A stretch of 64,000 bases of DNA from a virus (taxonomy: Duplodnaviria > Heunggongvirae > Uroviricota > Caudoviricetes). Below the pieces are notes generated by a model. It saw only the letters and a list, made by a program, of their open reading frames with translations, was not told the DNA's origin and did no database searches. Positions 1 to 64,000 of the stretch are shown one piece after another; positions within the stretch are counted from its first letter, which is position 1; every line of letters begins with the position of its first letter. The stretch lies in IMG/VR virus record IMGVR_UViG_3300020451_002055, one strand, 5' to 3'. The translations under genes and the position numbers were made by a program.

Positions 1-178
1 TTGTTCATTCGGGTCATTGCATGTTCCAGTATACCTCCTCGACTCTGACTTCTGATGGTTCGAGGATGATCAAACCCGCATTCTGCCTGACGCCCGAAGC
101 CGTCAAGCTCCTTCTCGAAGGAGGCAAGACGAGTGAGGAAGTTTTTGGTAAGGTGCAAAAACGAGAGGACGAAGCGTA

Positions 179-526
179 ATGGGATTCAGCTATTCATCCT
201 ACTTTGGACCCGCGATTATTGTCAAGGGAATGGGTCGAGGCTACTTCGACACCGAGGAGATCGACGAGCGTCTCTACGAAGGTCGAGGCGAGTTTACCGA
301 CTCTCAAGGTCGGAGGTTCTTGCTTCCCAACAGAGGCGGATACGCTTTCGATGTCACTCCGAGAGATGACTGCGAGAAAGAACCTGAAGTCATTCAGCCG
401 GACGACATTCAGAACAAGCTCGACAGGTTCAAGGCGGACTTCGCCAACGACATCGAATGGGTCCGCAAGCAGTATCCTGATGCGACGTTGGAGGTTCAGT
501 TCGTCTTGCTGATGGATGCCATGTAA
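179..526 (+). CDS. hypothetical protein
   Basis: ORF with GAGG SD upstream, codon usage like neighbours. Confidence 0.7.
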   Translation: MGFSYSSYFGPAIIVKGMGRGYFDTEEIDERLYEGRGEFTDSQGRRFLLPNRGGYAFDVTPRDDCEKEPEVIQPDDIQNKLDRFKADFANDIEWVRKQYPDATLEVQFVLLMDAM

Positions 527-700
527 GGAGAGCGTCATGAGCGAACGAGAGTTCAACAACATGCTTCTCGATATCGCCTTGCTCCATAGCAAAGGCAAGC
601 TCTTGTTCAAGCGTCCTCGTCTTTACAGAGGATGGGTCAAGCGAATCATCGGAGACACGACCATGTGGGTCGATGTCCGACCTTCTACCTGAGGTTTGTC

Positions 701-928
701 ATGAAGAAGATCAAAGTTTCATTGTCTCCGCAAGAGCATGATGCCATCATGGAAGCTCTCGGCGATCAGAAAGCCGGAGGAGCCCTTGGCGGAGCCATCC
801 GCAAGCTGAAAGACGCCAGAGAGACCTATGATGAGCAGGCGGCTGTTCGTAAACCATCGATGCAGAGCAGGAAATCTGGTCGAGCCGCTACCGGATTTTC
901 TCCTGTTGGACCGGGAGTCAAGAACTGA
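701..928 (+). CDS. hypothetical protein
   Basis: GAGG SD before ATG at 701 (MKKIKVSL...). Confidence 0.55.
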   Translation: MKKIKVSLSPQEHDAIMEALGDQKAGGALGGAIRKLKDARETYDEQAAVRKPSMQSRKSGRAATGFSPVGPGVKN

Positions 929-937
929 GGATCAACA

Positions 938-1606
938 ATGACGACTATGGACGCTATCATCGAGGGAGAACTCAAGGCCTTTCAGGTCGGCAAAAACATG
1001 CCGCCTCAAGGCGTAGCTCCTGCTATCGTTCTTGAGAACCCGAAGTACCCTCGCAACATCTCGATGGCGATCCGGGCAGCGTCATGCTACGGATGGAACC
1101 AAGTCTGGTATACCGGACAGCGGGTCAATCTCAGAGACCCAAGCAAGAATCTTGACGACGGGCTCGGTCGTCGGCGGGCTCGAAAAGCGGGCAAGCAGCC
1201 TCGTCTTCCGAGAGAAGAGCGAATGAAGCTATACTCTCATGTTCAGGTCCGCAACTACGACAAGCCCTTCGACCATTTCCCCGGAGCAACGCCGATCGCA
1301 GTCGAGCTTGCTGACGGGGCTCAGATGCTCCATCACTTTGAATGGCCGGAGAACCCGGTCTTGGTCTTTGGCCCCGAAGATGGAGGCGTCTCCAAGGTTT
1401 CCATGATGCATTGCCATGCAAGGGTCATCCTCCCGACTCGGGCATGCCTCAATCTAGCAACCGCTGTTGCAACCTGTCTTTACGACTGGTATTCTAAGGG
1501 AGTCATGAATGGCACGATTCCCGATCTCCGACCCGAAGAACTCTTGGCCGATGACCGCTGTTTCTTGAAAGATCAAGCAGACGGAGAACTCGACATTTTC
1601 GAATAG
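938..1606 (+). CDS. SpoU/TrmH-family (SPOUT) RNA 2'-O-methyltransferase
   Basis: SPOUT motifs VLENPKYPRNISMAIRAA, LVFGPEDGG, CLNLATA. Confidence 0.85.
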   Translation: MTTMDAIIEGELKAFQVGKNMPPQGVAPAIVLENPKYPRNISMAIRAASCYGWNQVWYTGQRVNLRDPSKNLDDGLGRRRARKAGKQPRLPREERMKLYSHVQVRNYDKPFDHFPGATPIAVELADGAQMLHHFEWPENPVLVFGPEDGGVSKVSMMHCHARVILPTRACLNLATAVATCLYDWYSKGVMNGTIPDLRPEELLADDRCFLKDQADGELDIFE

Positions 1607-1937
1607 GTTAGCATGCAAAATGCCCGAAACATCGCATCGCAAAATGCCGATATAGTAGATATAACGGCAGAACGTTTCAGTCAAGGCGAGATTCAGGCGT
1701 TTCTCTACTTCCTGCTTGCAAGTCTGGTTCTCTGCGTTGTCATGTATTGCATCGGCGCATTTATCTCCGCCCGAACTCATACCAGCTTTACTCTAACTCG
1801 CCGCCAAAGCTCTGGCGACAAGATGAGGAAGATCGACGAGGGCGAACTCTCTACGTTTGAACGAACAGAGCAGAAGACTCTACTACAGAAGCTTGCTATT
1901 TGGAACCTGCTCAGAAAGCCTAAAAGGAGTCGGAAGA

Positions 1938-2645
1938 ATGCTCATCAAACTCGTCCGTCACGGACAGTCTCAGACGAACTCGGGAGAGATACCTCACGGG
2001 TCGATTGGCGATCACAAGGTTCAGCTAACATCTCTTGGCCAGAGCCAAGCTCTCGAAGCGGGTCAAAAACTTCGGGATAGCGGCTTTGACTTTGACAACT
2101 GTCTTCTCTACTCGTCGCCGTATGCCCGAGCGATCGAGACCATGAACCATCTGCTCATCGGGGCGCAGATCGACGAGGCGGATCATCGCATCTACCAAGA
2201 TCCTCGCCTGCGAGAGGTGGATCATGGCTACAGCGACGTAGAGGCTCAAGAAGCCATGCGAAAAGAGCATGGATGGTTCTTCTACCGTTTCAAGGGCGGA
2301 GAGTCGCCAGCGGACTGCTACGACCGCTGTTGCCATTTTCTTGAGAGCATGATGCGGCAAATCGCCAGGAAGACGCCGGATCGACCCCTATTCGACGCTG
2401 AAATCACCGACAACAGACCAAATCCACTGATTGTCATGCATGGACTTACCATGCGATGCTTCGTTACCCGATGGATGCACTTGACGGTTGACCAGTTCGA
2501 GACACTCGCCAACCCCAAGAACTGCGACATCGTTACCATCGGGCACTACGAGCGTCTGGATAATCCGCAGTTCCGTCTTGGAAAATGGGGCGTTGAAGGC
2601 CTACGATTCCGAGAGTCAGACAAGGAAATGAGCGCATTGACATGA
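1938..2645 (+). CDS. histidine phosphatase (phosphoglycerate mutase family)
   Basis: LVRHGQS, SSPYARA, LREVDHG, GGES, VMHG motifs; AGGAG SD before ATG 1938. Confidence 0.9.
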   Translation: MLIKLVRHGQSQTNSGEIPHGSIGDHKVQLTSLGQSQALEAGQKLRDSGFDFDNCLLYSSPYARAIETMNHLLIGAQIDEADHRIYQDPRLREVDHGYSDVEAQEAMRKEHGWFFYRFKGGESPADCYDRCCHFLESMMRQIARKTPDRPLFDAEITDNRPNPLIVMHGLTMRCFVTRWMHLTVDQFETLANPKNCDIVTIGHYERLDNPQFRLGKWGVEGLRFRESDKEMSALT

Positions 2646-3412
2646 AAGCTGCCCTCCTCGCCATTCTGCTCGCAACAACCGCTTCGGGTCAAGTCATCGA
2701 CCATGAGCGAGATGTCTTCATTGACCATGAAGGAAATGTCGGACCCAACCTCTTTGCGTCTGGTCCGAGCGATGCGGAACTCGACCTGTCGATGGGCGAG
2801 GATGCTTGGCAGTTTCTTACGCCCGCGAGAAAGCGAATCCTTGAAAGGTACGCAAAGACATGCTACCGAGACTTCGAGGGCGAGATTTGGACGACATGGT
2901 TCTCGACGCAGATTAAGCGTCAAGACGAAGAGTACCTTGGACGCAACCCTCTTTGGTGGTTCAATCTGAACCGACAGTTCGGCGGCAATCAGTATCGACC
3001 TGTTGCTGAGGACGCCGAACCGATCTCTGCCAAAGAACTGCTCGGAGCGATGATTAACGAGGAGATCAAGCTCGTTCGATTCATCCGAGACAAGAGGGAA
3101 ACCCGAGGGCCGGTGTATCAAAGAGTCCTGGTTACAACCAACGGCTCGAAGAACTACGACGGCGATTACTCAATCCCTGAAAAGCAAGGGCCGGACGATC
3201 GCGGCGGTCTTTGGATCTATCGGAACCGTCGCGTTGACGGACCAGAATATGAGCCCATTTGGACCTTCCGAGAGCAGCGGTTTCCGACCGAGATTCTCGA
3301 ACGAAGGGTTAGCAGGTGGCGCGAGGAGAGCGATAATGGCGACCATGGTAAACGGAACTCTGACGGATCAGGCTTGGCTGAAAGAGATGGAGGCGATGAG
3401 CCCGAGAGATAG
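2642..3412 (+). CDS. hypothetical secreted protein
   Basis: N-terminal signal-peptide-like MKAALLAILLATTASG; ATGA overlap with previous gene. Confidence 0.6.
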   Translation: MKAALLAILLATTASGQVIDHERDVFIDHEGNVGPNLFASGPSDAELDLSMGEDAWQFLTPARKRILERYAKTCYRDFEGEIWTTWFSTQIKRQDEEYLGRNPLWWFNLNRQFGGNQYRPVAEDAEPISAKELLGAMINEEIKLVRFIRDKRETRGPVYQRVLVTTNGSKNYDGDYSIPEKQGPDDRGGLWIYRNRRVDGPEYEPIWTFREQRFPTEILERRVSRWREESDNGDHGKRNSDGSGLAERDGGDEPER

Positions 3413-3956
3413 GGCCAAGAAGCTTGCATTCGCGGCCCATGCCGATCAGTTTAGAGACGACGGCCAAGCCTATATCATTCACCCCTCAAGCGTTGTCGAT
3501 CGAATCGAGGCCGCAGGATGCAGCGATGAAAGAGTCATCTGCGCTGCATGGCTGCATGATGTTGTCGAAGACACAGAATGGACAAGCGGTCATATTGAAA
3601 TGCTCTTCGGCGAAGAGATCGCCGAAATTGTTGACCAGTTGACGCTTCCGGTTCCAGATCGATGGCCGCACAACTTCCATCAAGGGCGGGAGTTGAAGAC
3701 GCTAGCTCTGATGGGCAAGGCAACAATCATGTCTCCCGCCGCTAAGGTTATCAAGATCGCAGATCGCATCGATAACCTGAGTTCTGCCAAGGGAACTTGG
3801 AAGGCATCAAGGCTTGCTGCGTATGCAGTCCAAGCAGACCGTTTCTTGCAAGCCATGGAACTGACAACAACTCCCGAGATGGAGTTTTATAGAGCATACC
3901 AGGAACTTCTGACCCAAGTCAGAGACATCATCAGCAGCATCCAACAAGGACAATAA
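3336..3956 (+). CDS. HD-domain (p)ppGpp hydrolase-like protein (small alarmone hydrolase/Mesh1 type)
   Basis: AH..QFR...YIIHP, AAWLHDVVEDT, IKIADRIDNL motifs of RelA/SpoT hydrolase domain. Confidence 0.85.
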   Translation: MATMVNGTLTDQAWLKEMEAMSPRDRAKKLAFAAHADQFRDDGQAYIIHPSSVVDRIEAAGCSDERVICAAWLHDVVEDTEWTSGHIEMLFGEEIAEIVDQLTLPVPDRWPHNFHQGRELKTLALMGKATIMSPAAKVIKIADRIDNLSSAKGTWKASRLAAYAVQADRFLQAMELTTTPEMEFYRAYQELLTQVRDIISSIQQGQ

Positions 3957-4224
3957 CTTGTTTAAGCAAATTGCCAACTTCAAACACAAGGAACCTCAAA
4001 AGGTCATCTCTGAGAATGGAGACAAGGGGGCCGGAGAGGTGATTTGCTCATGCGGGCACCAATTCACTCATGACCTGTTTCATAACATGCAGGCATACAT
4101 GGGCTTCATTTATCCCGTTTGTCCTGAATGCGGGGTTGTCCCTTCTTCTACTACAAGGCGATGCGACCTGTAGGTATTGCTCTGGCTTGCCGAAAAAGAA
4201 GTATCACTTCTTTGGAGGCAACTC

Positions 4225-4449
4225 ATGGCTCAAGCAATTCTCTACGTCGTTGGTGCCGATGGCACGTTTACCGTAACGGAACCCGATCTAACTGGTAAGG
4301 CTATCGTTGATGTCATCATTCCTGATGGCCTTCCATTGTCGTTTGCTGTCAACCAGCTATCTGCATTGATTCAGCAGTTCAACTTTCCAGGTAATCCTCC
4401 AGTCGATTATTCGCTCGTTATCTTTCGGGTAACAGTCGGATCAGCGTGA
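4225..4449 (+). CDS. small hypothetical protein
   Basis: GGAGG SD before ATG GCT CAA. Confidence 0.55.
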   Translation: MAQAILYVVGADGTFTVTEPDLTGKAIVDVIIPDGLPLSFAVNQLSALIQQFNFPGNPPVDYSLVIFRVTVGSA

Positions 4450-4648
4450 TTCATTGAAGGGCATTGACGAGCAATGCCGAATGGGGTATGATGGACGAGG
4501 TAAAGGCTCGCTTCGCTGAGTATGCGAGGCGAGAGAAAGAAATAAGGGATGCTCGAATCCGAGAACTCCCTTGGAACGAGCGATGGATGTTTTTGACGAT
4601 CGGAGATATCGTCGGATTCTTCGCTCAAAGTTACAGGAGGCTATACCG

Positions 4649-5011
4649 ATGGCTTAGAATGATGTAAACCAAGAAACTCAGTACCTTTATGTGCTTGTGC
4701 GGTCTGACCTGAGTCCCGCTCAACAAGCAGTCCAAAGCTGCCATGCAGTTCTCGAAGCGGGTAACGTCTTCTACGACCCGTAGACTCAGGACCATCCACA
4801 TCTGATTATACTCTCTGTCCGCGACGAACGAGCCTTGTTCAAGGCAGCGTCGAAGCTATCCAATTCTGGCTACGATTTCAGAGAGTTCAGAGAACCTGAC
4901 ATTGGAAATGAGTTGACCGCAATCGCTTGCAGACCTGTCTGCGGCGAGAAGCGATCGTTGTTTAGTAACTACCCGCTGATGGGTAATGGTATCGTTGCGC
5001 ATTCAAAGTAA
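4649..5011 (+). CDS. Pth2-like peptidyl-tRNA hydrolase containing two in-frame TAG codons (4655-4657, 4781-4783)
   Basis: Manual translation: MA*NDVNQETQYLYVLVRSDLSPAQQAVQSCHAVLEAG...DP*TQDHPHLIILSVRDE...FREPDIGNELTAIA; VR.DL...AQ..HA is the Pth2 signature; AGGAGG SD. Confidence 0.8.
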
Positions 5012-5023
5012 AAGGAGAATACA

Positions 5024-5617
5024 ATGCAACAGGAAATGACAATCAACGCAAATGGCACTGAGACTTTCAAGAGCAACTGGGGCTACCACCCTTGCGATCA
5101 TGAGACGTTCCGCAAGATCAAGAAGCTCCGCCGCTATTACTACGAGTCTCTCCCGAAAGCTGCGGCCTACTACCGATGGGCTCGAAAGGCAGAGCATAAC
5201 CGCAAGGGCAACGAGCCTTCGGTTCCTCCTGTCTTCTGCGAGATCGTTCCGGCCAATGGTCATGGGAGAAAGCTCGACAACAGCAACTTCAACCCGAAGA
5301 TGGGCTACACGAGTTCCGAAAGAACCATCGGCAAGTCGTTCTGGATCAAGTGCGACAAGGGCGAAGGTTTTATCTACTCGATCCCTATGGGATACAAGCC
5401 CGAACTGGTCGAGAGCAAATGGGGAAACTACACTGTTCAGCGACCAGCCGGTCTCAACCATGACAAGACTGTCGTTGTTGAAGACCTGGATATCAATGCT
5501 CTTTACGAGCGGGCACGAATGCCTCAAGAATCGCCCGACAAGGTTGTGAAGCTCTATCTCAGCGTCGAAGAAATCGACGATATGTTGAGTGAACTCGAAC
5601 AGTTCTTCGGGCACTAA
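5024..5617 (+). CDS. hypothetical protein
   Basis: AAGGAG SD, 197 aa ORF. Confidence 0.75.
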   Translation: MQQEMTINANGTETFKSNWGYHPCDHETFRKIKKLRRYYYESLPKAAAYYRWARKAEHNRKGNEPSVPPVFCEIVPANGHGRKLDNSNFNPKMGYTSSERTIGKSFWIKCDKGEGFIYSIPMGYKPELVESKWGNYTVQRPAGLNHDKTVVVEDLDINALYERARMPQESPDKVVKLYLSVEEIDDMLSELEQFFGH

Positions 5618-5724
5618 TACTCAACCATGCCACTCGGAAACGGGCGGCATGGCATTACAGGTGCAGGCGAGTTCGAGTAAAATGTTCTTCGAGTAAAAGT
5701 CTGCCATCAGAATCAGGTAACAGA

Positions 5725-7626
5725 ATGACGCAAACTTCAACCGCATATGACGGATCGTCTATCCAAGTCCTCAAAGGTCTCGAAGCTGTCCGGATGCGTC
5801 CGGGCATGTATATCGGGGACTCAGGTAAAAAGGGGCTCCATCACCTCGTATGGGAAATCGTTGACAACGCCGTCGATGAGGCGATGGCAGGTCATTGCGA
5901 TCGCATCAGTATCGAGATCGCGGAAGACGGAGAAACGGTCTCTGTTGAGGACAATGGTCGAGGCATTCCGGTTGACATGCATCCAACCGAGAAGAAACCG
6001 ACTCTCGAAGTCGTTCTGACAACGCTTCACGCAGGCGGTAAGTTTGGCGGTTCAGGATATACGGCCTCCGGCGGTCTTCATGGCGTCGGGGCGTCTTGCG
6101 TGACGGCCCTCAGCGAAAAGATGGTCGCTACCGTCTGCCGAGACAAGAGCGTCTACGAGATGACATTCTCCCGAGGCGGCGTCGTCAAACAGATGAAGAA
6201 GGTCGGCCCCATGAAGCGAGGCCAGAAGAATGGCACTCGCATCGAATGGAGAGCGGACCCGGAAATCTTCAAGGCTGGCGTTGAGCTTGATGAAAAGGTT
6301 CTTGTCAACCGACTTAGAGAAGTCGCATACCTCAACCGAGGACTGACCGTCGCCTTCGAGAACAAGAAGACGGGCACGAAGTACGAGTTCATGTTCGAGG
6401 GCGGCATCGCCGACTATGTTTCGTACCTCGTCGAAGACAAGTCCGGTCAATACCCGAGCGAACCCATCTTTATCGAGGGTCAAGAAGATGACATGAGGGT
6501 TCAGATTGCTCTCATGTATACGGAAGACGAAGACGAGACCGTACTGACCTTCTGCAACAACATCAATACCGTCGATGGCGGAACGCACCTCTCCGGATTC
6601 CGTTCAGCTTTGACCAGAGTCATCAATAACTTCTACAAGTCGGTTGGAGGCAAGAAAGACAAGGATGACAATCTCGGCGGCAACGATGTCCGAGAGGGAT
6701 TGACCGCCGTTGTCAGCGTTCTCGTTCCCCAGCCCGAACTCGTCGGACAGACAAAGGCGAAGCTCGGAACGGTCAAGGCGGAAGGCGTTACCAGTTCTGT
6801 TACCACAGAGCAGTTGACCGCTTTCTTCGAGAAGAACGCTCCGATCGTCAAGCAGATCATCGAGAGAGCAAAGCTTGCTCAGAGGGCTCGCAATGCCGCT
6901 CGCAAGTCTGCGGACATCATCAAGCGAAAGGGAGTCTTCGGGAGCAGCGGGGGTATGCCCGGTAAGCTCTACGACTGCCAGGCGAAGGATCGCAGCACGA
7001 CCGAACTCTATATCGTCGAGGGCGACTCGGCTGCCGGTTCTGCAAAGGGCGGCAGAGACGCATCGACTCAGGCGGTCATGCCTATCCGAGGTAAAATGAT
7101 CAATGCTGAGAAGCATGGAATAGCTGCTCTTCTCAAGAACAAAGAAGTAGTCGATCTCATCAAGGCCATCGGTACTGGCGTCAAAGATGATTTCGACATC
7201 GACAAGCTGAGGTACGGCAAGATCATCATTATGGCCGACGCCGATGATGACGGCTCGCACATCGCTACGCTTCTGATGACATTCTTCTTCCGCTTTATGA
7301 AGCCGCTTGTTACCGGCGGGCACCTTTATATTGCTATGCCGCCTCTCTATGTCGTTCGCAAGGGCAGTAAATCCATCTACTGCTGGAACGATAAAGACAA
7401 AGACGATGCCCTTAGCAAAATGGCAGGCGGCAAAGTGACTCGATTCAAGGGTCTTGGCGAAATGGATGAAGAACAGCTTGGAGACACGACGATGGACCCG
7501 GACAACCGGCGACTCGTTCGTCTCGAAGTCAACGATTTGGCCGAGGCTGAGAAGGTTGTTTCTGTTCTTATGGGAACGAACGTCGCTGCTCGCAAAGAAC
7601 GACTCAAAGAAAACATCAACGAGTAA
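5725..7626 (+). CDS. gyrB: DNA gyrase subunit B
   Basis: GLEAVRMRPGMYIG, EIVDNAVDE, GGLHGVG, IVEGDSA, DADDDG, RFKGLGEM. Confidence 0.97.
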   Translation: MTQTSTAYDGSSIQVLKGLEAVRMRPGMYIGDSGKKGLHHLVWEIVDNAVDEAMAGHCDRISIEIAEDGETVSVEDNGRGIPVDMHPTEKKPTLEVVLTTLHAGGKFGGSGYTASGGLHGVGASCVTALSEKMVATVCRDKSVYEMTFSRGGVVKQMKKVGPMKRGQKNGTRIEWRADPEIFKAGVELDEKVLVNRLREVAYLNRGLTVAFENKKTGTKYEFMFEGGIADYVSYLVEDKSGQYPSEPIFIEGQEDDMRVQIALMYTEDEDETVLTFCNNINTVDGGTHLSGFRSALTRVINNFYKSVGGKKDKDDNLGGNDVREGLTAVVSVLVPQPELVGQTKAKLGTVKAEGVTSSVTTEQLTAFFEKNAPIVKQIIERAKLAQRARNAARKSADIIKRKGVFGSSGGMPGKLYDCQAKDRSTTELYIVEGDSAAGSAKGGRDASTQAVMPIRGKMINAEKHGIAALLKNKEVVDLIKAIGTGVKDDFDIDKLRYGKIIIMADADDDGSHIATLLMTFFFRFMKPLVTGGHLYIAMPPLYVVRKGSKSIYCWNDKDKDDALSKMAGGKVTRFKGLGEMDEEQLGDTTMDPDNRRLVRLEVNDLAEAEKVVSVLMGTNVAARKERLKENINE

Positions 7627-7629
7627 AAT

Positions 7630-8157
7630 ATGGCTGGCGGATTCAATCCAATCAAAGTTCAGGTCATTGATGGGACATGCTCTATCTATGTCGATGATGT
7701 CCTAGTTGCGAGCTATAACTCAGAAGAGTTTACTCAAGACCCGGATAAAATCAAGCCTGTTCTCGGCGAGTTTGGCATAGAAAGAATCGATATGCCGCTC
7801 GGTCTTTATCTGCTCGATGGAAGATGCATATATGTCTTCCGTAAGACGCCGTACCGCTTTCTAGAAAATCGAAACATGAAGGCTACCTATGTCTACAAGT
7901 ATTTCGATATTGGTCGAGCAGCATGCACGGACAGCGCGATTCAAATCGGCACTCTTCTTGATACCGATTATGCACTGAAGCGAATGCTCAAGATCAATGA
8001 TGAGAATCAGCTTCGGCAGCTACTTATGATTCCAAAGATCATTCTTCGAACGCTAAAAAATCAACAATCGGCCATTGAGGAAGTGATCTCAATCATCGAC
8101 AACATTGAAAACCCGGAAACGGAAGAAGATACAGAGGAAACCGATGACAACAGCTAA
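7630..8157 (+). CDS. hypothetical protein between gyrB and gyrA
   Basis: 175 aa ORF tightly packed between the two subunit genes. Confidence 0.7.
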   Translation: MAGGFNPIKVQVIDGTCSIYVDDVLVASYNSEEFTQDPDKIKPVLGEFGIERIDMPLGLYLLDGRCIYVFRKTPYRFLENRNMKATYVYKYFDIGRAACTDSAIQIGTLLDTDYALKRMLKINDENQLRQLLMIPKIILRTLKNQQSAIEEVISIIDNIENPETEEDTEETDDNS

Positions 8158-10603
8158 CATCATCTCCGGCTCGTTTGCGGGCGAGATCGACTCCAACTTT
8201 ACCCGATACGCCTATTTGACAATCGAAGACCGGGCACTGCCCGATGCAAGAGACGGTCTCAAACCGTCGCAGCGTCGTCTTCTTGTCTCCATGAACGATC
8301 TCAAGCTCCGTCCTAGCGGGGCTCCGAAGAAGTGTGCCAAGATCTGCGGTCAAACGAGCGGCGATTACCACCCTCACGGCGAACAGGTCGTTTACCCGAC
8401 TCTCGTCCGTATGGCTCAGCATTGGGTCATGCGTCATCCTCTCGCCATGCCTCAGGGCAACTTCGGCAATATCGATGGCGACCCGCCCGCTGCTATGCGT
8501 TATACGGAGTCAAAACTGTCTCCCGTGGCGATGCTGCTGCTCGATGATCTGAGCAAAGATGTTGTTGATTTCGCTCCCAACTACAATGAGGAACTCGAAG
8601 AACCAACCGTTCTTCCCTCGAAGATTCCGAACCTGCTTATCAACGGAGCTTCGGGTATTGCTGTTGGTTATGCAACGAACATGGCCCCTCATAACCTTGG
8701 CGAAGTCCTCGCTGCAACCAAGGCCTACATCGAAGACCCGGACATCACGGTCGAAGATGTCATGACGATCATGCCGGGTCCAGATTTCCCCAACGGCGGC
8801 AAGATTCTCGGCAAGTCCGGCATCCGAGACTACTACAAGACGGGCCGGGGCTCTGTCAAACTCGAAGGCTCATGGGAAATCATCGAGAAGAAGGGTAAGT
8901 CGCAGATCATTATTCGCGAACTGCCTTACATGACGGGTCCGACTGAGTTCCTCAACCAGCTTGTTGCTCTTGTCGAAGCTGGCGATCTCAACGGCATCTC
9001 TGACGCCCGAGACCTGACTTCCAAGAAGAACGGCCTCTGCGTTCAGATCGACCTGTCAAAGGGCACGTCGCCCGACTTGGTTCTTGCTACGCTGCAGAAG
9101 CGAACGTGCCTGAGGAAGACATTCTCTGTCAATCAGACCGTCATGGTCGATGGCGAACTCAATGAGTCGTTGCCAATCATCGACCTGATCAAGACCTTCG
9201 TCGAGTTCAGAGAGCTTTGCATTACTCGAAAGCTCGAAGCAGAGCGCAACGAGAACCTCAGGCGTACCGAGATCGTTGACGGTTACATTCAGGCGACAAA
9301 GCAGCTTGATAAGGCCATTCAGATCATCAGAGATGCCGACGACCCTGAAGAGGCAAAGCGAGGGCTGCTCGGAGCGAACATCGTCAAGACCGAGAGACAG
9401 GCGGACGCCGTTCTGAGCATGACGCTCCGCTCTCTGACCAAGCTCGAAGCCTCGAACCTCAAGGAGGAGCTTCAGTCGCTCAAGGACCGCAAGGATTGGC
9501 TTGATGGCGTCATCGGCAACTCGGTCGAGACCCGCAAGATCATTATCGAAGAGATCGACGAGATTTCCAAGAAGCATGCCAATGAACGTCGGAGCATCAT
9601 CGACATCGATCCGACCGACATCAGCGAAGAAGACCTGATCGAAGACGAGAGAGTTATGATCTCGCTGTCCGGCGAGGGTTACGTCAAGCGTATCCCAACC
9701 GAAGAGTATCGCCTGCAGAAGAGGGGCGGCTCTGGTAGCCGTAGCTCAGGTAAGAAGACGCAAGACGGCGCTGTCGAGATGTTTGAAGGCTCAACGAAGG
9801 ACATTCTGTTCTTCTTCACCAACCGAGGACGAGTCTTCCAGAGGAAGGCATACGAGATTCCTCAGGCGAGCAAGACTTCGAGAGGCATGCATGTCTCGAA
9901 CATGCTTGACCTGAATCCGGAAGAAGTCGTTACGAACATGGTCTCCGTTGCGGAGATTCCGGAAGACGGCTACCTCGTCATGGTTACAAAGAACGGGTTC
10001 ATCAAGCGTTCGAGGATTCAGGATTACGACTCGAACCGCCGCAACTCTGGCATCAACGGAATCAAGCTCGATGATGGCGATGAGGTTGCATATGTCTTGC
10101 CAACGAACGGTTCATATGACATCTTCATTGTTACCGAACAGGGCAACGCCATTCGCTACTCTGAAGATATCATCAGAGTCCAAGGCCGAGCAACTCGCGG
10201 CTCTCGGGCACTCAAGCTCAATCCGGGCGATCGGGTTGCTCAGACCTTTACTCTTGATCCTGACTCGAATCCCGATGTCTTTGTCATCACCTCTGCCGGA
10301 TACGGCAAGAAGACTTCCGCAGACCAGTACCGCTCATCCGGCAGCCGAAATGTCAAGGGATGCGCGGTTCTCAAGAAGGATGCTCTCAAGTCGAGAGGCG
10401 GAACGCTTGTCGGGGCATGCGCTCTCTATGGCGGCGAATCCTTGCTCGCTCTGACCAAGATGGGGCAAGCGATCCGATTCGCAGAGAAGGATATCCGAAG
10501 CACCGGACGGACTACGGGCGGCGTCAGAGTCGTCAAACTGACTGATGGCGATGCGGTCGTCAAGCTCGCTACGCTTGCTGCTGAGGAAGAAGACGAAGAC
10601 TGA
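8144..10603 (+). CDS. gyrA: DNA gyrase subunit A
   Basis: RALPDARDGLKP, YHPHG, AAMRYTE, GyrA-box QKRGGSG, C-terminal pinwheel repeats. Confidence 0.97.
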   Translation: MTTANIISGSFAGEIDSNFTRYAYLTIEDRALPDARDGLKPSQRRLLVSMNDLKLRPSGAPKKCAKICGQTSGDYHPHGEQVVYPTLVRMAQHWVMRHPLAMPQGNFGNIDGDPPAAMRYTESKLSPVAMLLLDDLSKDVVDFAPNYNEELEEPTVLPSKIPNLLINGASGIAVGYATNMAPHNLGEVLAATKAYIEDPDITVEDVMTIMPGPDFPNGGKILGKSGIRDYYKTGRGSVKLEGSWEIIEKKGKSQIIIRELPYMTGPTEFLNQLVALVEAGDLNGISDARDLTSKKNGLCVQIDLSKGTSPDLVLATLQKRTCLRKTFSVNQTVMVDGELNESLPIIDLIKTFVEFRELCITRKLEAERNENLRRTEIVDGYIQATKQLDKAIQIIRDADDPEEAKRGLLGANIVKTERQADAVLSMTLRSLTKLEASNLKEELQSLKDRKDWLDGVIGNSVETRKIIIEEIDEISKKHANERRSIIDIDPTDISEEDLIEDERVMISLSGEGYVKRIPTEEYRLQKRGGSGSRSSGKKTQDGAVEMFEGSTKDILFFFTNRGRVFQRKAYEIPQASKTSRGMHVSNMLDLNPEEVVTNMVSVAEIPEDGYLVMVTKNGFIKRSRIQDYDSNRRNSGINGIKLDDGDEVAYVLPTNGSYDIFIVTEQGNAIRYSEDIIRVQGRATRGSRALKLNPGDRVAQTFTLDPDSNPDVFVITSAGYGKKTSADQYRSSGSRNVKGCAVLKKDALKSRGGTLVGACALYGGESLLALTKMGQAIRFAEKDIRSTGRTTGGVRVVKLTDGDAVVKLATLAAEEEDED

Positions 10604-10618
10604 ATGTGAAGACTATCT

Positions 10619-11254
10619 ATGCTATGCTTTTCTCCTTGCATAAAGGAGCTTAGCATGGTTACGGACTCTGATCTTTTTGCTCTTGAAACGCCTGGTCGGG
10701 TCTACTGCGATGATTGCATGGTGCAGTCAGTTCGCGAAGGGCTTATCCTCTGGAACGACAAACCCGGTAGCGTCATTCAACTCCGCAGAATAAAGACCAG
10801 TTCCTTCAAAGTTCCCAAGGTCATTATCGGACAGATCAAAAACATTGAAGATGGAGGCACTAATGCGGTTTCTGTCTTTTCTGTAGAGACTGATGATCAT
10901 GGTTCTATCATGATCGAAACAAATCATGGCGAACTCTGGGAGTTTGAGATCAACGGTAAGACTTTCAAGCATGCCGGACCTTTGGATACGAACCTCGACG
11001 GAAAGGTTAACGCATCCGACCTAGAATACATGACCTCCCACCCCTACGACTGGCCTAGCGATGGCAGAACAGACTCCAACGACGGCGACTTTCTGCATGT
11101 CTCCATATTTCAGAACGCAATCCTTCCTCATCTCAACCGCGCCGATCTGCTCTCGCTTGAGCGTCGGCAGGCTTTCGTAGAAGTCTACGGTCCAAACCGA
11201 GCAAGCCGGAACCGGGCTTTGTCGAGGATTTTGAGGGCCAGGAAGATGTCCTAA
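10619..11254 (+). CDS. hypothetical protein with dockerin/EF-hand-like Ca-binding loop
   Basis: DTNLDGKVNASDL motif. Confidence 0.55.
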   Translation: MLCFSPCIKELSMVTDSDLFALETPGRVYCDDCMVQSVREGLILWNDKPGSVIQLRRIKTSSFKVPKVIIGQIKNIEDGGTNAVSVFSVETDDHGSIMIETNHGELWEFEINGKTFKHAGPLDTNLDGKVNASDLEYMTSHPYDWPSDGRTDSNDGDFLHVSIFQNAILPHLNRADLLSLERRQAFVEVYGPNRASRNRALSRILRARKMS

Positions 11255-11306
11255 TAGCTAGTGTTTAGCGATTTGATCGCCTTATGAGAAGACGATGGGA
11301 GCGTAG

Positions 11307-11843
11307 ATGATTGATCCTTTCGATATTACAAACTACAACTACTCAAATGATGAGTTGGAAGAGTTTGTTATCTTCGCAATGGCTGTCGCCGGAAAGACAG
11401 CATCAACCATCTGCGTCAAGGTCGATGAGTTCCTGAGGCTCGAACGTTCTGGTTCTCCTTTCGAGAAGCTCAGGAAGATGATCCGCAAGGGGACTCTTCG
11501 ATCGAATATGGAAAAGGTCAAGCTCGGCAAGTATGCCCTCCTCGAAAGAGGATTCAAGCAGCTTGTCGAGGACGATCTCGATGTCAAGACATGCTCTCTT
11601 GAAGAGTTGGAAGCGATACCCGGTATATCTCATAAGACATCTCGCTTCTTCGTTCTTCATACAAGAGAGGACTGCGGAGACATTGCATGTATCGATACTC
11701 ACATTCGCAGATGGCTCAATGAGCTAGGCTACAGCGGCAACTACTTTGAACTCGAAAGGGCTTTCATCTCCGAGGCCAAGAAGAGAGGCAGGACGCTTGC
11801 CGATCTTGATCTGGAGATATGGAAGCAATACGCGAGGGACTAA
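11307..11843 (+). CDS. HhH-GPD-like DNA glycosylase/lyase
   Basis: LEAIPGISHKTSRF helix-hairpin-helix followed by IDTHI. Confidence 0.7.
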   Translation: MIDPFDITNYNYSNDELEEFVIFAMAVAGKTASTICVKVDEFLRLERSGSPFEKLRKMIRKGTLRSNMEKVKLGKYALLERGFKQLVEDDLDVKTCSLEELEAIPGISHKTSRFFVLHTREDCGDIACIDTHIRRWLNELGYSGNYFELERAFISEAKKRGRTLADLDLEIWKQYARD

Positions 11844-13105
11844 TGCAGAACGAAGTACCTGATTCGGTTGTCCAAGAAATTCTCGGCGGAGAAAGCCGAA
11901 GCCCGGACGGGCCAAGGCTGAGACCCGAATATGACGACTCTATGGATCGAGTCGCTCAAAAAGACCCGCTTACTGCATCGCTAGCCTTTCAGTCGATGCG
12001 GGCTCATCTACCAATCGTTGCAGAAATGCTCGGCACGTCAGTTGATAATCTCTTTCTTCTAGAAGAGATTCAATGTCGTTCTCATATGAAAGAAAGTTAT
12101 AGAGACAGGCTCATAGAACAAAAGGGTCTGATAGACTTTCCTTTCGTTCGAGACTATGAGGGATCAAATCGCAACGGACCGAGGTACTCTACAGGGACCG
12201 GACTGCAGTTATATGAGATCAAAGGAGACGATCTCACTTCTCGCAAATATCGCTATGTCTTTGCGACAATCCCGACTAGCAGAGGGAATCATCAGTTCGC
12301 CATAGCAAAAAAGGGCGAAGTAGCTCACCTCATACGCTACTTCAAAAGAATGAGAATCAAGTCTCTTAGGGCTGTCCCTCCTATTCTTCACGAAGGCATA
12401 CTCGACGATCTGATGAGGAACTCTGTCAACTTTCTCAGGTCTGATGCAGATGTCAAGAAGTATGGAGTCAAGGTCAAGAGGGGTCTTGTCCTCAGCGGAG
12501 ACCCCGGCAACGGCAAGACAATGACCTGCCGCTACATACGAGAGATGGCGGCAATCCATGACATCGAAGTAAGCACTATCCGAGCAGGCGAACTCGAAGA
12601 TGCTTATGCAAACGGCAACCTTGACTATGTTCTCAACCGAGAGGGTATCATATTCCTCGATGATATCGATGTATCATTCTTCAACCGCGAAGGCGATGGA
12701 CGAATGGCATGCGCTCTACTCGCCGCTCTCGACGGCATGCAAGAGACAGGTCGATGCGTCAGAATCTTCACTACAAACGAGAAGATCGAGGGCATGGATA
12801 GAGCGTTCAAACGACCGGGGAGAATCGACCGAGTATTCTCGTTCGAGAAGCCCAATCCAGAAATGCGTCTGAAGCTCTTTCAGACATGGCCTGAAGAGAT
12901 CAGAAACGCCGTCGAGGAAGATACTTTTGTTGCCAAGACAGATAGCTTCAGTTTCGCTGAATGTGAAGCGATAAGAACTATAATGGTGACTAATCATGTT
13001 ATCAAGCAAGACCCATGGGATTTCGATGCTGCACTCAGAGACTACGGCGAACGTACCGGGGAATCTTTTGTTCAGCGACGAGTCGGCTTTGGTGCCGACA
13101 GCTAA
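11843..13105 (+). CDS. AAA+ ATPase
   Basis: Walker A GDPGNGKT, Walker B IFLDDID, SRH TTN...RPGRID. Confidence 0.9.
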   Translation: MQNEVPDSVVQEILGGESRSPDGPRLRPEYDDSMDRVAQKDPLTASLAFQSMRAHLPIVAEMLGTSVDNLFLLEEIQCRSHMKESYRDRLIEQKGLIDFPFVRDYEGSNRNGPRYSTGTGLQLYEIKGDDLTSRKYRYVFATIPTSRGNHQFAIAKKGEVAHLIRYFKRMRIKSLRAVPPILHEGILDDLMRNSVNFLRSDADVKKYGVKVKRGLVLSGDPGNGKTMTCRYIREMAAIHDIEVSTIRAGELEDAYANGNLDYVLNREGIIFLDDIDVSFFNREGDGRMACALLAALDGMQETGRCVRIFTTNEKIEGMDRAFKRPGRIDRVFSFEKPNPEMRLKLFQTWPEEIRNAVEEDTFVAKTDSFSFAECEAIRTIMVTNHVIKQDPWDFDAALRDYGERTGESFVQRRVGFGADS

Positions 13106-13145
13106 GCCCATCTATAACCACTTCACTCATATCCATGGAACGTCT

Positions 13146-13373
13146 ATGGGTAGCATGCAGATGGACGGCGATCTGTCGGACCACCTGCTTTCTGCTCCCA
13201 TCCTTGAGTTCAACGGATACATACCTGTAGTTCACGAACCCACCTACATAGACATGGGAAGCTATATCCATTTCAATCCCTCGCCAGTATTCGTGCCGTC
13301 CCCTTCGGCATCAATCCTGTTCGGGGTCGCCTTGCTGATGCTCGGAATAGGGAGAAGGCGTGGAAGCTCTTGA
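13146..13373 (+). CDS. small protein with PEP-CTERM-like sorting tail (start uncertain)
   Basis: C-terminus VPSPSASILFGVALLMLGIGRRR: VPxP, hydrophobic helix, RRR. Confidence 0.55.
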   Translation: MGSMQMDGDLSDHLLSAPILEFNGYIPVVHEPTYIDMGSYIHFNPSPVFVPSPSASILFGVALLMLGIGRRRGSS

Positions 13374-16266
13374 ATGCATCAATCAACTCTCGCAAATCTC
13401 AAAGCCAAAAGAAGCTCCGACTGAGCTTCTAGAACAGGCGTTCGACCTCAGACAAGACGAGGCTCATGCGGAGGCTGCAAAGCAGGCTCTTGCTGCTGTT
13501 TTTGCCAACGAGATCAAGGTTCCGCCGGAACAGCTTGGCGAAGCATTTGTTCTTCTCGCGAAAAGCATTGAGCAGTTTGATATAGAGAAGTCTCCAACGG
13601 GAGTAAACGGATTCATTCCGTACTTTCTCTTCCGTCTCAAACATCACCTTAAAGACGAGTCTACAAAAGAAACAGCAAAAACAAGAGTCGGCGCTCCTGT
13701 CTCTCACTTCAAAAAGCATCGCAAGTTCGAAAGAGAAGATGCAAGGCATTACGCCGAAACTGGCGAACATCTTGATGAACATGCAGAGGCTTTTGACGAG
13801 AACTATAAAGGCATCTCTCATGTAGATAGATTTGAGCGCAGTTTCGGCGAAGACGGCGGAACAGTCGGCGATCTTGTCGGTAGAGAAGATGATAACTGGG
13901 AGAGCGATGAGTTCTATGCTCTCTTTGATGAAGATGAAAAGTGGTTAATCGAAGAGCTTGCTGTAAACGGCACGCAGATGAAAGACATCTGCCTAGAGCT
14001 TTATGGTAATGACAGCGATCCTGCAAGAAACTCAGTCAAAAAGCTTCTTGCGGTCATCAAGGATAAAATCGTCAACTACTATGGCGATGACTGCGTTCTT
14101 GAGACTATCATCAAGAAGGGTCTTGAACAGGCAGAGTCAAAATACTCTCCGACTCCATTCCTTGCCGCAGAGGTACAGAAGAAGGTCGGCAAAGGAAAAG
14201 GCAAGAAGGACTTCTTGTCTCGAAAGCCGTGCCGAGCATGCGAGACAGAGTTCCGACCCATTCATAAAGCTCATCAGTTCTGTTCAGAAAAGTGCTGCCG
14301 TTCGCATGCTGGCGGCATCATGCCAAAAGACCTTACGAAAGAATGGTTAGTCGCGGAGCTAAGAGAAAAGACATTCGGTCAGATCGCATTCGAGACTGAT
14401 CGATGGACATATCGTATTCAAGAATGGGCTTGGTATTACGGCATACGTCGCCGAGAACAGGTCTTAGATGGCAGTTGCGGAACCGCTGTCAAGTATCCGC
14501 AAAACCTACCAGGTTTTCCCAGTAGAGCTACGGTTGCAAAGAGCATTCCGAATACCAGTCTCGAAGATATGCGGACTAAGTGGGGGCTCAAGCACGACAA
14601 GGGGCTGCTAAAACTCATCTCTTGGTATGGCCTCGAAGGAGTCTATCAGCAGCGCAATAGAATCGTCTTTTCGAAAGAAGCCCGTAAAGATCTGAAGATC
14701 AGAACTGCTCGGATGGCGAAGGGCAACAAGCGAGTCATCGAGGCTCGCCTTGCGAGAGGCTGGGATCCTCTTGTTCCCGAACCGCCGACCAAAGAAGCAC
14801 TTCTTGAGGTTCTGCTTACGCATACTTGGGCAGAGATGGCTGATCATTTTCAGTTGTCCGAGCGTTGTCTTATGGACCTGGCGAAGAAGTATAAAATCAA
14901 GCAACTTCGTCCTCGAATGATCTTCTCCAAAGAGGGAGCCAAGAGGTCGGCAGAAGGACTCAAGAAGGCCTTGCAGCAAGACGCAATTAAGCGAGGCAGA
15001 AAGATACCTTCGAAGGAAGAGCTTGCAAAAGACCTGAAGACTTTGACTTGGAATGAGATAGTTGACAAGTGGGAATGGTCGAAGCCTTGGCTTGTTAAAC
15101 GAGCCAAAGAGTACGGCATCTACGATCTCAAAACCCGCAAGGAAGCAGCTTCCGAAAGGCAGGCTGATCTCAAGTGGCCCTTCCCTTCAAAAGAAGAATA
15201 TGCAGAGATGCTCAAGACGCAGCGTCTCTATCAACTGTCTACGCCTCTTCATAGAACTGAAACAGTTCTTAGAAAGAAGGCTGTCAAGATGGGGCTGCGC
15301 CATTTGCTCGTTGAACATCATGCTCCGTCGAAGCAGGCTCTCAACAAGAAGCTGAAGAAATGCACTCTCGCTGAGACTGCTAAGTTTTACGGGTTTACTC
15401 AGAGCGATATACGCAAACTGATCGATGAGTACGACATCGATATCAAAACTTGCCGCGCCGAATGTCGCAAATACAAGAAGAAGCAAGCAGAGAAAGAAAA
15501 GGCAAAGCCCAAGAACAAGAAAGAGCTTTTCATCGAGAGCCTTCCAACCAAAGAAGAGGTTGAGAAGATGCTTGAGACTCCTGCTCTTTCGTCTACAAAG
15601 CTCGCGGAAATGATGGGTTGCAATGTAAAAACTGCCCGGCATCATGTTGAAAAGCGTCTAGGCCTTATTTGGCCTACAAACAGGTCTATTCATAGAGAAG
15701 AGATCGAAAGAGACGATCCGATTTTCGATGATCCCGATCTTATCGTTGAGCGTCATGAGTTTATTGCTAAAGTCAGAGAGCTTGGCATGTTCTATGCTCG
15801 CAGATATTTTGAGTTGAACAAAGAACAGATGGATGCCTTGATGAGAATCTATGGGATCACTCCCAAGGGCTACTCTGTCGGTCTGTACTCAATTCGAGAC
15901 TTGACAAACGAGCAACTCGAAACCCTGCTTCGGGGCAGAGACTTTGCCTATATCGAAAAGCGATACGGTATTCCGCCGGAGTTGATCAAGACCACTTTGC
16001 TCAATCGAGGTATGGATGATCATAACGTCCGGGGTCGTCCTTTTGATGAAGAAGTGGCTATCTATCTTATGCAAAGTATGACGAAAGAAGAGCTTGCTGA
16101 ATATTTTGATGCTGACCCTAGCTCCTTTGACTCCTGGCTGCTAAACATGAATCAGGAACTCAATCTAAAGCCTCTTAGGAGAAGCATAATTGAAGAAAGC
16201 ATCAAATGCGGCTCTATGAAGAAGGCCTTTGACCATATGGGTCGAAAGACAAACAGTCTGAAATAA
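13360..16266 (+). CDS. 968 aa probable DNA-binding protein: divergent sigma70-like N-terminus, Zn-finger, tandem HTH-like repeats
   Basis: FIPYFLFRLKHHLKDE (region 2.4-like), SFGEDGGTVGDLVG (3.2-like), CRAC...FCSEKC, repeated P(S/T)KEEL units. Confidence 0.6.
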   Translation: MEALECINQLSQISKPKEAPTELLEQAFDLRQDEAHAEAAKQALAAVFANEIKVPPEQLGEAFVLLAKSIEQFDIEKSPTGVNGFIPYFLFRLKHHLKDESTKETAKTRVGAPVSHFKKHRKFEREDARHYAETGEHLDEHAEAFDENYKGISHVDRFERSFGEDGGTVGDLVGREDDNWESDEFYALFDEDEKWLIEELAVNGTQMKDICLELYGNDSDPARNSVKKLLAVIKDKIVNYYGDDCVLETIIKKGLEQAESKYSPTPFLAAEVQKKVGKGKGKKDFLSRKPCRACETEFRPIHKAHQFCSEKCCRSHAGGIMPKDLTKEWLVAELREKTFGQIAFETDRWTYRIQEWAWYYGIRRREQVLDGSCGTAVKYPQNLPGFPSRATVAKSIPNTSLEDMRTKWGLKHDKGLLKLISWYGLEGVYQQRNRIVFSKEARKDLKIRTARMAKGNKRVIEARLARGWDPLVPEPPTKEALLEVLLTHTWAEMADHFQLSERCLMDLAKKYKIKQLRPRMIFSKEGAKRSAEGLKKALQQDAIKRGRKIPSKEELAKDLKTLTWNEIVDKWEWSKPWLVKRAKEYGIYDLKTRKEAASERQADLKWPFPSKEEYAEMLKTQRLYQLSTPLHRTETVLRKKAVKMGLRHLLVEHHAPSKQALNKKLKKCTLAETAKFYGFTQSDIRKLIDEYDIDIKTCRAECRKYKKKQAEKEKAKPKNKKELFIESLPTKEEVEKMLETPALSSTKLAEMMGCNVKTARHHVEKRLGLIWPTNRSIHREEIERDDPIFDDPDLIVERHEFIAKVRELGMFYARRYFELNKEQMDALMRIYGITPKGYSVGLYSIRDLTNEQLETLLRGRDFAYIEKRYGIPPELIKTTLLNRGMDDHNVRGRPFDEEVAIYLMQSMTKEELAEYFDADPSSFDSWLLNMNQELNLKPLRRSIIEESIKCGSMKKAFDHMGRKTNSLK

Positions 16267-16280
16267 TCAAATGAGGGAAT

Positions 16281-17324
16281 ATGGGCTCAGGTAAACTACT
16301 AATAGCGACAGATGCTTGGCGTCCTCAAGTGAACGGAGTGGTCCGAACTTTAGAGGCTACAGCCTACGAAATGGACCTCAGGGGCTACAAAATTGAATAC
16401 TTTGAGCCCAGTATGTTCAAGAACTACCCATGTCCCAGCTACCCGGAGATACGCTTAGCTTTCGCTCCTGCATGTACGGTCAAGAGCATGATACGGAGCA
16501 TCCAGCCGGACTTCATTCATATTTCGACTGAGGGTCCGATCGGTATGGCCGTTCGTAACTATTGCGTGAATAATCGAGTCCCCTTTACAACATCTTATCA
16601 TACGCAGTTTCCCTTGTATCTCAAGAAGATAGCCAAGGTGCCTGAATGGGCTTCTTGGCGTTTCCTTAAATGGTTCCATGGAAAGTCTCAGTCTGTCTTG
16701 ACGCCATCGATAGACATGAAGACCGATCTTGAATCGCATGGGTTCAAGAATGTCATTCATTGGACCCGCGGAATTGATGAAGAGTTTGAGCCTCAAAAGG
16801 ACAATCCTTACGCTCCTTGCAACTTCCCGATCTTCCTCTATGTAGGAAGGGTCTCCAAAGAAAAGAACATCGAAGCCTTCCTTGAACTTCAAGAGAAGAT
16901 GGCTCCTGCGATGTTCTGGATCGTCGGAGACGGACCTCATAAGAAAGAGCTTGAAGAGAAGTATGCGAGCGACTATGTTCATTTCGTCGGTTACAAAGAA
17001 GGCGCTGAGCTAGCAGCCTACTACACGCATGCCGATGTATTCGTCTTCCCGAGCAAGACCGATACCTTTGGTCTTGTCAACATCGAAGCGTTGGCGTGCG
17101 GTACGCCTGTCGCTGCATTCCCATCGACCGGGCCGCTAGACATACTAGGTCGGGTAGGAAAGAATGACCCTCAATTAGGCTGCATGCATGAAGACCTCAA
17201 AACTGCTATGGAACAGGCGTTCCTGCATAGCAACTGTTCTGCTGCATGCAAAAGATTCGCGCGAGAGAACTACTCATGGGAAGCCGCGACGGATCAGTTT
17301 GAAAATGCTCTCGTCAAAATATGA
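16281..17324 (+). CDS. GT4 family glycosyltransferase
   Basis: TDAWRPQVNGVV, YVGRVSKEKN, DTFGLVNIEALACG. Confidence 0.92.
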   Translation: MGSGKLLIATDAWRPQVNGVVRTLEATAYEMDLRGYKIEYFEPSMFKNYPCPSYPEIRLAFAPACTVKSMIRSIQPDFIHISTEGPIGMAVRNYCVNNRVPFTTSYHTQFPLYLKKIAKVPEWASWRFLKWFHGKSQSVLTPSIDMKTDLESHGFKNVIHWTRGIDEEFEPQKDNPYAPCNFPIFLYVGRVSKEKNIEAFLELQEKMAPAMFWIVGDGPHKKELEEKYASDYVHFVGYKEGAELAAYYTHADVFVFPSKTDTFGLVNIEALACGTPVAAFPSTGPLDILGRVGKNDPQLGCMHEDLKTAMEQAFLHSNCSAACKRFARENYSWEAATDQFENALVKI

Positions 17325-18193
17325 AACTCAATCACTACAAAACATGCTGGATATCTGATCTTCACCTAGGTAGCGATAGTTCTGAAGCAGAAGTCGCTTA
17401 CAGGTTCCTTAAGGACAACTCGTTTGACAAGATATATCTTGTCGGCGATGTCATAGACATTTGGAGACTCAAGAAAGCCGGTTTTCTCCCAAGAAGAAAG
17501 GCTCAGTCTCACATCAACGTCGTCCAAAGACTACTGAAGCTATCTAAGAAAGGAACCGAGATTGTTTACCTCATTGGCAATCATGACGAGTTCATAGCAA
17601 ACTTCATCGAAGAGGATTCGAGAGAGTTCGGCAGCTTCATCGAACTTGCCGAAGAAGTTGAGCATGTCACGGCTGATGGCAAGAAGTATGTCGTTATGCA
17701 CGGACATCAGTTTGACCTGATTACGAGGTACAACCCTTGGCTTGCTAAGCTCGGCGATTCAGGATACCACTTCATGATCTGGCTCAACCGGCTCTACAAT
17801 AAGCTGAGACGCAAGATCGGCTTGAAGTATTGGTCTCTGAGCAAGTATATCAAGATCAACGTGAAAAAGGCGGTCAACTTCATAAGTCGGTTCGAAGAAA
17901 CAGCAGCAAGGTATGTTGAAGAGAAGGAATGCGACGGCATTATTTGCGGGCACATCCATGAACCGGCAGTCAAAAAGATTGACGATTGTTGGTATCTCAA
18001 CTGCGGGTGCTGGACAGATATCGCAAACTGTACCGCTCTAGTTGAGAGAGAAGACGGATCAATAGAACTGATCCAATGGACTGAGGACAATAATGAAGAA
18101 GTCATTGCGGGTACCCGATCCCGAGCCAGAGAAGAAAGCTTACATAGTAACTCACACGAGTCCAGGGAACGCTATGAGGAAGCTTGTGTCTAA
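17321..18193 (+). CDS. LpxH-like metallophosphoesterase
   Basis: SDLHLG, GDVID, GNHD, HGH, CGHIH motifs. Confidence 0.9.
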   Translation: MKLNHYKTCWISDLHLGSDSSEAEVAYRFLKDNSFDKIYLVGDVIDIWRLKKAGFLPRRKAQSHINVVQRLLKLSKKGTEIVYLIGNHDEFIANFIEEDSREFGSFIELAEEVEHVTADGKKYVVMHGHQFDLITRYNPWLAKLGDSGYHFMIWLNRLYNKLRRKIGLKYWSLSKYIKINVKKAVNFISRFEETAARYVEEKECDGIICGHIHEPAVKKIDDCWYLNCGCWTDIANCTALVEREDGSIELIQWTEDNNEEVIAGTRSRAREESLHSNSHESRERYEEACV

Positions 18194-18369
18194 AGCGTAT
18201 GTCTCTGGCGATACTCTTTTCTTTGATGACTACCAAACAGGTAAACGCGGCGCATTTTCGCCGCCATGGACAAGCGAAGAAATAACCGCTAAACAGGCGG
18301 AGGAAATACTAGATGATCCTGACCGCTTTGCTTGTATGTTCACTGATATCTTCGCGGAGACAGAATGCA

Positions 18370-18801
18370 ATGATTAAGTTCTGGCGGACAAGGGACGAAT
18401 ACGGCTTTTTCTCGAACTTCTCGAAGCATCCCGTCACCATTGACGGTAAACGCTACGAGACAACCGAGCATTACTACCAGGCAATGAAAGCGACAAACGA
18501 CGACGACCATGAGCTTGTTAGAAAAGCCAAGGGTCCAAAGAAGTGTAAGGAAGTTGCTTACACAATTGAGTTGCGACCTGATTGGGAAGATGTCAAGTAT
18601 GACATCATGAAGGTCGCTCTCCGGCATAAGGCGGAACAGTATGAGTTCATCAAGCAAAGGCTCATCGACTCAGGCGAAGAGGAGCTTGCCGAGGATAGTC
18701 CGAAAGACGCGATCTGGGGCCTCGGTAAAGATGGGACAGGTCAGAACCTTCTTGGCAAAGCTTGGATGGATATTCGGGCGGAAATCCAAGAAGCAGAATA
18801 A
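18370..18801 (+). CDS. NADAR (YbiA-like) family protein
   Basis: FSNF, TEHYYQAMK, EDSPKDAIWG, GQNLLGK. Confidence 0.92.
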   Translation: MIKFWRTRDEYGFFSNFSKHPVTIDGKRYETTEHYYQAMKATNDDDHELVRKAKGPKKCKEVAYTIELRPDWEDVKYDIMKVALRHKAEQYEFIKQRLIDSGEEELAEDSPKDAIWGLGKDGTGQNLLGKAWMDIRAEIQEAE

Positions 18802-19080
18802 CTCGATATCCTTTGACCTGTCTAATCTTTCTTTCGGCGACATCATATTGACCGATGGCAAAGGTTCTACATGGACGGTTTGCTACGGCGATGAGGATGA
18901 GCCGGAGACTACCAGAATAAGCTTCGGCTGGTTCAAGGATGCCTTGGATTTCTGCCGGAGGTTTTCATGCTACTCTGTATCAGGTGAACTCGATCGCCAA
19001 TACGATACAGGAGGAGAGGAAACTTCTGTAAAGAATGCTTCCTTTACCGTTACTCTTCGCTGCCCGATAGGACCGCCAAC

Positions 19081-19530
19081 TTGAAATACATCGAAGCCCC
19101 TGCCGATATCCCGCCTTCAGTCCTTCGATCCCTCTTTATAGCGGGCGGCATTACAGGTACCGAGGATTGGCAAAAGCCATTCATCGAGTACCTGAAAGAA
19201 CTCAACATTATGGTTCTCAATCCCCGCCGCAAGGACTTCCCTATGGGAGACCCTGAGGCGGGAGCAGAGCAGATCGAATGGGAACACCATGCCCTGTCAG
19301 TTGCAACCGCTGTTTCGTTCTGGTTTCCTCCCGAAACTCTCTGTCCAATCTCGCTCTTCGAGCTTGGCACCTTCATGAAGCAGAACAGACCGCTGTTTGT
19401 TGGATGTCATCCCGACTACGCCAGGGCATTTGATGTTCAGAAACAGGTTTCTCTTTATCGTCCCGAAGTTCAAGTCGTTGACACGATCGTCGCTCTGTCC
19501 GAGCAGGTCAAAACATGGGTGGATGAATAA
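19081..19530 (+). CDS. nucleoside 2-deoxyribosyltransferase-like protein
   Basis: FIAGGI..DWQ, LNPRR, QIEWE, ISLFELG. Confidence 0.8.
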   Translation: MKYIEAPADIPPSVLRSLFIAGGITGTEDWQKPFIEYLKELNIMVLNPRRKDFPMGDPEAGAEQIEWEHHALSVATAVSFWFPPETLCPISLFELGTFMKQNRPLFVGCHPDYARAFDVQKQVSLYRPEVQVVDTIVALSEQVKTWVDE

Positions 19531-20126
19531 TGATCTTTGACAAGTTCACTGACCGCGCTCGTCATGTCATGGCTATCGCAAACCAAGAGGCTCAACGGTT
19601 CAATCACGAGTACATCGGGACCGAACACATCCTCCTTGGCGTTTGCCGGGAAGGATCAGGCGTTGGAGCCCATGTTCTCAAGAGCAGAGGCATTCAATAT
19701 CAACGTCTTCGGGTTGAAATCGAGAAGATCATTACCAAAGGGCCTGAAGAGAATCGACAGCTAGGCCATATCGGCCAGACTCCGAGGGCAAAGAAGGTCA
19801 TTGAGTTTGCCGTCAAGAATGCCAGAGAACTCGGGCACGATTATGTCGGGACTGAGCATATTCTGCTCGGTCTGATCGACGAGAAGGACGGCGTTGCCGG
19901 TCAGATCATCTTGAACATGGGATTGACCCATGAAACCGCTAGAGCAGACATCATGAATCTGTTGGCTCAAGATGACCCGAGAGATTCAGACGAAGAGAAG
20001 ATCAACAAGGATATTGAATCCTATCAAGACGTTCTCAGGGATGCAGTTGTTCTCTCGCGGGAAAAAGACATCGACATCACAGCCGCCTTTGCTCAGGTTA
20101 TGGCAGTAAGGAGAGGACATGGCTGA
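19530..20126 (+). CDS. stand-alone Clp repeat (ClpC N-terminal) domain protein
   Basis: FDKFTDRARHVM..ANQEAQRFNHEYIGTEHILLG repeated as GHDYVGTEHILLG; no ATPase domain. Confidence 0.9.
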   Translation: MIFDKFTDRARHVMAIANQEAQRFNHEYIGTEHILLGVCREGSGVGAHVLKSRGIQYQRLRVEIEKIITKGPEENRQLGHIGQTPRAKKVIEFAVKNARELGHDYVGTEHILLGLIDEKDGVAGQIILNMGLTHETARADIMNLLAQDDPRDSDEEKINKDIESYQDVLRDAVVLSREKDIDITAAFAQVMAVRRGHG

Positions 20127-20424
20127 GAACGACGCAAGAGCAAACTTTCCTCGCAACAGACCAGAATCAGGTCCGATGATTTTTGGGGATGACTGGCGAG
20201 GTCTCTTCATTCGAGGAGACAATGCTTTGGGTTTCATTGTGGACCTAGAAACGATTCTGATGCTTGACAAAGATAAGCTCAGCGAGCATTCTCGCAAGAT
20301 CATCGAGAACATGATTTGGGACTTTAGGAGAAGCAACCACCACACGCCTGATCGGGTTCAGATGATGAAGCCTTTCAAGGAGTGCTTCATCAAGGATGAG
20401 GGCGAAATGCCCGATTTTCCGTGA
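20119..20424 (+). CDS. hypothetical protein
   Basis: GAGG SD, overlaps previous stop. Confidence 0.65.
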   Translation: MAENDARANFPRNRPESGPMIFGDDWRGLFIRGDNALGFIVDLETILMLDKDKLSEHSRKIIENMIWDFRRSNHHTPDRVQMMKPFKECFIKDEGEMPDFP

Positions 20425-20439
20425 AATATTGAAGGTCTA

Positions 20440-20468
20440 TTGACCTCTTGGACGAATAGGGTTACTAT
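20440..20468 (+). promoter_or_regulatory. sigma70-type promoter
   Basis: TTGACC-17 nt-TACTAT. Confidence 0.7.
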
Positions 20469-20492
20469 CCAAGCCCACCAATAGGAGAAACC

Positions 20493-20531
20493 ATGGGACA
20501 GGTCAAAGCTAAATCGAAACGAAAGCACTGA
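20493..20531 (+). CDS. Lys-rich leader peptide MGQVKAKSKRKH
   Basis: AGGAGA SD right after promoter; 4 Lys codons in 12; upstream of tRNA-Lys genes. Confidence 0.6.
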   Translation: MGQVKAKSKRKH

Positions 20532-20663
20532 TCGCCCAGGTTCCGTCTCCTTCCACCCAATCAAAATCAAGACGGCCTACCTTGGCCTTGCAGGTGACAG
20601 GAGCACCCCGTATGCTGCAAGTGCTGTCGCAATTGGTCAAAATGAAGGCAAGGAAATGCCTTC

Positions 20664-21182
20664 ATGCCAAAGACCTGCGAGAAATGTGGATCGAATTTTC
20701 CGTTTCAAATGGAGATTGATGGTCGGATACGGAATTTTGGCAATCGAAGGTACTGCCTAGATTGTTCCCCTTTTGGCAGCCGCAATACCCGAACCTTAGA
20801 AAACAGCGAACAAAATGGTCTTTGCAAAGAATGCGGTCGGGTATTCGATTACGACAGATCAAAAGGACATAAAAGACGAACATGCAACTCTTGCTGCGTC
20901 ATCAAAGCTCAGAGGAATAAGAAGCAAAAAGCAGTCAACTACCTTGGAGGCAAATGCAGTAAGTGCGGATACAGTAAATGCTTAGCTGCTCTTGAATTCC
21001 ATCATATCGAGGACAAAGAAGAGAGTCCTTCATATGTCATTCTGAGATGGTCTTGGGAAAGGGCAAAGAAAGAGCTAGACAAGTGCGTTCTGTTATGTTC
21101 CAACTGCCATAGAGAAGAACATGAAAGAATGCTAAAGGAAAATCGGGTCCAAAGCTTATCAGGTAAAGCACCTGACTCTTAA
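20664..21182 (+). CDS. HNH endonuclease
   Basis: CxxC pairs, LGGKCSKCGY, ALEFHH, LDKCVLLCSNCHREEH. Confidence 0.88.
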   Translation: MPKTCEKCGSNFPFQMEIDGRIRNFGNRRYCLDCSPFGSRNTRTLENSEQNGLCKECGRVFDYDRSKGHKRRTCNSCCVIKAQRNKKQKAVNYLGGKCSKCGYSKCLAALEFHHIEDKEESPSYVILRWSWERAKKELDKCVLLCSNCHREEHERMLKENRVQSLSGKAPDS

Positions 21183-21218
21183 TCAGGATTCTTGCGGGTT
21201 CGAATCCCGCTGGACCCA
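21145..21218 (+). tRNA. tRNA-Lys(CTT)
   Basis: Acceptor GGGTCCA/TGGACCC, anticodon arm CCTGA-CTCTTAA-TCAGG, T arm GGTTCGAATCC; A at position 8 atypical. Confidence 0.85.
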
Positions 21219-21237
21219 TTGATATGCAGATGGAGAT

Positions 21238-22098
21238 TTGATGCGTCGAGACATGAAGTACAAGATCGTTGAAAGGCCCAGGTTCGAGGGCTACGGCAAC
21301 GGCAACGCTATTCGCCAACGCCGTGCTGCCGTTCGGGACATGGACCAGGAGCAGCTTGAGGCTCTTCCGACCAAGGAAGGCATGCGCCGTCCGCATGTTA
21401 TGAACTGGTCGGGCAAGGAACTCAACGAGAACCTGAACCCTCTCTACCGTTTCTTGAACAAGCAGGCAGGTCGCCCTTGGAACGATGTCTACTCGGAAAT
21501 CTGCGAGAACATCCGACCGGACTCGGCGACTCAGTTGCACATCCTGCAGCATGTCTTCGACATCGTTGAGACCAAAGTCAAGCTGGTCGATGGTAAGCCT
21601 TGTTACCTGAGTCGTACTTACTGGCGAACCCGAGAAGAAAATCTCCCGATCACTGATTGGGGCAACGGTAGCTACAGTCAAATGTACGTTGACCCGGAAG
21701 ACGGCATCCTCAAGATCGCTCCGCGGCGAGAAAAGATCAAGCGTCGTCGCAACTTCCGCGACGGCGACAAGTTCTACACTGATGACCCTCTGGTTCAGTA
21801 CCACCGTATCAAGGGCATCTGGTACCGTATCGACTTCCGCGAACTGGAAGACAAGGATATCGTCAACCGCAACAAGGAAGGCAAGCTTCTTGACGAGAGG
21901 TTCTGGCGAGTCGGAGCCCATGACATCTTGAGCGGTCGCAAACCGTTTGCCTTCCCCCATTACGCATACGATTGGTTGCCGAGACTGTACGAATGGGAAC
22001 ACCACTACGGCGGTCGAATTGTTCCGATCAACAAACGCCAACTCAACAGCAAGGAGATCAAACAGTACGGTCTCCACGATAGGAAGGAAGCAGCATGA
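21238..22098 (+). CDS. basic hypothetical protein
   Basis: 286 aa, strongly biased C-ending codons, GGAG SD. Confidence 0.8.
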   Translation: MMRRDMKYKIVERPRFEGYGNGNAIRQRRAAVRDMDQEQLEALPTKEGMRRPHVMNWSGKELNENLNPLYRFLNKQAGRPWNDVYSEICENIRPDSATQLHILQHVFDIVETKVKLVDGKPCYLSRTYWRTREENLPITDWGNGSYSQMYVDPEDGILKIAPRREKIKRRRNFRDGDKFYTDDPLVQYHRIKGIWYRIDFRELEDKDIVNRNKEGKLLDERFWRVGAHDILSGRKPFAFPHYAYDWLPRLYEWEHHYGGRIVPINKRQLNSKEIKQYGLHDRKEAA

Positions 22099-22883
22099 AC
22101 TCTCCTGAAGTCTGTTTCGCAATCGTTTCGCCTTGTCATGCAGTTATTACTGGTTCCGAAGAATGGCATAAAAGGAATCGACTGGACTGCGAAGCCATTG
22201 ACGACGACAGACTTCCGCCCCAGTTCAAAAAACTGATCGACTGCGGGTACGAATTCAACTGCGACGAGAACGAAGCAAGGAAGCTTCTCGCTAAACTCGG
22301 ATTCAGAGAAAGCGAGACTCTCGGAGAAAGCCGTATTCTCGACAAAGAACTGCTTTTTGATGATCCATGAACCCGAATGAAAACTGCTTCACAAACCTGC
22401 TCTGCTCCTTAGACCACAGGCCTAAGACGTTCAGAGCTAGACGGTTCTATTTCCGGGTGCAGCGGTTCATCTGCAGAAGAAACATCGAGAACGGATGGAC
22501 GAGCCAAGCTGACATATGCAACGATATTTTCAGCGATGATGAAATAGTTCGCATCGCCCGGGTGATGTCGAAGATTCGTATCATGGATGCTGACATAAGA
22601 CACCGCCTAGGAAAGCTCCCATGACCACCAGAGACGAACTCATCCGCCTCGGCGAACAGCTTGGACGAGAACGAGACAAGGCTTTGCAGCTTTGGACCTG
22701 GCTTCCAAGCTACGAAGTTGCTAAGCGTCATCATGGAGACTATGCTGACGAGTTCATGCCCTCAATCGATGAGATCATGAGCGAAGCCTGTAAGGTGATG
22801 GCTCAGGCGAAAGGGTATGAACTAAGCGAAGAAGAGCAAGAATGGCTTGCTCAGTGTCCTTGCGGCGAAGGCTGCGAATCGAA

Positions 22884-22955
22884 GGGTTGCTAGCTCAATG
22901 GCAGAGCATCGGACTTTTAATCCGGCGGTTCCGAGTTCGAGTCTCGGGCAGCCCA
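22884..22955 (+). tRNA. tRNA-Lys(TTT)
   Basis: GGGTTGC/GCAGCCC acceptor, CTTTTAA loop, AGTTCGAGTCT T arm. Confidence 0.9.
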
Positions 22956-23091
22956 TTCACATATACGAACCCGATCAATCTGCAAGTCTCTTGCAGACCA
23001 TCGAGGCGAATGTTGATAACGAAAAGCTGAGCGACAAAGAGTTTCGGCAGTTCATTCGCAACTCTCTGCCCGTAGCTCAGAAAGGCAAGTC

Positions 23092-23415
23092 ATGAACGTA
23101 CCCAACTTCTGTAAGCCGATCTACTGGCCTCTTGTTGGCGGCATTGCTCGCAACTTCTACGAGAGTCCTGCGGAGAACGGATGCTTCGCCCTCGTGCTTC
23201 TGGTCTTTTCGGTGCTTTGGTGGATATCCGCATCTACCATTACAGGCAGTATGATCTTGGGGTTGTTTTGGACTGCCCCTATTCTTCTCTGGTCTTTGGG
23301 TCATTTCGTTGCATGCATCGTTATGATAGCTCGCATCGAAATTGAGAAAGCCCGAAGAGAGGCGGAGAGAAGAGAAGCCGCCGCCCGAAAAGCAGTTCAA
23401 AGGAGCGCACTGTGA
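23092..23415 (+). CDS. small membrane protein
   Basis: Two hydrophobic segments; coupled start/stop. Confidence 0.6.
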   Translation: MNVPNFCKPIYWPLVGGIARNFYESPAENGCFALVLLVFSVLWWISASTITGSMILGLFWTAPILLWSLGHFVACIVMIARIEIEKARREAERREAAARKAVQRSAL

Positions 23416-23783
23416 GACGCAAAGGTTTTTCTCTTATCGAACTCCTCGTTGTTATGGCGATCATCGCACTGCTCATCGCTATCATTGTTCCTGCTATTGG
23501 CAAAGCAAGACAGCATCAACTCGAACAGGACCGCATCAACTCGCCCGACTACGTTCCTCCTCGCTTCGACGAGCAAGAGCGGGCCATTCTCGATCTCGTT
23601 GACAACATTGTCTATGTCCGCGATCCGAAAAGCGGCCTGGTCTACGCTATCATCAGAGAGACTAATCAGGAAGATGACTATAATGAAGGCTATGGTTGGG
23701 GCTACGGCTACATGGCAATTGTCCCGCCGGACCAGATTGAGAGAATCGAGCATCTGATCATTAATCGCGGCATTGATGATTGA
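23412..23783 (+). CDS. prepilin-type N-terminal cleavage/methylation domain protein
   Basis: MRRKG/FSLIELLVVMAIIALLIAIIVPAIGKAR type IV pilin N-terminus. Confidence 0.9.
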   Translation: MRRKGFSLIELLVVMAIIALLIAIIVPAIGKARQHQLEQDRINSPDYVPPRFDEQERAILDLVDNIVYVRDPKSGLVYAIIRETNQEDDYNEGYGWGYGYMAIVPPDQIERIEHLIINRGIDD

Positions 23784-23808
23784 CAGCGTGTTTCCTTGAG
23801 GCTACTAT
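23780..23808 (+). promoter_or_regulatory. sigma70-type promoter
   Basis: TTGACA-17 nt-TACTAT. Confidence 0.7.
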
Positions 23809-24071
23809 AGGCTTCGAGTCGAACTAGAGATACTACAAAGGAGAACCCATATGCAGACGATTGACAACCCCAACCTGAGCAGACTGACGCGCGAAGGCGC
23901 TGTTGGTATTGCGTTGATTTCAGCGGTTGCTCTTGGGTGCGTCGTCTGCCCGTATGCCGGTTTCCTTGGTATTGCGGGTCTTGCGATTTGGGGCCACAAG
24001 TTGGCCGATGCATCTGAGAGCTTTGTCGCTCGCCGACTCAAACGCACCTCTGTTGCCTAAGACACAACAGA

Positions 24072-24143
24072 GGGGGCGTAGCTCAGAGGCAGAGCAGCGG
24101 ACTTTTAATCCGAAGCGCGGGATTTCGAAACTCCCCGCCCTCA
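24072..24143 (+). tRNA. tRNA-Lys(TTT), divergent
   Basis: GGGGGCG/CGCCCTC acceptor, CTTTTAA loop, TTCGAAA T loop with imperfect stem. Confidence 0.8.
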
Positions 24144-24158
24144 TTTCGCGGATCAAAA

Positions 24159-24794
24159 ATGAAAGATTATCCCTCTATCCAGGGGCCTACTCAGGCCCCT
24201 CGGAAGCCATGTATCGCGTTCCATAAATACGACGGTTCCAACCTGCGTTTCGAATGGTCTCCGAAACGAGGATGGCATAAGTTTGGTACCAGAAAGCGTC
24301 TGTTCGATGAGACAGACGAGATTTTTGGACCGGCTATCCCGATCTTCCATCAAACGCTCGCAGACGGCATTATCGATGTCATCAAGAGTAACAAGAGATG
24401 GAGGAACAATGATCGGGTTACTGTCTTTGCCGAGTTTGTTGGCCCCAAATCATTCGCGGGCCTCCATGACCTCGAACCTGACAATCCAATGGAGCTTGTT
24501 CTCTTCGATGTCTGGCTCTACAAGTATGGGCTGATCGGTCCCCGAGAGTTCTCGAAAGAGTTCAGCGATCTCCGCATTCCTGAAATCGTATACGATGGAA
24601 ACCTGAACGAAGAGTTCGTTGCAGGTGTTCGTCGCGGCGACTACAATCTTGGAGACGGCATCGAAGAAGGCGTTGTCTGTAAGGGCGGCAGCGGAGGACA
24701 TCGAGACCTGTGGATGGCGAAAGTCAAGACTCAGGCATACCTCGACAAGCTCAAGGAAGTCTTTGGGACCGGCTGGACCCAATACGCCGAATAG
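24159..24794 (+). CDS. ATP-dependent RNA ligase-like nucleotidyltransferase
   Basis: Motif I KYDGSN, FAEF, LFDV, EGVV, AKVK. Confidence 0.75.
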   Translation: MKDYPSIQGPTQAPRKPCIAFHKYDGSNLRFEWSPKRGWHKFGTRKRLFDETDEIFGPAIPIFHQTLADGIIDVIKSNKRWRNNDRVTVFAEFVGPKSFAGLHDLEPDNPMELVLFDVWLYKYGLIGPREFSKEFSDLRIPEIVYDGNLNEEFVAGVRRGDYNLGDGIEEGVVCKGGSGGHRDLWMAKVKTQAYLDKLKEVFGTGWTQYAE

Positions 24795-24802
24795 GATCGA
24801 CC

Positions 24803-25777
24803 ATGACAGAAACAGCGAACTTCCATTCGATGACCTTCTTTTTCAGAGACAATCCTGACAAGATTGACTCGGAAGAAGGCTTTTCGCAATGCACGTTCAT
24901 GATGGACCTCATGCAACTGCATAAGCTCGGAAAGATTGAACTGGACCTGAGCGGTCATTTCCTTTCGAATGCTCCCGACTCCAAAACGTACTACGTCAAC
25001 CGCGGCGGCGATGAGGGTGCAGGCTTTATCGCCAGGCTGTCTTGCCCGCATACCAAGATCGACATCCAAGAAGCCGCAAGAGTCATCGAGGCTTGCGTCG
25101 AGGGCAGGACAACCGATCCGATCGAGTTCTATGCCTCTCGCTTCTCCCAATGCGGAGAATGCGGCGAAAGGCTGATGTTCTCATTCGACGGCAAGAACTT
25201 CAAGGTCGTCAATGAATGCCCAAAGCCCAACGGTTGTCTACCCTACAGCTTCGACATCGAGGTGCCTTCGGGTAAGCTTTACGTCGCAAACGATCTGAGG
25301 CGTGCTTGGCCTGAACTCGACTGCCGCGAAGCGGAGCCGCCGGACGACGGCAAGTGCCGGGATATCAACTCCCGCATCGGCTGCGTCAACACAACGCTTG
25401 ACTACGCAGCAGCGGGCATGGCCCATGTCTTTGTCGGCAACTCCTGTCCGAGCGTCTACAAAACCGGAGATGGCTTCCTTATCGGATGCTCGGGCTACGA
25501 CGACGATGACAATGAGATTCCGATCCCCGGAGTCCTCGAACAAGTCGCCTCGATCTGCACCGATCTTTGGTGGTACTGCATCGTTGATGAGTCCGAGCTA
25601 CTCGGCAGGTTTCTCAAGAATGTCGAGTTCGAAGGGACGTTCGAAAAATGGGTTAAGGCTCATAACTGCGATATCATCGATGTCGAGCCGGGCACCTATC
25701 GCTTCGAGGTTCTTCCATACGACTCGGAGGCTTGGAGAGAGCCAACGATCTATACCAGAATCAGGAGAGTCGGCTGA
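24803..25777 (+). CDS. hypothetical protein
   Basis: Long ORF, CxxC, AGGA SD. Confidence 0.75.
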   Translation: MTETANFHSMTFFFRDNPDKIDSEEGFSQCTFMMDLMQLHKLGKIELDLSGHFLSNAPDSKTYYVNRGGDEGAGFIARLSCPHTKIDIQEAARVIEACVEGRTTDPIEFYASRFSQCGECGERLMFSFDGKNFKVVNECPKPNGCLPYSFDIEVPSGKLYVANDLRRAWPELDCREAEPPDDGKCRDINSRIGCVNTTLDYAAAGMAHVFVGNSCPSVYKTGDGFLIGCSGYDDDDNEIPIPGVLEQVASICTDLWWYCIVDESELLGRFLKNVEFEGTFEKWVKAHNCDIIDVEPGTYRFEVLPYDSEAWREPTIYTRIRRVG

Positions 25778-26073
25778 TGAGACGGTCATCGAGAGACGCG
25801 ACCGCCAAGATCAACGGCAACATCGAGGTCGAGGTCGGCGACATCATCTGGACCTATGACGGCATCCTGCGGCGACCGGTCATGTGCGTCTTTTTCAGGA
25901 TCAATCGAGACAAGTGGCTTCGGGTCAAGAAGCATCCATACATCGAGCCTCATCAAGGCGAATGGCATTCTGACCTGCCGGAAAAGTTCTTCTCGACGAA
26001 GCAAGAGTGCATTGATGCCGAAATTTCGCGTCTCCGGGCTTTCACCGAATCAGCCTAGCTGCTACTGTATGGC

Positions 26074-26382
26074 ATGAGCCGCGAGAAGCGACGAGCCCGA
26101 CAGGAGTTCCGTCAAGGCGTTTTGGATCGCGACGGCCATCGGTGCGTCATCTGCGGCGTTCAGCCGGGGGATGATGGACTCGACGCTCACCACATCATCG
26201 ACAGGCACGACATGCCCAACGGCGGATACGTCAAGGAGAACGGCGTGACGCTATGCCATGACTGCCATCCGCTTGCGGAACGGGAGCATCAAGGGCTTGA
26301 TCCAGTGCCGGGTCTGAGTCGAGCAGAGCTTTTCGCGGCCATTGGGTCGAGCGAGGAAGAGGCCAGACATGCCGACCGCTGA
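26074..26382 (+). CDS. small HNH endonuclease
   Basis: RDGHRCVIC...DAHHI...NGVTLCHDCH. Confidence 0.85.
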   Translation: MSREKRRARQEFRQGVLDRDGHRCVICGVQPGDDGLDAHHIIDRHDMPNGGYVKENGVTLCHDCHPLAEREHQGLDPVPGLSRAELFAAIGSSEEEARHADR

Positions 26383-27091
26383 AGAACAGATCGCAAAACT
26401 CAACGATTTGATGACCCGAGAGGAAGAACTGCATCCTGACCTGGCGATCTACCTCTGCGAAGTCGGAGGCATTGGAACCTGTCTGCGGCATCCCCTCGTC
26501 TACTCCGTCCCCTACATCCCAACGAACGCTCTGTTCAACGCCCAGTATGCTCACAAGAAGCAGATGATCGAGGAATACCGGGCGGAGGGCAAGTGGGGTC
26601 AACTGATCTTCATGTATGAGCGTCCGTACCGGATGCAGATGTTCTTGGACATCGCTGATGAGATCGAGGACCATGATCTGTACTGGGAGCTTCTCGGGAG
26701 CATTCTGACCGATACCGAGAACATGCATCAGTGGCAGGAAGACTTGTACTGCGCGGTGGAGCCAGAAAATTCAGATCGTCGGGCGGAACGCTACAACATC
26801 ATGTCCAAGAGCGAGCTTTGGGACTTTGCTCAACTGCCTGATCGGGTTGTCATCTACCGAGGATGCACGGACGAGAATGAGGGCGGATGGTCTTGGACGA
26901 CTCGTCGAGAGATCGCTAGAGGGTTCGCTACCCGATTCGGTCAAGACGGTCATATGCTCAGAGCCACGGTCAAGAAGTCCAACATCATCGCCTACTTCAA
27001 CCGGCGCGATGAGTATGAAGTATTCATTGATCCCGATTATGTCGATTGGGAGCATTACGACGACGATGATCCGGACGAAATGCCGTTCTGA
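26369..27091 (+). CDS. hypothetical protein with ADP-ribosyltransferase-like C-terminus
   Basis: IYRG ... WSWTT ... EYEV spacing of R-S-E ART fold. Confidence 0.5.
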   Translation: MPTAEEQIAKLNDLMTREEELHPDLAIYLCEVGGIGTCLRHPLVYSVPYIPTNALFNAQYAHKKQMIEEYRAEGKWGQLIFMYERPYRMQMFLDIADEIEDHDLYWELLGSILTDTENMHQWQEDLYCAVEPENSDRRAERYNIMSKSELWDFAQLPDRVVIYRGCTDENEGGWSWTTRREIARGFATRFGQDGHMLRATVKKSNIIAYFNRRDEYEVFIDPDYVDWEHYDDDDPDEMPF

Positions 27092-27425
27092 GAGTGAAGT
27101 TCTCCTCTGATATGATCTCTGCATGGACAAGAGATTCATATCGAGAGTGCTGGCGGTTGTTGGGGCATTGCTTTTCCTCGTTGTATGCTTCGCTGGTGGA
27201 GGCGCGTTGATCGGTACTCTCGAAGAGCCGATCCGAGGTCATGTTATCGGCGGTCTGCAGGTCTTGGCAGCCATTCTCGGTCTTGGGGTATTCATCTCGT
27301 TCTTGAGTTTCCCCATTTGGGGAGACCGTTTCTTCTAAGTTCGCGAAAAGATATATAAGAAGCAAGAGTCCGAAGCTGTTCTCTCGAAGGTGTAAGCAAA
27401 GCATCTTTGAGAGGGCAGCTTTTCT

Positions 27426-28298
27426 ATGAACATACCTAAGATTATCCATCAGATATGGGTCGGAACAAAGCCATTTCCTGAGAAAGACTTGGCATGGTGC
27501 GAAAGCATCAAGAGAACGAATCCGTATTGGAAGTTCGTGCTTCATGCCGAGCATCCAGACAACATGCCCAAAGATGGGCCATGGGACGCTATCCAATCCG
27601 TACCCGACCTTATTCTTGGGTATCTCGTAGATGCTTTGCGCGATAGGATGAGCCCCAAGAGGTTTCCCGCAGGTTTCGCAGACATTGTTCGTCTCGAAGT
27701 CCTCATCAGAGAGGGTGGAGTCTACTTTGATACTGATGTTGTAGGCGTCAAGCCTATCGATGACATCATGGAAAACCTAACGCTCGGTCTTGCATGGGAA
27801 TACTCTCAGCATCAGATCGGAAACTTCTTCATCGGATCGATTCCGGGTCATCCTGCCCTTGTCAGTACTCTCAATGAGATTCACTCCACGACTAGAGGAG
27901 CAATCTCATGCTGCCATGACCTCAACCCGTTTTGGATAACCGGCCCAAAAGTCATCGAGAAGGTTCTTCCTGAGTATCCAGATTGTACGATCTTCCCGTT
28001 TTCGGTTATGAGCCCATGGAACCCAACTCTTCCATTTCCGACCGATTTTGAGAAGATTCCGTTCTCGCCAGCAACCAGAGTTGTGCATCTGTTCGACAGC
28101 AAATGGACGCATTTGCCTAGAGACCCGAATATACCCCTTGAAGAGGGGCTTGCGGTTCATTGGCATGACGAGCATTGCCGAGATGAAGAGGGGCGTTGGT
28201 GCCCGGAACCGGACGGGCACTGGACATGGCCTTGCCATGAGAACAACGAACCGGGAGAAGTCAAGAACCCGCCAACAGACTATGACTACTTTGAGTAA
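27426..28298 (+). CDS. GT32 (DXD) glycosyltransferase
   Basis: IPKIIHQIW, ADIVRLEVL..EGGVYFDTD. Confidence 0.88.
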   Translation: MNIPKIIHQIWVGTKPFPEKDLAWCESIKRTNPYWKFVLHAEHPDNMPKDGPWDAIQSVPDLILGYLVDALRDRMSPKRFPAGFADIVRLEVLIREGGVYFDTDVVGVKPIDDIMENLTLGLAWEYSQHQIGNFFIGSIPGHPALVSTLNEIHSTTRGAISCCHDLNPFWITGPKVIEKVLPEYPDCTIFPFSVMSPWNPTLPFPTDFEKIPFSPATRVVHLFDSKWTHLPRDPNIPLEEGLAVHWHDEHCRDEEGRWCPEPDGHWTWPCHENNEPGEVKNPPTDYDYFE

Positions 28299-28301
28299 GG
28301 A

Positions 28302-29003
28302 ATGGATATGAGATTCGAAGACTACGTTGATCTCGTTTGCTACGTCAATCTTGACAGAAGACCAGAAAAAGCGGAGTTCATGGAACAGCAGCTTGCAAGA
28401 GAAGGCATCGTCGCTCATCGTATCGCTGGCATTGACGCCGCCAAGCCTCTTCCGGGTATCATTCATCCGGTCGAATACAGCGAAGACGGCAACCCTCCGC
28501 CTCCCGATAATCGCAGGGGAATGCTTGGCTGTCTCTACTCAATGGGCGTTGCCCTCAGTCTGGCAAAAATATCGGGAGCCCGTTCAATGCTTTACCTTGA
28601 AGATGATGCTGTTCTATGTAGCGACTTCAAGAACAGGTTGATAGAGGCTATGGCATTTGCTCCGCCGGATTACCACATCATCAACTTCGGCGGATGGAAT
28701 ATGGAAGAACCGAAACCCCTGAATGAATGGTTCGGAGTTGTTACGGCAACCCTTAACGCTCATTGCCTCTTGTTCAACCAGTCTGTCATCAACTACGCCA
28801 TCGAATCGGTTACGCTCAGGACAGCTTGCGCAGACCATCAACTCATGGCGATGAAGAACATTCGTTACCTGTCATCTCTCAAGCTCAACATTCCTCAACG
28901 AACAGGTTACTCTGATACGATCAACGAGTTTCTTGGGTCTGATAGGGGTCGATTTGATATCGAAGAATGGACTGAGCAGCAATCAGGTGGAGACGAAGAT
29001 TGA
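28302..29003 (+). CDS. GT25-like glycosyltransferase
   Basis: VNLDRRPEK, LGCLYS, LYLEDDA. Confidence 0.8.
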   Translation: MDMRFEDYVDLVCYVNLDRRPEKAEFMEQQLAREGIVAHRIAGIDAAKPLPGIIHPVEYSEDGNPPPPDNRRGMLGCLYSMGVALSLAKISGARSMLYLEDDAVLCSDFKNRLIEAMAFAPPDYHIINFGGWNMEEPKPLNEWFGVVTATLNAHCLLFNQSVINYAIESVTLRTACADHQLMAMKNIRYLSSLKLNIPQRTGYSDTINEFLGSDRGRFDIEEWTEQQSGGDED

Positions 29004-29015
29004 TAGTATCCCTTT

Positions 29016-29510
29016 ATGGGCTACAACTGGCAGAAGAAGATGATCATTTTGCGAGGACTACCCGGTTCGGGCAAGTCTACTCTCGCATCTGATATGTTCC
29101 ACAACAACTTCTTCGATCCTAGGGCTCAGGTCGATTACCTGGTCGAGGGCGATGACTACCGCACTGTTCAGGGCGAGTACCGATACGATCCCGATCAGAA
29201 CTTCCTCGCTCAGGCGTGGTGCTGCTCGGAAGCCTTTCGCAGACTGCAATCGCAAGACATCATCTTTGTCGCGAATGTTTTCGCCAAGCGAGAGCATATC
29301 TTTCCGTACCTCGAATGGGCTCGAAAGCTTGAAGTGCGGGTTCTTTTGGTTGAAACCTCGACGCCTTGGGCTCTCGACAAAGACCAGCTTGTCGAGAAGA
29401 ACGTGCATGATGTTCCGCTTGAGAGCATCGAACATATGATGGAATCATGGGAGGGCCTGTCTCAGGCCGAAGTCGAAGTTCTTGTTGGACATCCTTGGGA
29501 GACGCTATGA
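29016..29510 (+). CDS. P-loop kinase (AAA_33/polynucleotide kinase-like)
   Basis: ILRGLPGSGKST, GDDY, KNVHDVP. Confidence 0.8.
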   Translation: MGYNWQKKMIILRGLPGSGKSTLASDMFHNNFFDPRAQVDYLVEGDDYRTVQGEYRYDPDQNFLAQAWCCSEAFRRLQSQDIIFVANVFAKREHIFPYLEWARKLEVRVLLVETSTPWALDKDQLVEKNVHDVPLESIEHMMESWEGLSQAEVEVLVGHPWETL

Positions 29511-30499
29511 GCAGCAATGGAACCACTGGTCTTTCTATCTTCTCTGGCCGCAACTCCCAAGTCCTGACAAGGAGAGTTTGCGAAGCGATCGACCATCCGC
29601 TCGCGAACTCTGAAACCGAAGTCTTTCCCGATGGAGAGCTTCTGGTCAAAGTCAAAGAAGATGTCCGAGGTCGAGACTGCTTCATCGTCCTCTCGACATG
29701 CCAGCCATGCAACGACAACCTCGCAGAACTGCTGATCTTCGTTGACTGTCTCAAGCGAGCATCAGCAAGACAAGTTACTTGCGTCGTCCCTTACTACGGT
29801 TACGCTCGACAGGACCGGAAAGACAAGGGGCGAGTGCCGATTACGGCCAAGCTCGTTGCGAACCTGATTGCTGCATCCAACGCAGACCGAGTGGTTACAT
29901 GCGATCTGCATGCTGCCCAGATTCAAGGCTTCTTCGATATCCCTGTTGACCATCTGCATGCAACGCCCGTCTTCCATGATTACTTTCAGAGCATCCGAGA
30001 GCAACTCGGCGATCTTTGCCTTGTTTCTCCCGATGTCGGCAACGTCAAGGTTGCAGAAGGCTTTGCGAATCTGCTCGATGCTGACATCGCAATCATCAAC
30101 AAGAAGCGAATCAGCGGCACAAAGACAGAGGCCGCTCAGATCATCGGTAACGTTGAGGGCAAGAACATCCTCATGTTCGATGACATGATTTCGACGGCGG
30201 GCACTGTTCTCAATGCCGCCAGACTTGTTCGAGAGCATGGGGCAAAAGAGATTACGGTTGCCGCTACGCATCCGTTGCTTGCTGATCCTGCCATCGAGCG
30301 TCTTTCAGATGACCTGATTACTCGCGTCGTATGCACTGATACGATTCCTTCCGGAAATCGTCCTGATGTCATTGAGGGTCTTGGGAACAAGTACGTTGAA
30401 CTCTCCGTCTCTCGACTTCTTGGCGAAGCTATTGTTCGAGTTCATGAAGATCGCTCGATCAGCGAACTGTTCTCGGGCACGGCAGGCGTAAAGCGTTGA
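29507..30499 (+). CDS. prs: ribose-phosphate pyrophosphokinase
   Basis: FPDGE, PYYGYARQDRK, DLHAAQIQGFFD, VSPDVG, DDMISTAGT. Confidence 0.95.
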   Translation: MSSNGTTGLSIFSGRNSQVLTRRVCEAIDHPLANSETEVFPDGELLVKVKEDVRGRDCFIVLSTCQPCNDNLAELLIFVDCLKRASARQVTCVVPYYGYARQDRKDKGRVPITAKLVANLIAASNADRVVTCDLHAAQIQGFFDIPVDHLHATPVFHDYFQSIREQLGDLCLVSPDVGNVKVAEGFANLLDADIAIINKKRISGTKTEAAQIIGNVEGKNILMFDDMISTAGTVLNAARLVREHGAKEITVAATHPLLADPAIERLSDDLITRVVCTDTIPSGNRPDVIEGLGNKYVELSVSRLLGEAIVRVHEDRSISELFSGTAGVKR

Positions 30500-30815
30500 T
30501 AGAGATACTCGCCATCCTTATTGCAGGTCTGTTTGACCAAGAAAGCGATTTGGATCGGGAAACGAAACGCTTTTGGAAAGGTATCAAAAGGCAGATCAAG
30601 GAGCGGTCTGGCGAAAGAGGCGGCATGGAGATGGCCGTACCTTTATATGAGGGCATGGAAGAATGCACTTTCCCAGACGAATGGGGCGAGCTAATAGATG
30701 TCGCTCTCTTCTATCACAACAGCACCGCCGTTTGGCTTGCCGATGGCGTCCAACTGACCGCGGAAGAAAAAGAGACGATGTTGCAGGTGTCAAGGGACTT
30801 CGGCATACTGAGGCT

Positions 30816-31112
30816 ATGAGCATTCAGCGAACCCAAATTCCGACAGAACTCTGGTTGAAAGTTCTTGACGAAGTTCGGGATTTTTTGCAAAAGAAGCTCG
30901 AAGAACATGGCCGAGGTGCCTGCGTCTCCCTGCATGAGATTAGAGGACTGGTCGGCGAGGAATGGGACGAGTTCAAAACTTGCGTTCATCAGAACGATAC
31001 AGGTCATGCTAGAGAAGAGTTGTTGGACCTGATCGTCTCTGCCGTTTGGGGCATCGTTAGCATCGATGCTCAGGTTACAACTGACGATTGGGATTCAGGA
31101 GAAAACTCATGA
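30816..31112 (+). CDS. MazG-like all-alpha NTP pyrophosphatase
   Basis: EEWDEF ... EELLDL motif pair. Confidence 0.55.
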   Translation: MSIQRTQIPTELWLKVLDEVRDFLQKKLEEHGRGACVSLHEIRGLVGEEWDEFKTCVHQNDTGHAREELLDLIVSAVWGIVSIDAQVTTDDWDSGENS

Positions 31113-31423
31113 GCATGCAGACATTTGACGAAACGCTGCCCGAGATCATCAGCAGCGAAGGGGTTGTTCTGGTTGACTTTTTCGCCGATTGGTGTCAGCC
31201 CTGCAAAATGTTGATGCCGACGATCGAAGAGATCGCCAGCAACTACGAGGGCCGCGTTACTGTCGGCAAAGTCAATACGGAGGATCACGCAACGATCGCT
31301 ACTGACTACGGAGTCAATGCGCTTCCTACGCTGATCCTGTTCAAGGATGGCAAGGAAGTTGAGCGTCTCATCGGGTTGAAGAGCGCCGACGAGATCTCCG
31401 CGGCCATCGACGCTCAACTCTAA
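31109..31423 (+). CDS. trxA: thioredoxin
   Basis: VDFFADWCQPCK, ALPTL. Confidence 0.93.
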   Translation: MSMQTFDETLPEIISSEGVVLVDFFADWCQPCKMLMPTIEEIASNYEGRVTVGKVNTEDHATIATDYGVNALPTLILFKDGKEVERLIGLKSADEISAAIDAQL

Positions 31424-31441
31424 TACAAGGAACCAAGAGCA

Positions 31442-32128
31442 ATGGAATTCATCGTTTTTGGCGGCGTTATCTTCTGGATACTGACCGCCGGTCTTCTGAT
31501 CACCCTCTTTACCTCGATCCATCATGAACGAGGAACTTGGGCAACAGCGGGTCTTGTCGTCTACTTCGTCGTTCTCGCGATGTTCGGAGCGTTCGATCTC
31601 ACGGGCTTCATCGGTCGCAATCCGATTATGCTCTTGGTTATCCTCGGGTCGTACTTCTTATGCGGCATCGCATGGACTTTCATCAAATGGCATTTCTATG
31701 TCAGCGATGCCAAGCGGAAGTTCGACGACTACAAGGCCGAATGGCTTGAGGACAAGGGCATTACGAGCGGAACGGTGCCCGATGAGATGAAGGCTGCATG
31801 GACTGACGCCGCTCGTACTTATGCAAAAGAGCAGAAATACAACAACCATCGGGGCAACTACTTCAACCTGCATGATTCAGGCAGGAGCCGGAATCCGGCA
31901 ACTTCAATGTCAACGGGCACGATGATCATCGATGCCATCAAGCCCAAAGTCCGCTGGAACAAGAGCCGCATCATCTTCTGGTTGAGCTACTGGCCGTTCA
32001 GCTTCCTCTACACCATCTTCGCTGACGGAATTGCGGCTATCTGGAACTCGATCTACCACGGAATCGGTAAGCGACTGCAGGCGATCTCTGATCGCAAGTT
32101 CAAGGGCGCAGACGCCGATTTCGAGTAA
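31442..32128 (+). CDS. membrane protein
   Basis: Three N-terminal TM segments plus C-terminal hydrophobic stretch. Confidence 0.75.
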   Translation: MEFIVFGGVIFWILTAGLLITLFTSIHHERGTWATAGLVVYFVVLAMFGAFDLTGFIGRNPIMLLVILGSYFLCGIAWTFIKWHFYVSDAKRKFDDYKAEWLEDKGITSGTVPDEMKAAWTDAARTYAKEQKYNNHRGNYFNLHDSGRSRNPATSMSTGTMIIDAIKPKVRWNKSRIIFWLSYWPFSFLYTIFADGIAAIWNSIYHGIGKRLQAISDRKFKGADADFE

Positions 32129-32150
32129 ACAGCCTCTCTCTCTTTCCCAT

Positions 32151-32188
32151 AGATCGCCGGAGCCCGAAAAGCTTCGGCGATCTTTTTT
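32151..32188 (+). terminator. intrinsic terminator
   Basis: AGATCGCCGGAGC/GCTTCGGCGATCT hairpin + T run. Confidence 0.85.
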
Positions 32189-32212
32189 CGTGTATTGTTG
32201 GAGGAATAATCC

Positions 32213-32240
32213 TTGACTGTCGAGTATTTGGGTATACGCT
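32213..32240 (+). promoter_or_regulatory. sigma70-type promoter
   Basis: TTGACT-16 nt-TACGCT just after terminator. Confidence 0.55.
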
Positions 32241-32263
32241 TCGGCGACCAAAGGATTTTGACC

Positions 32264-32317
32264 ATGAACAGCTTCGGCTCCAACAAGTTCAGGCGAGAAG
32301 AACGTAGAGAACGCTAA
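32264..32317 (+). CDS. Glu/Arg-rich leader peptide MNSFGSNKFRREERRER
   Basis: AAGGA SD; last 8 codons AGG CGA GAA GAA CGT AGA GAA CGC; directly upstream of tRNA-Glu cluster. Confidence 0.65.
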   Translation: MNSFGSNKFRREERRER

Positions 32318-32381
32318 TCTTGCGCACTCCGTTCGTCCTTTGACACCCCTTTACAACTGAGTTCGCAAGATCGACCCTCCT

Positions 32382-32454
32382 GCCGCCATCGTCTAGTCGG
32401 GCAGGATAGCTGCCTCTCAAGCAGCAGACGAGGGTTCGATTCCCTCTGGCGGCA
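32382..32454 (+). tRNA. tRNA-Glu(CTC)
   Basis: GCCGCCA/TGGCGGC, GCTGC-CTCTCAA-GCAGC, GGTTCGATTCC. Confidence 0.92.
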
Positions 32455-32470
32455 CTTCAAAATCAGGTAC

Positions 32471-32542
32471 GGCCCCGTCTTCTAGTGGTCAGGAATCCGG
32501 ACTCTCACTCCGGCAACGGCGGTTCGAATCCGCTCGGGGTCA
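32471..32542 (+). tRNA. tRNA-Glu(CTC)
   Basis: GGCCCCG/CGGGGTC, CCGGA-CTCTCAC-TCCGG, GGTTCGAATCC. Confidence 0.92.
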
Positions 32543-32548
32543 TTCATA

Positions 32549-32623
32549 GGCGCTGTAGTTTCTGCTGGTAGAAACGCTGGTCTTTCAAGCCGGAGTCCGA
32601 GGGTTCGATCCCCTTCAGCGTCA
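32549..32623 (+). tRNA. tRNA-Glu(TTC)
   Basis: GGCGCTG/CAGCGTC, CTGGT-CTTTCAA-GCCGG, GGTTCGATCCC. Confidence 0.88.
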
Positions 32624-32663
32624 TTTGTAGGTGAAAGCTGTTTTGGGTATCTTGGCAAAGCAA

Positions 32664-33120
32664 ATGAAGACTTGTTCAAAATGCAAAGAAAGCAAACTTG
32701 AAGAATGCTTTGCTAAAAAGACCAAAGGTAAATTGCAGCCTTGGTGTAAGAACTGTAACAGGTCGTATCAAAAGAGCCATTACAAAGCAAATAAGCAGAA
32801 GAGAGTTTCTCAGGTAAATGAGTACAAGAAAGATCGAAGACTACAACTCAGGCAAAGACTTTATCAGTTCTTGCTTGAAAACCCATGCGTAGACTGCGGA
32901 GAAAATGATCCTGTCGTTCTTGAGTTTGACCATGTTCGAGGACAAAAAAACAAGCGACATAAGCTCCATGATCGGCCAATGCTCTTCATGGGACAGGATA
33001 CAAGATGAAATAGCGAAATGCGAAGTACGATGCGCCAATTGCCATCGAAAACAAACAGCAATACGTCAAGGCTGGAAAGTGCAATGGCAGCAAGCAGGAG
33101 AAGATTTCAATGTCAGATAG
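32664..33120 (+). pseudogene. HNH endonuclease frameshifted at A7 run (32944-32950)
   Basis: Frame 1 ends ...CVDCGENDPVVLEFDHVRGQK; next frame continues KTSDISSM...EIAKCEVRCANCHR. Confidence 0.8.
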
Positions 33121-33409
33121 TGAACAACAAGAGATTCGTCTGCATGGTCCTCATCCGGGCCTTCTCGGAGCCGCTGCTCCGATACCCGAGGAACTACGGC
33201 TTGCAGCCAATGAGCTTGATGGGAAGACCATGAAGCAGATTGATGCTTGGCATGCTCTCAACCGGGTGGCAGTTGAGCTACCGGGTGTCGAACTCAAAGA
33301 ACGCAACTCTTGTTTCCTCGCGACGCTTATGAGTGACGGTCGTCCTGTTCATTGTTGGAGAGTTATCAGTTTCGAGCCAACCGAAGTCGCAGGTGGCAAC
33401 AGCGAGTGA
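33110..33409 (+). CDS. hypothetical protein
   Basis: AGGAG SD. Confidence 0.6.
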   Translation: MSDSEQQEIRLHGPHPGLLGAAAPIPEELRLAANELDGKTMKQIDAWHALNRVAVELPGVELKERNSCFLATLMSDGRPVHCWRVISFEPTEVAGGNSE

Positions 33410-33444
33410 TATACTGAGGCTGTCGTAAAGGGCAGCCGTTTGAA

Positions 33445-33519
33445 GGCCCTATCGTCTAGTCAGGTCTAGGACTCCAGGTTTTCATCCTGGCAACCGGGGT
33501 TCAAATCCCCGTAGGGTCA
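33445..33519 (+). tRNA. tRNA-Glu(TTC)
   Basis: GGCCCTA/TAGGGTC, CCAGG-TTTTCAT-CCTGG, GGTTCAAATCC. Confidence 0.92.
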
Positions 33520-33723
33520 TTGGAGATTGAAGATGACAACGCAAGCAGAGCATCCCGAACAGATCGTCAGCCGTACCGAACTCGTCGAGATCCTGATTCG
33601 AGAGAACGGATGCGCCGAGGACGATGCTCAGACGCAAGCAAGCCTCGCCGGTCCCACCGGCCTCATCGTCAAGGGAACTCGCTACATCGTCGGCAAGGGC
33701 GAAGACGACTAAGGAGAGGCTTT

Positions 33724-34494
33724 ATGACCGCTGAAACCAAGCGAAAGACGACCTTCATTAGCGAAGGGCCGGATTGGGTCGAAATCGACTCAGACAATAA
33801 TGAGATCAGCCGAGTTCGTAAGCCGACGTTTGAAACAGGCCATGTCATCAAGCCATTCGCCATCTACGGCGGCTACATTCTGAGGGAAATCGCCGGGCAC
33901 GCCGAAGGAACTCGGGTTGGAATCATGACGGTTCCCGGCGGCAAGCTCTACATTCTCAAAGATGGAGAGCAGATTCATCTCGATGCAAAGGCAGGAGAAG
34001 ACTTTGACTTCGATGTGCCGATCAGTGTCATCGAAGAAGCTCCTGATCGAGACGACGATGATCTTCAGATCGATGATCGAGAACGAGTCGCTGACATGCT
34101 CAAGCAGGTCGAAGACGCCGAAGCTGCGATGGAAGAGCATGCCATCGTCGGGGCTGATCTGATCGCGGAAATGATCGCTGCAGAACAGATCAATATGAAG
34201 CCTGAGAATGCTCGGGTTGAAATCTTTCACGGCAACGGAACTCACTCGGACGATGGTTGCCTTATCATCTACGATGATTCAAAAGTTCTGAAGTACGAAA
34301 AGGTCAACATCAAGAAAATGGTCGAGTCTGGTCAGATGCCAGGCTTCATTGTTAAACCTGATCAAGCCGTTCAACTTCTCTTTCTTGCATTGCAAGCGAG
34401 AGAGGCTTTGATGATGCCGAAAGCTTCGATGCAGTTGAGGCTGGGCGTTGCTCATGATCTCTTCAATATCCTCGAAGAAATCGGGATCATCTAA
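33724..34494 (+). CDS. hypothetical protein
   Basis: AAGGAGAGG SD before ATG 33724. Confidence 0.75.
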   Translation: MTAETKRKTTFISEGPDWVEIDSDNNEISRVRKPTFETGHVIKPFAIYGGYILREIAGHAEGTRVGIMTVPGGKLYILKDGEQIHLDAKAGEDFDFDVPISVIEEAPDRDDDDLQIDDRERVADMLKQVEDAEAAMEEHAIVGADLIAEMIAAEQINMKPENARVEIFHGNGTHSDDGCLIIYDDSKVLKYEKVNIKKMVESGQMPGFIVKPDQAVQLLFLALQAREALMMPKASMQLRLGVAHDLFNILEEIGII

Positions 34495-34719
34495 TGATCA
34501 GCGAACTACACGATGAGGCGCATCTGATTGCAGATTGCCGAAACGATGATGTGATTGTTGCAGCGCATGCTTTGGCAGAAAGGACAAAAGAATCACGGGT
34601 CTTGCAAGAAATGGTCAAGTTGCATCAGGAAATCAAGACTCAGAACGCAGCAGATGAGAATGGCGGTGTCAACATGATCATCAATACAGATGAATATGCA
34701 TACGCCATCATTGGATAAT

Positions 34720-34793
34720 GCTCTCGTAGCTCAGTTGGATAGAGCATCGGTTTCCTAAACCGAAGGTCGTTGGTTCGAGCCCAACCGGGAGTG
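34720..34793 (+). tRNA. tRNA-Arg(CCT)
   Basis: GCTCTCG/CGGGAGT, TCGGT-TTCCTAA-ACCGA, GGTTCGAGCCC. Confidence 0.92.
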
Positions 34794-34797
34794 CTTT

Positions 34798-35118
34798 ATG
34801 AGTACGAATCTTTCAGACATGACGCCTGCCGAGCTTGATGCTGAGATCGGAAAGCTTGAAGCTCAGATTGAACACATCAAGCAGGTCAAATCTGAAGTTG
34901 AAAGTCTGACGCCTGCGCAGCAGCTTGCAACTGCTTTGCATAAGAGGCAATGCCGCCATAACCATACAGACGGTTGCGGATGGTATTACGAGAAGTGGAC
35001 TGACTGCCAAGGGAAATACTCATCAAAGAGAACCTGGGTCGAGAGAGCAGAAAAACTGCTCGCGACCGGTAAGTCAATGGAAGAGCTTATCGAGATCGCG
35101 GACCTGATGAGAGGATAG
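34798..35118 (+). CDS. hypothetical protein
   Basis: Coiled-coil N-terminus, H..C..H...C.W motif. Confidence 0.7.
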   Translation: MSTNLSDMTPAELDAEIGKLEAQIEHIKQVKSEVESLTPAQQLATALHKRQCRHNHTDGCGWYYEKWTDCQGKYSSKRTWVERAEKLLATGKSMEELIEIADLMRG

Positions 35119-36151
35119 GAGCAAAACCGACCCCTGATCCATTATAGTAACGGGTAGCAATCGATTGCTTGATTGGCAGCGGAACCTTCCGGCCAATCTG
35201 GCCGATAGCCGCCTGCACATCAATGATGCCGTTTCCGTATTTGGCATCTTTACCCGCATCACCTAGATCAATGGAGGTCTTTCTAAGATGCTCTCGAACG
35301 TCCTCGACCGTGTTGACCGGAGTTCTACCGCCGAACTTTCTATGCTTGGCAATCATCAGGGCAACAATACCCGTTATCCAAGGAGTCGCAAACGAGGTGC
35401 CCGACGATCGGCGGTATTCGCTGCCCGGAAACGTACTGCGAACGTCAACGCCGGGGGCGACGAAATCGAGGTTAGGGCCAGTGTTGCTGAAGTCTGCTTT
35501 CAGGACATCCCTATCGACAGCCCCTACCGCAATGGTCTCCCTGTAAGCAGCAGGCCAAACGACATCGCTATGCTCGTCGAGGCCGAAATTGCCCGCTGCG
35601 CAGATCATCGGGATGTCAGCTTCGTAAGCCCGGCGTACCGCATCGGTCAGCCAGGTATTGTTCGCGCTCATGTAGATCGAGAAGTTGATGATATCGACGC
35701 CATCGTCGATGGCCTGATGGATTCCATTCAGGATATCGTCGTAGCTTCCGCCTGCTTCGGCGTTGAGGCAACGGTAGGGTCTGACTTGAGCCTTCGGTGC
35801 AACTCCATGTACGCCGTGGCCGTTGCGTTTGGCACAGATGATGCCGGTAACGAACGTTCCGTGGCCGTGTTCATCCGACATCGGACTATCCGGGTTCACA
35901 AAAGCCTTACCCGGAAGAAGATTACCCGTCAAGTCAACATGATTGATGTCGCAACCGGAGTCGATGACTCCGACGACAACGCCCTCTCCTTCGGTCTGAT
36001 GCCAGACAGAAGGGACATGGTAGTTAGCGATCTGGTATGCGCTCTCGTTCTCCCAAGAACGAGGGTCCACGATGTCATCTGCTCCCGCAGCTTTGGCCGA
36101 GTAGTTCATGCCCTTCTTTTCTGTCTCAAGTACCTCCTTTCCTCCATGCAT
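35087..36151 (-). CDS. S8 (subtilisin-like) serine peptidase
   Basis: VIDSG, HGHGT, AAGN, SGTSFATP catalytic motifs. Confidence 0.93.
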   Translation of the reverse strand: MHGGKEVLETEKKGMNYSAKAAGADDIVDPRSWENESAYQIANYHVPSVWHQTEGEGVVVGVIDSGCDINHVDLTGNLLPGKAFVNPDSPMSDEHGHGTFVTGIICAKRNGHGVHGVAPKAQVRPYRCLNAEAGGSYDDILNGIHQAIDDGVDIINFSIYMSANNTWLTDAVRRAYEADIPMICAAGNFGLDEHSDVVWPAAYRETIAVGAVDRDVLKADFSNTGPNLDFVAPGVDVRSTFPGSEYRRSSGTSFATPWITGIVALMIAKHRKFGGRTPVNTVEDVREHLRKTSIDLGDAGKDAKYGNGIIDVQAAIGQIGRKVPLPIKQSIATRYYNGSGVGFAPILSSGPRSR

Positions 36152-36329
36152 TCCGCAAAGCGAGTGAAAGACGACGGCGATAGCATGGCAACATGGAACG
36201 ACTCGTCTTCTTCATCGGACTCACTCTGTTCATTCTCGGAATCGCCGGATGCAGCTTCCATGAGGGCAACACCGAGCCTATGGGGTGGGCTGCTTTCATC
36301 GGTTTTTTGATGATGAGCGGCGATATTAG

Positions 36330-36953
36330 TTGGAACTCAAGCAGAGAATCCAAAGGAAACTGACCGTGCCTTGGCGATACTGGAAACCGGAACTCAACTG
36401 CGATAAGACCTTGCAAGAGGTTCTTGATACCATGCCTAGGGATCCTGCGAACAAGATTCCTTGGCAGGTCAAGATGTTTGAGAATCCCGGCAGTCCTCTC
36501 GCCATTCCGGGTGCGATCGATCTCTTCGGGCACGACTGCCTTCATGCCCTTCTCTGCACTTCGTTCTATACGCAATGCGAAGCTTGGACCATCGGCTTTA
36601 CGATGGGAACCTGCGACGGACTGAAAGACTGGCACATCAATCTCCTCAAGCTCTGGTCTCGCTCCTATCCGGGCGAATACCGTCTTGGAGGAGATGACCT
36701 TCATCACCTTGATGAGGGCATTGCATTCGGCAGGCGAGCAGCGCGTCATGAGTCTCGTTGCCGCAACATCAATCAGTTCAATTTCCGCGATCCAAAAATC
36801 CTCGCTATGAAGATGAGCGATCTGCGAGAGATGTTCGGTCTCGACTGGATTGATGAAGATCACGAGTATCAGGATTGGGCGTTGAAGCGATGGTCGGACA
36901 AACCGCTGATGAGCAGATGTCCGTATGAAGACGGCGTTCTTGAAAAGGCGTAA
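36330..36953 (+). CDS. hypothetical metal-binding protein (HDxxH...E, Coq4-like)
   Basis: HDCLHALL...EAWTIGF. Confidence 0.55.
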   Translation: MELKQRIQRKLTVPWRYWKPELNCDKTLQEVLDTMPRDPANKIPWQVKMFENPGSPLAIPGAIDLFGHDCLHALLCTSFYTQCEAWTIGFTMGTCDGLKDWHINLLKLWSRSYPGEYRLGGDDLHHLDEGIAFGRRAARHESRCRNINQFNFRDPKILAMKMSDLREMFGLDWIDEDHEYQDWALKRWSDKPLMSRCPYEDGVLEKA

Positions 36954-36955
36954 AG

Positions 36956-37384
36956 ATGGGCGTTACCTACACGGCGTACATGGCGATCGGTCTGCGTCTC
37001 GATGGCGAAAGACTGTACGAAGACAAGCTGGTCAAGCGCGGCGAGCATGACTTCGATTCATCGGTTCTCTTTCATCCTCAGACAGGAGAGAAGCTTTGGG
37101 CTTCCGAGAGGTTTCCTCTCGATGGCTCTGAGTATATCGATGATACCTTCGGTCCGTTCGAATATGCAGGAGAAGATAGCTGCGAACGAAGCGATTGGAA
37201 GGCCGTTGTCGGTAGGGTCTTGACAAAAGAGACCGCCTACTACGACGAGAAGCAGAAAGCTCCGATCGACCTGAACGAGATCGATTTGAACAATCTCAAG
37301 AGCGAACTCCGCGATTACTTTGAGCCCCTTGGACTGTGGGACGAATCGCAGTTCGGAGCTTGGCTCATCATGAGAGTTTGCTGA
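36956..37384 (+). CDS. hypothetical protein
   Basis: Packed ORF. Confidence 0.7.
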   Translation: MGVTYTAYMAIGLRLDGERLYEDKLVKRGEHDFDSSVLFHPQTGEKLWASERFPLDGSEYIDDTFGPFEYAGEDSCERSDWKAVVGRVLTKETAYYDEKQKAPIDLNEIDLNNLKSELRDYFEPLGLWDESQFGAWLIMRVC

Positions 37385-37441
37385 ATGTAAGTTGCTGGTG
37401 TCAACGGCATCGCTTATATTCTCATCAGAGGAAAATCATCT

Positions 37442-37882
37442 ATGACAGCAGTTCTTACGCCATCCTCAACCCGCGTCGTCGAAGGCCTCTTTACCGAGGC
37501 ATCTTCCGAGGCGGACCTCAACATGGGTCGCATCATCAGCGATGCGTTCCGTATGTCTGGCGTTTACTGCCCCGACTGCGATTACCCGCAAAACGCAGAA
37601 GAGTATGAGCGTTTGCTCATCCGGTACATTCCGGCTTGCATTCATGCCCATCGAGCAAAAATCCGTTACGAGCATTACGGATACAGGTTCATGAGCTTCA
37701 GCAACAAAACAGAACACGAAGCTTACCTCGAAATGGTTCGAGCAGATCAAATTATGCATGACATCAGGCGAGAGATGAAACCTTTCGCTCCCTGTAGTCA
37801 TTGTCGAGTTCGCTTCAACCCAACGTCGAGGTTGAGGCATGGTCCCCAGAGGTTTCCCTCTATCAAGGAGTTCATGGAATGA
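37442..37882 (+). CDS. hypothetical protein
   Basis: Two CxxC motifs, GAGG SD. Confidence 0.65.
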   Translation: MTAVLTPSSTRVVEGLFTEASSEADLNMGRIISDAFRMSGVYCPDCDYPQNAEEYERLLIRYIPACIHAHRAKIRYEHYGYRFMSFSNKTEHEAYLEMVRADQIMHDIRREMKPFAPCSHCRVRFNPTSRLRHGPQRFPSIKEFME

Positions 37883-38304
37883 GCGACGAAGGTACTACGA
37901 CCGCCCCAACTCTGCCGCACGCGGTGCAGATTCGAGCGGATGTCAAGAAACGAGTCAGCGATGACTGCAAGAGCGGAGTAGTTCGCGATCGCATCGTCAA
38001 CCAACTCGCCGAGGAAGAGATCGACAAGCGCACGAAGGCGCTTGCCGCTGCTCTGACGAAGCGCGATGAGATCCAGCGCGATATCGACAAGATCACGAAG
38101 AACCCGGGTCAGAAGACCTTCACCATCGCTACGGATGGCTCCGGCAAGGTTGACCTCAAGAAGCCGGATACGGCCACCTTCGACGAGAGCCAGGCCAAGG
38201 AGTACAACCAGCTTCTTGACCGTCTCGAAAAGGTGGACAAGGCGATCGAGATGGCGATGAACCCGGACAACCCGGACTTCACCAAGCTCAAAGACCTGAA
38301 GTAA
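37879..38304 (+). CDS. hypothetical coiled-coil protein
   Basis: AAGGAG SD, biased codon usage. Confidence 0.7.
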   Translation: MSDEGTTTAPTLPHAVQIRADVKKRVSDDCKSGVVRDRIVNQLAEEEIDKRTKALAAALTKRDEIQRDIDKITKNPGQKTFTIATDGSGKVDLKKPDTATFDESQAKEYNQLLDRLEKVDKAIEMAMNPDNPDFTKLKDLK

Positions 38305-38327
38305 CTCCATTCCCGTTCTCAGGTCTC

Positions 38328-38350
38328 CCGCCCAACGTAGGGCGGTTTTT
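38328..38350 (+). terminator. intrinsic terminator
   Basis: CCGCCC/GGGCGG hairpin + TTTTT. Confidence 0.65.
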
Positions 38351-38377
38351 GTTCCGGTAGCTCAACTGGATAGAGCA
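38351..38377 (+). pseudogene. 5' half of an interrupted tRNA-Arg
   Basis: GTTCCGG-TA-GCTC AACTGGATA GAGC-A; acceptor strand pairs with CCGGAGC at 38910-38916. Confidence 0.75.
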
Positions 38378-38385
38378 GGAGCAGT

Positions 38386-38459
38386 AGGGCGGTAGCTTAA
38401 TTGGATAAAGCAACGGTCTTCTAAACCGTCGAGTGCGGGTTCGAGTCCCGCCCGCCCTG
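38386..38459 (+). tRNA. tRNA-Arg(TCT)
   Basis: AGGGCGG/CCGCCCT, ACGGT-CTTCTAA-ACCGT, GGTTCGAGTCC. Confidence 0.92.
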
Positions 38460-38519
38460 TTCAGTAGATTAGAAGGAGTTATTCTAATCTGTCCGTATTC
38501 ATAGTCAGGAGGTCTGACT

Positions 38520-38882
38520 ATGGATACCAAGCATTGCCCGAAGTGTGATACCGAAAAGAGTCTCGAAGAGTTCTACAAGAAAGGAGCAGATCGCTACCAG
38601 CCTTATTGCAAGTCTTGTTTCAACCAATATTGCCAAGATCGATGGAGAAGGCGAAAGGTTGAAGCAATCAAAGCAAAGGGAGGCAGGTGTAGTAAATGCG
38701 GATACGATAAAAACTACGCTGCTCTTGAGTTCCATCACCGAGACGATGAAGATAAAGAGATGGATTGGAGCAAGGCGAGATTAGCTTCGGAAAAGAGGAT
38801 GCTTGCGGAGCTTGACAAATGCGACTTGGTTTGTCGTAACTGTCATGCAGAACTTCATAACCCTCAAGGTATGAACTTCTAA
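38520..38882 (+). CDS. HNH endonuclease
   Basis: CPKC..CKSC, KGGRCSKCGY, ALEFHH, LDKCDLVCRNCHAELH; AGGAGG SD. Confidence 0.9.
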   Translation: MDTKHCPKCDTEKSLEEFYKKGADRYQPYCKSCFNQYCQDRWRRRKVEAIKAKGGRCSKCGYDKNYAALEFHHRDDEDKEMDWSKARLASEKRMLAELDKCDLVCRNCHAELHNPQGMNF

Positions 38883-38917
38883 ACCGTAGGTTGTGGGTTC
38901 GAGTCCCACCCGGAGCG
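38876..38917 (+). pseudogene. 3' half of interrupted tRNA-Arg(TCT)
   Basis: CTTCTAA-ACCGT-AGGTT-GTGGG TTCGAGT CCCAC-CCGGAGC-G. Confidence 0.8.
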
Positions 38918-38976
38918 TTAGGTGGCATGTACTCTACAGCGGAGACTTAGGTTCGTGGGCAAGATCGGAGCCAACA

Positions 38977-39540
38977 GTGGATGCTCAGATGTTCAAAGGC
39001 ATTCTTGCTGACATCAAGGACGACGACCGATACAGACATGGGATCAGATTTCGAGCTAAAGGGCGGCGCAAACAATCCTCCATCAGCAACCACATTGCTG
39101 AGCTTGAAGCCAACCTGAATCAGCTCTCGGCGCGTCGGGGAATTTCGGAATATGAGTATTGGGCTCTTATGCTGCTCATTCATACTCATGATACGATGAA
39201 AATGCATGCTGTTCCGCATGCTAAGATCAGAGACAGATTCAGTCATTCTTCTCTCGCCCGCGACTTCGCTTCTGATTACTGCAGAGATGAAGACCTCTTG
39301 CAGATGATTCAGCAACATGAAGTCCCGTTCTCAATTTACAGGAAAGAACGCAAGGGCGAAGATGTCTCAGAAAAGCTTGACGAACTGTTCGGGTCAGTTC
39401 GGAACTGGCGTCTTTTCCTGATGTTCATCATCATTGATAACTGTATTTCAGGTAGTTCAAGACGACCTGTTTACTGGATTATCGAACAAGCGAACAAGAG
39501 ATTTGCTACGGGCATCGATGAGGATTGGGTTATTGACTAG
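38977..39540 (+). CDS. HD-domain-like protein
   Basis: H...IHTHDT..HS...IQQHE...D pattern. Confidence 0.6.
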   Translation: MDAQMFKGILADIKDDDRYRHGIRFRAKGRRKQSSISNHIAELEANLNQLSARRGISEYEYWALMLLIHTHDTMKMHAVPHAKIRDRFSHSSLARDFASDYCRDEDLLQMIQQHEVPFSIYRKERKGEDVSEKLDELFGSVRNWRLFLMFIIIDNCISGSSRRPVYWIIEQANKRFATGIDEDWVID

Positions 39541-39575
39541 AAGCAGGTGGCGTAGCTTTCTGCGATAATGGACTC

Positions 39576-39941
39576 ATGAGACTTCTTGCCTCCATACTGA
39601 TTGCCGCATGCTTGCTTCTCTCTGGCTGCAGCGATCCTGTCAAAGACCTTGGTCATTCGTATAGATACTCCATCTCAGAGGCCTTCATCGTCGTCGAGGT
39701 CTACCATGACGAAGAAACGATTGGTCAGGAGTATGCTCTGGCGGTCTACAATATTACTTCGATCAAGGATTATGAAACCTACCAGGAGACTCCCTTTGTA
39801 GTCGTCAAGACCGCAGACGGGGAGTCGTTTTATCTGTACGACATCACCATGCGCGAGTTTTTGGCCCTGTCTGGCGAGGCAATGGGGCCATGGATGCTCG
39901 ATTTTCCTGCCTCGTCAGTACCTCAAAGGAGTAGTCCATGA
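39576..39941 (+). CDS. putative lipoprotein
   Basis: Lipobox LLSGC after signal peptide. Confidence 0.7.
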   Translation: MRLLASILIAACLLLSGCSDPVKDLGHSYRYSISEAFIVVEVYHDEETIGQEYALAVYNITSIKDYETYQETPFVVVKTADGESFYLYDITMREFLALSGEAMGPWMLDFPASSVPQRSSP

Positions 39942-40663
39942 GTTTCTTTACAACGCAGAGAAAAGCGCCGACATTGTTTTGGTGCATGGTCATCGCGTTC
40001 ATCGCGTTGATGGCATTTCCCGCTGACGCATTCGGTCAGCGAAGCAGAAGCAGAAGCAGCGGGAGCCGCAGCAGCTACAAGCAACCCTCAAGGAACAAGA
40101 GCGCTTCGCAGAACCGTTCGAGAACCAACAAGCAGGCTCGACCGTCCCAGAAGAACAACAGCAGCAAAAGCTGGGGCAGCAGCAACAAGAGCAAGTCAAC
40201 GAAGGCAACCAAAGCCGATCGCGCTCTGCATGATCGAGCCAAGAAGCAGGGAACTCATTTCCAGAACCGACAGCAAGCGACGGCTGCATTTGCTACAAAG
40301 AAGGGACCGGAGCTTCGCGCGAAGAACCCGGTTCGCTTCGACAGCAAGCCAGCAACGAGGCCGAGCTACATTCCGCAGACCTATTCATCTGGCGGTAATA
40401 CATACAACATCTCTTACAATCCTGGCTACGGCGGGTACGGCTACATGAACGCATTGGGTACATGGGTCATGTATGACATCATGTGGAACCAGGCCTTCGT
40501 CAACAACCAGATGCGAACCTACGGCTACGCATACGGTCCTGCTCCATCTGCCGGGCCGGGTGCCGGAATGGTTCTCGGCATCATCGTCGGCGTCGTTGTC
40601 ATCGGAGGCGTTATCTTCTTCGTTGTCGCATCGAACAGCGAGAGCGAAAGCAGAGCCGCCTAA
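39938..40663 (+). CDS. secreted/membrane protein with Ser/Arg-rich low-complexity region
   Basis: Signal peptide, RSRSRSSGS, C-terminal TM. Confidence 0.75.
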   Translation: MSFFTTQRKAPTLFWCMVIAFIALMAFPADAFGQRSRSRSSGSRSSYKQPSRNKSASQNRSRTNKQARPSQKNNSSKSWGSSNKSKSTKATKADRALHDRAKKQGTHFQNRQQATAAFATKKGPELRAKNPVRFDSKPATRPSYIPQTYSSGGNTYNISYNPGYGGYGYMNALGTWVMYDIMWNQAFVNNQMRTYGYAYGPAPSAGPGAGMVLGIIVGVVVIGGVIFFVVASNSESESRAA

Positions 40664-41349
40664 TGGAAGACCTGCGCGAAATCCAAACGTCTGCGTATTG
40701 GGAGGCGGTCAAACCGGGCACGATCGTCCATCTGACCGATACGCAGACGATGCTCGCCTCGATCGGAACAGGTCAGTCGCAAGACAAGAGCTTCACCATC
40801 CGCTCTGTCTGGCGAACTGAGGAACTCGGAAGCCTTTGCGTCTGGTACATCTGCCGGATGGAAGCAATGGATCATGAGGAACTGTTCCTGATCGCTAAGG
40901 TGGTCGGAGATGTTGCTGATCTTGGGATTTACTTCCCGATCGAAGGCATCGATCCCGACAATCGTCAAGGTCTTATTGATGATCAAGAGGCGTTCTGGCT
41001 TTTCCAAGAGCCGGACAACCCGGATGATCTTGATCCGCTCGAACTGGAATACACTACATCGTTCTCGCTGACAATGGAAAATGACTTCGACGGCGAGTTT
41101 GATGTCGAGTATGTTCAGACCGATGTCGGGCCGCTTCAAGCTCGAACGACTTACGATCCTCCCGAGGATGGAGTCACAGACCATTTGGCAACGGTTGTCG
41201 AGTTCGCCGCTGATACGGACAAGACAGAGAATACCCGCGCCATGATTCTCGAAATCGGCGAAGAGGACAACGAAGATGGAGGCCTTGTTACAGTTCTCCT
41301 CGGAGACCTCATCGCTCCCGATGTCGAGATCAACATCATGACCGTCTGA
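40663..41349 (+). CDS. acidic hypothetical protein
   Basis: TAATG coupling with previous gene. Confidence 0.7.
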   Translation: MEDLREIQTSAYWEAVKPGTIVHLTDTQTMLASIGTGQSQDKSFTIRSVWRTEELGSLCVWYICRMEAMDHEELFLIAKVVGDVADLGIYFPIEGIDPDNRQGLIDDQEAFWLFQEPDNPDDLDPLELEYTTSFSLTMENDFDGEFDVEYVQTDVGPLQARTTYDPPEDGVTDHLATVVEFAADTDKTENTRAMILEIGEEDNEDGGLVTVLLGDLIAPDVEINIMTV

Positions 41350-41402
41350 TCGAGTTCCGCCTGCCTTACCGGGCAGGCGTTTCTTTCCTAAAGGAGAACC
41401 CC

Positions 41403-42518
41403 ATGCGTCTAATCGCCGCCATTGTCTTTCTCATCAGTTTCATCTCTCCCGCGATTGCGCAGGAAGAGGAAGTTCAGGACAGGAGAGCCGTCAAGGTCGC
41501 TGTCTATGAATCCGACCCGTTTGTTTCAAGGGCAGACGATGACTCGCTGACCGGATACGACATCGCTCTGATCGAGCAGATCGCATTCATCAATCAATGG
41601 AACATTTCCTATGTTCAGGTTGATAGGTTCAGCGACTTGCTTGAGAGAGTCGAAGACGAAGAAGTTGACATCGCCATCTCAAGCATCACGATCACGCCCG
41701 AAAGGGAACGATCGGTCGATTTCTCTCAACCCTATATGCATACGGGTCTTGGTATCCTTGTCTCCGAAGACAGAAGCACGACGATGAGCGAAGCAATCGG
41801 CTCATGGATTTCTACCAGAGTTCCTTTGGCGGTTGATTTGCTGACGATCTGCTTCTTCTTCATCATTGCTCTGATGTTTTGGGGCATCGTTCTTTACCTG
41901 ACTGATGAACAGCGGAAAGCTGATGCGGCTGATGAAGACGGACTGACTTTCATGGAAGTGGTTCGAGGTAGCGCGGATTCGATGTGGCTTGCCTTTACAA
42001 CCGGATCGACAATCGGCTACGGCGAAGTTTACCCGAGAAAGACCGCGGCTCGAATCACCGCTGTCTTCTGCTTCTTTACGGTTGCGATTCTCGTTAGCTC
42101 GCTGACCGCAACGATCACCTCATTCAACGTTGTTCAGCAGATCAACGTCGGCATCCAAGGCGCGGGCGATCTCAAGGGCAAGACTGTCGCAACGGTCGGA
42201 GGAACGACCAGCGTTTCTTCTGCCGCGAGGTACGGAGCCAACGTCGAGACATACGACAACATTGACCAGGCAATCGCTGCTGTCATTCTCGGGAATGCTG
42301 ACGCTGTTGTCTACGACGAGCCTCGACTGCGGTACTTCGCCAACAACCAAGGCAGGAACAAGGTCCGCTTGGTTGATACGGTCTTCGAGTCGCAGGACTA
42401 CGGCATTGCGTTCGTTCAAGGCAGCAATCTGCGGGAATCCGCCAACGTCGCCCTTCTTTCCATGCAAGACAAGGGCGAGTTGTCGGAGTTCGAGCATAGT
42501 TATTTCGGAGCGCCATGA
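41403..42518 (+). CDS. GluR0-like ligand-gated potassium channel (amino-acid-binding domain + K+ pore)
   Basis: Signal peptide, SBP family 3 motifs (ITITPERERSVDFSQPY), TM-pore-TM with TIGYG filter. Confidence 0.88.
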   Translation: MRLIAAIVFLISFISPAIAQEEEVQDRRAVKVAVYESDPFVSRADDDSLTGYDIALIEQIAFINQWNISYVQVDRFSDLLERVEDEEVDIAISSITITPERERSVDFSQPYMHTGLGILVSEDRSTTMSEAIGSWISTRVPLAVDLLTICFFFIIALMFWGIVLYLTDEQRKADAADEDGLTFMEVVRGSADSMWLAFTTGSTIGYGEVYPRKTAARITAVFCFFTVAILVSSLTATITSFNVVQQINVGIQGAGDLKGKTVATVGGTTSVSSAARYGANVETYDNIDQAIAAVILGNADAVVYDEPRLRYFANNQGRNKVRLVDTVFESQDYGIAFVQGSNLRESANVALLSMQDKGELSEFEHSYFGAP

Positions 42519-42573
42519 ACAGGTGACGCTCTAGAGGCATACAATCAATAGGCACCATTTCAAAGGAACCACC

Positions 42574-44061
42574 ATGGCTACCCCATTCAGGACCAGAATC
42601 CCTCGACTGACAGACTCATACAAGGTTTCCCATGCGGCTCAGTATCCAGACGGAACCTCCAAGGTATACAGCTACTTTGAGTCCCGAGGAGGCAAGTTCC
42701 CTGTTACTGGTCTTTTTGGCCTCCAATACATCCTCATGGCTTACCTCGAAGGCGAGGTAGCTACGCAGCGAGACATCAACCGAGATCAGCACTTTTTCGC
42801 TGCCCACTTCTTCGGGAATGGAGCCCTTCACAACAAGGCAGGTTGGCAGCGCATCGTCGATGTTCATGGCGGGCGACTGCCTGTCCGCATCATGGCGGCT
42901 CCCGAGGGAACGATCGCCCCGAACAGCAACGTCCTCTTCACCATCGAAAACCTCGATCCTCAACTCTACTGGTTGACCAATTACATCGAGTCGATCCTCC
43001 TGCATGCATGGTCGGCTTCTACCGTCATGACCGGCAGCCGCAACAGCAAGCAGATTCTCTTCAACGCTCTTGAGCGGTCTGGCGATCCTTCGGGCCTCCC
43101 GTTCAAGCTGCATGATTTTGGCTTCCGCGGCGTTTCGAGCGTCGAGACCGCTGCAACCGCTGGAGCGGCCCATCTTGTCAACTTCATGGGAACGGACACG
43201 CTCATCGCCTGCGATCTCATTGCTCAATACTATTCGGGTAAGCGACCCGAAGAAGTTGAAGCGATGAGCGATGACGAGTACGGTCGTTTCATCGCAGAGA
43301 ACATGGCCGGGCACTCCATTCCGGCGTCCGAGCATTCGACCATCACGACATGGGGCGAGGATGGGGAGATCGATGCATTCCGCAACATGCTCAAAGTCTA
43401 CCCGAGCGGTCTTGTTGCATGCGTCTCGGACTCTTGGGATATCGATCGAGCATGCAGCGAGCTTTGGCCCTCGCTCAAGGGCGAAATTGAAGCACGCGAC
43501 GGTCTTCTCGTTGTCCGTCCTGACTCTGGCGAGCCCACCGATGTTGTTCCTCGCATCCTTGGTCATCTCGCCGAGGGATTCGGATACACGACCAACAGCA
43601 AGGGCTTCAAGGTTCTGCATGATCAGGTCCGCGTCATTCAAGGCGACGGCATCGACTTCGACAGCATCTCGACCATCCTCGATGCGGTCATGGATGCAGG
43701 TTTTTCTGCCGACAACATTGCCTTCGGATCTGGCGGCGGACTGCTGCAGAAGGTCAACCGCGATACGCAGCGGGTTGCCATCAAGTGCAGCCATGCGATC
43801 ATCAATGGCGAAGAAACGGATGTTTTCAAGCGTCCGAAGACTGACCCGACAAAGGACAGCAAGCGAGGAAGGCTCGCTCTCGTTCAGACTCATGACGGCC
43901 TCGCTACGGTTCAGGAATCGGATGCCGACAATTACGCTGGCGGCAACCAGTTGATCGAGGTCTTCAACAACGGCGAGGTTTGCAACCTGCAGTCGTTCTC
44001 TGACATTCGTCGTCGGGCGGAACTTCCTGAGGTTGCTGAACTGTCTGCCGCTACTGCCTAA
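42574..44061 (+). CDS. nadV: nicotinamide phosphoribosyltransferase (NAMPT)
   Basis: TDSYKVSH..QYP, LHDFGFRG, PASEHS, VSDSWD, RPDSG, IQGDG, FGSGGGLLQ. Confidence 0.95.
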   Translation: MATPFRTRIPRLTDSYKVSHAAQYPDGTSKVYSYFESRGGKFPVTGLFGLQYILMAYLEGEVATQRDINRDQHFFAAHFFGNGALHNKAGWQRIVDVHGGRLPVRIMAAPEGTIAPNSNVLFTIENLDPQLYWLTNYIESILLHAWSASTVMTGSRNSKQILFNALERSGDPSGLPFKLHDFGFRGVSSVETAATAGAAHLVNFMGTDTLIACDLIAQYYSGKRPEEVEAMSDDEYGRFIAENMAGHSIPASEHSTITTWGEDGEIDAFRNMLKVYPSGLVACVSDSWDIDRACSELWPSLKGEIEARDGLLVVRPDSGEPTDVVPRILGHLAEGFGYTTNSKGFKVLHDQVRVIQGDGIDFDSISTILDAVMDAGFSADNIAFGSGGGLLQKVNRDTQRVAIKCSHAIINGEETDVFKRPKTDPTKDSKRGRLALVQTHDGLATVQESDADNYAGGNQLIEVFNNGEVCNLQSFSDIRRRAELPEVAELSAATA

Positions 44062-44083
44062 TCAACCTGACGGAGGCTCGCTG

Positions 44084-44818
44084 ATGGATAATGTCTTTCT
44101 CAAGAGCGTTCAGTCGTTCATTACTCGCTTCCCTGAAGGCAGGACTCCTTGCTCGTTCTTTGTGACAGGCGGAGGATTCAGTCTGCTCGACATCGGAAAG
44201 GTGCCGGGAGCAAGTAAGGTTTTGGCTGATGCGTACATTGCGTACCATATGCTCGAAGAGATTGCTGTCCTCAATACCGTTGTTGCGGATCATACCGACA
44301 AACTGACCAACGGAGACATCGGCTTCGTTTCTCCATGGACTACTTACTGGTATGCCCGAGCTATGATGGCTCGGCATGCTGCGACTATTCCTGATGCTAC
44401 GATTTGCGTTGTCAATGCGAGCCTGACAACTAATCGGTGGCGTCGAGGAAAGAATGAAGCTTTCTTTGCTGTTGTCAACAGACCAGTGGACAGCAAAGAC
44501 GGCGAAGTTCGCATGTTCAGACTCGATATGGATAAGCTTGAGGAGGACGAATACGCCCGAATCGAGCATCAACATCAAATCGCTTTGTCGGGTCTTTCAG
44601 ATCCGAGCCAAGCCCCTTTGCATCCGATCACACAACGCCGCGCCTTTGAAGATGAGAAGGTTGCTCAGGTTGCTATGGGACTTCTTCTTGAAGACCCAAC
44701 GCTCGTCCGCTTGATCGAGCATAGCGAAGCTGTCTATCCAATCGAGATTGAAGGCGATCCCACAAACCCCGAAAGCTTCGTCCCTCAGTTGGACGCGCCA
44801 TGGACAGCAAGGCCCTGA
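44084..44818 (+). CDS. CinA-like protein (N-terminal partner of NMN adenylyltransferase)
   Basis: VTGGG...VPGASK...RRG motifs. Confidence 0.55.
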   Translation: MDNVFLKSVQSFITRFPEGRTPCSFFVTGGGFSLLDIGKVPGASKVLADAYIAYHMLEEIAVLNTVVADHTDKLTNGDIGFVSPWTTYWYARAMMARHAATIPDATICVVNASLTTNRWRRGKNEAFFAVVNRPVDSKDGEVRMFRLDMDKLEEDEYARIEHQHQIALSGLSDPSQAPLHPITQRRAFEDEKVAQVAMGLLLEDPTLVRLIEHSEAVYPIEIEGDPTNPESFVPQLDAPWTARP

Positions 44819-44819
44819 T

Positions 44820-45464
44820 ATGCCCAAGATGACGCTCGAACAAGCCCATGCTCGCGTTCAGCGAGACTCCCTCTTTGCCTTCGTCTACGACGACGGCTTT
44901 GCTCAGCCGGTCTACGACCTTGAGGCCCCCTGGGTCGAGCGAGAGGTTCATTTGCTGCCCGGCAGCTTCAATCCGATCCATCGAGCCCATGAAGCGATGT
45001 TCGAGCAGATGCGAAGGAACGGCATCTACGCAGCCTACGAGATCAGCATGGAGCGGATCGACAAGGAGTTCCTGACCTACGAAGAACTGCAGGCACGACT
45101 TGTTCAGTTCAACGGTAAGGGTCCGGTCCTTGTTGACCGCTGGCCCTACTTCATGCAGAAAGCGGGTATCCTCCGCAACTGGAACCTGACTTTCCATGTC
45201 GGCGTTGATACTGCCATCCGGCTTGTCGAGTCTCATGGGATTGCCGGAATCCAAGGAATTGCGGCTGATTTCGTCGTCTACGACCGCATTTGGGAAAACA
45301 GACGGCAAGGCCTCGGAAGCTGCATGGTCTTCGCCAACCGGACTCCCTCGAACTTTCGACCCGGCAATACGCCTGATGAGACTCTTCTCGGGTTGTCTTC
45401 TACTGCTATCCGGGCGGGTCATCAGACCCCGGACGGCAGAGCAATCGCCTCAGCGACCAACTGA
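44820..45464 (+). CDS. NMN/NaMN adenylyltransferase-like (HxGH family)
   Basis: LPGSFNPIHRAH, VGVDT, LSSTAIR. Confidence 0.8.
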   Translation: MPKMTLEQAHARVQRDSLFAFVYDDGFAQPVYDLEAPWVEREVHLLPGSFNPIHRAHEAMFEQMRRNGIYAAYEISMERIDKEFLTYEELQARLVQFNGKGPVLVDRWPYFMQKAGILRNWNLTFHVGVDTAIRLVESHGIAGIQGIAADFVVYDRIWENRRQGLGSCMVFANRTPSNFRPGNTPDETLLGLSSTAIRAGHQTPDGRAIASATN

Positions 45465-45495
45465 AGATTTCCGCGAAAAAAAGTTGGATTGGGGA

Positions 45496-45523
45496 TTGAC
45501 AACCGCCGCAAGGCGGTTATTCT
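45496..45523 (+). promoter_or_regulatory. sigma70-type promoter of RNA cluster
   Basis: TTGACA-16 nt-TATTCT; spacer is a palindrome ACCGCC GCAA GGCGGT. Confidence 0.65.
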
Positions 45524-45859
45524 TTGACCTCATGCCCTCGGTTGGGCATACGAAACGGAGTAGACTATGCGACCCGCCAACGACATCCCGAACCCCGCCA
45601 AGGGGACAGGGCCGTGCCTTGAAAAAGGCACAGTCGGCGTTGATCGCGCCTCCGTCGATAGCAGCGATCAACTCTGATACCTGCTCCCCTCCGACCAAAA
45701 ATCTGGTAAAGCTTGAAGGATTTTTCGCAGCTTTGCGTGAATCCTTACGCTACCCCTCAACTTCATGACGAAGTATAGGGACCGACGCAGCGACCTACCA
45801 ATCGCTTAGTCAGAGACAAATACTGATCAGCAGGTGAAAGCCTGGTTTGGTATATTGCA

Positions 45860-45923
45860 GTTTGGGTTGAAGAATCAAGGTTATCTTGACAATGGCTCCT
45901 TGGTTCAACTCCCTTACCCAAAC
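45860..45923 (+). ncRNA. minimal Y RNA-like element 1
   Basis: GTTTGGGT-TGA-A-GAATCAAGG-TTATC...CCTTGGTTC-AACTCC-CTT-ACCCAAAC. Confidence 0.7.
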
Positions 45924-45928
45924 GTCAT

Positions 45929-46002
45929 CAGAGTGTAGCTCAGTTTGGCAGAGCGTCTGGTTCGGGGCCAGAAGGCCGGAGGTTCAAATCCTCTCACTCT
46001 GA
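45929..46002 (+). tRNA. tRNA-Pro(CGG)
   Basis: CAGAGTG/CACTCTG, TCTGG-TTCGGGG-CCAGA. Confidence 0.92.
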
Positions 46003-46227
46003 CTTTTGAAAACTGAATAAAGGACGAAGTATGGATGCAAAGAGAGCATTGTTAGACGTAGCAGACCGGGCACTAACTCATCAGTTCATCATGTCGAAAA
46101 GACTGAAACCGGGTGAGTTCCTAGAACGGTATACTACGGCAGAAGAACGAGAAGCTTTGAAAGGCCTCAGGAGTGAGGACGCTCAAAGCCCTCTAAGACA
46201 CATGCTTGATTTGTATCGATGAACGTA

Positions 46228-46387
46228 GGAGGTTTGGGCAGTAAGTTGCGATGAGAACCGTTGCGATCCGGGGACTTGAGAGACTTACCTCTCCCCGGTC
46301 GAGACACCCCACATCGGCTGGCACGTTGCTCAACAGTTCGTTGGAAGTCGAGGTTTGGATACCTCGATAGACCAGCCTCAAACCTCC
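46228..46387 (+). ncRNA. candidate structured ncRNA
   Basis: Closing helix GGAGGTTTGGG/CTCAAACCTCC with internal hairpins; no + strand ORF in the track. Confidence 0.5.
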
Positions 46388-46605
46388 ACAACATAAGGAT
46401 CAGATGATGCTTGGAAGCCTCATTAGCAAAGACACCGAAAGGCAGATCGCCGTAGCAGTTCGAGCGGCGAGCCTCGCTAAGGCAGCAGAATCTCTCGCAG
46501 TTGCGTCATCCAATGTCGCAGCCGCAGACGAGCGTCTCGCTCAAGACCTTCGGGTCACAGTCGGTCGTTTGCATGATGAAGTCAAAAGCCTCATCTGATC
46601 CTAGA

Positions 46606-46679
46606 CAGGGCGTAGCTCAGCTTGGTAGAGCGTCTGGTTTGGGACCAGAAGGCCGCACGTTCGAATCGTGTCGCCCTGA
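46606..46679 (+). tRNA. tRNA-Pro(TGG)
   Basis: CAGGGCG/CGCCCTG, TCTGG-TTTGGGA-CCAGA. Confidence 0.92.
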
Positions 46680-46683
46680 TTGA

Positions 46684-46887
46684 ATGGCAAGTATTTGTTC
46701 GAAACATCAAGAGTATGATCCGGATTGCGATCTATGCAAAGTAGACCTTTCTGATAGTCCTCTGTTTCAACAAATGCATGCCGAAGCAGAAGCAGCAGGC
46801 ACGCATGTCTGCGAGGAATGCAAGTTCCTCTATTACAAGACTGTCGATTCATGTCCGCTCTGCGGTCATCGACGGATTGACAACTGA
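46684..46887 (+). CDS. small Zn-finger protein
   Basis: CxxH/CxxC and CEEC..CPLC motifs. Confidence 0.6.
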   Translation: MASICSKHQEYDPDCDLCKVDLSDSPLFQQMHAEAEAAGTHVCEECKFLYYKTVDSCPLCGHRRIDN

Positions 46888-46890
46888 ATA

Positions 46891-47049
46891 GACTTTTGAT
46901 CTGTAGGAACCTGTTTAGGCAGGGAAATAAGGCCGGTATTACCAAACCTCGGTACACGGTCGCGAGCCTGAGGAAGGCAAGCCTGTCGGAGTAAGCTCCC
47001 GATTCTGTCCAAGAGTAAGAGGTTGTGAGGACGAGCAGATCAAGCAGTC
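46891..47049 (+). ncRNA. candidate structured ncRNA
   Basis: Closing helix GACTTTTGATCTG/CAGATCAAGCAGTC, starts right after TTGACAACTGAATA motif. Confidence 0.45.
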
Positions 47050-47078
47050 TACGGGATAAAACCCGTCTACTGCTTTCA

Positions 47079-47138
47079 TGGGCTGAAGAGTCAAGGTTAA
47101 CTTGGTAATGTTGCACCCTTGCCTCACTAACTTGCCCA
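47079..47138 (+). ncRNA. minimal Y RNA-like element 2
   Basis: TGGGC-TGA-A-GAGTCAAGG-TTAAC...CCTTGCCTC-ACTAA-CTT-GCCCA. Confidence 0.7.
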
Positions 47139-47151
47139 GACAATCAAAGAT

Positions 47152-47222
47152 CGGACTGAAGAATAGAAGGTTAACTTCAATTTTGATTTGAAACCCAACA
47201 CCCTTCATTCACTCCTTGTCCG
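47152..47222 (+). ncRNA. minimal Y RNA-like element 3
   Basis: CGGAC-TGA-A-GAATAGAAGG-TTAAC...CCTTCATTC-ACTC-CTT-GTCCG. Confidence 0.7.
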
Positions 47223-47230
47223 TTCTTGTT

Positions 47231-47359
47231 AGCGACGTAGCTCAATTGGTAGAGCGCCTAAAAGGTCTTCAACCAACGCCTTACCCGGCACGGGTTGATG
47301 GAATTGAAGGTTATCGCATGTGGAGCGGGAGGTTGCAGGTTCGAGTCCTGTCGTCGCGA
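47231..47359 (+). ncRNA. tRNA-shaped RNA with Y-like stem in anticodon arm (A)
   Basis: Acceptor GCGACG/CGTCGC, D arm, T arm; insert CTT-ACCCG GCA CGGGT-TGA...GGTTATC. Confidence 0.8.
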
Positions 47360-47377
47360 TTGAAAAACTGAATACAA

Positions 47378-47502
47378 CGCAACGTAGTTTAACGGCAAAA
47401 CACCTAAACATCGTTGTCCGCCCCTTACCCGATTCGGGTTGATGGAATTGACGGTTATCCTCTATCAAAGGGGTGATCCAGGTTCGAATCCTGGCGTTGC
47501 GT
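47378..47502 (+). ncRNA. tRNA-shaped RNA with Y-like stem in anticodon arm (B)
   Basis: Acceptor CGCAACG/CGTTGCG, D arm GTTT/AAAC, T arm; insert CTT-ACCCG ATT CGGGT-TGA...GGTTATC. Confidence 0.8.
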
Positions 47503-47523
47503 TTGAAAACTGAATAGACTTTT

Positions 47524-47626
47524 ACGGGTTGAATGCAATCGTTTATCGTTGGTTCAAGTCCAATCGCCGTTCTGCGGCGTAGCCCCAACTCAGGCGAGGG
47601 GCATTCGAGAGCAGTACCTTACCCGT
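47524..47626 (+). ncRNA. YrlA-type Y RNA (T arm, loop-closed acceptor stem, D arm inside terminal stem)
   Basis: ACGGGT-TGA...TTTATC-GTTGG TTCAAGT CCAAT-CGCCG TTCTG CGGCG-TA-GCCCC..GGGGC...CTT-ACCCGT. Confidence 0.8.
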
Positions 47627-47630
47627 TTTT

Positions 47631-47761
47631 CGTGCAGTAGCTCAACAGGTAGAGCGGCAGTCAAAAAGGTCCATGACCGATTTGCTTGCTCGTTTCGAGT
47701 TGAAGGTTGATGGTTATCTATCGCAAAACTGCTTGTGGAGGTTCGAGTCCTTCCTGCACGA
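47631..47761 (+). ncRNA. tRNA-shaped RNA with Y-like stem in anticodon loop (C)
   Basis: Acceptor CGTGCAG/CTGCACG, anticodon stem GCAGT/ACTGC; insert CTT-GCTCG TTT CGAGT-TGA...GGTTATC. Confidence 0.8.
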
Positions 47762-47764
47762 CTT

Positions 47765-47836
47765 CGCGGAGTGGAGAAGTAGTAACTCGCTTGGCTCATA
47801 ACCAAGAGATCGGTGGTGCAAATCCATCCTCCGCTA
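47765..47836 (+). tRNA. tRNA-Met(CAT), initiator-like
   Basis: C1:T72 mismatch, CTTGG-CTCATAA-CCAAG. Confidence 0.85.
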
Positions 47837-47847
47837 TTTTGAACATT

Positions 47848-48109
47848 GCAGGCGATTCTGCGATCGCCGGTTAGGGTAAGATGCACGCAGCAGAAGGTTC
47901 CTAGGGATACCGAAGTGCGTCCGGCGGCAAAGAGAACGCAGAACTCTACCGTCGAGACGAGGACACATCTGCTAGAGAGCCAGGTGGGGAATCTGGTTGT
48001 AATGTTCAGAAGCATGACGAGCCGCTTGCGAGACGCAAGGGTTTCTGCAGAGATCGGACCGATCCTAGGCAAATCCTAGGGGTAGGCCCCAAACAGGAGT
48101 ATCGCCTGT
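47848..48109 (+). ncRNA. candidate large structured ncRNA (~260 nt)
   Basis: Closing helix GCAGGCGAT/ATCGCCTGT; hairpins CTTGCG AGA CGCAAG and CCTAGG CAAAT CCTAGG. Confidence 0.5.
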
Positions 48110-48181
48110 TCTCGTCATTTCAACATACCCGGTTGACCTCTACCTGAAAGGGATACGTCAATAATGGCCGGGTTTACATTT

Positions 48182-48255
48182 GGGGATGTAGCTCAATTGA
48201 GTAGAGTGCCCGCCTGTCTAGCGGGTGGTTGAGGGTTCGAGTCCCTTCATCCTCG
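48182..48255 (+). tRNA. tRNA-Asp(GTC)
   Basis: GGGGATG/CATCCTC, CCCGC-CTGTCTA-GCGGG. Confidence 0.9.
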
Positions 48256-48268
48256 TTTGCCCAACTTT

Positions 48269-48340
48269 GGGGCGTTAGTTTAATCGGGAAAACCCCAGAC
48301 TGTCGATCTGGAATAGCGGGATCGAAACCCGCACGCCTCG
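48269..48340 (+). tRNA. tRNA-Asp(GTC)
   Basis: GGGGCGT/ACGCCTC, CCAGA-CTGTCGA-TCTGG. Confidence 0.85.
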
Positions 48341-48731
48341 TTCTTACTCAGGAGACTCGCAATGGACAATACCCCATTCTACAAACGATCCGCCTTCTGG
48401 AAAGGCGTTGCGTTTGGAGTCGTTGCCGGATTCCTCTTCGTGTTCCTTGCATGAAAGTGAAGAAGTCTTCCGATATCCTATGACATCGGCTACTCCGTAA
48501 CGATCTGCAACGCGGAGGTGCAAGCGAGGCTGAGGTAATCAGGAGGAACCTCGCTTGTAAAAGTCGCTGATTTGATTGAAGGTGCAGACAGTTGCTCGGC
48601 TAGGGACGCCTAAGTCGCCATCGGATGAAAGGGCCGGAAGCAGCTTTTCGTGAATCAGTAATGCTGGTTCTTAGTTGTTGACGAAACGACTGTAGCGACC
48701 TACCAATCGCTGCACATTTTGGGATTGAGCA

Positions 48732-49244
48732 ATGCTGCTCGACAGTCTTAGGCCAACTCAATGCGGTCTTCGATACGTTGATCAGATTGCAAGCATGGTC
48801 GAGTTTGTCCGATCAGGCGGTGTCTTCTCGCAAGAAGCTCTGCTGAGGTTTGCGGAGGCAAACAATCATGAGCCGGACAACCTCATTCAGGTTCGTCGGT
48901 TTGAGGATGGGACTCACTTTATCCATGACGGGCACCATAGATGCCTTTCGATCTGGCTTGCCGGACGAGAGAACCTTGATGCCCAAGAATTTGATTTGTC
49001 TATCTGGCATTACCACCAGTATGGAGAGATCAACTTTGATGCGGGTTATGTGACACCACATGACCCGAGAGAAGAAACCCGATACGCCGACTTCTTTGGA
49101 TTCAAGTCGGAAGCTCGGAAGATTGCAGAAACTTCGGTCGAAGAAGCGATCGAGTTCATCAGAGGAAACAGGTCTCGTTACTGCGAGCCGCGGACCTGTT
49201 GGCATGTAAGAGATTTGGCCGCAACCTTGCCTCTAAGAGGCTGA
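48732..49244 (+). CDS. ParB/Srx-like domain protein
   Basis: LRPTQ ... FIHDGHHR motif. Confidence 0.7.
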   Translation: MLLDSLRPTQCGLRYVDQIASMVEFVRSGGVFSQEALLRFAEANNHEPDNLIQVRRFEDGTHFIHDGHHRCLSIWLAGRENLDAQEFDLSIWHYHQYGEINFDAGYVTPHDPREETRYADFFGFKSEARKIAETSVEEAIEFIRGNRSRYCEPRTCWHVRDLAATLPLRG

Positions 49245-49262
49245 AAGAAGGAGGATCGAAAG

Positions 49263-50933
49263 ATGGCATACACGAAGCACTTCAGCGCAAAGAAGACCCC
49301 GCAGAACGTCCCGACTCCGGGGAAGAACCAGAAGAAGAACAACGCGGGCGGTTACGTCTATGAGATCACTCCTTGGGATCGCTTGCAGCGATTCCTGATC
49401 CTAGGCTCCGAGGGCGGCTCGTACTACGTCGGCGAGCGTAAGCTCACCGTCGATAACGCGAACTGCGTAATCGATTGCCTCAAGGAGGACGGTCGTCGCG
49501 TCGTGGACATGATCGTGGAGATTTCGGATGCGGGTCGCGCCGCTAAGAACACTCCGGCTCTGTTCGCGCTGGCTCTCGCTGCATCGGCGGATGAGCTTGA
49601 GACCCGCAAGTACGCGCTCGCAAACCTCTCGAAGGTTGCGCGTATCGGTACTCACCTCTTCGAGTTCGCGCAGTTCGTCAACCAGTTCCGTGGTTGGGGT
49701 CGTAACCTCAAGGAGTCGATCGCTAACTGGTACCTTGACATGGACGCAGAGCGTCTGGCCTACCAGGTCGTCAAGTACCCGCAGCGCACGACCGAGGAGG
49801 GCGACAGCCTGTCGGTATGGTCGCACCGCGACCTGCTCCGTAAGGTCCGCCCGAGCAACGTCAAGGGAGATCACAACAAGATCTTCGGCTATGTAACTCA
49901 GGGATGGGACACCATCCCGAGCCGTAGCCCGAAGGCTTTGCAGATCATCCGCGGAACCGAGAAGATCAAGCGAGCAAAGAGCGCAGATGAGGCCGCAGGT
50001 CTCATCGAGGAGTTCTCGTTGCCGCACGAGGTTGTTCCGAAGGAGTTCTCGGGAGATCCGAAGGTTCTCACCGCCCTCCTGCAGAGCATGCCGTTGACTG
50101 CGACGATGCGTAACCTTGGTCGCTTGACCGCGCGAGGCGTTCTTGTCCCGATGGGCAAGGAGACCTCGATGGTTATCGATCGCCTGACGGATGAGGACTA
50201 CATCCGCAAGAGCAGGATCCACCCGATCAACGTTCTTGCGGCTCTGAAGACCTACTCGCAGGGCTCAGGTCACCGCGGAAGCATGTCTTGGCAGCCGATT
50301 CAGCCGATCGTCGATGCTCTCGACTCGATGCTCTACAAGAGCTTCGGGAACATCGAGCCGACCGGCAAGAAGATTCTCATTGCCCTCGATGTTTCGGCGT
50401 CGATGGACTGGGACGGCTGCTCGGGCTTGAGCCAGATTACTCCGCGCGAGGCTTCGGCTGTCATGTCCATGGCAACCGCTCGCGTTGAGAAGAACTACCA
50501 CATCGTCGCTTTCTCAAGCGGCGGTTGGTCGAGAGGCTCGGGCCGTAGTCGCTACGGTTGGGGCTCGGGTATCCAGGATGTGGCGATCTCGCCTCGTCAG
50601 CGTTTGGACTCGGTAGTTAGCACCGTTTCTAGCCTGCCAGCAGGCGGAACCGACTGCGCTTTGCCGATGCTCTACGCTACCGAGAAGGGAATGGACATCG
50701 ACGCATTCGTTGTCTACACGGACAACGATACCTGGGCAGGAGACATCCACGCGGATCAGGCACTCAGAGAGTACCGCCGAAAGTTCAACCCGGAGGCGAA
50801 GCTCATTGTTGCCGGAACCGCATCGACCGAGTTCTCGATCGCTGACCCGAGCGATCCGGGCATGCTCGATGTTGTCGGATTCGACTCGTCGGCTCCGAGC
50901 GTCATCTCCTCGTTCATTCGAGGCATGGACTAA
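49263..50933 (+). CDS. rsr: Ro60 (TROVE + vWA) RNA-binding protein
   Basis: NNAGGYVY, RLQRFLILGSEGGSYY, WSHRDLLR, RNLGR, SRIHP, MIDAS DVSASM, GGTDC, YTDNDTW, MLDVVGFDS. Confidence 0.96.
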   Translation: MAYTKHFSAKKTPQNVPTPGKNQKKNNAGGYVYEITPWDRLQRFLILGSEGGSYYVGERKLTVDNANCVIDCLKEDGRRVVDMIVEISDAGRAAKNTPALFALALAASADELETRKYALANLSKVARIGTHLFEFAQFVNQFRGWGRNLKESIANWYLDMDAERLAYQVVKYPQRTTEEGDSLSVWSHRDLLRKVRPSNVKGDHNKIFGYVTQGWDTIPSRSPKALQIIRGTEKIKRAKSADEAAGLIEEFSLPHEVVPKEFSGDPKVLTALLQSMPLTATMRNLGRLTARGVLVPMGKETSMVIDRLTDEDYIRKSRIHPINVLAALKTYSQGSGHRGSMSWQPIQPIVDALDSMLYKSFGNIEPTGKKILIALDVSASMDWDGCSGLSQITPREASAVMSMATARVEKNYHIVAFSSGGWSRGSGRSRYGWGSGIQDVAISPRQRLDSVVSTVSSLPAGGTDCALPMLYATEKGMDIDAFVVYTDNDTWAGDIHADQALREYRRKFNPEAKLIVAGTASTEFSIADPSDPGMLDVVGFDSSAPSVISSFIRGMD

Positions 50934-50958
50934 CCCTCAGAGACAACTCTGATACAAA

Positions 50959-50995
50959 CAAAGGGGCTTCCCGTTAGGGAGGCCCCTTTTTTTTT
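50959..50995. terminator. bidirectional intrinsic terminator
   Basis: AAAAGGGGCTTCC/GGAGGCCCCTTTT hairpin with T run between convergent genes. Confidence 0.88.
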
Positions 50996-50998
50996 CAA

Positions 50999-52699
50999 TT
51001 ACCCTAGAGCATCATTCCTAAAGAACTCAACAATGTCTGCCGGGTCAGAAGGCATAATGCCTCGTAGAAGATTCTCCACAAGGTCGCTGCCATAAACATC
51101 TGTCATCTTAGGAGCATTGTAGCTGATCTGCTCGTTTCCGCTGCTTTGGAAATCATTTGCATCAACGCTATTGCCTCCTCCTGTTCTTCGATAGATGCCT
51201 CCGAACTCATCGCCGAGGCCGTCTTCTCCTAGGTCGTACTTGTTGTCCGCGACAACAAGATTTCCATTGACCTCGGACGAGAACAATACAAGCGAGCCGT
51301 ATCCTGCAACAATGTTTCCGCTGATGGTTACGGTTGCGTTACCAGGGGCATCGTTATCGTACTCAAGACCTCGATTCTGTCCGGTTCCATCAGAGATGAT
51401 GACGTTGTTCTTCATCTCGGATGGCTGATCAACAGGTCTTAGATGCAGAGCCCAGTTTCTACGCTCCTTATTATTGATGTTCTCGCCTTCGATAACTAGG
51501 TTGTTGTTACAGATGCCTCGACAATCCATATCTCCGGCCTCCCTAATGGCTTCCGGCGAGCCAACAAAAGCTCCGAGACCGTTTGCATGGAAGACATTGT
51601 TCTCTAGGACGCCGCCAGAGCGAAGCTGAATGCCGTGACTACCGTTTCGATAGCAGTAGTTGTTGCGGAAAATGATGGGCTGACCTCTGTCAGGACGATC
51701 GTCGCACCAATACTGAGTATAGATGCCATGACTATAGATAGAAGCATTAGCTCTGTCATCGTCTCTAACATCAGCAGGTAGCTGAGCCTGTATTGGGGGA
51801 TGCCAGGTCGTAAAGCCGTTCAACGCAACGATGTTGTATTCGAAGATGATACCTCGAACGCCGTTGAAGTAGCCGCCCTGCGATCTTGCTGCGTGTCGAT
51901 CCGGATCGTCTGCACCATCAATGGCCCGACCGTTTCCGTTTCTAGCTATGACGCATCCGCCAACGTAAAGATTCTCGTACCATTCGTTGTTGTTCTTGGC
52001 TTTGCCGCCATTGTCGATAACAAAGCCATCCATGAACCATTGAATGTCAAGGTCTTCGAATCTGACGTTGAGACCCTTATCTACAATAGAGACTCCCTTA
52101 CCTCTAAACTCAGAGCCTTGCTTCGGGCGGAAACGGATACCGGAAATGAGAGCGTTCTCGCAGTATCCCTTTCCATTGCCGACCATTGACATAACCGTCT
52201 TACCTTCTTCTTCGGGTCTGATTGTAGGTCTGTTGCCTGATCCGTATCTACCGAAGATAGCTGGCTTGTTTGGATTGCTTGACTGAAGAAACTGTCCCCA
52301 GCCCCAGAATGTATCTCTTGTATTGATAAGGTACTCTCCGCCTGCTTGTAGCAGGAGAGCAGGTATTTTACCGTTGCCTCTAGCTTGTTTTGCTTGCTCG
52401 ACAAACGGAGTGATGTTTACAGGCGAACTCTGAGCTTCAACCCGAATGACCTCGTAATCCGAATCGCTTAGATCGATGCTCTGCAAAAGCGGCTCAAAGC
52501 CAGTCGAAGGTGGCGGTGGAGGAGGGGGAGGTGGCGGTGGAGGAGGGGGAGGAGGTTGGCATGGGACCGAAGGCGGGTAGTTACACCTTGACTGGCATGC
52601 CGAGTTGCCAACATTCTTTAGCAAACTCAACGAAGCTGCATTCAGTCCATTGAGTGCGCGGTAAAACTCAGCAGAATACTGCTCTAGTTCATCACTCAT
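50999..52699 (-). CDS. right-handed beta-helix protein with poly-Pro(16) linker; possible virion depolymerase
   Basis: Repeated I.ENN/NG/HGIY beta-helix motifs; Pro run at 52508-52555. Confidence 0.7.
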   Translation of the reverse strand: MSDELEQYSAEFYRALNGLNAASLSLLKNVGNSACQSRCNYPPSVPCQPPPPPPPPPPPPPPPPSTGFEPLLQSIDLSDSDYEVIRVEAQSSPVNITPFVEQAKQARGNGKIPALLLQAGGEYLINTRDTFWGWGQFLQSSNPNKPAIFGRYGSGNRPTIRPEEEGKTVMSMVGNGKGYCENALISGIRFRPKQGSEFRGKGVSIVDKGLNVRFEDLDIQWFMDGFVIDNGGKAKNNNEWYENLYVGGCVIARNGNGRAIDGADDPDRHAARSQGGYFNGVRGIIFEYNIVALNGFTTWHPPIQAQLPADVRDDDRANASIYSHGIYTQYWCDDRPDRGQPIIFRNNYCYRNGSHGIQLRSGGVLENNVFHANGLGAFVGSPEAIREAGDMDCRGICNNNLVIEGENINNKERRNWALHLRPVDQPSEMKNNVIISDGTGQNRGLEYDNDAPGNATVTISGNIVAGYGSLVLFSSEVNGNLVVADNKYDLGEDGLGDEFGGIYRRTGGGNSVDANDFQSSGNEQISYNAPKMTDVYGSDLVENLLRGIMPSDPADIVEFFRNDALG

Positions 52700-52897
52700 A
52701 TCGATATTCCTTATGGGGCCTATTCCCTAGGAACTCTATACAAGTCGTTTTAGGGGAAAGTCCTTGTTGGAGTGAGCATTTTGTCTGCGTGAAAGTCTAA
52801 ATCAGATACTTCTTCTTACCGAATTCACATTCATGCTGGATGCTCCTGTAGAGGTCCAGCGACAAACGTTGACCTTGCTTACATAAGGAGGTAGACA

Positions 52898-53413
52898 ATG
52901 GCAAGCAACAACGGTCTTTCCCGTCGTGCGCCGACAACCAACAGTCGGCAAGAGATGATTCGCGGTAGCGAGCATCCTCTCAACTTCAATAGTCCTGTTC
53001 TGGACCGCTTCTTTAATTCAAGCATCGGATTCAATGAGATGTTTGATCGCCTTTTCGAAGGCGTCCCAAAGAAGCTCGACTCATATCCGCCTTACAACTT
53101 GTTCAAGTACGACAGCGGCTATTTACTAGAAATGGCAGTTGCGGGTTTTCCTCGCGACAACATCAGTATTTACCGCGAAAACGGAGACCTCATTATCGAA
53201 GGAAGCAAGCCATCGATGAGCGAGGAAGAACAAGAAGCGAACTGCAAATCGGTTCTCCATCAAGGCTTGGCCCTTCGGGGTTTCAAACAGGTTTTGAAGG
53301 TTTCGGATTTGATCGAGGTCCAAGAGGCCCGCCTCGAAGACGGCATCCTCAGGATCAAGCTCGAACAGGTAGAGCCTGATCCGCCCGATCGAGAGTATAT
53401 ACAGATCGGGTAA
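52898..53413 (+). CDS. Hsp20 small heat-shock protein
   Basis: YPPYNL, LEMAVAGF, LHQGLALRGF, ARLEDGILRI. Confidence 0.93.
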   Translation: MASNNGLSRRAPTTNSRQEMIRGSEHPLNFNSPVLDRFFNSSIGFNEMFDRLFEGVPKKLDSYPPYNLFKYDSGYLLEMAVAGFPRDNISIYRENGDLIIEGSKPSMSEEEQEANCKSVLHQGLALRGFKQVLKVSDLIEVQEARLEDGILRIKLEQVEPDPPDREYIQIG

Positions 53414-53416
53414 GAT

Positions 53417-53440
53417 AAAGGCCCTCGAAAGAGGGCCTTT
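53417..53440. terminator. bidirectional terminator
   Basis: AAAGGCCCTC GAAA GAGGGCCTTT. Confidence 0.8.
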
Positions 53441-53445
53441 GTCTT

Positions 53446-53730
53446 TTACATGATCATTGGGTCTTCAGGAACGACTTGTATATTGCCATTTATCTGCATC
53501 AACAAGTTCTGCTGATGCATAGTCAGTTGACCGCCTTGCTCGTTTGCAACCATCATAGATGCAGAATTAGCAGCATTGTAGATTTCATCAGGCATCAAAA
53601 GGCCTTCATCTACTGCATCTAGGTTATGCATTAGGTCTGGCACATGCACGTCTTGATCCCTAGCAGACCTGAGCCAGCCAACTATGAGGTTGACCATATT
53701 CATGTTTTGGGCTCTTTTATACCAGTTCAT
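53446..53730 (-). CDS. hypothetical protein (MNWYK N-terminus)
   Basis: ATGA-coupled ORF. Confidence 0.65.
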   Translation of the reverse strand: MNWYKRAQNMNMVNLIVGWLRSARDQDVHVPDLMHNLDAVDEGLLMPDEIYNAANSASMMVANEQGGQLTMHQQNLLMQINGNIQVVPEDPMIM

Positions 53731-54473
53731 CGTTGAATGCTAAAGTTGAAAAGCCTTGCATCATCTTTGGATGTAGCTTCATGATCATACTCTTTGAGGT
53801 AAAGGGTGTCTTCGCTGAATCCCCTAGATACTAGATACTCGCAAAACTCTCTCCAACCTTTGATAATACCGTTTATCTCGCCTCCGAAAGCGCTCGCATG
53901 AAGCTCTCCAACGATGCGGTCTACTTTGTTGAGGAGACTGGAGGTATAGAGAATTTCAAACTCGGAGCCTTCGCAATCAAGCTTGAGTATATCTATCTTC
54001 TTGAACCCGTCAGATATAGCTCCATCGATGATCTCGTCTAAGCCTATAGATTCAACAGCTAGCTTACCTGTAACAGAACAAACGCTTGCTCCGGTATTTT
54101 GGATATTTCGATACTTAGGGATACTCTCATTCATAATGGGAAACTGATCATCTAGGATATAGACCTGTTCTTTTATATCGCTGCGCCATACCGCCTTGTT
54201 CCAAGATTGTATGAGAGGGTTGTTGCCTGTATTTTTCAGAAGGTACTTGAAGTTTTCCGGATGAGGCTCGAAGGCATAGACGACTGCTCCCCTCTGAGCG
54301 GCGGCCAGGGCAAAGACTCCGATATGCGCTCCTACGTCGATGCAGCATTGCCTCTCCATGGACAGAGAACGCTTTTTGAGAGTTGTAACGAAATGCTCAG
54401 GAAGGCCATAATTGTTGGTGCCGAAAATTTCGTCAACGATCATAGAGTCGATTGTATTGGGTCTTAGAAACAT
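53727..54473 (-). CDS. FkbM-family methyltransferase
   Basis: IDVGAHIG, AFEP, LKLDCEGSE. Confidence 0.9.
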   Translation of the reverse strand: MFLRPNTIDSMIVDEIFGTNNYGLPEHFVTTLKKRSLSMERQCCIDVGAHIGVFALAAAQRGAVVYAFEPHPENFKYLLKNTGNNPLIQSWNKAVWRSDIKEQVYILDDQFPIMNESIPKYRNIQNTGASVCSVTGKLAVESIGLDEIIDGAISDGFKKIDILKLDCEGSEFEILYTSSLLNKVDRIVGELHASAFGGEINGIIKGWREFCEYLVSRGFSEDTLYLKEYDHEATSKDDARLFNFSIQR

Positions 54474-54479
54474 AGTTGC

Positions 54480-55070
54480 CTAGGCATTCTTAGTATAGCC
54501 CATTCTGGTTAGCGCCCTTGCAATATCTCTTGAGGTTTCCTGAATCGCTGATTCGTCAAAATCCCAAAAGCATGCATAGAGCATATAGGTGATATACTGC
54601 GATAGCTCCTTTTCTCCCTTGAGACTGACCCTCATACGCAGAACTTTGTTCTTTGTATAGGGAGATGAAACTTCTCCATTGACTCCGGTTTTTAGACCAG
54701 AGACTCGTTCGTGCTTATATCTTTTACCGCGGAGAAGAAGATACTGAGCCTTTTTGCCCTGATAGCCTTCTTCATCGCTCATATGCCAACCGAATCGCCA
54801 CAGAGCGCGGGCGATATCAGAGGCAGATTGCTCAATCCCCTCTTCGCTCACATCCCAGAAGCAAGCATGAAGCATTTCATGAATCAATACGTCCAACCGG
54901 CGTTCGCCCTTGAGTCCAGAGAAGTATCGTATGGTACGATTGGGGCTATTCGGACTTGAACAGTCTCCGTAAATAGGGCTCTCTTCAGGTCCAAGCTTAG
55001 ACGCTAGTATAACTCGATAGCTTCGCTTCCGTAATGTGATCCTCTTGATGTTCTCAAAGGCTTTGCGCAT
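54480..55070 (-). CDS. tandem-duplicated HExxH domain protein
   Basis: IHEMLHACFWD repeated as ITYMLYACFWD. Confidence 0.7.
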   Translation of the reverse strand: MRKAFENIKRITLRKRSYRVILASKLGPEESPIYGDCSSPNSPNRTIRYFSGLKGERRLDVLIHEMLHACFWDVSEEGIEQSASDIARALWRFGWHMSDEEGYQGKKAQYLLLRGKRYKHERVSGLKTGVNGEVSSPYTKNKVLRMRVSLKGEKELSQYITYMLYACFWDFDESAIQETSRDIARALTRMGYTKNA

Positions 55071-55998
55071 CTTCCTTCTTCTCTGCCGCCACAGACAGGA
55101 ACTCATACACGGTCGGATTCGTTACCAGGTCTTCAGGAGTCGCATTTGCAGGAACGAGTTCTGTCAGCAACCTGTATACTACTGAATCGGCATGATCCTG
55201 CGAAATCGGTACGGACTCCCGATAGAAACCTATGTCTCCCATGTATTCGTGACAAGCATGCGAACCGGAAATGATGCTTGGAGCAAAACTAAAGGGGATA
55301 ATCCCTTGCAGGATAGCAAGTATCGTCGTTTCTATATGGTCAGAAGCTATTTTCTTGCAGTTTCTTAGTCTAATACCATTGGACTTAGAATGTATGTATT
55401 CTGCCCCTATATTTGAAGCAAAGTTCTCGGCAACTTTGCGTGTTTCTATTGGAAATGACGAATCGGTCAGAACTTGGTCAAATCGGATGTCGTGTTTTTC
55501 AAAGAGATCAATGGACCTCTGAGTGTCTATAAGACATCGAGCGGGCACATAAACTTCATGACCATCTTCTGCAGGACCGCTCCTTGCAACGCCATGATCC
55601 TTCATGAAGCTGTCAAGTCCCCTGCGACCCATTTTGGTCAAGGGCTTCCTCCAATTGGTCTGCTTGCATATACGACTATGCTTGCCCCAGCCTTCCATAT
55701 CATAGAGGAAGGTATATGACCTGAACGGAGAAGAGTCTACGAACAAGCAGTTCTTATAGCGGACATGCTTGTGTATCTCGCCATCGTTGTTGTTCTGCAG
55801 TATGACACTATCTGCTGAGGCTATTCTTTCATGGATATGGCTGAGAGGACAATCATCATAATGAATCCATTCGTATTCAAATCCATGATCCGCGAGTAAA
55901 AACTCGATAGCTCCTGCTGCTCTAAATCTATAGTTGGAAGAGGTTGCAAGTACAATCATTTGTTGCTTCCGGGTTTGTATTGATGGGTTGTCTGCCAA
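55054..55998 (-). CDS. hypothetical protein, possibly glycan-modifying
   Basis: Within GT cluster, coupled overlaps. Confidence 0.6.
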   Translation of the reverse strand: MADNPSIQTRKQQMIVLATSSNYRFRAAGAIEFLLADHGFEYEWIHYDDCPLSHIHERIASADSVILQNNNDGEIHKHVRYKNCLFVDSSPFRSYTFLYDMEGWGKHSRICKQTNWRKPLTKMGRRGLDSFMKDHGVARSGPAEDGHEVYVPARCLIDTQRSIDLFEKHDIRFDQVLTDSSFPIETRKVAENFASNIGAEYIHSKSNGIRLRNCKKIASDHIETTILAILQGIIPFSFAPSIISGSHACHEYMGDIGFYRESVPISQDHADSVVYRLLTELVPANATPEDLVTNPTVYEFLSVAAEKKEDAQSL

Positions 55999-57044
55999 TC
56001 TGAGATCGACTCAGGATGATTGCCATCGAATGAGAGGACTCCGCCTTCGTAATAAGACAATATTGACCTAACTACATCATCGACAGAAATCATGTCCATG
56101 CACTTCGGTATCTTCAGCCCATCGCTGACAATAACCGGGAGCCTACAAAGAGCTTCCGGGTCGTCTTTCTCGTCTCCGTCTCCGACTTCTTGGCAACGGC
56201 TTCTCCAGCAGCCTCCGCCTATCGGCGAGCATGGCAGAGCCCCGCAGTTCTCAAGAAAACGATGACCCGGATAGGCTTCCCAATGAGCAGGCTCTCGGGC
56301 CCCGGCAACAACGACGCAAGGCCTTACATCAGGATGTCCTGGTTTCTGAGGAACAGCGGCAGCTAGGTGCATAACAGCCGTTACGGGACAAAGCACCCCA
56401 TCTGCATGATATACTAGCTTGATAAGGTCTCGTAAAGAAGTCTTTCCAATCGCATTGATAGCCTCAGGTATCTCTTGATGGAAATCCGACTCCGTACCTA
56501 TCTGAACAAACTGAATGCGATCGCCAAGTCTAGATACGACTTCCCTATACCTGTCAGGATCCCACCACTTGGCGGTAAAGTCATACTTGCCGCCAGCATT
56601 GATGATCCAATAGTTCGATTCGATGCCGAGACGATCATGAAGGTCTCTATCGATCTTCTCTTCTTCCGCGAGATGAATATCGCCCTTGAAGTCGCCTTGA
56701 GGTATATGGCCGAATATGCCTGCTATGTATTTCCGATAGCCATGAATGAAGTGATAGGGCCTCTGATTGCTTTCCTGAATGAGATGATAGAATACTGAAT
56801 GACTTTCTATCTCATTGCCTTCTTCATCAAAATAGCGGTCTCCGACCCTCTCATAGAAAAAGTCGGAGACATTCGGATTGTTCAAAAGCAAATCAGAATG
56901 CTTGCAATCAACAGCTACTTCGTAGCGATATCCGTAGGAGGCTACAAAGTCTCTGATTGCGGCAGTAAGGACAACGACATCGCCCGGAGGGAGTTCAGTC
57001 CTCAGTATCACTTTCTTCTTTGATCGATTCAAGGTATCTCTCAT
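55956..57044 (-). CDS. GT9-like glycosyltransferase
   Basis: GDVVVLT, K.W, GKTSLRDL..L..A, MHLAAA. Confidence 0.8.
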   Translation of the reverse strand: MRDTLNRSKKKVILRTELPPGDVVVLTAAIRDFVASYGYRYEVAVDCKHSDLLLNNPNVSDFFYERVGDRYFDEEGNEIESHSVFYHLIQESNQRPYHFIHGYRKYIAGIFGHIPQGDFKGDIHLAEEEKIDRDLHDRLGIESNYWIINAGGKYDFTAKWWDPDRYREVVSRLGDRIQFVQIGTESDFHQEIPEAINAIGKTSLRDLIKLVYHADGVLCPVTAVMHLAAAVPQKPGHPDVRPCVVVAGAREPAHWEAYPGHRFLENCGALPCSPIGGGCWRSRCQEVGDGDEKDDPEALCRLPVIVSDGLKIPKCMDMISVDDVVRSILSYYEGGVLSFDGNHPESISDWQTTHQYKPGSNK

Positions 57045-57681
57045 GAGCTTCTTCGCTTCGCTTTAGTACGCAGAATCCCATGAAGCTTGTTCCTCGCAAG
57101 ACCTTGTGATGCTGAGAATGGATTAGAGAGTTGTAGCCTAGAGCGGAACCAGCTTCGAGATGATGCATGATTGGGTCATTGCCTTCTCCGTTGTAAAACT
57201 CGATCTCTCCGCCGATGAAGTCGTCATTGAAAGCGATGAGCAAAGAGTAGCATCTAGGGAGACCTGGCTTACTGTCTGCATGCCATACGAAGAAGTCGGC
57301 CTGATCAGAACGGATAAGCTGACATATCTCGACCTCAAGCTCATGGATTGGAAGACCATCTTCTTGAGCTTTCTTGAAAGTCTCTGTCTGCAATCTTTCA
57401 AGCAGCTTGATCAACCGTTCATCCGAAGTATCTTCCTTTTCGATAAGCTTCTGTCTGCGGATAGTAGGCATGACCATGTAGGAATTGCCATTATCCGTCA
57501 CTTGAGCCACTCGCCAATCTTCGCTCTCATCAAGATATTGAACCATAGAAGCGAGTTCATCTGCATCTATGACATTCTTGAAAAGTTGGTAGTGGTCCTT
57601 AGCCAAATAGGTGTCGGAATGCTTCATAGTCTTCTCCATCGCCTCGGCGTCCGCAGGCGTCCATAATGATACCAAATCCAT
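56995..57681 (-). CDS. 2OG-Fe(II) oxygenase
   Basis: FFVWHAD, DDFIGGE, IHSQH. Confidence 0.75.
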   Translation of the reverse strand: MDLVSLWTPADAEAMEKTMKHSDTYLAKDHYQLFKNVIDADELASMVQYLDESEDWRVAQVTDNGNSYMVMPTIRRQKLIEKEDTSDERLIKLLERLQTETFKKAQEDGLPIHELEVEICQLIRSDQADFFVWHADSKPGLPRCYSLLIAFNDDFIGGEIEFYNGEGNDPIMHHLEAGSALGYNSLIHSQHHKVLRGTSFMGFCVLKRSEEAHERYLESIKEESDTED

Positions 57682-58390
57682 TCATGTCGCAAATCTGATA
57701 TCCGGCCTGTTTTACAGCCTCCGAGAGCAATACATCTCCAAGAATTTTGCTCATGCCCGGAGCGGGCCAATTCAAAACATCTCTCAATACATGGGTTCGG
57801 GCCATGTAAGCTGACCCAAGAACGAACTCATGCTTCACATAATCAGAAGGCATATCTCCCATTTTCATTTTGCCGGATGGGATAGGGCCTCCTTTGTACC
57901 ATTTCTGAGAACGAATCCAATCGTAAACAGTATCTCTCATTTCGGCTCGTTTTTCGATATCGCCATAACCGCCCACATGACTGAACATGGATTCAACATA
58001 GACCATCTTACCCCAGAGCGCTACCGACTTGTCCGCTTCTTCAGCAGCCTCAATGTAACGATCCAGCGTATCAGGAAACTCAATAGCGCTATCGTCATCG
58101 AGCCACAAATGGTACTCAGTTTCCATATCGCAAAGCATGCGCTTATGCATCGGGTCTTTATTGAGATTATGCTTTGAGATGTAGATATCGTCGATCTCAT
58201 TGCGCAGCGAATCGACAAAGCTCATTGTCTCATCTGATACCTGGTTACAACCCACTCTTAGATAAAACTTGGATCGATCGCAATGGGCAAAGATTGATCC
58301 AAGAACCCTTCTAGCCAAGACAGGAAAATCACCATACAGACAGGTGCATATAGTCAATTTGCGATCATTAAATGATATCGGCATAGCCAT
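57599..58390 (-). CDS. GT2-like glycosyltransferase
   Basis: LWLDDDS DXD motif. Confidence 0.65.
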   Translation of the reverse strand: MAMPISFNDRKLTICTCLYGDFPVLARRVLGSIFAHCDRSKFYLRVGCNQVSDETMSFVDSLRNEIDDIYISKHNLNKDPMHKRMLCDMETEYHLWLDDDSAIEFPDTLDRYIEAAEEADKSVALWGKMVYVESMFSHVGGYGDIEKRAEMRDTVYDWIRSQKWYKGGPIPSGKMKMGDMPSDYVKHEFVLGSAYMARTHVLRDVLNWPAPGMSKILGDVLLSEAVKQAGYQICDMNGFGIIMDACGRRGDGEDYEAFRHLFG

Positions 58391-59147
58391 AGTCCCTCAA
58401 AGCCCAATAGAGATGAGACTCCGCTCCCTCAAGGTATGTTTCTGTACCATTCCCATATATCTGATTATGGTACTTACAGTAATCTGGCACTACTCTTACG
58501 CCTCTTATATACGAAGGTAATCGACCATGTTTTTCTTTGAAGCTCTTCGCGTGCGAAGACAGTATGGCAGACTCAGGAAGGGCCAAACAGTGATGAGCAG
58601 TCGGCCTAAGATTTGTCTTCATATGACTTGAGCAGTCTTCTATGAAGTAGAAGAGTTTGGCAGCGGTAAAGATATCATTCGGGATAGGATGATTTTGGAC
58701 CGTTCCATAAAAGTCAGGCATGGCGCTGATAGCCCTAGAAAAATAAGGGTCATGAGGTTCGCAGCCCATCATGTGAGAACCATAATACCTGTAATGACGC
58801 ATAACAACGCATCTTCTAGTAGAGTAGGTCAGCGGCTCTATGCTTCTGAAAAGAAATGTATCTGGATCGAGAGCTACGCCGCCGTATCTAACGATCAATT
58901 GCATTCCTATGAAAGACGCTGCGAAAGCTATCAGGTCATCCTGCAAAATTCCATCTATGATGTTTTGACAATGCAAATCAGGCAAGTCATCTAGCTTCCA
59001 AACTTTGACTTCCCAGTCGGGATGAAGCTTTGTCATCCTGTCAACGCATATAGAGAAAGTGTCGCACCATGAATCATGGGGCCATACAACATGAATCTTC
59101 TTAGGTATGCGTTGCGTAACAGCGCCTACTTCAAGTTCATCTTGCAT
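58368..59147 (-). CDS. GT32-like glycosyltransferase
   Basis: IPKKIHVVW, YGGVALDPD. Confidence 0.75.
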   Translation of the reverse strand: MQDELEVGAVTQRIPKKIHVVWPHDSWCDTFSICVDRMTKLHPDWEVKVWKLDDLPDLHCQNIIDGILQDDLIAFAASFIGMQLIVRYGGVALDPDTFLFRSIEPLTYSTRRCVVMRHYRYYGSHMMGCEPHDPYFSRAISAMPDFYGTVQNHPIPNDIFTAAKLFYFIEDCSSHMKTNLRPTAHHCLALPESAILSSHAKSFKEKHGRLPSYIRGVRVVPDYCKYHNQIYGNGTETYLEGAESHLYWALRDYGYADII

Positions 59148-59833
59148 TACAACCCTTCTTTCTCAAGATAGTCCAGAGTCTTAGTCATTCTCTCTGTAAT
59201 GCTTCCCAAATCTTTATGGCCCCAGTAATGGAGTCCATACCAATTGTTCTTAATGCCTTGCTCCATCTTTTCTGCGAACTCAACCCAATCCCAATACTGA
59301 CAGAATGCAACGAAGTATTCTCTCGGCACAATAAAGAGTTCATCGGGCCATTGCTGAGCAGAATCAGAGTAGAAAAAGATACCGCCCGACATCAGTATCG
59401 AGTCGGTATCCCTATGGCCGAAATAGTTTGATCTCAACCTATTGATGATGTTATGAAGTAAAGGATGGTTTTGTTCTGCTGCAATGAAGCAGTTTGTTAG
59501 CGTTACGCTATTCTCTTCTATGATTACTTCTGATTTGTTATGTATCAGTTCATCAAAAGACTTGAAATAGATGATATCAAAATCTGAGTAAACTCCTCCA
59601 TACCTCGCAAGTATCTCATAGCGATAGCAGTCAGAGATAACGCTTGTAAGTTCTCCCTGTTTCCTGATGTCATCAACAACTGACTGATTGATTAAATCAG
59701 TTGGCAAGTTATCATCAGTCCAGAGCATATATTCATAGTCTGGATGCAGCCTTTTTAGACGCTCCGCGGCTCGCTGAAACGTTTCTGGGACTTCTCCGCC
59801 AAGCCATATCTGATGTATGATCTTTGGTATCAT
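59147..59833 (-). CDS. GT32 glycosyltransferase
   Basis: IPKIIHQIW, SDCYRYEIL.RYGGVYSDFD. Confidence 0.88.
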   Translation of the reverse strand: MIPKIIHQIWLGGEVPETFQRAAERLKRLHPDYEYMLWTDDNLPTDLINQSVVDDIRKQGELTSVISDCYRYEILARYGGVYSDFDIIYFKSFDELIHNKSEVIIEENSVTLTNCFIAAEQNHPLLHNIINRLRSNYFGHRDTDSILMSGGIFFYSDSAQQWPDELFIVPREYFVAFCQYWDWVEFAEKMEQGIKNNWYGLHYWGHKDLGSITERMTKTLDYLEKEGL

Positions 59834-59847
59834 GCTATTTCCTTTCG

Positions 59848-60603
59848 TTATGGCATGAATGCGCCCGTACCCATACCCCCACCTGAGCTTGAGCTAGACG
59901 GAGGCGGCGGAGGCGGAGGCGGAGGCGGAGGCGGAGGCGGCGGCGGAGGCGGAGGCGGAGGCGGAGGTGGCGGCGGAGGCGGAGGCGGAGGTGGCGGAGG
60001 CGGAGGCGGAGGCGGTGGCGGTGGAGGCGGCGGAGGCGGCGGCGGGTCTCCTCCGCAGCTATCATCAAACGGATAACGAACGACCATGCGACCATGGAAA
60101 TGAATGAGACGATTCAGAGTAAAGATCATCTCATTGAGAAGATCGCCTATCTCCTTAGCAAAGTCTATGATATTGGTTATGCTTGAAGCATCAGGCACGT
60201 CGCTCCAATCCGCAGCAGCATTCGGCAAAACAGCGGGCAGACCGACGATAGGGATTCCATTTTCTAGAATGAAGAAGCCAATGTAAGTATCGCAAGTTGA
60301 CAGCTTACCATAGCTGTCGATCAGAGTTCCTGTAACAAACTGAGATATGGCATCTTGGAAACGCTGAACTGCGGAAACAACTGCGGCAGGAGTCTCAACA
60401 GAATAGTTCTCGACATCAATAAAGGCGAACGCGGGTATATTGAAACCGATCTGAATAGCAGCCTGTCTCTGTAGGATCAAATCGCTCATGAACGCAAACG
60501 ATTCGTCGAAGTCTGCGAACTCAAACACGTCAGGTTCGAATGTACTCTGCAGATCGAATGACTGAGAATACTGAGAAATATCAGATGGGTCTCTATCAGG
60601 CAT
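59848..60603 (-). CDS. protein with 49-residue poly-proline tract
   Basis: CCN codons 59899-60045 in frame. Confidence 0.75.
   Translation of the reverse strand: MPDRDPSDISQYSQSFDLQSTFEPDVFEFADFDESFAFMSDLILQRQAAIQIGFNIPAFAFIDVENYSVETPAAVVSAVQRFQDAISQFVTGTLIDSYGKLSTCDTYIGFFILENGIPIVGLPAVLPNAAADWSDVPDASSITNIIDFAKEIGDLLNEMIFTLNRLIHFHGRMVVRYPFDDSCGGDPPPPPPPPPPPPPPPPPPPPPPPPPPPPPPPPPPPPPPPPPPPPPPPPPSSSSSGGGMGTGAFMP
59899..60045. repeat. (CCN)49 trinucleotide repeat
   Basis: Mixed CCG/CCT/CCA units on - strand. Confidence 0.95.
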
Positions 60604-61249
60604 TGGAGGTTTCTACCCCTAGATTTGTCAGCCCTTTGTAGCTGATGAATGAATCGTTTACGCAGTACATGCTGATGCTCTTATCGGTCAGCTTCCTTGA
60701 CAGTTCCTCGATGCACGAAACCGGGCTATCCTGAGAAATATCTGACAAGACAGATTTGGAAGCGACTATGCAGCCATACTGAAGGCACTCAACTTGGTCT
60801 CGCCCAGTCCTTTTCTCATCGGCGATTATGGGCTTAGATGATCCGTCTTCACTCAAATACGATCCATACACGAATCCATCTATGTCTCCCAAGTCTTTGA
60901 GAGCCGCGCAATAAACAGCATCGGGCTGACTCCGATAGGCTTCAAAAAGCCTGGTCAAGCTCATAGGACTAATCGCCGCGTCGCCGTCGAAGAACAGAAC
61001 GCAGTCGTTGTATGCAGACTCGTGAACCGAAGTCATAATTTCGATAGGTCGTAAAGCAGGACTTACCTGAAGTAGTCCTATGTATTTGACTCGACGTATG
61101 ATATCTGCTTCAGCTTTGCGAGTCGCGCTGGCTACAGCAAAAGTCTCAGATGGCTTCGCATGAAGCATGCTTGTGATCTGTAAAGCGCATTTAGCTATCT
61201 CTCCGGTATGCCCTGGTATGATGAATGCGCTTGCTATTATTCCGTCCAT
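60596..61249 (-). CDS. GT2-like protein
   Basis: LFFDGD DXD motif. Confidence 0.55.
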   Translation of the reverse strand: MDGIIASAFIIPGHTGEIAKCALQITSMLHAKPSETFAVASATRKAEADIIRRVKYIGLLQVSPALRPIEIMTSVHESAYNDCVLFFDGDAAISPMSLTRLFEAYRSQPDAVYCAALKDLGDIDGFVYGSYLSEDGSSKPIIADEKRTGRDQVECLQYGCIVASKSVLSDISQDSPVSCIEELSRKLTDKSISMYCVNDSFISYKGLTNLGVETSNA

Positions 61250-63225
61250 GAAATGAAACCTCCGCCTCCAACGGCTCCGATGATCTCAAGATTCTCTAGA
61301 CCTGTACTCGGATTAACGCCTACGGCGCGGATAGTAAAATCAGGATCAAGTTCGATAGCGGCTCTAGCCATAATGTCTTCCATATAGCTGATAAGGCCTG
61401 AACCAGAACATCCAGCATCGATAAACTCGCCATCGCCGATAACGACGCAAGCTCTTAGCTTGCGACCATTTCCATCGGCAGGCACGTTGAATATCTGCTC
61501 AAAGGTGTTGCCGTTATACGGGTTGCCCGGCTCCGTTCTTGGGGTACAGAAGTCAGTTCCGCTGAAGTCTGTATCTCTATCTCTGTACTGAGTTTGAAGA
61601 TAGTTGATAGCATCGGCTTTGTTGGTGAACGTTGCTATGTCGCTAAACAATCCTGCAAACTGAATAAATGACATCTGTTCGCCGTCTTCAACAAAGTCAT
61701 TGATATATGCCGTAAGGTCTCTTACAACCAGTTCTTCTCTCGGTATAGTTCCGCCGCCTGGAATACTCATAGAACCAGACGAGTCAATAACAAAGCACCA
61801 AGGCGTAGCCCCAGGAAAGAAAGGAACCTCGTATGACTTGAGATCTTCTCCAGCCTGACAACTAGACATACCAACAATATTAGGTCCGAGATTGACGCCG
61901 GATACCGTTGTTCTTGTCCCGTCTGATCTGTTGATCTCATAGAGCGTGCCCGCAGACAGGACTCCGTAGAAGCTGATGAAGTTGCCGCTACCAAGATCAA
62001 GAATGAAGTCAAGACCTGTAACAGATGCAAGCAGGTTGTCATTGTTTCCTACAGGAGCGATAGCTCCGAAGCCCGCTCCGGCAGGACTTGTAAAGTCGAT
62101 CGTAGCAAGGTTGTCGTTGAAGACGCAGTAGCAGTTGCCAAAGGTGTCAAAGGCGATATCGCCAAGCTGATCATCGCCCGCTCCAAGAGCGCCGGAGACC
62201 TTCGTTACATCCCATGTGGTCTCATCAGAGAACCTTAGTTCAAAGAGCTTGTCGCCAGCAACGATATAGAGAAGCTCTTGATCCTGACTGTAAGCCATTG
62301 CAGGCTTGCCGTTGAATGTCGTCGAAGTTAGACCCGCAGAAAAGAGGTTGTTAAGCTCTGTAGAGCCGTTGATAGTAGCGTAGGGTTGGGCCAGCGCTAG
62401 GCCGTCAACAGTTCCCGGCAGAACATCTGCTTCTCCGGGTAGTATTCGCTTTAGGCCGTTTTCCTCAAGCCCCCATAGGAAGTCTCTTGTATCCCATGCA
62501 AGATCATGCCAAGTATTGTCAACATCTCCGCCCTCGGCATCAGTGATTCTTCCGCGAGAAATAAGGGCCTGCGAAGGCGATGCTTCGAAGTCGTAATAGC
62601 GTAGCTGCCAGTCGTCTCCATCTTTAGCGATGACCCAAAGGCGAGAGCAGTCTCGAATCTCGCTCGGGGGATCGCCCGGGTCGCCCGGGTCATCGAGAGG
62701 AATATCGCAGCATCCGATTTCAGTAAGAACATCGATCTCCGGCCAACGGAATACAACGCTGTTCAGTTCGTCAATGATCTCTTCATATACGCCGCCATCT
62801 TCCGTGCATAGAGTATCAGGAGGACCAGTGGATACGCAGAGAATTTCTCCTGCAACGGTGTCTCCTGAATCATATGCAACAAGAAGCTCATATGAGAAAA
62901 TGCGCCTATTTGCTTCGTCAATGACATCTTCATAGGAAGAAACATCTACGAATGCATCTCCGCTAAAATCAGGATCACTACCGTCGAGTTGAGCTACCGT
63001 AGGGCGAAAATAAAACCAGCCCGGAGCTTCATTGCTGTCCCATGCAGCAGGAACAGCGGTCAACACGCTACAATCATCGTAGCGAGCAAAGATGACATCG
63101 CTGTTGTTGATGTCATCTAGATCATTGCCAACACTCGATATCGAAAAGATATTGCTACCGCCGGAACGGTTCTGGATGTTGAACCGAACATGGAACCATT
63201 TGCGTTGTTCGTCACATGCTGGCAT
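61237..63225 (-). CDS. probable virion protein with beta-propeller-like region and C-terminal vWA domain
   Basis: VIDSSGSM MIDAS, GTDF, IGDGE; DIAFD/DLAWD repeats. Confidence 0.7.
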   Translation of the reverse strand: MPACDEQRKWFHVRFNIQNRSGGSNIFSISSVGNDLDDINNSDVIFARYDDCSVLTAVPAAWDSNEAPGWFYFRPTVAQLDGSDPDFSGDAFVDVSSYEDVIDEANRRIFSYELLVAYDSGDTVAGEILCVSTGPPDTLCTEDGGVYEEIIDELNSVVFRWPEIDVLTEIGCCDIPLDDPGDPGDPPSEIRDCSRLWVIAKDGDDWQLRYYDFEASPSQALISRGRITDAEGGDVDNTWHDLAWDTRDFLWGLEENGLKRILPGEADVLPGTVDGLALAQPYATINGSTELNNLFSAGLTSTTFNGKPAMAYSQDQELLYIVAGDKLFELRFSDETTWDVTKVSGALGAGDDQLGDIAFDTFGNCYCVFNDNLATIDFTSPAGAGFGAIAPVGNNDNLLASVTGLDFILDLGSGNFISFYGVLSAGTLYEINRSDGTRTTVSGVNLGPNIVGMSSCQAGEDLKSYEVPFFPGATPWCFVIDSSGSMSIPGGGTIPREELVVRDLTAYINDFVEDGEQMSFIQFAGLFSDIATFTNKADAINYLQTQYRDRDTDFSGTDFCTPRTEPGNPYNGNTFEQIFNVPADGNGRKLRACVVIGDGEFIDAGCSGSGLISYMEDIMARAAIELDPDFTIRAVGVNPSTGLENLEIIGAVGGGGFISWTE

Positions 63226-64000
63226 TATGTTTCTCGCCTATAGTAGTACTTATAGCAGAACTCTAGCTCGGGAGCAGAAAATGTCGAGTTAGATATGATC
63301 GAGTCCACGCCTATGAGTATATCGTCCTGTCTTAGCCCAGGTTCCCAGTCCTGGAACTGATATCCGATCGAAGCAATAACGATTTCATTCGGTCCGCATT
63401 CAAACTCCGTATCAATGCCAGGGAATAGGAATCTCGGCTTAATGTAGAGATACGGAGCGTCTCCGTTGATAATCTGAGATATGCGAACCGGATCGGTTAT
63501 CGGCTCATCTTCATCTTCGATAAACACAAGTTCCTGATTGAGTCTATCGGACAATGGTTCATTATCGCTTAGATCGCCACATTCAGGATTTTGAATGGTT
63601 CCAAAGTCCGATCTTGACGGGAAGAAGTATCCTTCTACAGAAGCAGAGTATGTTCCCTTGATGAGTAGTAAAGCGTTTCCGGTCTCAAAGACAGGCACGC
63701 CTTCTACCGTAATCAAGAGCGGGAAGCTAAGCCTTGCGTTGTCTCCATCACCATCAACATCTAGACGCTGACAGTCGATGTAATCCTGATACGAAATGAC
63801 CAGAGTGTTCTCGATCGCGTCCGGCGGCTCAGGGTTCGGCGGGTCGGTAAGATTCCAGAAGAAGTCGCAAAGACCGATATCGAATACGCAAGTGTAGTCG
63901 GCAAAAGCAGTAACTCTTGCAATACCTTGGGCTCCCGACTCTCTGCCTTCAACAAGAATATCGATGTCTACAGAACATCCATCTAGAGAGTTCGCAGGAG
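63225..64000 (-). CDS. acidic probable structural protein, 5'-truncated by window edge
   Basis: Frame of the 63225-63716 ORF stays open to position 64000. Confidence 0.7.
   Translation of the reverse strand, partial: PANSLDGCSVDIDILVEGRESGAQGIARVTAFADYTCVFDIGLCDFFWNLTDPPNPEPPDAIENTLVISYQDYIDCQRLDVDGDGDNARLSFPLLITVEGVPVFETGNALLLIKGTYSASVEGYFFPSRSDFGTIQNPECGDLSDNEPLSDRLNQELVFIEDEDEPITDPVRISQIINGDAPYLYIKPRFLFPGIDTEFECGPNEIVIASIGYQFQDWEPGLRQDDILIGVDSIISNSTFSAPELEFCYKYYYRRET

What the first reader, a model, noticed from the sequence alone, without database searches (positions are those of the whole stretch)
45860..50933. Ro60 locus with seven Y-like RNAs sharing one stem motif in three topologies
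Seen: seven elements (45860, 47079, 47152, 47231, 47378, 47524, 47631) share the same two-helix stem. One strand reads helix1-TGA-N-helix2 ending in G(G/T)TTA(T/A)C; the other reads helix2'-linker-CTT-helix1'. Helix sequences differ but keep pairing (GGGT/ACCC, GGGC/GCCC, GGAC/GTCC, CGAGT/GCTCG). Three are stem-only, one carries a permuted tRNA module, three are whole tRNA shapes. A Ro60 gene lies about 1.5 kb downstream of the last element. Known: bacterial and phage Ro60 proteins bind adjacent Y RNAs, and YrlA RNAs mimic tRNA. Inference: the conserved TGA/CTT internal loop plus GGTTAWC is the Ro60 site, giving one phage Ro60 a set of interchangeable RNA adaptors.
Basis: partly seen in the sequence, partly recalled or inferred. 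Interest (0 to 1): 0.93.

Follow-up and report, generated by a model that had tools for sequence, protein, structure and literature searches.

The report
Phage Ro60 with eight Y-RNA docking sites
A huge phage encodes the RNA-surveillance protein Ro60 and, just upstream among its tRNA genes, seven small partner RNAs that carry the same docking helix wired in three ways, including whole tRNA shapes, plus an eighth copy on Ro60's own ribosome-binding site.

Summary
All seven elements exist at the stated coordinates and share one two-helix module. The gene at 49263-50933 is a full-length Ro60.

Covariance models show strong compensatory pairing:
- open form: 14 of 17 pairs
- hairpin-capped form: 9 of 13 pairs

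A model trained only on other loci recovers the three capped elements as its top hits in the 64-kb window. Similar mixed arrays lie upstream of Ro60 in at least 12 related loci, several on 370-498 kb viral contigs. The module has the layout of the animal Y RNA Ro60 site (GGUCCGA / CUUGACC, then GUUAUC).

The three tRNA-shaped RNAs are circular permutations of YrlA. E4, re-opened at its cap, aligns to an actinophage YrlA with z = 17.8.

New findings here:
- An eighth copy of the docking hairpin sits on the Ro60 ribosome-binding site. It is conserved with covariation in 11 loci, which suggests autoregulation.
- All eight window sites read UGA where 59 sites in relatives begin with C (57 CGA). 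CpG bias does not explain this.
- Open RNAs end 2-9 nt before a tRNA 5' end, which suggests RNase P makes their 3' ends.

Ro60 binding and any adaptor role are untested. GGTTAWC is probably not part of the Ro60 contact. Rfam and the papers I could search do not describe the tRNA topology. This scan has already noted both it and the leader mimic on other DNA.

The parts
45496..45523 (+). Promoter-like site (TTGACA-16-TATTCT), possible start of the operon. A second conserved AGCAGGTGAAAGCC...TATATT block lies at 45829-45856, just before E1.
   Evidence: Consensus scan only. The second block is conserved in L017 and L018 by eye. Weak evidence.
45860..45923 (+). E1, an open stem-only Y RNA: 8-bp helix 1, UGA, A, 9-bp helix 2, UUAUC. 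It ends 5 nt before tRNA-Pro (45929).
   Evidence: Sequence. R1 non-seed hit E = 6e-5. Syntenic elements in L017 and L018 carry CGA.
45929..46003 (+). tRNA-Pro(CGG). RNase P cleavage at its 5' end would create the 3' end of E1.
   Evidence: ARAGORN and Rfam. Adjacency statistics.
47079..47138 (+). E2, an open stem-only Y RNA (UGGGC/GCCCA).
   Evidence: R1 seed, 66.6 bits.
47152..47222 (+). E3, an open stem-only Y RNA (CGGAC/GUCCG). It ends 9 nt before E4.
   Evidence: R1 non-seed hit E = 3e-3.
47232..47358 (+). E4, a tRNA-topology Y RNA. It has an open acceptor stem, D arm, a Ro arm capped by GCA (CUU ACCCG gca CGGGU UGA), a V hairpin and a T arm.
   Evidence: ARAGORN intron mode. R3 leave-out hit E = 4e-3. 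Permuted alignment to the phage SM23 YrlA gives z = 17.8.
47379..47501 (+). E5, a tRNA-topology Y RNA with the Ro arm capped by AUU.
   Evidence: ARAGORN. R3 E = 2.4e-5.
47524..47626 (+). E6, a YrlA-topology Y RNA. The Ro stem is open (ACGGGU/ACCCGU). The order is T arm, acceptor hairpin closed by a 5-nt loop, UA, D arm. It ends 4 nt before E7.
   Evidence: Sequence and fold. No Rfam YrlA hit.
47631..47761 (+). E7, a tRNA-topology Y RNA. A 5-bp anticodon stem (GCAGU/ACUGC) encloses a 65-nt Ro arm capped by UUU.
   Evidence: Rfam tRNA 49.4 bits with a 65-nt insert. ARAGORN. R3 E = 0.05, third-best hit in the window.
48732..49244 (+). ParB/Srx-like ORF directly upstream of Ro60. Its stop codon UGA (49242-49244) is the UGA of the leader hairpin.
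   Evidence: Weak Pfam ParBc_2 match, 0.007, below cut-off. The C-terminal coding sequence is conserved upstream of Ro60 in L017, L018 and L019.
49226..49254 (+). Eighth site, a Y-RNA mimic in the Ro60 mRNA leader: CUU GCCUC uaa GAGGC UGA A, followed by the Shine-Dalgarno AGAAGGAGG. The ATG is at 49263.
   Evidence: Covariation across 11 loci: 7 of 10 pairs compensatory, 91% paired against 28-49% when slid. Fourth-best R3 hit in the window, E = 4.3, not significant on its own.
49263..50933 (+). Ro60 (TROVE HEAT-repeat ring plus vWA domain), 556 aa.
   Evidence: Pfam. Full-length alignment to PDB 9nen, 1yvp and 2nvo. K171/R175 align with Xenopus K170/R174, and the DVSASM MIDAS motif is present.
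50960..50989 (+). Intrinsic terminator (13-bp stem followed by a T run) ending the operon.

Best explanation
One phage operon, roughly 45.5 to 51.0 kb on the + strand, encodes tRNAs, seven Y-type noncoding RNAs, a ParB-like protein and Ro60.

The docking module. Each RNA carries the same Ro60 docking module: a 5-8 bp helix, a bulged U, G-U and A-U pairs, an asymmetric internal loop, a 9-bp helix, and UUAWC. This is the phage version of the animal and Deinococcus Y RNA Ro site.

Three wirings.
- E1-E3: the module ends are the RNA ends (stem-only).
- E6: the module ends are the RNA ends and the apex is a permuted tRNA (YrlA type).
- E4, E5, E7: the module is capped by a triloop and replaces the anticodon end of an otherwise complete tRNA.

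What is inferred:
- tRNA-processing enzymes cut the RNAs out of the tRNA transcript. RNase P at the next tRNA 5' end would make the 3' ends of the open forms. RNase P plus RNase Z or exonucleases would trim the tRNA-shaped forms.
- All seven RNAs dock on the outer face of Ro60.
- The tRNA-like bodies bring Ro60 to tRNA-recognising partners, or present Ro60 as a tRNA look-alike. This would serve RNA quality control or repair during infection.
- Free Ro60 binds the eighth copy on its own ribosome-binding site and limits its own translation, so Ro60 is titrated against its Y RNAs.

What is shown: sequence, structure, covariation, synteny, and homology to YrlA.
For: Ro60 identity.

Shared module and covariation:
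- Open form: 14 of 17 pairs with compensatory changes; 90% paired against 36-47% when slid.
- Capped form: 9 of 13 pairs; 82% against 28-46%.

Specific association:
- R1 and R2 hits in 370 kb of related loci are all on the Ro60 strand, apart from one marginal minus-strand hit (E = 0.85).
- They lie within about 3.5 kb of Ro60 (up to about 6 kb in L014), upstream in the phage loci and downstream in L033.
- There are no other R1-R3 hits in the window at E <= 1.
- A model with no window sequences recovers E5, E4, E7 and then the leader hairpin.

Match to known Ro sites:
- GGUCCGA is contacted by Xenopus Ro60, and bacteria use GNCGAAN0-1G (PMC4201824).
- The 5' end of human Y4 reads GGUC-CGA-U-GGUUAGUGG-GUUAUC, the same layout (PMC5331234).

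Topology and homology:
- ARAGORN and the Rfam tRNA model.
- Permuted E4 aligned to the SM23 YrlA gives z = 17.8.
- Neighbouring capped elements in L021 and L014 have different helix 1 and acceptor sequences, so pairing must be within each element.

Processing: 17 of 34 open elements end 2-9 nt before a tRNA or tRNA-like 5' end.

Leader mimic.

Common reader: all 8 window sites have U where 59 sites in relatives have C, with no CpG depletion.

Precedent: the Ro60 of Thermus phage phiLo binds two upstream Y-like RNAs and host PNPase (PMC12135203).

Context: RNA ligase, phosphoesterases and a SpoU methylase lie in the same window.
Against: - There is no expression, end-mapping or binding data.
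- The Rfam Y_RNA and YrlA models do not reach threshold. The best YrlA score is 23 bits, on the E4/E5 junction.
- The window sites deviate from the published motif (U for C), so binding cannot be assumed from the motif alone.
- For E4 and E5, helix 1 is identical and the acceptor strands are similar, so a cross-element YrlA-like fold is also possible.
- The stem-only RNAs have no conserved effector module.
- Xenopus Ro60 separates the end of the Y helix (PMC12135203). A capped helix might dock differently.
- The leader hairpin in the window is only 5 bp.
Confidence: 0.8

Rival explanations
1. E4, E5 and E7 are working tRNA genes interrupted by short introns. The insert is removed, and the Y-like sequence is only a splicing or processing signal.
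For: ARAGORN in intron mode calls them as tRNAs with 34-51 nt introns. The Rfam tRNA model scores E7 above threshold.
Against: - The 'anticodons' assigned differ between elements that occupy the same place in related loci (gga, tat, atc, atg, cta, caa...), and several come from the UUAUC motif itself.
- The insert replaces the anticodon loop rather than interrupting it.
- The same insert occurs as free-standing RNAs (E1-E3).
- E4 is homologous end to end with a YrlA after permutation.
- From general knowledge, bacteria and their phages are known to have only self-splicing group I tRNA introns of 200 nt or more.
Confidence: 0.05
2. The real RNAs are canonical YrlA molecules read across tandem units. 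Helix 1 would form between the 3' strand of one element and the 5' strand of the next. The two acceptor strands and the spacer would form the closed acceptor arm.
For: E4 and E5 have identical helix 1 (ACCCG/CGGGU). The 3' acceptor strand of E4 can pair with the 5' strand of E5 at 5 of 6 positions. The Rfam YrlA model gives its only, weak hit (23 bits) on this junction, 47327-47407.
Against: - That parse leaves the 5' half of E4 and the 3' half of E5 without partners.
- E7 and the tandem pairs in L021 and L014 have different helix 1 and acceptor sequences, so they can pair only within themselves.
- The spacer TTGAAAACTGAATA also follows ordinary tRNAs.
- RNase P would cut at each acceptor stem.
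Confidence: 0.08
3. The shared module is read by a protein other than Ro60, for example the ParB-like protein or a host factor. Its nearness to Ro60 would reflect only co-location in the tRNA region.
For: No binding data. A ParB-like gene lies between the RNAs and Ro60 in the window and some relatives.
Against: - The module matches the published Ro60 site.
- Loci with no ParB-like sequence directly upstream of Ro60 (L012, L024, L028-L030) keep the RNAs and the leader hairpin directly before Ro60.
- The tRNA clusters at 21-38 kb in the window have no such elements.
- A bacterial MAG with a 38%-identical Ro60 has two capped tRNA-shaped elements right after the gene.
Confidence: 0.05
4. The tRNA-shaped RNAs are mainly decoys. 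They would soak up host tRNA-targeting defence nucleases or tRNA-binding toxins, or mark such complexes for Ro60-linked decay, rather than act as adaptors that guide Ro60.
For: - They keep acceptor, D and T features but lack an anticodon loop.
- The window is rich in RNA-repair-type genes (RNA ligase, phosphoesterases) and NAD salvage genes typical of counter-defence.
Against: Purely inferential. Anticodon nucleases need the anticodon loop, which is missing. This is compatible with, not exclusive of, the main explanation.
Confidence: 0.15

Closest known systems
YrlA (Y RNA-like A; Rfam RF02553; Chen et al. 2014, PMC4201824; structure preprint 10.1101/312249)
   Same: - Encoded on the same strand within 4 kb of Ro60.
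- A Ro-binding stem joined to a tRNA-like body with D, T and acceptor arms.
- E6 has the same connectivity as YrlA.
- E4 is sequence-homologous to the YrlA of Microbacterium phage SM23 after circular permutation.
   Different: - E4, E5 and E7 have the opposite connectivity: acceptor open, Ro stem capped.
- No element reaches the Rfam YrlA threshold.
- Both strands of the Ro helix are conserved, whereas in Salmonella and M. smegmatis YrlA only the 5' strand is recognisable.
- The motif reads GNUGAA, not GNCGAA.
Animal Y RNAs (Rfam RF00019) and Deinococcus Yrn1
   Same: The module layout is the same: terminal helix, bulged pyrimidine, GA opposite UU, an asymmetric loop, a 9-bp upper helix, then (G)UUAUC. 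Compare the human Y4 5' end in PMC5331234. The stem-only E1-E3 resemble minimal Y RNAs or YrlB.
   Different: - No Rfam Y_RNA hit.
- U replaces the bulged C.
- The RNAs appear to be made from a tRNA operon rather than as separate Pol III units.
- Some copies are capped hairpins inside tRNAs.
Thermus phage phiLo Ro60 with Yrl1/Yrl2 (PMC12135203)
   Same: A phage Ro60 with several Y-like RNAs encoded upstream, recognised there by the CGAA motif. In that system, binding and a complex with host PNPase were shown.
   Different: Two open RNAs there, against seven RNAs in three topologies plus a leader copy here. No tRNA-topology form or leader mimic is reported there.
Autogenous translational operators that mimic the protein's main RNA ligand (E. 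coli thrS operator, ribosomal-protein operators). From general knowledge.
   Same: A reduced copy of the protein's RNA binding site is placed at the ribosome-binding site of its own mRNA.
   Different: Not shown for any Ro60. I found no paper on it. Repression here is only inferred.

Membership tests
Ro60 / TROVE protein | TROVE HEAT-repeat ring plus C-terminal vWA domain with a MIDAS motif | tested here: met
   Pfam TROVE 2e-30 and vWA_Ro60 1e-58. Residues 20-554 align to Xenopus, human and Deinococcus Ro60 structures, E = 1e-108 to 1e-115. The DVSASM motif is aligned.
Ro60 / TROVE protein | Basic residues used for Y RNA binding (Xenopus K170, R174; their role is recalled from Stein et al. 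2005 and was not checked here) | tested here: met
   K171 and R175 in the KYPQR motif align with Xenopus KYKQR. Both are invariant in 18 relatives.
Y RNA (Ro60 ligand in general) | Helix with the conserved 5' strand GGUCCGA / GNCGAAN0-1G opposite CUUGACC-like 3' strand | tested here: inconclusive
   The layout and both strands are present in all 7 elements. However, the C is U in every window copy (GNUGAA). Relatives carry the canonical CGA.
Y RNA (Ro60 ligand in general) | Encoded next to Ro60 on the same strand | tested here: met
   All seven lie 1.5-3.4 kb upstream on the + strand. The same holds in at least 12 related loci.
Y RNA (Ro60 ligand in general) | Bound by Ro60 | not testable with these tools
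   Needs RIP or EMSA.
Rfam Y_RNA (RF00019) | Score at or above the family's gathering threshold | tested here: not met
   No hit even at E <= 10 in 45500-51200, nor at E <= 1 in five related loci.
YrlA (Rfam RF02553) | Score at or above the gathering threshold (69 bits) | tested here: not met
   The only hit is 23.4 bits, on the E4/E5 junction. E6 gives none. Cultured actinophage YrlAs score 36-42 bits with the same tool.
YrlA (Rfam RF02553) | Connectivity: Ro stem formed by the RNA ends; T arm, closed acceptor hairpin, D arm | tested here: met
   Met for E6 only. Not met for E4, E5 and E7, which are the circular permutation, or for E1-E3, which have no tRNA-like body.
tRNA (Rfam RF00005) | Cloverleaf with acceptor, D and T arms | tested here: met
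   E7 scores 49.4 bits (gathering threshold 29). E4, E5 and E7 are called by ARAGORN in intron mode. E4 and E5 are not reported by the Rfam tRNA model.
tRNA (Rfam RF00005) | Seven-nucleotide anticodon loop with a consistent anticodon | tested here: not met
   The loop is replaced by the 50-65 nt Ro arm. The anticodons assigned by ARAGORN are inconsistent among related elements.
Autogenous translational operator by ligand mimicry | A copy of the protein's RNA site at its own ribosome-binding site, conserved in relatives | tested here: met
   Hairpin, then YGA, then A or T, then the SD, with YGA 17-35 nt before the start codon in 11 loci. 7 of 10 pairs show compensatory changes.
Autogenous translational operator by ligand mimicry | The protein represses its own translation through the site | not testable with these tools
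   Needs reporter and binding assays.

The most novel reading that the evidence does not exclude
The window records a natural re-coding of Ro60-Y RNA recognition. The bulged nucleotide of the docking site has switched from C to U in all eight sites (seven RNAs and the Ro60 leader), together with a few substitutions in Ro60 at positions otherwise conserved: R150K, H196R, Y251F, W269L, P274Q, S298G, E489D. This could create a phage Ro60/Y RNA set that is orthogonal to CGA-type sets, for example those of a host or a co-infecting phage. Side by side, the locus also preserves the tRNA-topology form, the YrlA form and the minimal form, so it may show how Y RNAs arose from tRNAs by tandem duplication and permutation.
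Probability: 0.3. Interest if true: 0.85.

Novelty: new variant of a known kind. Interest (0 to 1): 0.7.

Why it matters
Ro60 and Y RNAs are conserved from bacteria to humans, and Ro60 is a major lupus and Sjogren autoantigen. What the variable parts of Y RNAs do, and how Y RNAs arose, are still open questions.

- **A compact natural comparison.** One Ro60 is paired with seven ligands that differ only in what is attached to the same docking helix, and in how it is attached.
- **Origin of YrlA.** The tRNA-topology form is absent from Rfam and from the papers I could search. It links YrlA directly to ordinary tRNAs, and it suggests Y RNAs can be matured by the tRNA-processing machinery.
- **A testable feedback circuit.** The leader copy offers a way for Ro60 to control its own synthesis.
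- **A specificity experiment already done.** The C-to-U switch at all eight sites is a ready-made test of Ro60 specificity.
- **Annotation.** These elements are otherwise missed or called as odd tRNAs.

Tried and rejected
- **Exact-pattern scan of IMG/VR.** CTTACCCGNNNCGGGTTGA gave 7 hits, all chance matches inside unrelated sequence.
- **Single-protein scan of viral contigs with the Ro60.** No relatives found. The alignment-based scan worked.
- **The look-up of encoding contigs was closed.** The closest Ro60 relatives (73-77% identity, P0002-P0005) could not be inspected. I therefore cannot say where in the clade the C-to-U switch arose.
- **No whole genome is held for the window.**
- **RNAalifold on raw MAFFT alignments predicted no structure**, because linker lengths shift the register. 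This was solved with a trimmed seed plus CM realignment.
- **A loose regex and helix descriptor is too permissive.** It gave 88 hits per shuffled set, so I did not use it for statistics.
- **CpG-depletion explanation of CGA to TGA: rejected.** Window CpG observed/expected is 1.08, and CGA is commoner than TGA.
- **Capped form in three cultured actinophages (SM23, Cashline, ScottMcG): not found.** Only canonical YrlA is present.
- **Intron-containing tRNA reading: rejected** (see rivals).
- **Reviews by Sim and Wolin (2018, 2020) and Boccitto and Wolin (2019) are not held in the library.** My 'not described' statement rests on Chen 2014, the YrlA structure preprint, the phiLo paper and full-text searches only.

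Full report
**1. What is there**

The + strand between 45.8 and 51.0 kb holds the following, in order:
- E1 (45860-45923)
- tRNA-Pro(CGG)
- a small ORF and a conserved non-coding block
- a second small ORF, then tRNA-Pro(UGG)
- a small zinc-finger-like ORF and a conserved non-coding block
- E2 (47079-47138)
- E3 (47152-47222)
- E4 (47232-47358)
- E5 (47379-47501)
- E6 (47524-47626)
- E7 (47631-47761)
- tRNA-Met
- a structured spacer of about 260 nt
- two tRNA-Asp genes
- a ParB-like ORF (48732-49244)
- a 556-aa ORF (49263-50933)

The 556-aa product is a complete Ro60:
- It matches Pfam TROVE (2e-30) and vWA_Ro60 (1e-58).
- It aligns end to end with the solved human, Xenopus and Deinococcus proteins.
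- The KYPQR basic motif (K171, R175) and the DVSASM MIDAS motif are conserved.

A 13-bp terminator follows at 50960-50989, and a promoter-like site lies at 45496.

**2. The shared module**

Every element reads helix 1 - UGA - A/U - helix 2 - G(G/U)UUA(U/A)C on one strand. The other strand reads helix 2' - a 4-6 nt linker - CUU - helix 1'. Helix 1 differs in sequence between elements but always pairs.

The published Xenopus and human Y RNA sites suggest how to read UGA/CUU. The first base is bulged, the G and A pair with the two U's, and an asymmetric loop follows.
- GGUCCGA is the strand contacted by Xenopus Ro60 (PMC4201824).
- The human Y4 5' end is GGUC-CGA-U-GGUUAGUGG-GUUAUC (PMC5331234). 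This has the same field lengths as, for example, E7: CGAGU-UGA-A-GGUUGAUGG-UUAUC.

The phage modules therefore resemble animal and Deinococcus-type sites, with both strands conserved. They resemble these more than they resemble Salmonella YrlA.

**3. Is it more than chance?**

The Ro60 protein has relatives at 45-77% identity. Alignment-based scans fetched 14 metagenome loci and 11 IMG/VR loci. Several lie on viral contigs of 370-498 kb, so this is a clade of huge phages. GTDB genomes hold only a 38%-identical bacterial homologue.

Open form:
- CM R1 was built from eight sequences, with E2 the only window seed.
- In 225 kb on both strands it found 19 elements, all on the Ro60 strand and upstream of Ro60. 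A twentieth, marginal hit (E = 0.85) lay on the minus strand.
- The 19 include the non-seed E1 (6e-5) and E3 (3e-3).
- On the CM alignment, 14 of 17 pairs show compensatory changes. 90% of cells pair, against 36-47% when the partner is slid by 1-3 columns. The hand-checked seed gave 13 of 17 and 92%.

Capped form:
- CM R2 gave 16 clear hits. 9 of 13 pairs are compensatory, with 82% paired against 28-46%.
- The window elements were seeds of R2, so I rebuilt the model from relatives only (R3) and searched the whole window.
- Its four hits at E <= 10 were E5 (2.4e-5), E4 (4e-3), E7 (0.05) and the Ro60 leader hairpin (E = 4.3, not significant on its own).

Six further viral loci also have R1 and R2 hits within 1.5 kb upstream of Ro60. 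The window's other tRNA clusters (21-38 kb) have none.

**4. The three topologies**

*Stem-only (E1-E3).* These are 60-71 nt with poorly conserved apical loops.

*YrlA topology (E6).* The order is open Ro stem, T arm (GUUGG UUCAAGU CCAAU), an acceptor hairpin closed by five bases, UA, then the D arm. This is the circularly permuted tRNA described for YrlA (preprint 10.1101/312249).

*tRNA topology (E4, E5, E7).*
- They have open 6-7 bp acceptor stems and canonical D and T arms.
- The Ro arm stands where the anticodon arm belongs and is closed by a 3-nt loop.
- ARAGORN in intron mode calls all three, and at least 12 counterparts in relatives.
- The Rfam tRNA model scores E7, L019c and a bacterial example above threshold.
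- In E7 a normal 5-bp anticodon stem encloses the module.
- In E4 and E5 a short closing stem is followed by the module and a small V hairpin, as in YrlA.

*Homology to YrlA.* E4 was re-opened at its cap and joined at its acceptor ends. In that form it aligns to the YrlA of Microbacterium phage SM23 with 95 identical columns out of about 130 (z = 17.8 against shuffles; z = 8.5 unpermuted). The tRNA-shaped RNAs are therefore homologues of YrlA with the break moved.

*Pairing is within each element.* In L021 and L014, neighbouring capped elements have different helix 1 and acceptor sequences. That excludes the reading in which canonical YrlAs form across tandem units. That reading remains formally possible only for the E4/E5 pair.

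*Why earlier work may have missed them.*
- Chen et al. discarded hits overlapping tandem tRNAs.
- Three cultured actinophages have only canonical YrlA.
- A Capsulimonadaceae MAG has two capped tRNA-shaped elements just after its Ro60 gene, so the form is not confined to phages.

**5.

(a) *An eighth site.*
- The sequence CUU GCCUC uaa GAGGC UGA A lies at 49226-49245, followed by AGAAGGAGG and, 17 nt after the UGA, the Ro60 ATG.
- The UGA is also the stop codon of the ParB-like ORF.
- The same hairpin-CGA-A/U-SD arrangement precedes Ro60 in at least 10 relatives, with 8-10 bp stems of unrelated sequence.
- 7 of 10 pairs are compensatory, with 91% paired against 28-49%.
- It has helix 1, the bulge and the GA/UU region, but no UUAWC.
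- It looks like a ligand mimic for translational feedback. It also argues that helix 1 and its bulge, not GGTTAWC, are the Ro60 contact.

(b) *A coordinated C-to-U switch.*
- All eight window sites have U at the bulged position.
- All 59 sites in relatives have C: 30 open, 19 capped and 10 leaders.
- The window is not CpG-depleted (observed/expected 1.08), and CGA outnumbers UGA overall.
- Eight separate sites changing together implies one common reader, most simply Ro60.
- Seven Ro60 positions conserved in CGA-type relatives are changed in the window protein. Whether any of them touches the bulge is unknown.

(c) *Processing.*
- 17 of 34 open elements end 2-9 nt before the 5' end of a tRNA or tRNA-shaped RNA.
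- Most of the rest precede another open element or a tRNA-like element that ARAGORN does not call.
- RNase P would therefore make their 3' ends.
- The tRNA-shaped forms would be trimmed like tRNAs. As precedent, M. smegmatis YrlA is cut by RNase P and receives CCA.

**6. Mechanism**

Shown: sequence, structure, covariation, synteny and homology.

Inferred:
- Ro60 binds all eight sites.
- The tRNA-processing machinery matures the RNAs.
- The tRNA-like bodies connect Ro60 to tRNA-recognising partners.
- The leader copy gives feedback control of Ro60 synthesis.

The phiLo phage precedent supports an RNA-decay or repair role during infection: there, Ro60 binds two upstream Y-like RNAs and host PNPase. 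So do the window's RNA ligase, phosphoesterases, SpoU methylase and NAD-salvage genes. The 'set of interchangeable adaptors' idea fits the tRNA-like forms better than the stem-only ones.

**7. Novelty**

Phage Ro60 with several Y RNAs, and tRNA mimicry by YrlA, are both known. I did not find the tRNA-topology form, the tRNA-linked arrays, the leader mimic or the UGA variant in Rfam or in the papers I could search. Three reviews were not available.

Notes from this scan show that other agents have already met tRNA-shaped Y RNAs and Ro60-leader mimics in other genomes. Those notes are not independent evidence, but they mean this window is not the first sighting. Its particular value is that it holds the full set of topologies side by side and carries the C-to-U switch.

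Noticed in passing
window 46006-46019, 46877-46890, 47503-47516 (and a variant with one extra A at about 47360-47374): The motif TTGA(A/C)AACTGAATA follows tRNA-Pro, a small ORF, E4 and E5. There are 3 exact matches against 0.1 expected. Similar TTGACAATT(A/G)AATA blocks follow tRNAs in L017, L018 and L014. It could be a processing signal or a phage-specific promoter.
   Followed up: partly
window 46890-47075: A non-coding block of about 190 nt before E2 is closely conserved with L021 6090-6245 (for example ...GGCAAGYCTGTCGGRGTAAGCTCCCGATTCTGTCCAAGAGTAAGAGGTTGTGAGGACG). No Rfam match. Candidate structured RNA.
   Followed up: no
window 46235-46400: A non-coding block with the hairpin CCGGGGA...TCCCCGG is conserved with L017 2020-2160, between the two tRNA-Pro genes. 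No Rfam match.
   Followed up: no
window 47849-48108: A spacer of about 260 nt lies between tRNA-Met and tRNA-Asp. Non-coding stretches occupy the same place in L017 (3060-3290) and L021 (6470-6680). No Rfam family. It carries no Ro-site motif detectable by R1-R3.
   Followed up: no
window 45829-45856: AGCAGGTGAAAGCC, then 8 nt, then TATATT lies a few bases before E1. The first block is conserved and a TATA-like hexamer follows before the syntenic elements in L017 and L018. It may be a promoter that sets the 5' end of E1.
   Followed up: no
L014 1430-1540: A tRNA-Pro(UGG)-like gene has an insertion of about 43 nt in its D loop, directly after a long open Y RNA.
   Followed up: no
L021 6777-6902: This tRNA-shaped Y RNA keeps both a capped Ro arm and a complete anticodon arm with loop CUCAUAA (CAU). 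ARAGORN calls part of it tRNA-Met. It could be an intermediate between a tRNA and a Y RNA.
   Followed up: partly
L033 7003-7060 (Capsulimonadaceae MAG): After two capped tRNA-shaped elements comes GGGC-CGA-C-AGACCCGGG-UUAUC, fused to GTAACTATAACGGTCCTAAGGTAGCGA. From memory, the latter is the conserved 23S rRNA segment that contains the I-CeuI site. It may be a Y-like RNA with an rRNA-mimic module.
   Followed up: no
L018 6336-6520, L021 5812-5985, L012 7504-7627, L014 1268-1417: Long open Y RNAs (124-185 nt) have large apical modules that are not tRNA-like. Each lies before a tRNA. The window has ORFs at the syntenic place instead.
   Followed up: partly
L034 2712-2785 (Microbacterium phage SM23): A YrlB-like open element lies directly before the Ro60 start. 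Its 3' strand overlaps the Shine-Dalgarno sequence. An annotated 'hypothetical protein' CDS and a 'tRNA-Asn' overlap the Y RNAs, so both are probably mis-annotations.
   Followed up: partly
window 17321-18193, 24159-24794, 938-1606, 29447-30499, 42574-45464: The surrounding genes are a metallophosphoesterase, an RNA ligase (PF09414), a SpoU methylase, a PRPP synthetase, and NAMPT with a weak cytidylyltransferase-like ORF. This is an RNA-repair and NAD-salvage neighbourhood interleaved with tRNA genes. T4-like topoisomerase II subunits lie at 5725-10603.
   Followed up: partly

What the first reader, a model, noticed from the sequence alone, without database searches (positions are those of the whole stretch)
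47231..47761. tRNA-Y RNA chimeras: Y-like stem grafted into the anticodon arm of three different tRNA bodies
Seen: elements 47231-47359, 47378-47502 and 47631-47761 have normal tRNA order (open acceptor ends, D arm, T arm) but carry a 50-60 nt insert holding the Y-like stem closed by a 3-nt loop. Residual anticodon-like loops follow GGTTATC: ATGTGGA (GTG, His-like), CTATCAA on a Gly-like body, and TCGCAAA (GCA, Cys-like) before ACTGC. Inference: independent grafts onto different tRNAs. With free acceptor ends they could be matured by RNase P and CCA addition and even aminoacylated, tethering Ro60 to tRNA machinery or acting as decoys for host anticodon nucleases. tRNA finders would probably call them pseudo- or intron-containing tRNAs.
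Basis: partly seen in the sequence, partly recalled or inferred. Interest (0 to 1): 0.88.

Follow-up and report, generated by a model that had tools for sequence, protein, structure and literature searches.

The report
tRNA-shaped Y RNAs beside phage Ro60
Three small RNA genes in a large aquatic phage are built like ordinary tRNAs but carry an extra hairpin matching the docking site for the phage's own Ro60 ring protein. They are the known bacterial "tRNA-like Y RNA" wired in normal tRNA order, a layout I did not find described in the papers I could search.

Summary
Elements 47231-47359, 47378-47502 and 47631-47761 each have their own 7-position acceptor stem (6, 7 and 7 pairs), a D arm, a T arm and the tRNA elbow nucleotides. 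Each also carries a 54-66 nt hairpin closed by a 3-nt loop. A Ro60/Rsr gene lies 1.5 kb downstream on the same strand.

The hairpin tip is the bulged helix of Ro60-binding Y RNAs, followed by GGUUAUC. It equals the 3' and 5' ends of Rfam YrlA joined by a loop, so these are circular permutants of YrlA with open acceptor ends. A classic-order YrlA at 47524-47630, with the same terminal helix, sits between them.

Seventeen copies from nine related phage contigs covary: 92% of cells paired, 25 of 29 pairs changed on both sides. A model built from them finds 57 such elements in 40 of 89 Rsr loci, always on the Rsr strand.

Two corrections. In el1 and el2 the hairpin is an extra arm between position 26 and an intact anticodon-like arm; only el3 has it inside the anticodon stem. 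The shared insertion point argues for one origin, not independent grafts.

Expression, processing, Rsr binding and function are inferred. This scan has met the same class before on other DNA.

The parts
47231..47359 (+). el1: tRNA-order Y RNA, 129 nt. Acceptor 47231-47237 / 47352-47358, D arm 47240-47255, T arm 47335-47351, discriminator A 47359.
   Evidence: Sequence; regex scan; model R1 102 bits; ortholog L011 3063-3188.
47257..47312 (+). el1 extra arm. Ro60-site-type hairpin: apical stem 47283-47287 / 47291-47295, loop GCA, bulged U then GA; GGUUAUC at 47309-47315.
   Evidence: Covarying helices 3 and 5; matches the joined Rfam YrlA termini.
47313..47329 (+). el1 anticodon-like arm. A.G plus 4 bp, 7-nt loop 47318-47324 with U33, GUG, G37; 5-nt variable loop follows.
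   Evidence: After in-silico removal of the arm, ARAGORN calls a 73-nt tRNA (GTG); fixed-geometry test.
47378..47502 (+). el2: tRNA-order Y RNA, 125 nt. Acceptor 47378-47384 / 47495-47501, D arm 47387-47401, T arm 47478-47494.
   Evidence: model R1 116.6 bits; orthologs L009 3287-3411, L010 3863-3986, L011 3530-3655.
47403..47456 (+). el2 extra arm. Apical stem 47427-47431 / 47435-47439, loop AUU; GGUUAUC at 47453-47459.
47457..47473 (+). el2 anticodon-like arm, loop 47462-47468 (CUAUCAA); 4-nt variable loop follows.
   Evidence: Orthologs have CUGCUAA, so the triplet is not conserved.
47631..47761 (+). el3: tRNA-order Y RNA, 131 nt. Acceptor 47631-47637 / 47754-47760, D arm 47640-47655, anticodon stem 47657-47661 / 47728-47732, T arm 47737-47753. 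tRNA-Met starts 3 nt later.
   Evidence: Rfam tRNA 49.4 bits with a 65-nt insertion; model R1 95.5 bits.
47662..47727 (+). el3 insert inside the anticodon stem. Apical stem 47688-47692 / 47696-47700, loop UUU; GGUUAUC at 47712-47718.
   Evidence: By eye the enclosing stem covaries in L009 3546-3672 and L010 4003-4129; the count on the mixed alignment was no better than slid controls.
47524..47630 (+). Classic-order YrlA. The 5'/3' ends form the same bulged helix, then T arm, closed acceptor-like stem-loop and D-like arm; ends in a U run.
   Evidence: Rfam YrlA end-to-end 27.6 bits, E 2e-4 in a local search, below the gathering score; conserved in L009, L011, L013.
45863..45920 (+). Minimal Y RNA: lower stem with a bulged U, upper stem, loop starting UUAUC.
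   Evidence: Pattern script. Homologs by the same pattern in L011, L013, L014 and L026, plus one in unrelated L051.
47079..47138 (+). Minimal Y RNA.
   Evidence: homologs visible in L009 and L010.
47152..47222 (+). Minimal Y RNA.
49263..50933 (+). Ro60/Rsr ortholog, 556 aa.
   Evidence: Pfam TROVE 2.3e-30 and vWA_Ro60 1.3e-58; thousands of homologs.

Best explanation
The three elements are genes for Y RNAs of the YrlA kind, written in uninterrupted tRNA order.

Anatomy, shown by sequence and comparison:
- Each RNA keeps a tRNA's acceptor stem (formed by its own two ends), D arm, T arm and elbow nucleotides.
- Each adds a 54-66 nt hairpin. Its tip is the Ro60-type helix: a 5-bp stem, a bulged pyrimidine, then G.U and A-U pairs. 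The GGUUAUC motif follows.
- In el1 and el2 the hairpin is a fifth arm between position 26 and an intact anticodon-like arm. In el3 it sits inside the anticodon stem.
- The hairpin equals the two ends of a classic YrlA joined by a triloop. The RNAs are therefore circular permutants of YrlA with the break moved to the acceptor stem.

Inferred mechanism:
- They are transcribed with the surrounding tRNA cluster.
- They are released like tRNAs (RNase P, 3' trimming, CCA addition) and fold into an L shape.
- The phage Rsr ring (49263-50933) binds the hairpin.
- The tRNA body is the effector end. It couples Rsr to a tRNA-binding partner or presents the particle as a tRNA look-alike during infection.

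The varied and often A34-initial 'anticodons' suggest that loop shape, not decoding, is what selection keeps.
For: - Rsr gene 1.5 kb downstream on the same strand. The order NAMPT, tRNA/ncRNA gap, small ORF, rsr is kept in five of the eight related contigs; it is altered or cut off in the other three.
- Structure with covariation on an unfitted alignment: 92.4% of cells paired, 25 of 29 pairs changed on both sides. The apical insert helix has 5 of 5 such pairs.
- The pair next to the bulge switches between G-C and A-U in step: AU 9, GC 7, GU 1.
- Relatives carry the exact published GNCGAA motif on the hairpin's 3' strand, where a permuted YrlA should have it (motif from PMC4201824).
- The Rfam YrlA consensus termini match the hairpin's two strands.
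- The same helix occurs in seven RNAs of three layouts in this locus.
- Model R1 finds 57 long copies in 40 of 89 Rsr loci, all on the Rsr strand.
- In 4 of 7 tandem pairs the acceptor halves pair within an element (7 of 7 counting wobbles) and less well across: 1-5 of 7 counting wobbles.
- Elbow nucleotides are intact.
- Published precedent: M. smegmatis YrlA is cut by RNase P and receives CCA (PMC4201824).
Against: - There are no expression, end-mapping or binding data.
- In this window the bulged base is U where the published motif has C, and el1 and el2 read GAU rather than GAA.
- No single element reaches any Rfam YrlA score. The only hit, 23.4 bits, spans the el1/el2 junction.
- Single-sequence MFE folds do not return the cloverleaf, and z-scores are weak at -0.9 to -2.3.
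- The 3' acceptor strand of el1 pairs 6 of 7 with the 5' strand of el2, so a junction-spanning classic YrlA cannot be excluded here from sequence alone.
- The intact anticodon-like arms of el1 and el2 leave room for a tRNA function.
Confidence: 0.75

Rival explanations
1. They are real decoding tRNAs (el1 His-type GUG, el2 AUC). The hairpin is a removable insert or a tolerated extra arm, and its link to Ro60 is secondary.
For: With the arm removed in silico, ARAGORN accepts el1 and el2 as 73- and 71-nt cloverleaves, and 36 of 59 family members likewise. Loop signatures U33 (16 of 18) and R37 (16 of 18) are kept.
Against: - No bacterial mechanism is known for excising a 54-nt hairpin at position 26/27 (established knowledge).
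- The insert is far shorter than group I introns, and no intron family hit the region.
- el3 and other copies with an enclosing stem have no anticodon loop.
- Triplets differ between orthologs (AUC against GCU) and often start with A34.
- el1 lacks G-1/C73.
- The GCU copies lack the long variable arm of bacterial tRNA-Ser.
- The arm is the most conserved part and recurs in tRNA-free Y RNAs.
Confidence: 0.08
2. The functional unit is a classic permuted YrlA made from the tandem el1-el2 transcript (about 47291-47431). It would use the T arm of el1, a closed stem from the two adjacent acceptor halves, and the D arm of el2. The tRNA-order reading would then be an artefact of the repeat.
For: Rfam YrlA aligns to 47327-47407 at 23.4 bits, E 0.035. 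Cross-pairing of the acceptor halves is 6 of 7. The apical stems of el1 and el2 are identical, so the outer stem could form.
Against: - Dimeric tRNAs are a known false positive of the YrlA model (PMC4201824).
- el3 is followed by tRNA-Met, not by another copy.
- The orthologs of el1 and el2 are not adjacent in L011.
- Single copies occur in L015, L016, L020 and L073.
- In L012, L014, L023 and L035 cross-pairing fails while pairing within each element is complete.
Confidence: 0.08
3. They are decayed tRNA pseudogenes hit by a mobile or repeated hairpin and have no function.
For: ARAGORN does not call them. el1 has an A.G mismatch at 1-72.
Against: Compensatory changes are kept in every helix across contigs whose Rsr is only 42-77% identical. 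Elbow nucleotides are invariant. Strand and position relative to rsr are conserved.
Confidence: 0.03

Closest known systems
YrlA (Y RNA-like A; Rfam RF02553; Chen et al. 2014, PMC4201824; structure in Wang et al. 2018, bioRxiv 10.1101/312249)
   Same: Encoded next to rsr on the same strand. Has a Ro60-type helix with a GNCGAA-like motif. Has tRNA-like D and T arms, an acceptor-like stem and tRNA tertiary nucleotides. A true classic-order copy lies at 47524-47630.
   Different: The connectivity is reversed. Here the RNA ends form the acceptor stem and the Ro60 helix is closed by a triloop. In YrlA the ends form the Ro60 helix and the acceptor stem is closed. el1 and el2 also have a full anticodon-like arm. 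The Rfam model does not detect single elements.
[quoted passage not shown]
   Same: A Y RNA with an open 7-bp acceptor stem that is recognised by tRNA-processing enzymes.
   Different: There the open acceptor is made by cutting a permuted RNA into two pieces. Here it is encoded directly in one continuous chain.
D. radiodurans Yrn1 (PMC4201824)
   Same: A Y RNA with tRNA-like features whose D-like and T-like elements are in the opposite order to YrlA relative to the RNA ends.
   Different: In Yrn1 the Ro60 helix is formed by the RNA ends, and the stem-loop between the arms takes the anticodon position. Here the Ro60 helix is internal and the ends are a normal acceptor stem.
Eukaryotic Y RNAs and nematode stem-bulge RNAs (PMC4450293)
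   Same: A lower stem with a bulged pyrimidine, an upper stem, and a UUAUC motif at the 5' edge of the loop domain. The minimal Y RNAs of this locus share this plan.
   Different: No Rfam Y_RNA or sbRNA hit in the window. In the chimeras the loop domain is a tRNA body opened at the acceptor stem.
Circularly permuted tRNA genes of algae and archaea; dimeric-tRNA origin model for YrlA (discussed in 10.1101/312249)
   Same: The same permutation relation links a tRNA-order form and a form whose acceptor stem is closed.
   Different: Those are precursors processed back into ordinary tRNAs. Here both orders seem to be end products, and they lie side by side.

Membership tests
YrlA (RF02553) | Encoded within about 4 kb of a Ro60/Rsr gene on the same strand | tested here: met
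   rsr at 49263-50933 (+); the elements lie 1.5-2.0 kb upstream (+).
YrlA (RF02553) | GNCGAAN0-1G motif at the Ro60-binding helix | tested here: inconclusive
   The window has GNUGA(U/A): the bulged base is U instead of C. Orthologs in L009, L010 and L011 have the exact motif at the same place.
YrlA (RF02553) | tRNA-like D and T arms with conserved tertiary nucleotides | tested here: met
   U8, A14, G18G19, A21, UUCGA T loop and A15:U48 in all three.
YrlA (RF02553) | 5' and 3' ends form the Ro60 helix; acceptor-like stem closed by a loop | tested here: not met
   The ends form the acceptor stem and the Ro60 helix is closed by a 3-nt loop.
YrlA (RF02553) | Rfam gathering score of 69 bits | tested here: not met
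   Only a 23.4-bit hit across the el1/el2 junction. The classic copy at 47522-47631 scores 27.6 bits.
YrlA (RF02553) | Bound by Rsr in cells | not testable with these tools
   Needs pull-down or gel-shift experiments.
tRNA (RF00005 / ARAGORN) | Cloverleaf with 7-bp acceptor, D arm, T arm and elbow nucleotides | tested here: met
tRNA (RF00005 / ARAGORN) | Anticodon arm of 5 bp plus a 7-nt loop, contiguous with the D arm | tested here: not met
   el1 and el2 have the arm but are separated from position 26 by a 54-56 nt hairpin. el3 has no 7-nt loop.
tRNA (RF00005 / ARAGORN) | Called by standard tRNA finders | tested here: inconclusive
   ARAGORN of 3. The Rfam tRNA model calls el3 only, at 49.4 bits.
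tRNA (RF00005 / ARAGORN) | Identity elements matching the anticodon (el1 GUG: G-1 and C73 in bacteria) | tested here: not met
   el1 has U at -1, A73 and an A1.G72 mismatch. The identity rule comes from established knowledge.
Intron-containing tRNA (group I) | Self-splicing group I intron, at least about 200 nt, in the anticodon loop | tested here: not met
   Inserts are 54-66 nt. No intron family hit at E up to 10.
Intron-containing tRNA (archaeal bulge-helix-bulge) | Bulge-helix-bulge motif at both insert borders | not tested
   Not examined. The neighbouring tRNAs look bacterial, and no splicing endonuclease was looked for.

The most novel reading that the evidence does not exclude
This locus preserves both sides of the event that created YrlA. 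On this reading, tRNA-order Y RNAs (a tRNA that acquired a Ro60-binding arm) are the ancestral form, and classic YrlA arose from tandem copies by a shift of the transcript ends. Further, the copies that keep an anticodon-shaped loop and an open acceptor end would be matured, given CCA and engaged by tRNA-recognising factors such as synthetases, EF-Tu or anticodon nucleases. The phage would then use them to bring Ro60 to tRNA damage or to bait tRNA-cleaving defences.
Probability: 0.25. Interest if true: 0.85.

Novelty: new variant of a known kind. Interest (0 to 1): 0.72.

Why it matters
What the tRNA-like half of bacterial Y RNAs binds, and how Y RNAs arose from tRNAs, are open questions (PMC4201824; 10.1101/312249).

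- A natural form with an open acceptor end, and in some copies an anticodon-shaped loop, gives direct handles. Is it cut by RNase P, given CCA, charged, or cleaved by anticodon nucleases? Does Rsr ride along?
- The classic and tRNA-order forms lie side by side with the same terminal helix. This is the arrangement that the dimeric-tRNA origin model predicts.
- On the practical side, the current YrlA model and tRNA finders miss these genes. Rsr loci are therefore under-annotated, and some phage 'hypothetical proteins' may overlap them.

Tried and rejected
- No whole genome is held for the window.
- Nucleotide search against cultured phages matched only ordinary tRNAs.
- A search of IMG/VR with the single Rsr protein found nothing.
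- An exact hairpin pattern in IMG/VR gave seven chance hits inside coding DNA.
- Single-sequence MFE folds did not recover the cloverleaf and had weak z-scores. I relied on comparative evidence instead.
- MAFFT on the 3' parts mis-registered the 4- and 5-nt variable loops. Counting the stems specific to one layout on the mixed alignment gave diluted results. For the small hairpin I replaced this with a fixed-geometry script. For the el3 enclosing stem I have only by-eye comparison of three sequences.
- My first regex for classic-order copies had a bug. The loosened version was noisy but found them.
- The 2020 Annual Review on bacterial Ro60 is not held. Subscription literature was not searchable, so 'undescribed' covers only the library searched.
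- Group I intron reading rejected on size and the absence of any hit.
- 'Independent grafts' rejected because the insertion point is shared.

Full report
**What is in the sequence**

The stretch 45860-48345 is a tRNA and small-RNA cluster on the + strand. ARAGORN finds 14 ordinary tRNAs in the window but none at the three elements. The Rfam tRNA model finds only 47631-47761, at 49.4 bits with a 65-nt insertion in the anticodon loop.

Read directly, each element begins and ends with complementary 7-nt strands:
- el1 has 6 of 7 pairs, with an A.G mismatch on top.
- el2 and el3 have 7 of 7 pairs.

Each element also has U8, a 4-bp D stem with a GG-containing loop, a 5-bp T stem with a UUCGA-type loop, A14, A21 and an A15:U48 pair. 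Between the D arm and the rest lies a long hairpin that ends in a 5-bp stem and a 3-nt loop.

**Context**

- The ORF 49263-50933 (+) is a full-length Ro60/Rsr ortholog: TROVE 2.3e-30, Ro60 vWA 1.3e-58.
- The window carries phage-type topoisomerase II subunits, PRPP synthetase and NAMPT.
- The exact Rsr protein lies on a 188.5-kb contig of run ERR598996 and on other contigs of 0.2-1 Mb.
- This is therefore a very large phage known only from metagenomes. No genome is held, and no cultured phage is close at the DNA level.

**Relatives**

Rsr homologs of 60-77% identity were traced to eight contigs. Five of them keep the order NAMPT, two ORFs, an RNA gap, a ~170-aa ORF, rsr; in the other three it is altered or cut off. 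A simple scan for long tRNA-like units found 19 such elements in the window and these contigs.

A plain MAFFT alignment of 17 of them (A1) supports six helices:
- 92.4% of cells are paired, against 35-46% when the partners are slid.
- 25 of 29 pairs change on both sides, and 0 of 500 shuffles reach the observed values.
- The acceptor, D and T stems were part of my selection rule. The fair test is therefore the insert, and its apical stem has 5 of 5 pairs with double changes and its proximal stem 4 of 5. The third, distal 3-bp helix is weaker (66.7% of cells paired).

**What the hairpin is**

Its tip reads as a 5-bp stem, a bulged pyrimidine, then G.U and A-U pairs. An example is GGGC-C-GA over UUGCCC in relatives and GGGU-U-GA over UUACCC here.

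- This is the layout of the Ro60-binding helix of Y RNAs. It contains the GNCGAAN0-1G motif that Chen et al. defined for YrlA (PMC4201824).
- The base pair beside the bulge switches between G-C and A-U in step.
- The Rfam YrlA consensus starts with cggCgaAUGC and ends with AcUuGucGccg. These are the two strands of the hairpin tip.
- So the hairpin is the YrlA terminal helix closed by a triloop. The motif sits on the hairpin's 3' strand, which leads on to the T arm, exactly as a circular permutation requires.

**The permutation partner lies in the same locus**

- 47524-47630 aligns end to end with Rfam YrlA at 27.6 bits (E 2e-4 in a local search, below the gathering score).
- It has the same terminal helix, a T arm, a closed acceptor-like stem-loop and a D-like arm.
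- It is conserved in L009, L011 and L013, with acceptor-like stems that differ in length and sequence.

Three minimal Y RNAs (45863-45920, 47079-47138, 47152-47222) carry the same helix without any tRNA part. The locus thus holds seven RNAs with one protein-binding helix in three layouts.

**Two architectures**

In el1, el2 and many relatives, the AUC of GGUUAUC opens a stem of A.G plus 4 bp with a 7-nt loop. A 4-5 nt variable loop and the T arm follow.

- With position 27 and the T stem fixed, 18 of 54 distinct family members fit this geometry.
- Among those 18, U33 occurs in 16, a purine at 37 in 16, and there are four Watson-Crick pair types at each of pairs 30-40 and 31-39.
- Cutting out the hairpin in silico lets ARAGORN call el1 a 73-nt tRNA (GTG) and el2 a 71-nt tRNA (ATC). 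It accepts 36 of 59 members in all.
- In these copies the hairpin is therefore a fifth arm at the 26/27 junction, not a replacement of the anticodon arm.
- The triplets differ between orthologs (AUC against GCU) and often begin with A. el1 lacks G-1 and C73. Decoding seems not to be the constraint.

In el3 and its orthologs a 5-bp stem directly after position 26 encloses the hairpin. By eye this stem differs compensatorily in L009 and L010, but the count on the mixed alignment was no better than slid controls. There is no anticodon loop.

A classic YrlA in L067 also has GGUUAUC followed by the small hairpin. This arm probably corresponds to the 'V' stem-loop of YrlA.

**How widespread**

A covariance model from A1 was run over the window plus 88 Rsr loci, 734 kb in all.
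- It found 57 long copies above 50 bits in 40 sources, down to Rsr identities near 42%.
- Every hit lies on the Rsr strand.
- Ordinary tRNAs score 30-49 bits.
- Weaker long hits occur in cultured actinophages, mostly in unannotated DNA.

**The junction alternative**

The Rfam YrlA model weakly hits the el1/el2 junction (23.4 bits). This is a known false-positive mode for dimeric tRNAs.
- In this window the acceptor stems of el1 and el2 are similar, and cross-pairing is 6 of 7, so sequence alone does not exclude it.
- In L012, L014, L023 and L035, pairing within each element is complete (7 of 7 counting wobbles), while cross-pairing gives 1-5 of 7 counting wobbles.
- Many loci have single copies.
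- el3 is followed by tRNA-Met.

**Mechanism**

Shown: the anatomy, the conservation, and the link to rsr.

Inferred: the RNAs are made with the tRNA cluster, released by tRNA-processing enzymes and given CCA, as published for the M. smegmatis YrlA acceptor. They would be bound by the phage Rsr through the hairpin. The L-shaped body would then act as the effector end.

Which partner it meets is unknown. A tRNA-binding factor recognising the elbow was already proposed for YrlA (10.1101/312249).

**Novelty**

Searches of the held library for YrlA, Rsr, Y RNA, permuted and dimeric tRNA found only the classic-order descriptions. Wang et al. describe YrlA as resembling a circularly permuted tRNA and cite a dimeric-tRNA origin. 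The unpermuted form found here is the missing counterpart.

Notes from this same scan report the class on other DNA, and on this genome. I reached the reading before consulting them and tested it independently.

Noticed in passing
window 47524-47630: A classic-order YrlA with the same terminal bulged helix as the chimeras sits between el2 and el3. It ends in a U run that abuts el3. It is conserved in L009, L011 and L013, with acceptor-like stems of different length.
   Followed up: yes
window 45863-45920, 47079-47138, 47152-47222: Three minimal Y RNAs with a eukaryote-like plan: a lower stem with a bulged U, an upper stem, and a loop starting UUAUC or UUAAC. UUAUC at the 5' edge of the loop is a conserved feature of nematode stem-bulge RNAs (PMC4450293).
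   Followed up: partly
L067 3930-4070: The Rfam nematode sbRNA model ceN72-3_ceN74-2 hits a bacterial or phage classic YrlA at 26.7 bits (E 1e-3, local search). The shared blocks are GGGUUAUC and ACUUG(A/C)CCG.
   Followed up: no
window 46011, 46882, 47366, 47508: The exact 9-mer AACTGAATA occurs four times within 1.5 kb on the + strand. Three copies lie 7-8 nt after the 3' end of a tRNA or chimera; the fourth (46882) lies in the last codons of a small ORF. At 47508 it ends 8 nt before the 5' end of the classic YrlA. It may be a promoter or a processing signal. Another first-stage note reads it as boxA-like.
   Followed up: partly
window 46900-47060 and 47849-48180: Two further stretches without called genes. 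By eye each is conserved in sequence in L009 (2860-2990 and 3830-3935). Neither matches any Rfam family at E up to 10.
   Followed up: no
window 48732-49244: A 170-aa ORF with a weak ParB-like nuclease match lies 18 nt upstream of rsr. An ORF of similar size (167-194 aa) occupies this position in six of the eight related contigs (L009-L012, L014, L016). An HSP20 gene (52898-53413) lies about 2 kb downstream of rsr here, beyond a reverse-strand ORF, and directly after rsr in L009 and L013.
   Followed up: no
window 48360-48455: A small 31-codon ORF with a hydrophobic stretch lies after the tRNA-Asp pair. It is also called as a gene in L009 (4106-4201).
   Followed up: no
L011 3584-3655: ARAGORN and Rfam call a 72-nt 'tRNA-Ser(gct)' that is in fact the 3' two-thirds of a 126-nt chimera (3530-3655). 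This is an example of how these genes get mis-annotated.
   Followed up: partly
L099 1890-2030; L098 3704-3847; L097 4593-4745: Model R1 gives long hits near rsr in cultured phages. They are Streptomyces phage Blueeyedbeauty (44.7 bits, unannotated gap in the tRNA array), Gordonia phage Cashline (39.4 bits, just upstream of rsr) and Mycobacterium phage TinyTim (31.7 bits, overlapping a 'hypothetical protein' CDS).
   Followed up: partly
window 42574-45464: NAMPT followed by two ORFs, one with a weak cytidylyltransferase-like match. Together with PRPP synthetase (29447-30499) this looks like a phage NAD-salvage set.
   Followed up: no

What the first reader, a model, noticed from the sequence alone, without database searches (positions are those of the whole stretch)
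47378..47626. Adjacent circular permutants: YrlA-type RNA next to its tRNA-topology version
Seen: element 47524-47626 opens at the stem (ACGGGT...ACCCGT) and contains T arm, then acceptor stem closed by a loop (CGCCG TTCTG CGGCG), then D arm. Its neighbour 47378-47502 has the identical CCTTACCCG and CGGGTTGA strands joined by a loop and opens at the acceptor stem instead. They are the same fold cut at different points. Inference: a tandem array of tRNA-hosted units provides a direct route (3' part of unit n plus 5' part of unit n+1) for the origin of YrlA from tRNA.
Basis: partly seen in the sequence, partly recalled or inferred. Interest (0 to 1): 0.82.

Follow-up and report, generated by a model that had tools for sequence, protein, structure and literature searches.

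The report
tRNA-shaped Y RNA beside permuted YrlA
Upstream of a phage Ro60 gene lie small RNA genes built from the same parts in two chain orders: a known YrlA-type Y RNA, and next to it a version with ordinary tRNA ends that I found described in no paper I could read but that is common beside Ro60 genes in phages and bacteria.

Summary
47524-47626 is a divergent YrlA-type Y RNA: it aligns end to end with Rfam YrlA at 27.6 bits, below the curated cut-off. 47378-47502 is a complete tRNA-like cloverleaf whose anticodon side carries the same bulged Ro60-type helix, closed by a 3-nt loop. A Ro60 gene lies 1.6 kb downstream. Only rotations of one element that cut in or just past its acceptor-like hairpin align with the other.

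The tRNA-ended form is a real class. A model built from it finds 36 copies in phage contigs and 56 in bacterial Ro60 loci. About 97% of the cells of the proposed pairs (one sequence at one pair) form pairs, and 22-23 of 27 pairs show compensatory changes. In three whole genomes it occurs only at the Ro60 locus.

The evolutionary reading is only partly supported.
- The route through a tRNA dimer is already a published model.
- This window's YrlA-type element is an old lineage, not a product of its neighbours.
- The direction of conversion cannot be told from adjacency.

Earlier notes of this scan report the same design on other DNA. I class it as a new variant of a known kind.

The parts
47378..47502 (+). 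U2: Y RNA with tRNA topology. Acceptor 47378-84/47495-501; D arm 47387-401; linker 47402-10; second-helix strands 47411-16 and 47449-54; Ro60-type bulged helix 47423-31/47435-42 closed by ATT; GGTTATC 47453-59; hairpin with 7-nt loop 47458-72; variable loop 47473-77; T arm 47478-94.
   Evidence: Scores 116 bits with model R1, but it is one of the training sequences. Covariation in homologues.
47524..47626 (+). U3: YrlA-type (permuted) Y RNA. The Ro60-type helix is formed by the two chain ends (47524-32 with 47619-26). Then come the T arm 47548-64, the loop-closed acceptor-like hairpin 47565-79 and the D-like arm 47582-602.
   Evidence: Rfam YrlA full-length alignment, 27.6 bits. Minimum-free-energy fold gives the same helices. 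Orthologues in L061, L064 and L065.
47231..47359 (+). U1: second tRNA-topology Y RNA, a paralogue of U2. The two share 25 nt at 96% identity. Acceptor stem pairs 6 of 7.
   Evidence: Orthologue at L064 4063-4188.
47631..47761 (+). U4: tRNA-topology Y RNA of a second sub-type. A 5-bp anticodon stem is kept and the module (CTTGCTCG-TTT-CGAGTTGA) replaces the anticodon loop.
   Evidence: Rfam tRNA 49.4 bits with a 65-nt insert. R1 99.5 bits. Orthologues in L061, L063 and L065.
45860..45923 (+). Ya: plain Y-like hairpin (GGGTTGA with CTTACCC). It ends 5 nt before tRNA-Pro.
   Evidence: Orthologues in L061, L063, L064, L066 and L067.
47079..47138 (+). Yb: plain Y-like hairpin (GGGCTGA with CTTGCCC).
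47152..47222 (+). Yc: plain Y-like hairpin (GGACTGA with CTTGTCC). It ends 8 nt before U1.
49263..50933 (+). Ro60 (TROVE plus vWA_Ro60) gene, the presumed protein partner.
   Evidence: Pfam PF25045 at 1.3e-58 and PF05731 at 2.3e-30.
48732..49244 (+). ParB-like gene directly upstream of Ro60. It is syntenic in most close relatives; its role is unknown.
   Evidence: Weak Pfam ParBc_2 match, E 0.0068, below the cut-off. Synteny.

Best explanation
The two elements belong to an array of seven Y RNA genes that serve a large phage's Ro60 protein. All seven carry the same bulged helix (NNNN-Y-GA paired with UU-NNNN, the Y RNA Ro60-binding design), followed by a second helix and a G(G/U)UUAUC motif.

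U3 is a YrlA-type Y RNA. Its chain ends form the Ro60 helix and its acceptor-like stem is closed by a loop. U2, with U1 and U4, is the unpermuted counterpart: a tRNA-like cloverleaf with free acceptor ends and the Ro60 helix closed by a 3-nt loop on the anticodon side.

Shown here: the sequences, the folds with covariation, the permutation relation and the tight linkage to Ro60 genes.

Inferred:
1. Ro60 binds the bulged helix.
2. The array is one transcript. RNase P and the tRNA 3'-end enzymes cut out the tRNA-shaped units, and those cuts also set the ends of the plain and YrlA-type RNAs that lie 4-13 nt from the neighbouring element.
3. The tRNA-like body is the effector-tethering module, as proposed for YrlA. 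In the tRNA-ended form its acceptor end is free for CCA addition.
For: - A Ro60 gene lies 1.6 kb downstream. The same array sits in synteny in seven related contigs.
- The helix covaries between copies: GGGU/ACCC, GGGC/GCCC, GGAC/GUCC, GAGU/GCUC.
- U3 aligns full length to Rfam YrlA.
- Model R1 gives tRNA-ended units 91-123 bits and ordinary tRNAs at most 52.
- Independent hits of 56-85 bits occur in 18 of 80 viral Ro60 loci, and of 56-99 bits in 38 of 80 bacterial Ro60 loci.
- Covariation: 97.0% and 97.7% of cells paired, against 35-50% when partners are slid; 23 and 22 of 27 pairs have changes on both sides.
- The tRNA elbow nucleotides are invariant: U8, A14, G18 and the T loop.
- In three whole genomes every hit of 66 bits or more lies at the Ro60 locus. 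None of 97 TROVE-negative genomes of one phylum has a hit.
- No promoter-like site lies on the + strand. The terminator-like sites inside the array are tRNA-type arms.
Against: - No RNA ends, expression or Ro60 binding were measured.
- U3 is far below Rfam's cut-off.
- In this window the bulged base is U, where the published motif GNCGAA has C.
- R1 was trained on the window's own clade, so scores there are circular. Only the viral and bacterial hits outside it are independent.
- Eight cultured phages gave only weak long hits of 25-38 bits.
- The promoter and terminator scan is a crude consensus test.
Confidence: 0.78

Rival explanations
1. U1, U2 and U4 are working tRNA genes interrupted by an intervening sequence. 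It is removed to give decoding tRNAs.
For: Deleting 47403-47457 from U2 leaves a near-normal cloverleaf with a 4-bp stem and a 7-nt loop that has U at loop position 2 and a purine at position 6. U4 passes Rfam's tRNA cut-off.
Against: - Loop sequences differ between orthologues: AUC, GCU and UGU in the middle, and one loop of 8 nt.
- Some bacterial copies have 6-nt loops or lack the U.
- ARAGORN calls none of the three. The Rfam tRNA model misses U1 and U2 even at E up to 10.
- The insert is itself conserved, covaries, and occurs only beside Ro60.
- To my knowledge, bacteria have no splicing pathway for such an insert.
Confidence: 0.06
2. U3 arose recently in this phage lineage from the 3' part of one tRNA-ended unit and the 5' part of the next. 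This is the literal 'direct route' at this locus.
For: The U1-U2 junction matches the Rfam YrlA core at 23.4 bits. U1's 3' acceptor strand pairs with U2's 5' strand at 6 of 7 positions. The Ro-helix strands are identical in U2 and U3.
Against: - BLAST finds no U3 match to U1, U2 or U4.
- U3's T stem is GTTGG/CCAAT, unlike those of its neighbours.
- 22 nt of U3 are identical to a verrucomicrobial YrlA.
- Orthologous U3 copies exist in L061, L064 and L065.
- The half-profiles match U3 only weakly.
Confidence: 0.04
3. The polarity is the reverse. tRNA-ended Y RNAs arose from tandem YrlA genes by the same duplicate-and-trim route, and regained open acceptor ends.
For: Tandem YrlA copies in L186 are read by R1 as tRNA-ended units at about 46 bits. 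Both forms are widespread in many phyla.
Against: tRNA-ended units keep canonical tRNA features: a 7-bp acceptor stem, U8, a 4-bp D stem and a 5-nt variable loop. Direct descent from tRNA explains these more simply.
Confidence: 0.25
4. The tRNA-ended units are decaying tRNA pseudogenes that hold a chance hairpin.
For: tRNA finders do not call them.
Against: There are 92 copies with compensatory changes in all five helices, invariant elbow nucleotides and exclusive linkage to Ro60.
Confidence: 0.01

Closest known systems
YrlA (Y RNA-like A; Rfam RF02553; Chen et al. 2014, PMC4201824; structure 6CU1, Wang et al. 2018)
   Same: It is encoded beside Ro60. It has a GNCGAA-type bulged helix and a tRNA-like domain with T arm, acceptor stem and D arm. 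U3 has exactly this chain order.
   Different: U2, U1 and U4 have the opposite chain order. Their ends lie at a 7-bp acceptor stem, the Ro60 helix is closed by a loop, and an extra anticodon-like hairpin or a kept anticodon stem is present. U3 scores 27.6 bits against the cut-off of 69.
[quoted passage not shown] 2014)
   Same: It is a Y RNA whose acceptor stem is opened and carries a tRNA-like 3' end.
   Different: There the opening is made by processing and yields two fragments. Here the open acceptor is encoded and the RNA would be a single chain.
Dimeric-tRNA origin model for YrlA (Sim and Wolin 2018, as cited in 10.1101/312249)
   Same: The same route: T arm from unit n, D arm from unit n+1.
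   Different: In that model the Ro60 stem forms from left-over tRNA parts. Here each unit already carries both strands of the helix, so a junction would deliver a ready-made stem.
Circularly permuted tRNA genes of algae and one archaeon (Soma et al. 2007, cited), and, from my own knowledge, two-piece permuted tmRNA
   Same: They are natural circular permutations of a tRNA-type fold.
   Different: Those are processed back into working tRNA or tmRNA. Here both orders appear to be end products and partners of Ro60.

Membership tests
YrlA (RF02553) | Encoded next to a Ro60/TROVE gene | tested here: met
   Ro60 gene at 49263-50933 on the same strand.
YrlA (RF02553) | Chain order: stem 5' strand, T arm, loop-closed acceptor stem, D arm, stem 3' strand | tested here: met
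   Met by U3 47524-47626. Not met by U2 47378-47502, whose order is acceptor, D arm, module, T arm, acceptor.
YrlA (RF02553) | Score at or above Rfam's gathering cut-off (69 bits) | tested here: not met
   U3 scores 27.6 bits. It gives no hit when the whole window is scanned.
YrlA (RF02553) | GNCGAA-type motif in the Ro60-binding strand | tested here: inconclusive
   The window has GGGUUGAA, with U where the motif has C. Relatives have GGGUCGAA or GAGCCGAA.
YrlA / Y RNA | Bound by Ro60 | not testable with these tools
   Needs co-immunoprecipitation or a gel-shift assay.
tRNA (RF00005) | Cloverleaf with 7-bp acceptor stem, D arm, T arm and elbow nucleotides | tested here: met
   Shown for U2 and its homologues.
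tRNA (RF00005) | Rfam gathering score (29 bits), or a call by ARAGORN | tested here: not met
   U1 and U2 give no tRNA hit at E up to 10. ARAGORN calls none of U1, U2 or U4. Only U4 passes, at 49.4 bits with a 65-nt insert.
tRNA (RF00005) | An anticodon kept among orthologues | tested here: not met
   Loops differ among U2 orthologues, and U4-type units have no anticodon loop.

The most novel reading that the evidence does not exclude
tRNA-ended Y RNAs are the ancestral form from which YrlA-type Y RNAs arose. They are also functionally distinct: their free acceptor end receives CCA, and perhaps an amino acid. That would let Ro60 be tethered to tRNA-handling or tRNA-repair enzymes during infection, or let the RNAs act as decoys for host anticodon nucleases.
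Probability: 0.25. Interest if true: 0.85.

Novelty: new variant of a known kind. Interest (0 to 1): 0.66.

Why it matters
Y RNAs and Ro60 form a conserved RNA-surveillance particle found from bacteria to humans. The partner of YrlA's tRNA-like domain is still unknown, and the origin of YrlA from tRNA is a hypothesis.

A second, widespread class keeps normal tRNA ends and often sits in tandem and beside YrlA. It offers three things:
- the missing unpermuted form for the origin model;
- a natural experiment on whether chain topology matters for Ro60 function;
- a reason why earlier searches, which discarded hits overlapping tandem tRNA genes, may have missed Y RNAs in some phyla.

It also suggests that genome annotation misses or mislabels these genes. 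One example is a 209-nt 'tRNA-OTHER' pseudogene upstream of Ro60 in Rhodococcus phage Trina.

Tried and rejected
- Scanning viral contigs for CTTACCCG-N3-6-CGGGTTGA gave 60 loci. All were chance hits in coding DNA.
- The search for related loci with the single Ro60 protein found nothing. An alignment was needed.
- No whole genome is held for the window.
- Rfam YrlA at its gathering score finds nothing in the window, in the relatives or in eight cultured phages.
- MAFFT put the second helix out of register in several rows. I used alignments fitted to the model instead, which lean towards the model's structure.
- The reviews Sim and Wolin 2018 and Sim et al. 2020 are not held. The supplements of Chen 2014 are not held either.
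- I considered and rejected three readings: a tRNA intron, a pseudogene, and recent local origin of U3 (see the rival explanations).
- Permuted sequences could not be scored with covariance models, because Infernal is not in the script box and the tools take only held sequence. Half-profile HMMs and a rotation scan served instead.

Full report
**What is there.** The window looks like part of a large phage. It carries T4-type topoisomerase II subunits and NAD-salvage genes, nearly all genes of the first 50 kb lie on one strand, and there are 14 tRNA genes. Close relatives of its Ro60 lie on contigs of 252 and 467 kb.

At 49263-50933 it encodes a Ro60 protein (TROVE plus vWA_Ro60). The 3 kb upstream hold an RNA array. 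Seven elements in it share a bulged helix of the form NNNN-Y-GA paired with UU-NNNN. That is the design of the Ro60-binding helix of Y RNAs, and the four variable pairs covary between copies. A second helix and G(G/U)UUAUC follow.
- Three are plain hairpins: 45860-45923, 47079-47138 and 47152-47222.
- Three have tRNA ends: U1 47231-47359, U2 47378-47502 and U4 47631-47761.
- One has the YrlA order: U3 47524-47626.

**Checking the observation.** The quoted strings are in place and far above chance. U3 aligns to Rfam YrlA over the whole model at 27.6 bits, well below the cut-off of 69. Its minimum-free-energy fold gives the same helices.

U2 has a perfect 7-bp acceptor stem, a D arm, a T arm and the helix CCTTACCCG-ATT-CGGGTTGA. 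ARAGORN does not call it, and the Rfam tRNA model misses it at E up to 10.

**Is the tRNA-ended fold real?** I fetched Ro60 homologues of 61-77% identity together with their DNA. The array is syntenic in them: NAMPT, two genes, the RNAs, in most a ParB-like gene, then Ro60. Sixteen tRNA-ended units from eight loci have 7/7 acceptor stems with many different sequences. RNAalifold recovers the acceptor, D, T and Ro helices.

A covariance model, R1, scores these units at 91-123 bits and ordinary tRNAs at 52 bits or less. Outside the training clade it finds units of 106-203 nt (most of 118-140 nt) at 56-85 bits in 18 of 80 viral Ro60 loci, and at 56-99 bits in 38 of 80 bacterial Ro60 loci. The bacterial ones often stand two to four in tandem.

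| Set | Sequences | Cells paired | When partners are slid | Pairs changed on both sides |
|---|---|---|---|---|
| Phage contigs | 36 | 97.0% | 35-45% | 23 of 27 |
| Bacterial loci | 56 | 97.7% | 39-50% | 22 of 27 |

These alignments are fitted to the model, which favours it somewhat. U8, A14, G18 and the T-loop nucleotides are invariant, which fits a tRNA elbow.

**Anatomy.** There are two sub-types.
- In U1/U2-like units the module sits between the D arm and a short hairpin of 3-4 bp with a loop that is usually 7 nt long. That hairpin overlaps UUAUC and covaries (CCU/AGG, CGC/GCG, CUU/AAG, CCA/UGG, CGA/UCG). A 5-nt variable loop follows.
- In U4-like units a 5-bp anticodon stem is kept, with five different complementary versions, and the module replaces the loop.

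The hairpin loops differ among orthologues, so these RNAs do not look like decoders.

**Permutation.** Rotating U3 at its acceptor-like loop lifts its alignment to U1, U2 and U4 from z about 0 to z of 3.7-5.6. The best rotations cut in or just past that hairpin.

Profiles of the two halves of tRNA-ended units match YrlA-type units in swapped order, with E of 1e-7 to 1e-13 for L105, L107, L110, L128 and two elements of L147. Several of these also share the GCUWAAAC linker, the extra hairpin and the variable loop. The window's U3 matches only weakly.

**Linkage to Ro60.** In three whole bacterial genomes every hit of 66 bits or more lies at the Ro60 locus. In 101 genomes of one phylum, none of the 97 without TROVE has a hit. 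Both topologies occur together in the window, L061, L064, L065, L097/98 and several bacterial loci such as L162, L170, L171 and L187.

**Evolution.** YrlA as a circularly permuted tRNA, and its origin from tRNA dimers, are both published. This locus shows the raw material: tandem tRNA-ended units, a U1-U2 junction that hits the YrlA model, and cross-unit acceptor pairing at 6 of 7 positions.

U3 itself is old. It shares 22 identical bases with a verrucomicrobial YrlA and has no BLAST match to its neighbours. Tandem YrlA arrays mimic tRNA-ended units just as well, so polarity stays open.

**Mechanism (inferred).** Ro60 binds the bulged helix. No promoter-like site lies on the + strand, and the terminator-like sites inside the array are tRNA-type arms, so one transcript is likely. 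RNase P and the 3'-end enzymes would then release the tRNA-shaped units. The same cuts would trim the neighbouring Y RNAs, which lie 4-13 nt from the next element. No unit encodes CCA, and neither do the window's tRNA-Pro genes.

**Novelty.** Five literature searches found no description of a tRNA-ended Y RNA. Two reviews could not be read. No Rfam family reaches its curated cut-off on U1 or U2. Chen et al. discarded hits that overlapped tandem tRNA genes. Earlier notes of this scan report the same design on other DNA, and my results agree with them.

Noticed in passing
window 45790-45805 and 48695-48710: An identical 16-nt hairpin, GCGACCTACCAATCGC, brackets the RNA array. Chance expects 0 copies. 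Near-identical copies sit at the same two places in L061 and L064-L067.
   Followed up: partly
window 46011, 46882, 47366, 47508: The spacer motif TTGAAAACTGAATA follows tRNA-Pro, U1 and U2 and precedes another RNA-like stretch. There are 5 copies where chance expects 0.35. Variants recur in the related arrays. It may be a processing or regulatory signal.
   Followed up: partly
window about 46225-46395: A stretch closed by GGAGGTTTGG...CAAACCTCC, with an inner GATCCGGGGACTTGAGAG...CTCTCCCCGG hairpin, is conserved in L061, L064, L066 and L067. It has no Rfam match.
   Followed up: no
window 47849-48108: A GC-rich structured stretch lies between tRNA-Met and tRNA-Asp. It is partly conserved in L061 (about 4830-4930) and has no Rfam match.
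   Followed up: no
window 48732-49244: A ParB-like gene sits directly upstream of Ro60 in this clade. No RtcB or RtcA gene turned up among the ten ORFs around the locus that I scanned with Pfam.
   Followed up: partly
L061 4187-4271: An 85-nt tRNA-like element occupies the place of U1. It has a 7-bp acceptor stem and a T arm but a long palindromic anticodon-side arm.
   Followed up: no
L068 1154-2284: A T4 Rnl1-type RNA ligase gene lies 4 kb upstream of Ro60 in a more distant phage. That phage has a tRNA-ended Y RNA immediately before Ro60 (5851-5973).
   Followed up: no
L156 3643-3851; L151 3707-3843; L152 3602-3745: Cultured actinophages Trina, Cashline and Dandelion have divergent long tRNA-like elements just upstream of Ro60. 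They carry GGTTAYC and a larger loop on the Ro helix. They are either not annotated or labelled 'tRNA-OTHER' pseudogene.
   Followed up: partly
L064 about 4860-4985: A further Y-like RNA whose helix (GCGAGTCGA with CTTACTCGC) is formed by its chain ends. It has a T arm but no clear D arm.
   Followed up: no
window 41403-42518: The phage encodes a glutamate-receptor-type ligand-gated ion channel. NAMPT and a weak, cut-off-level NMNAT-like (cytidylyltransferase-type) gene follow.
   Followed up: no
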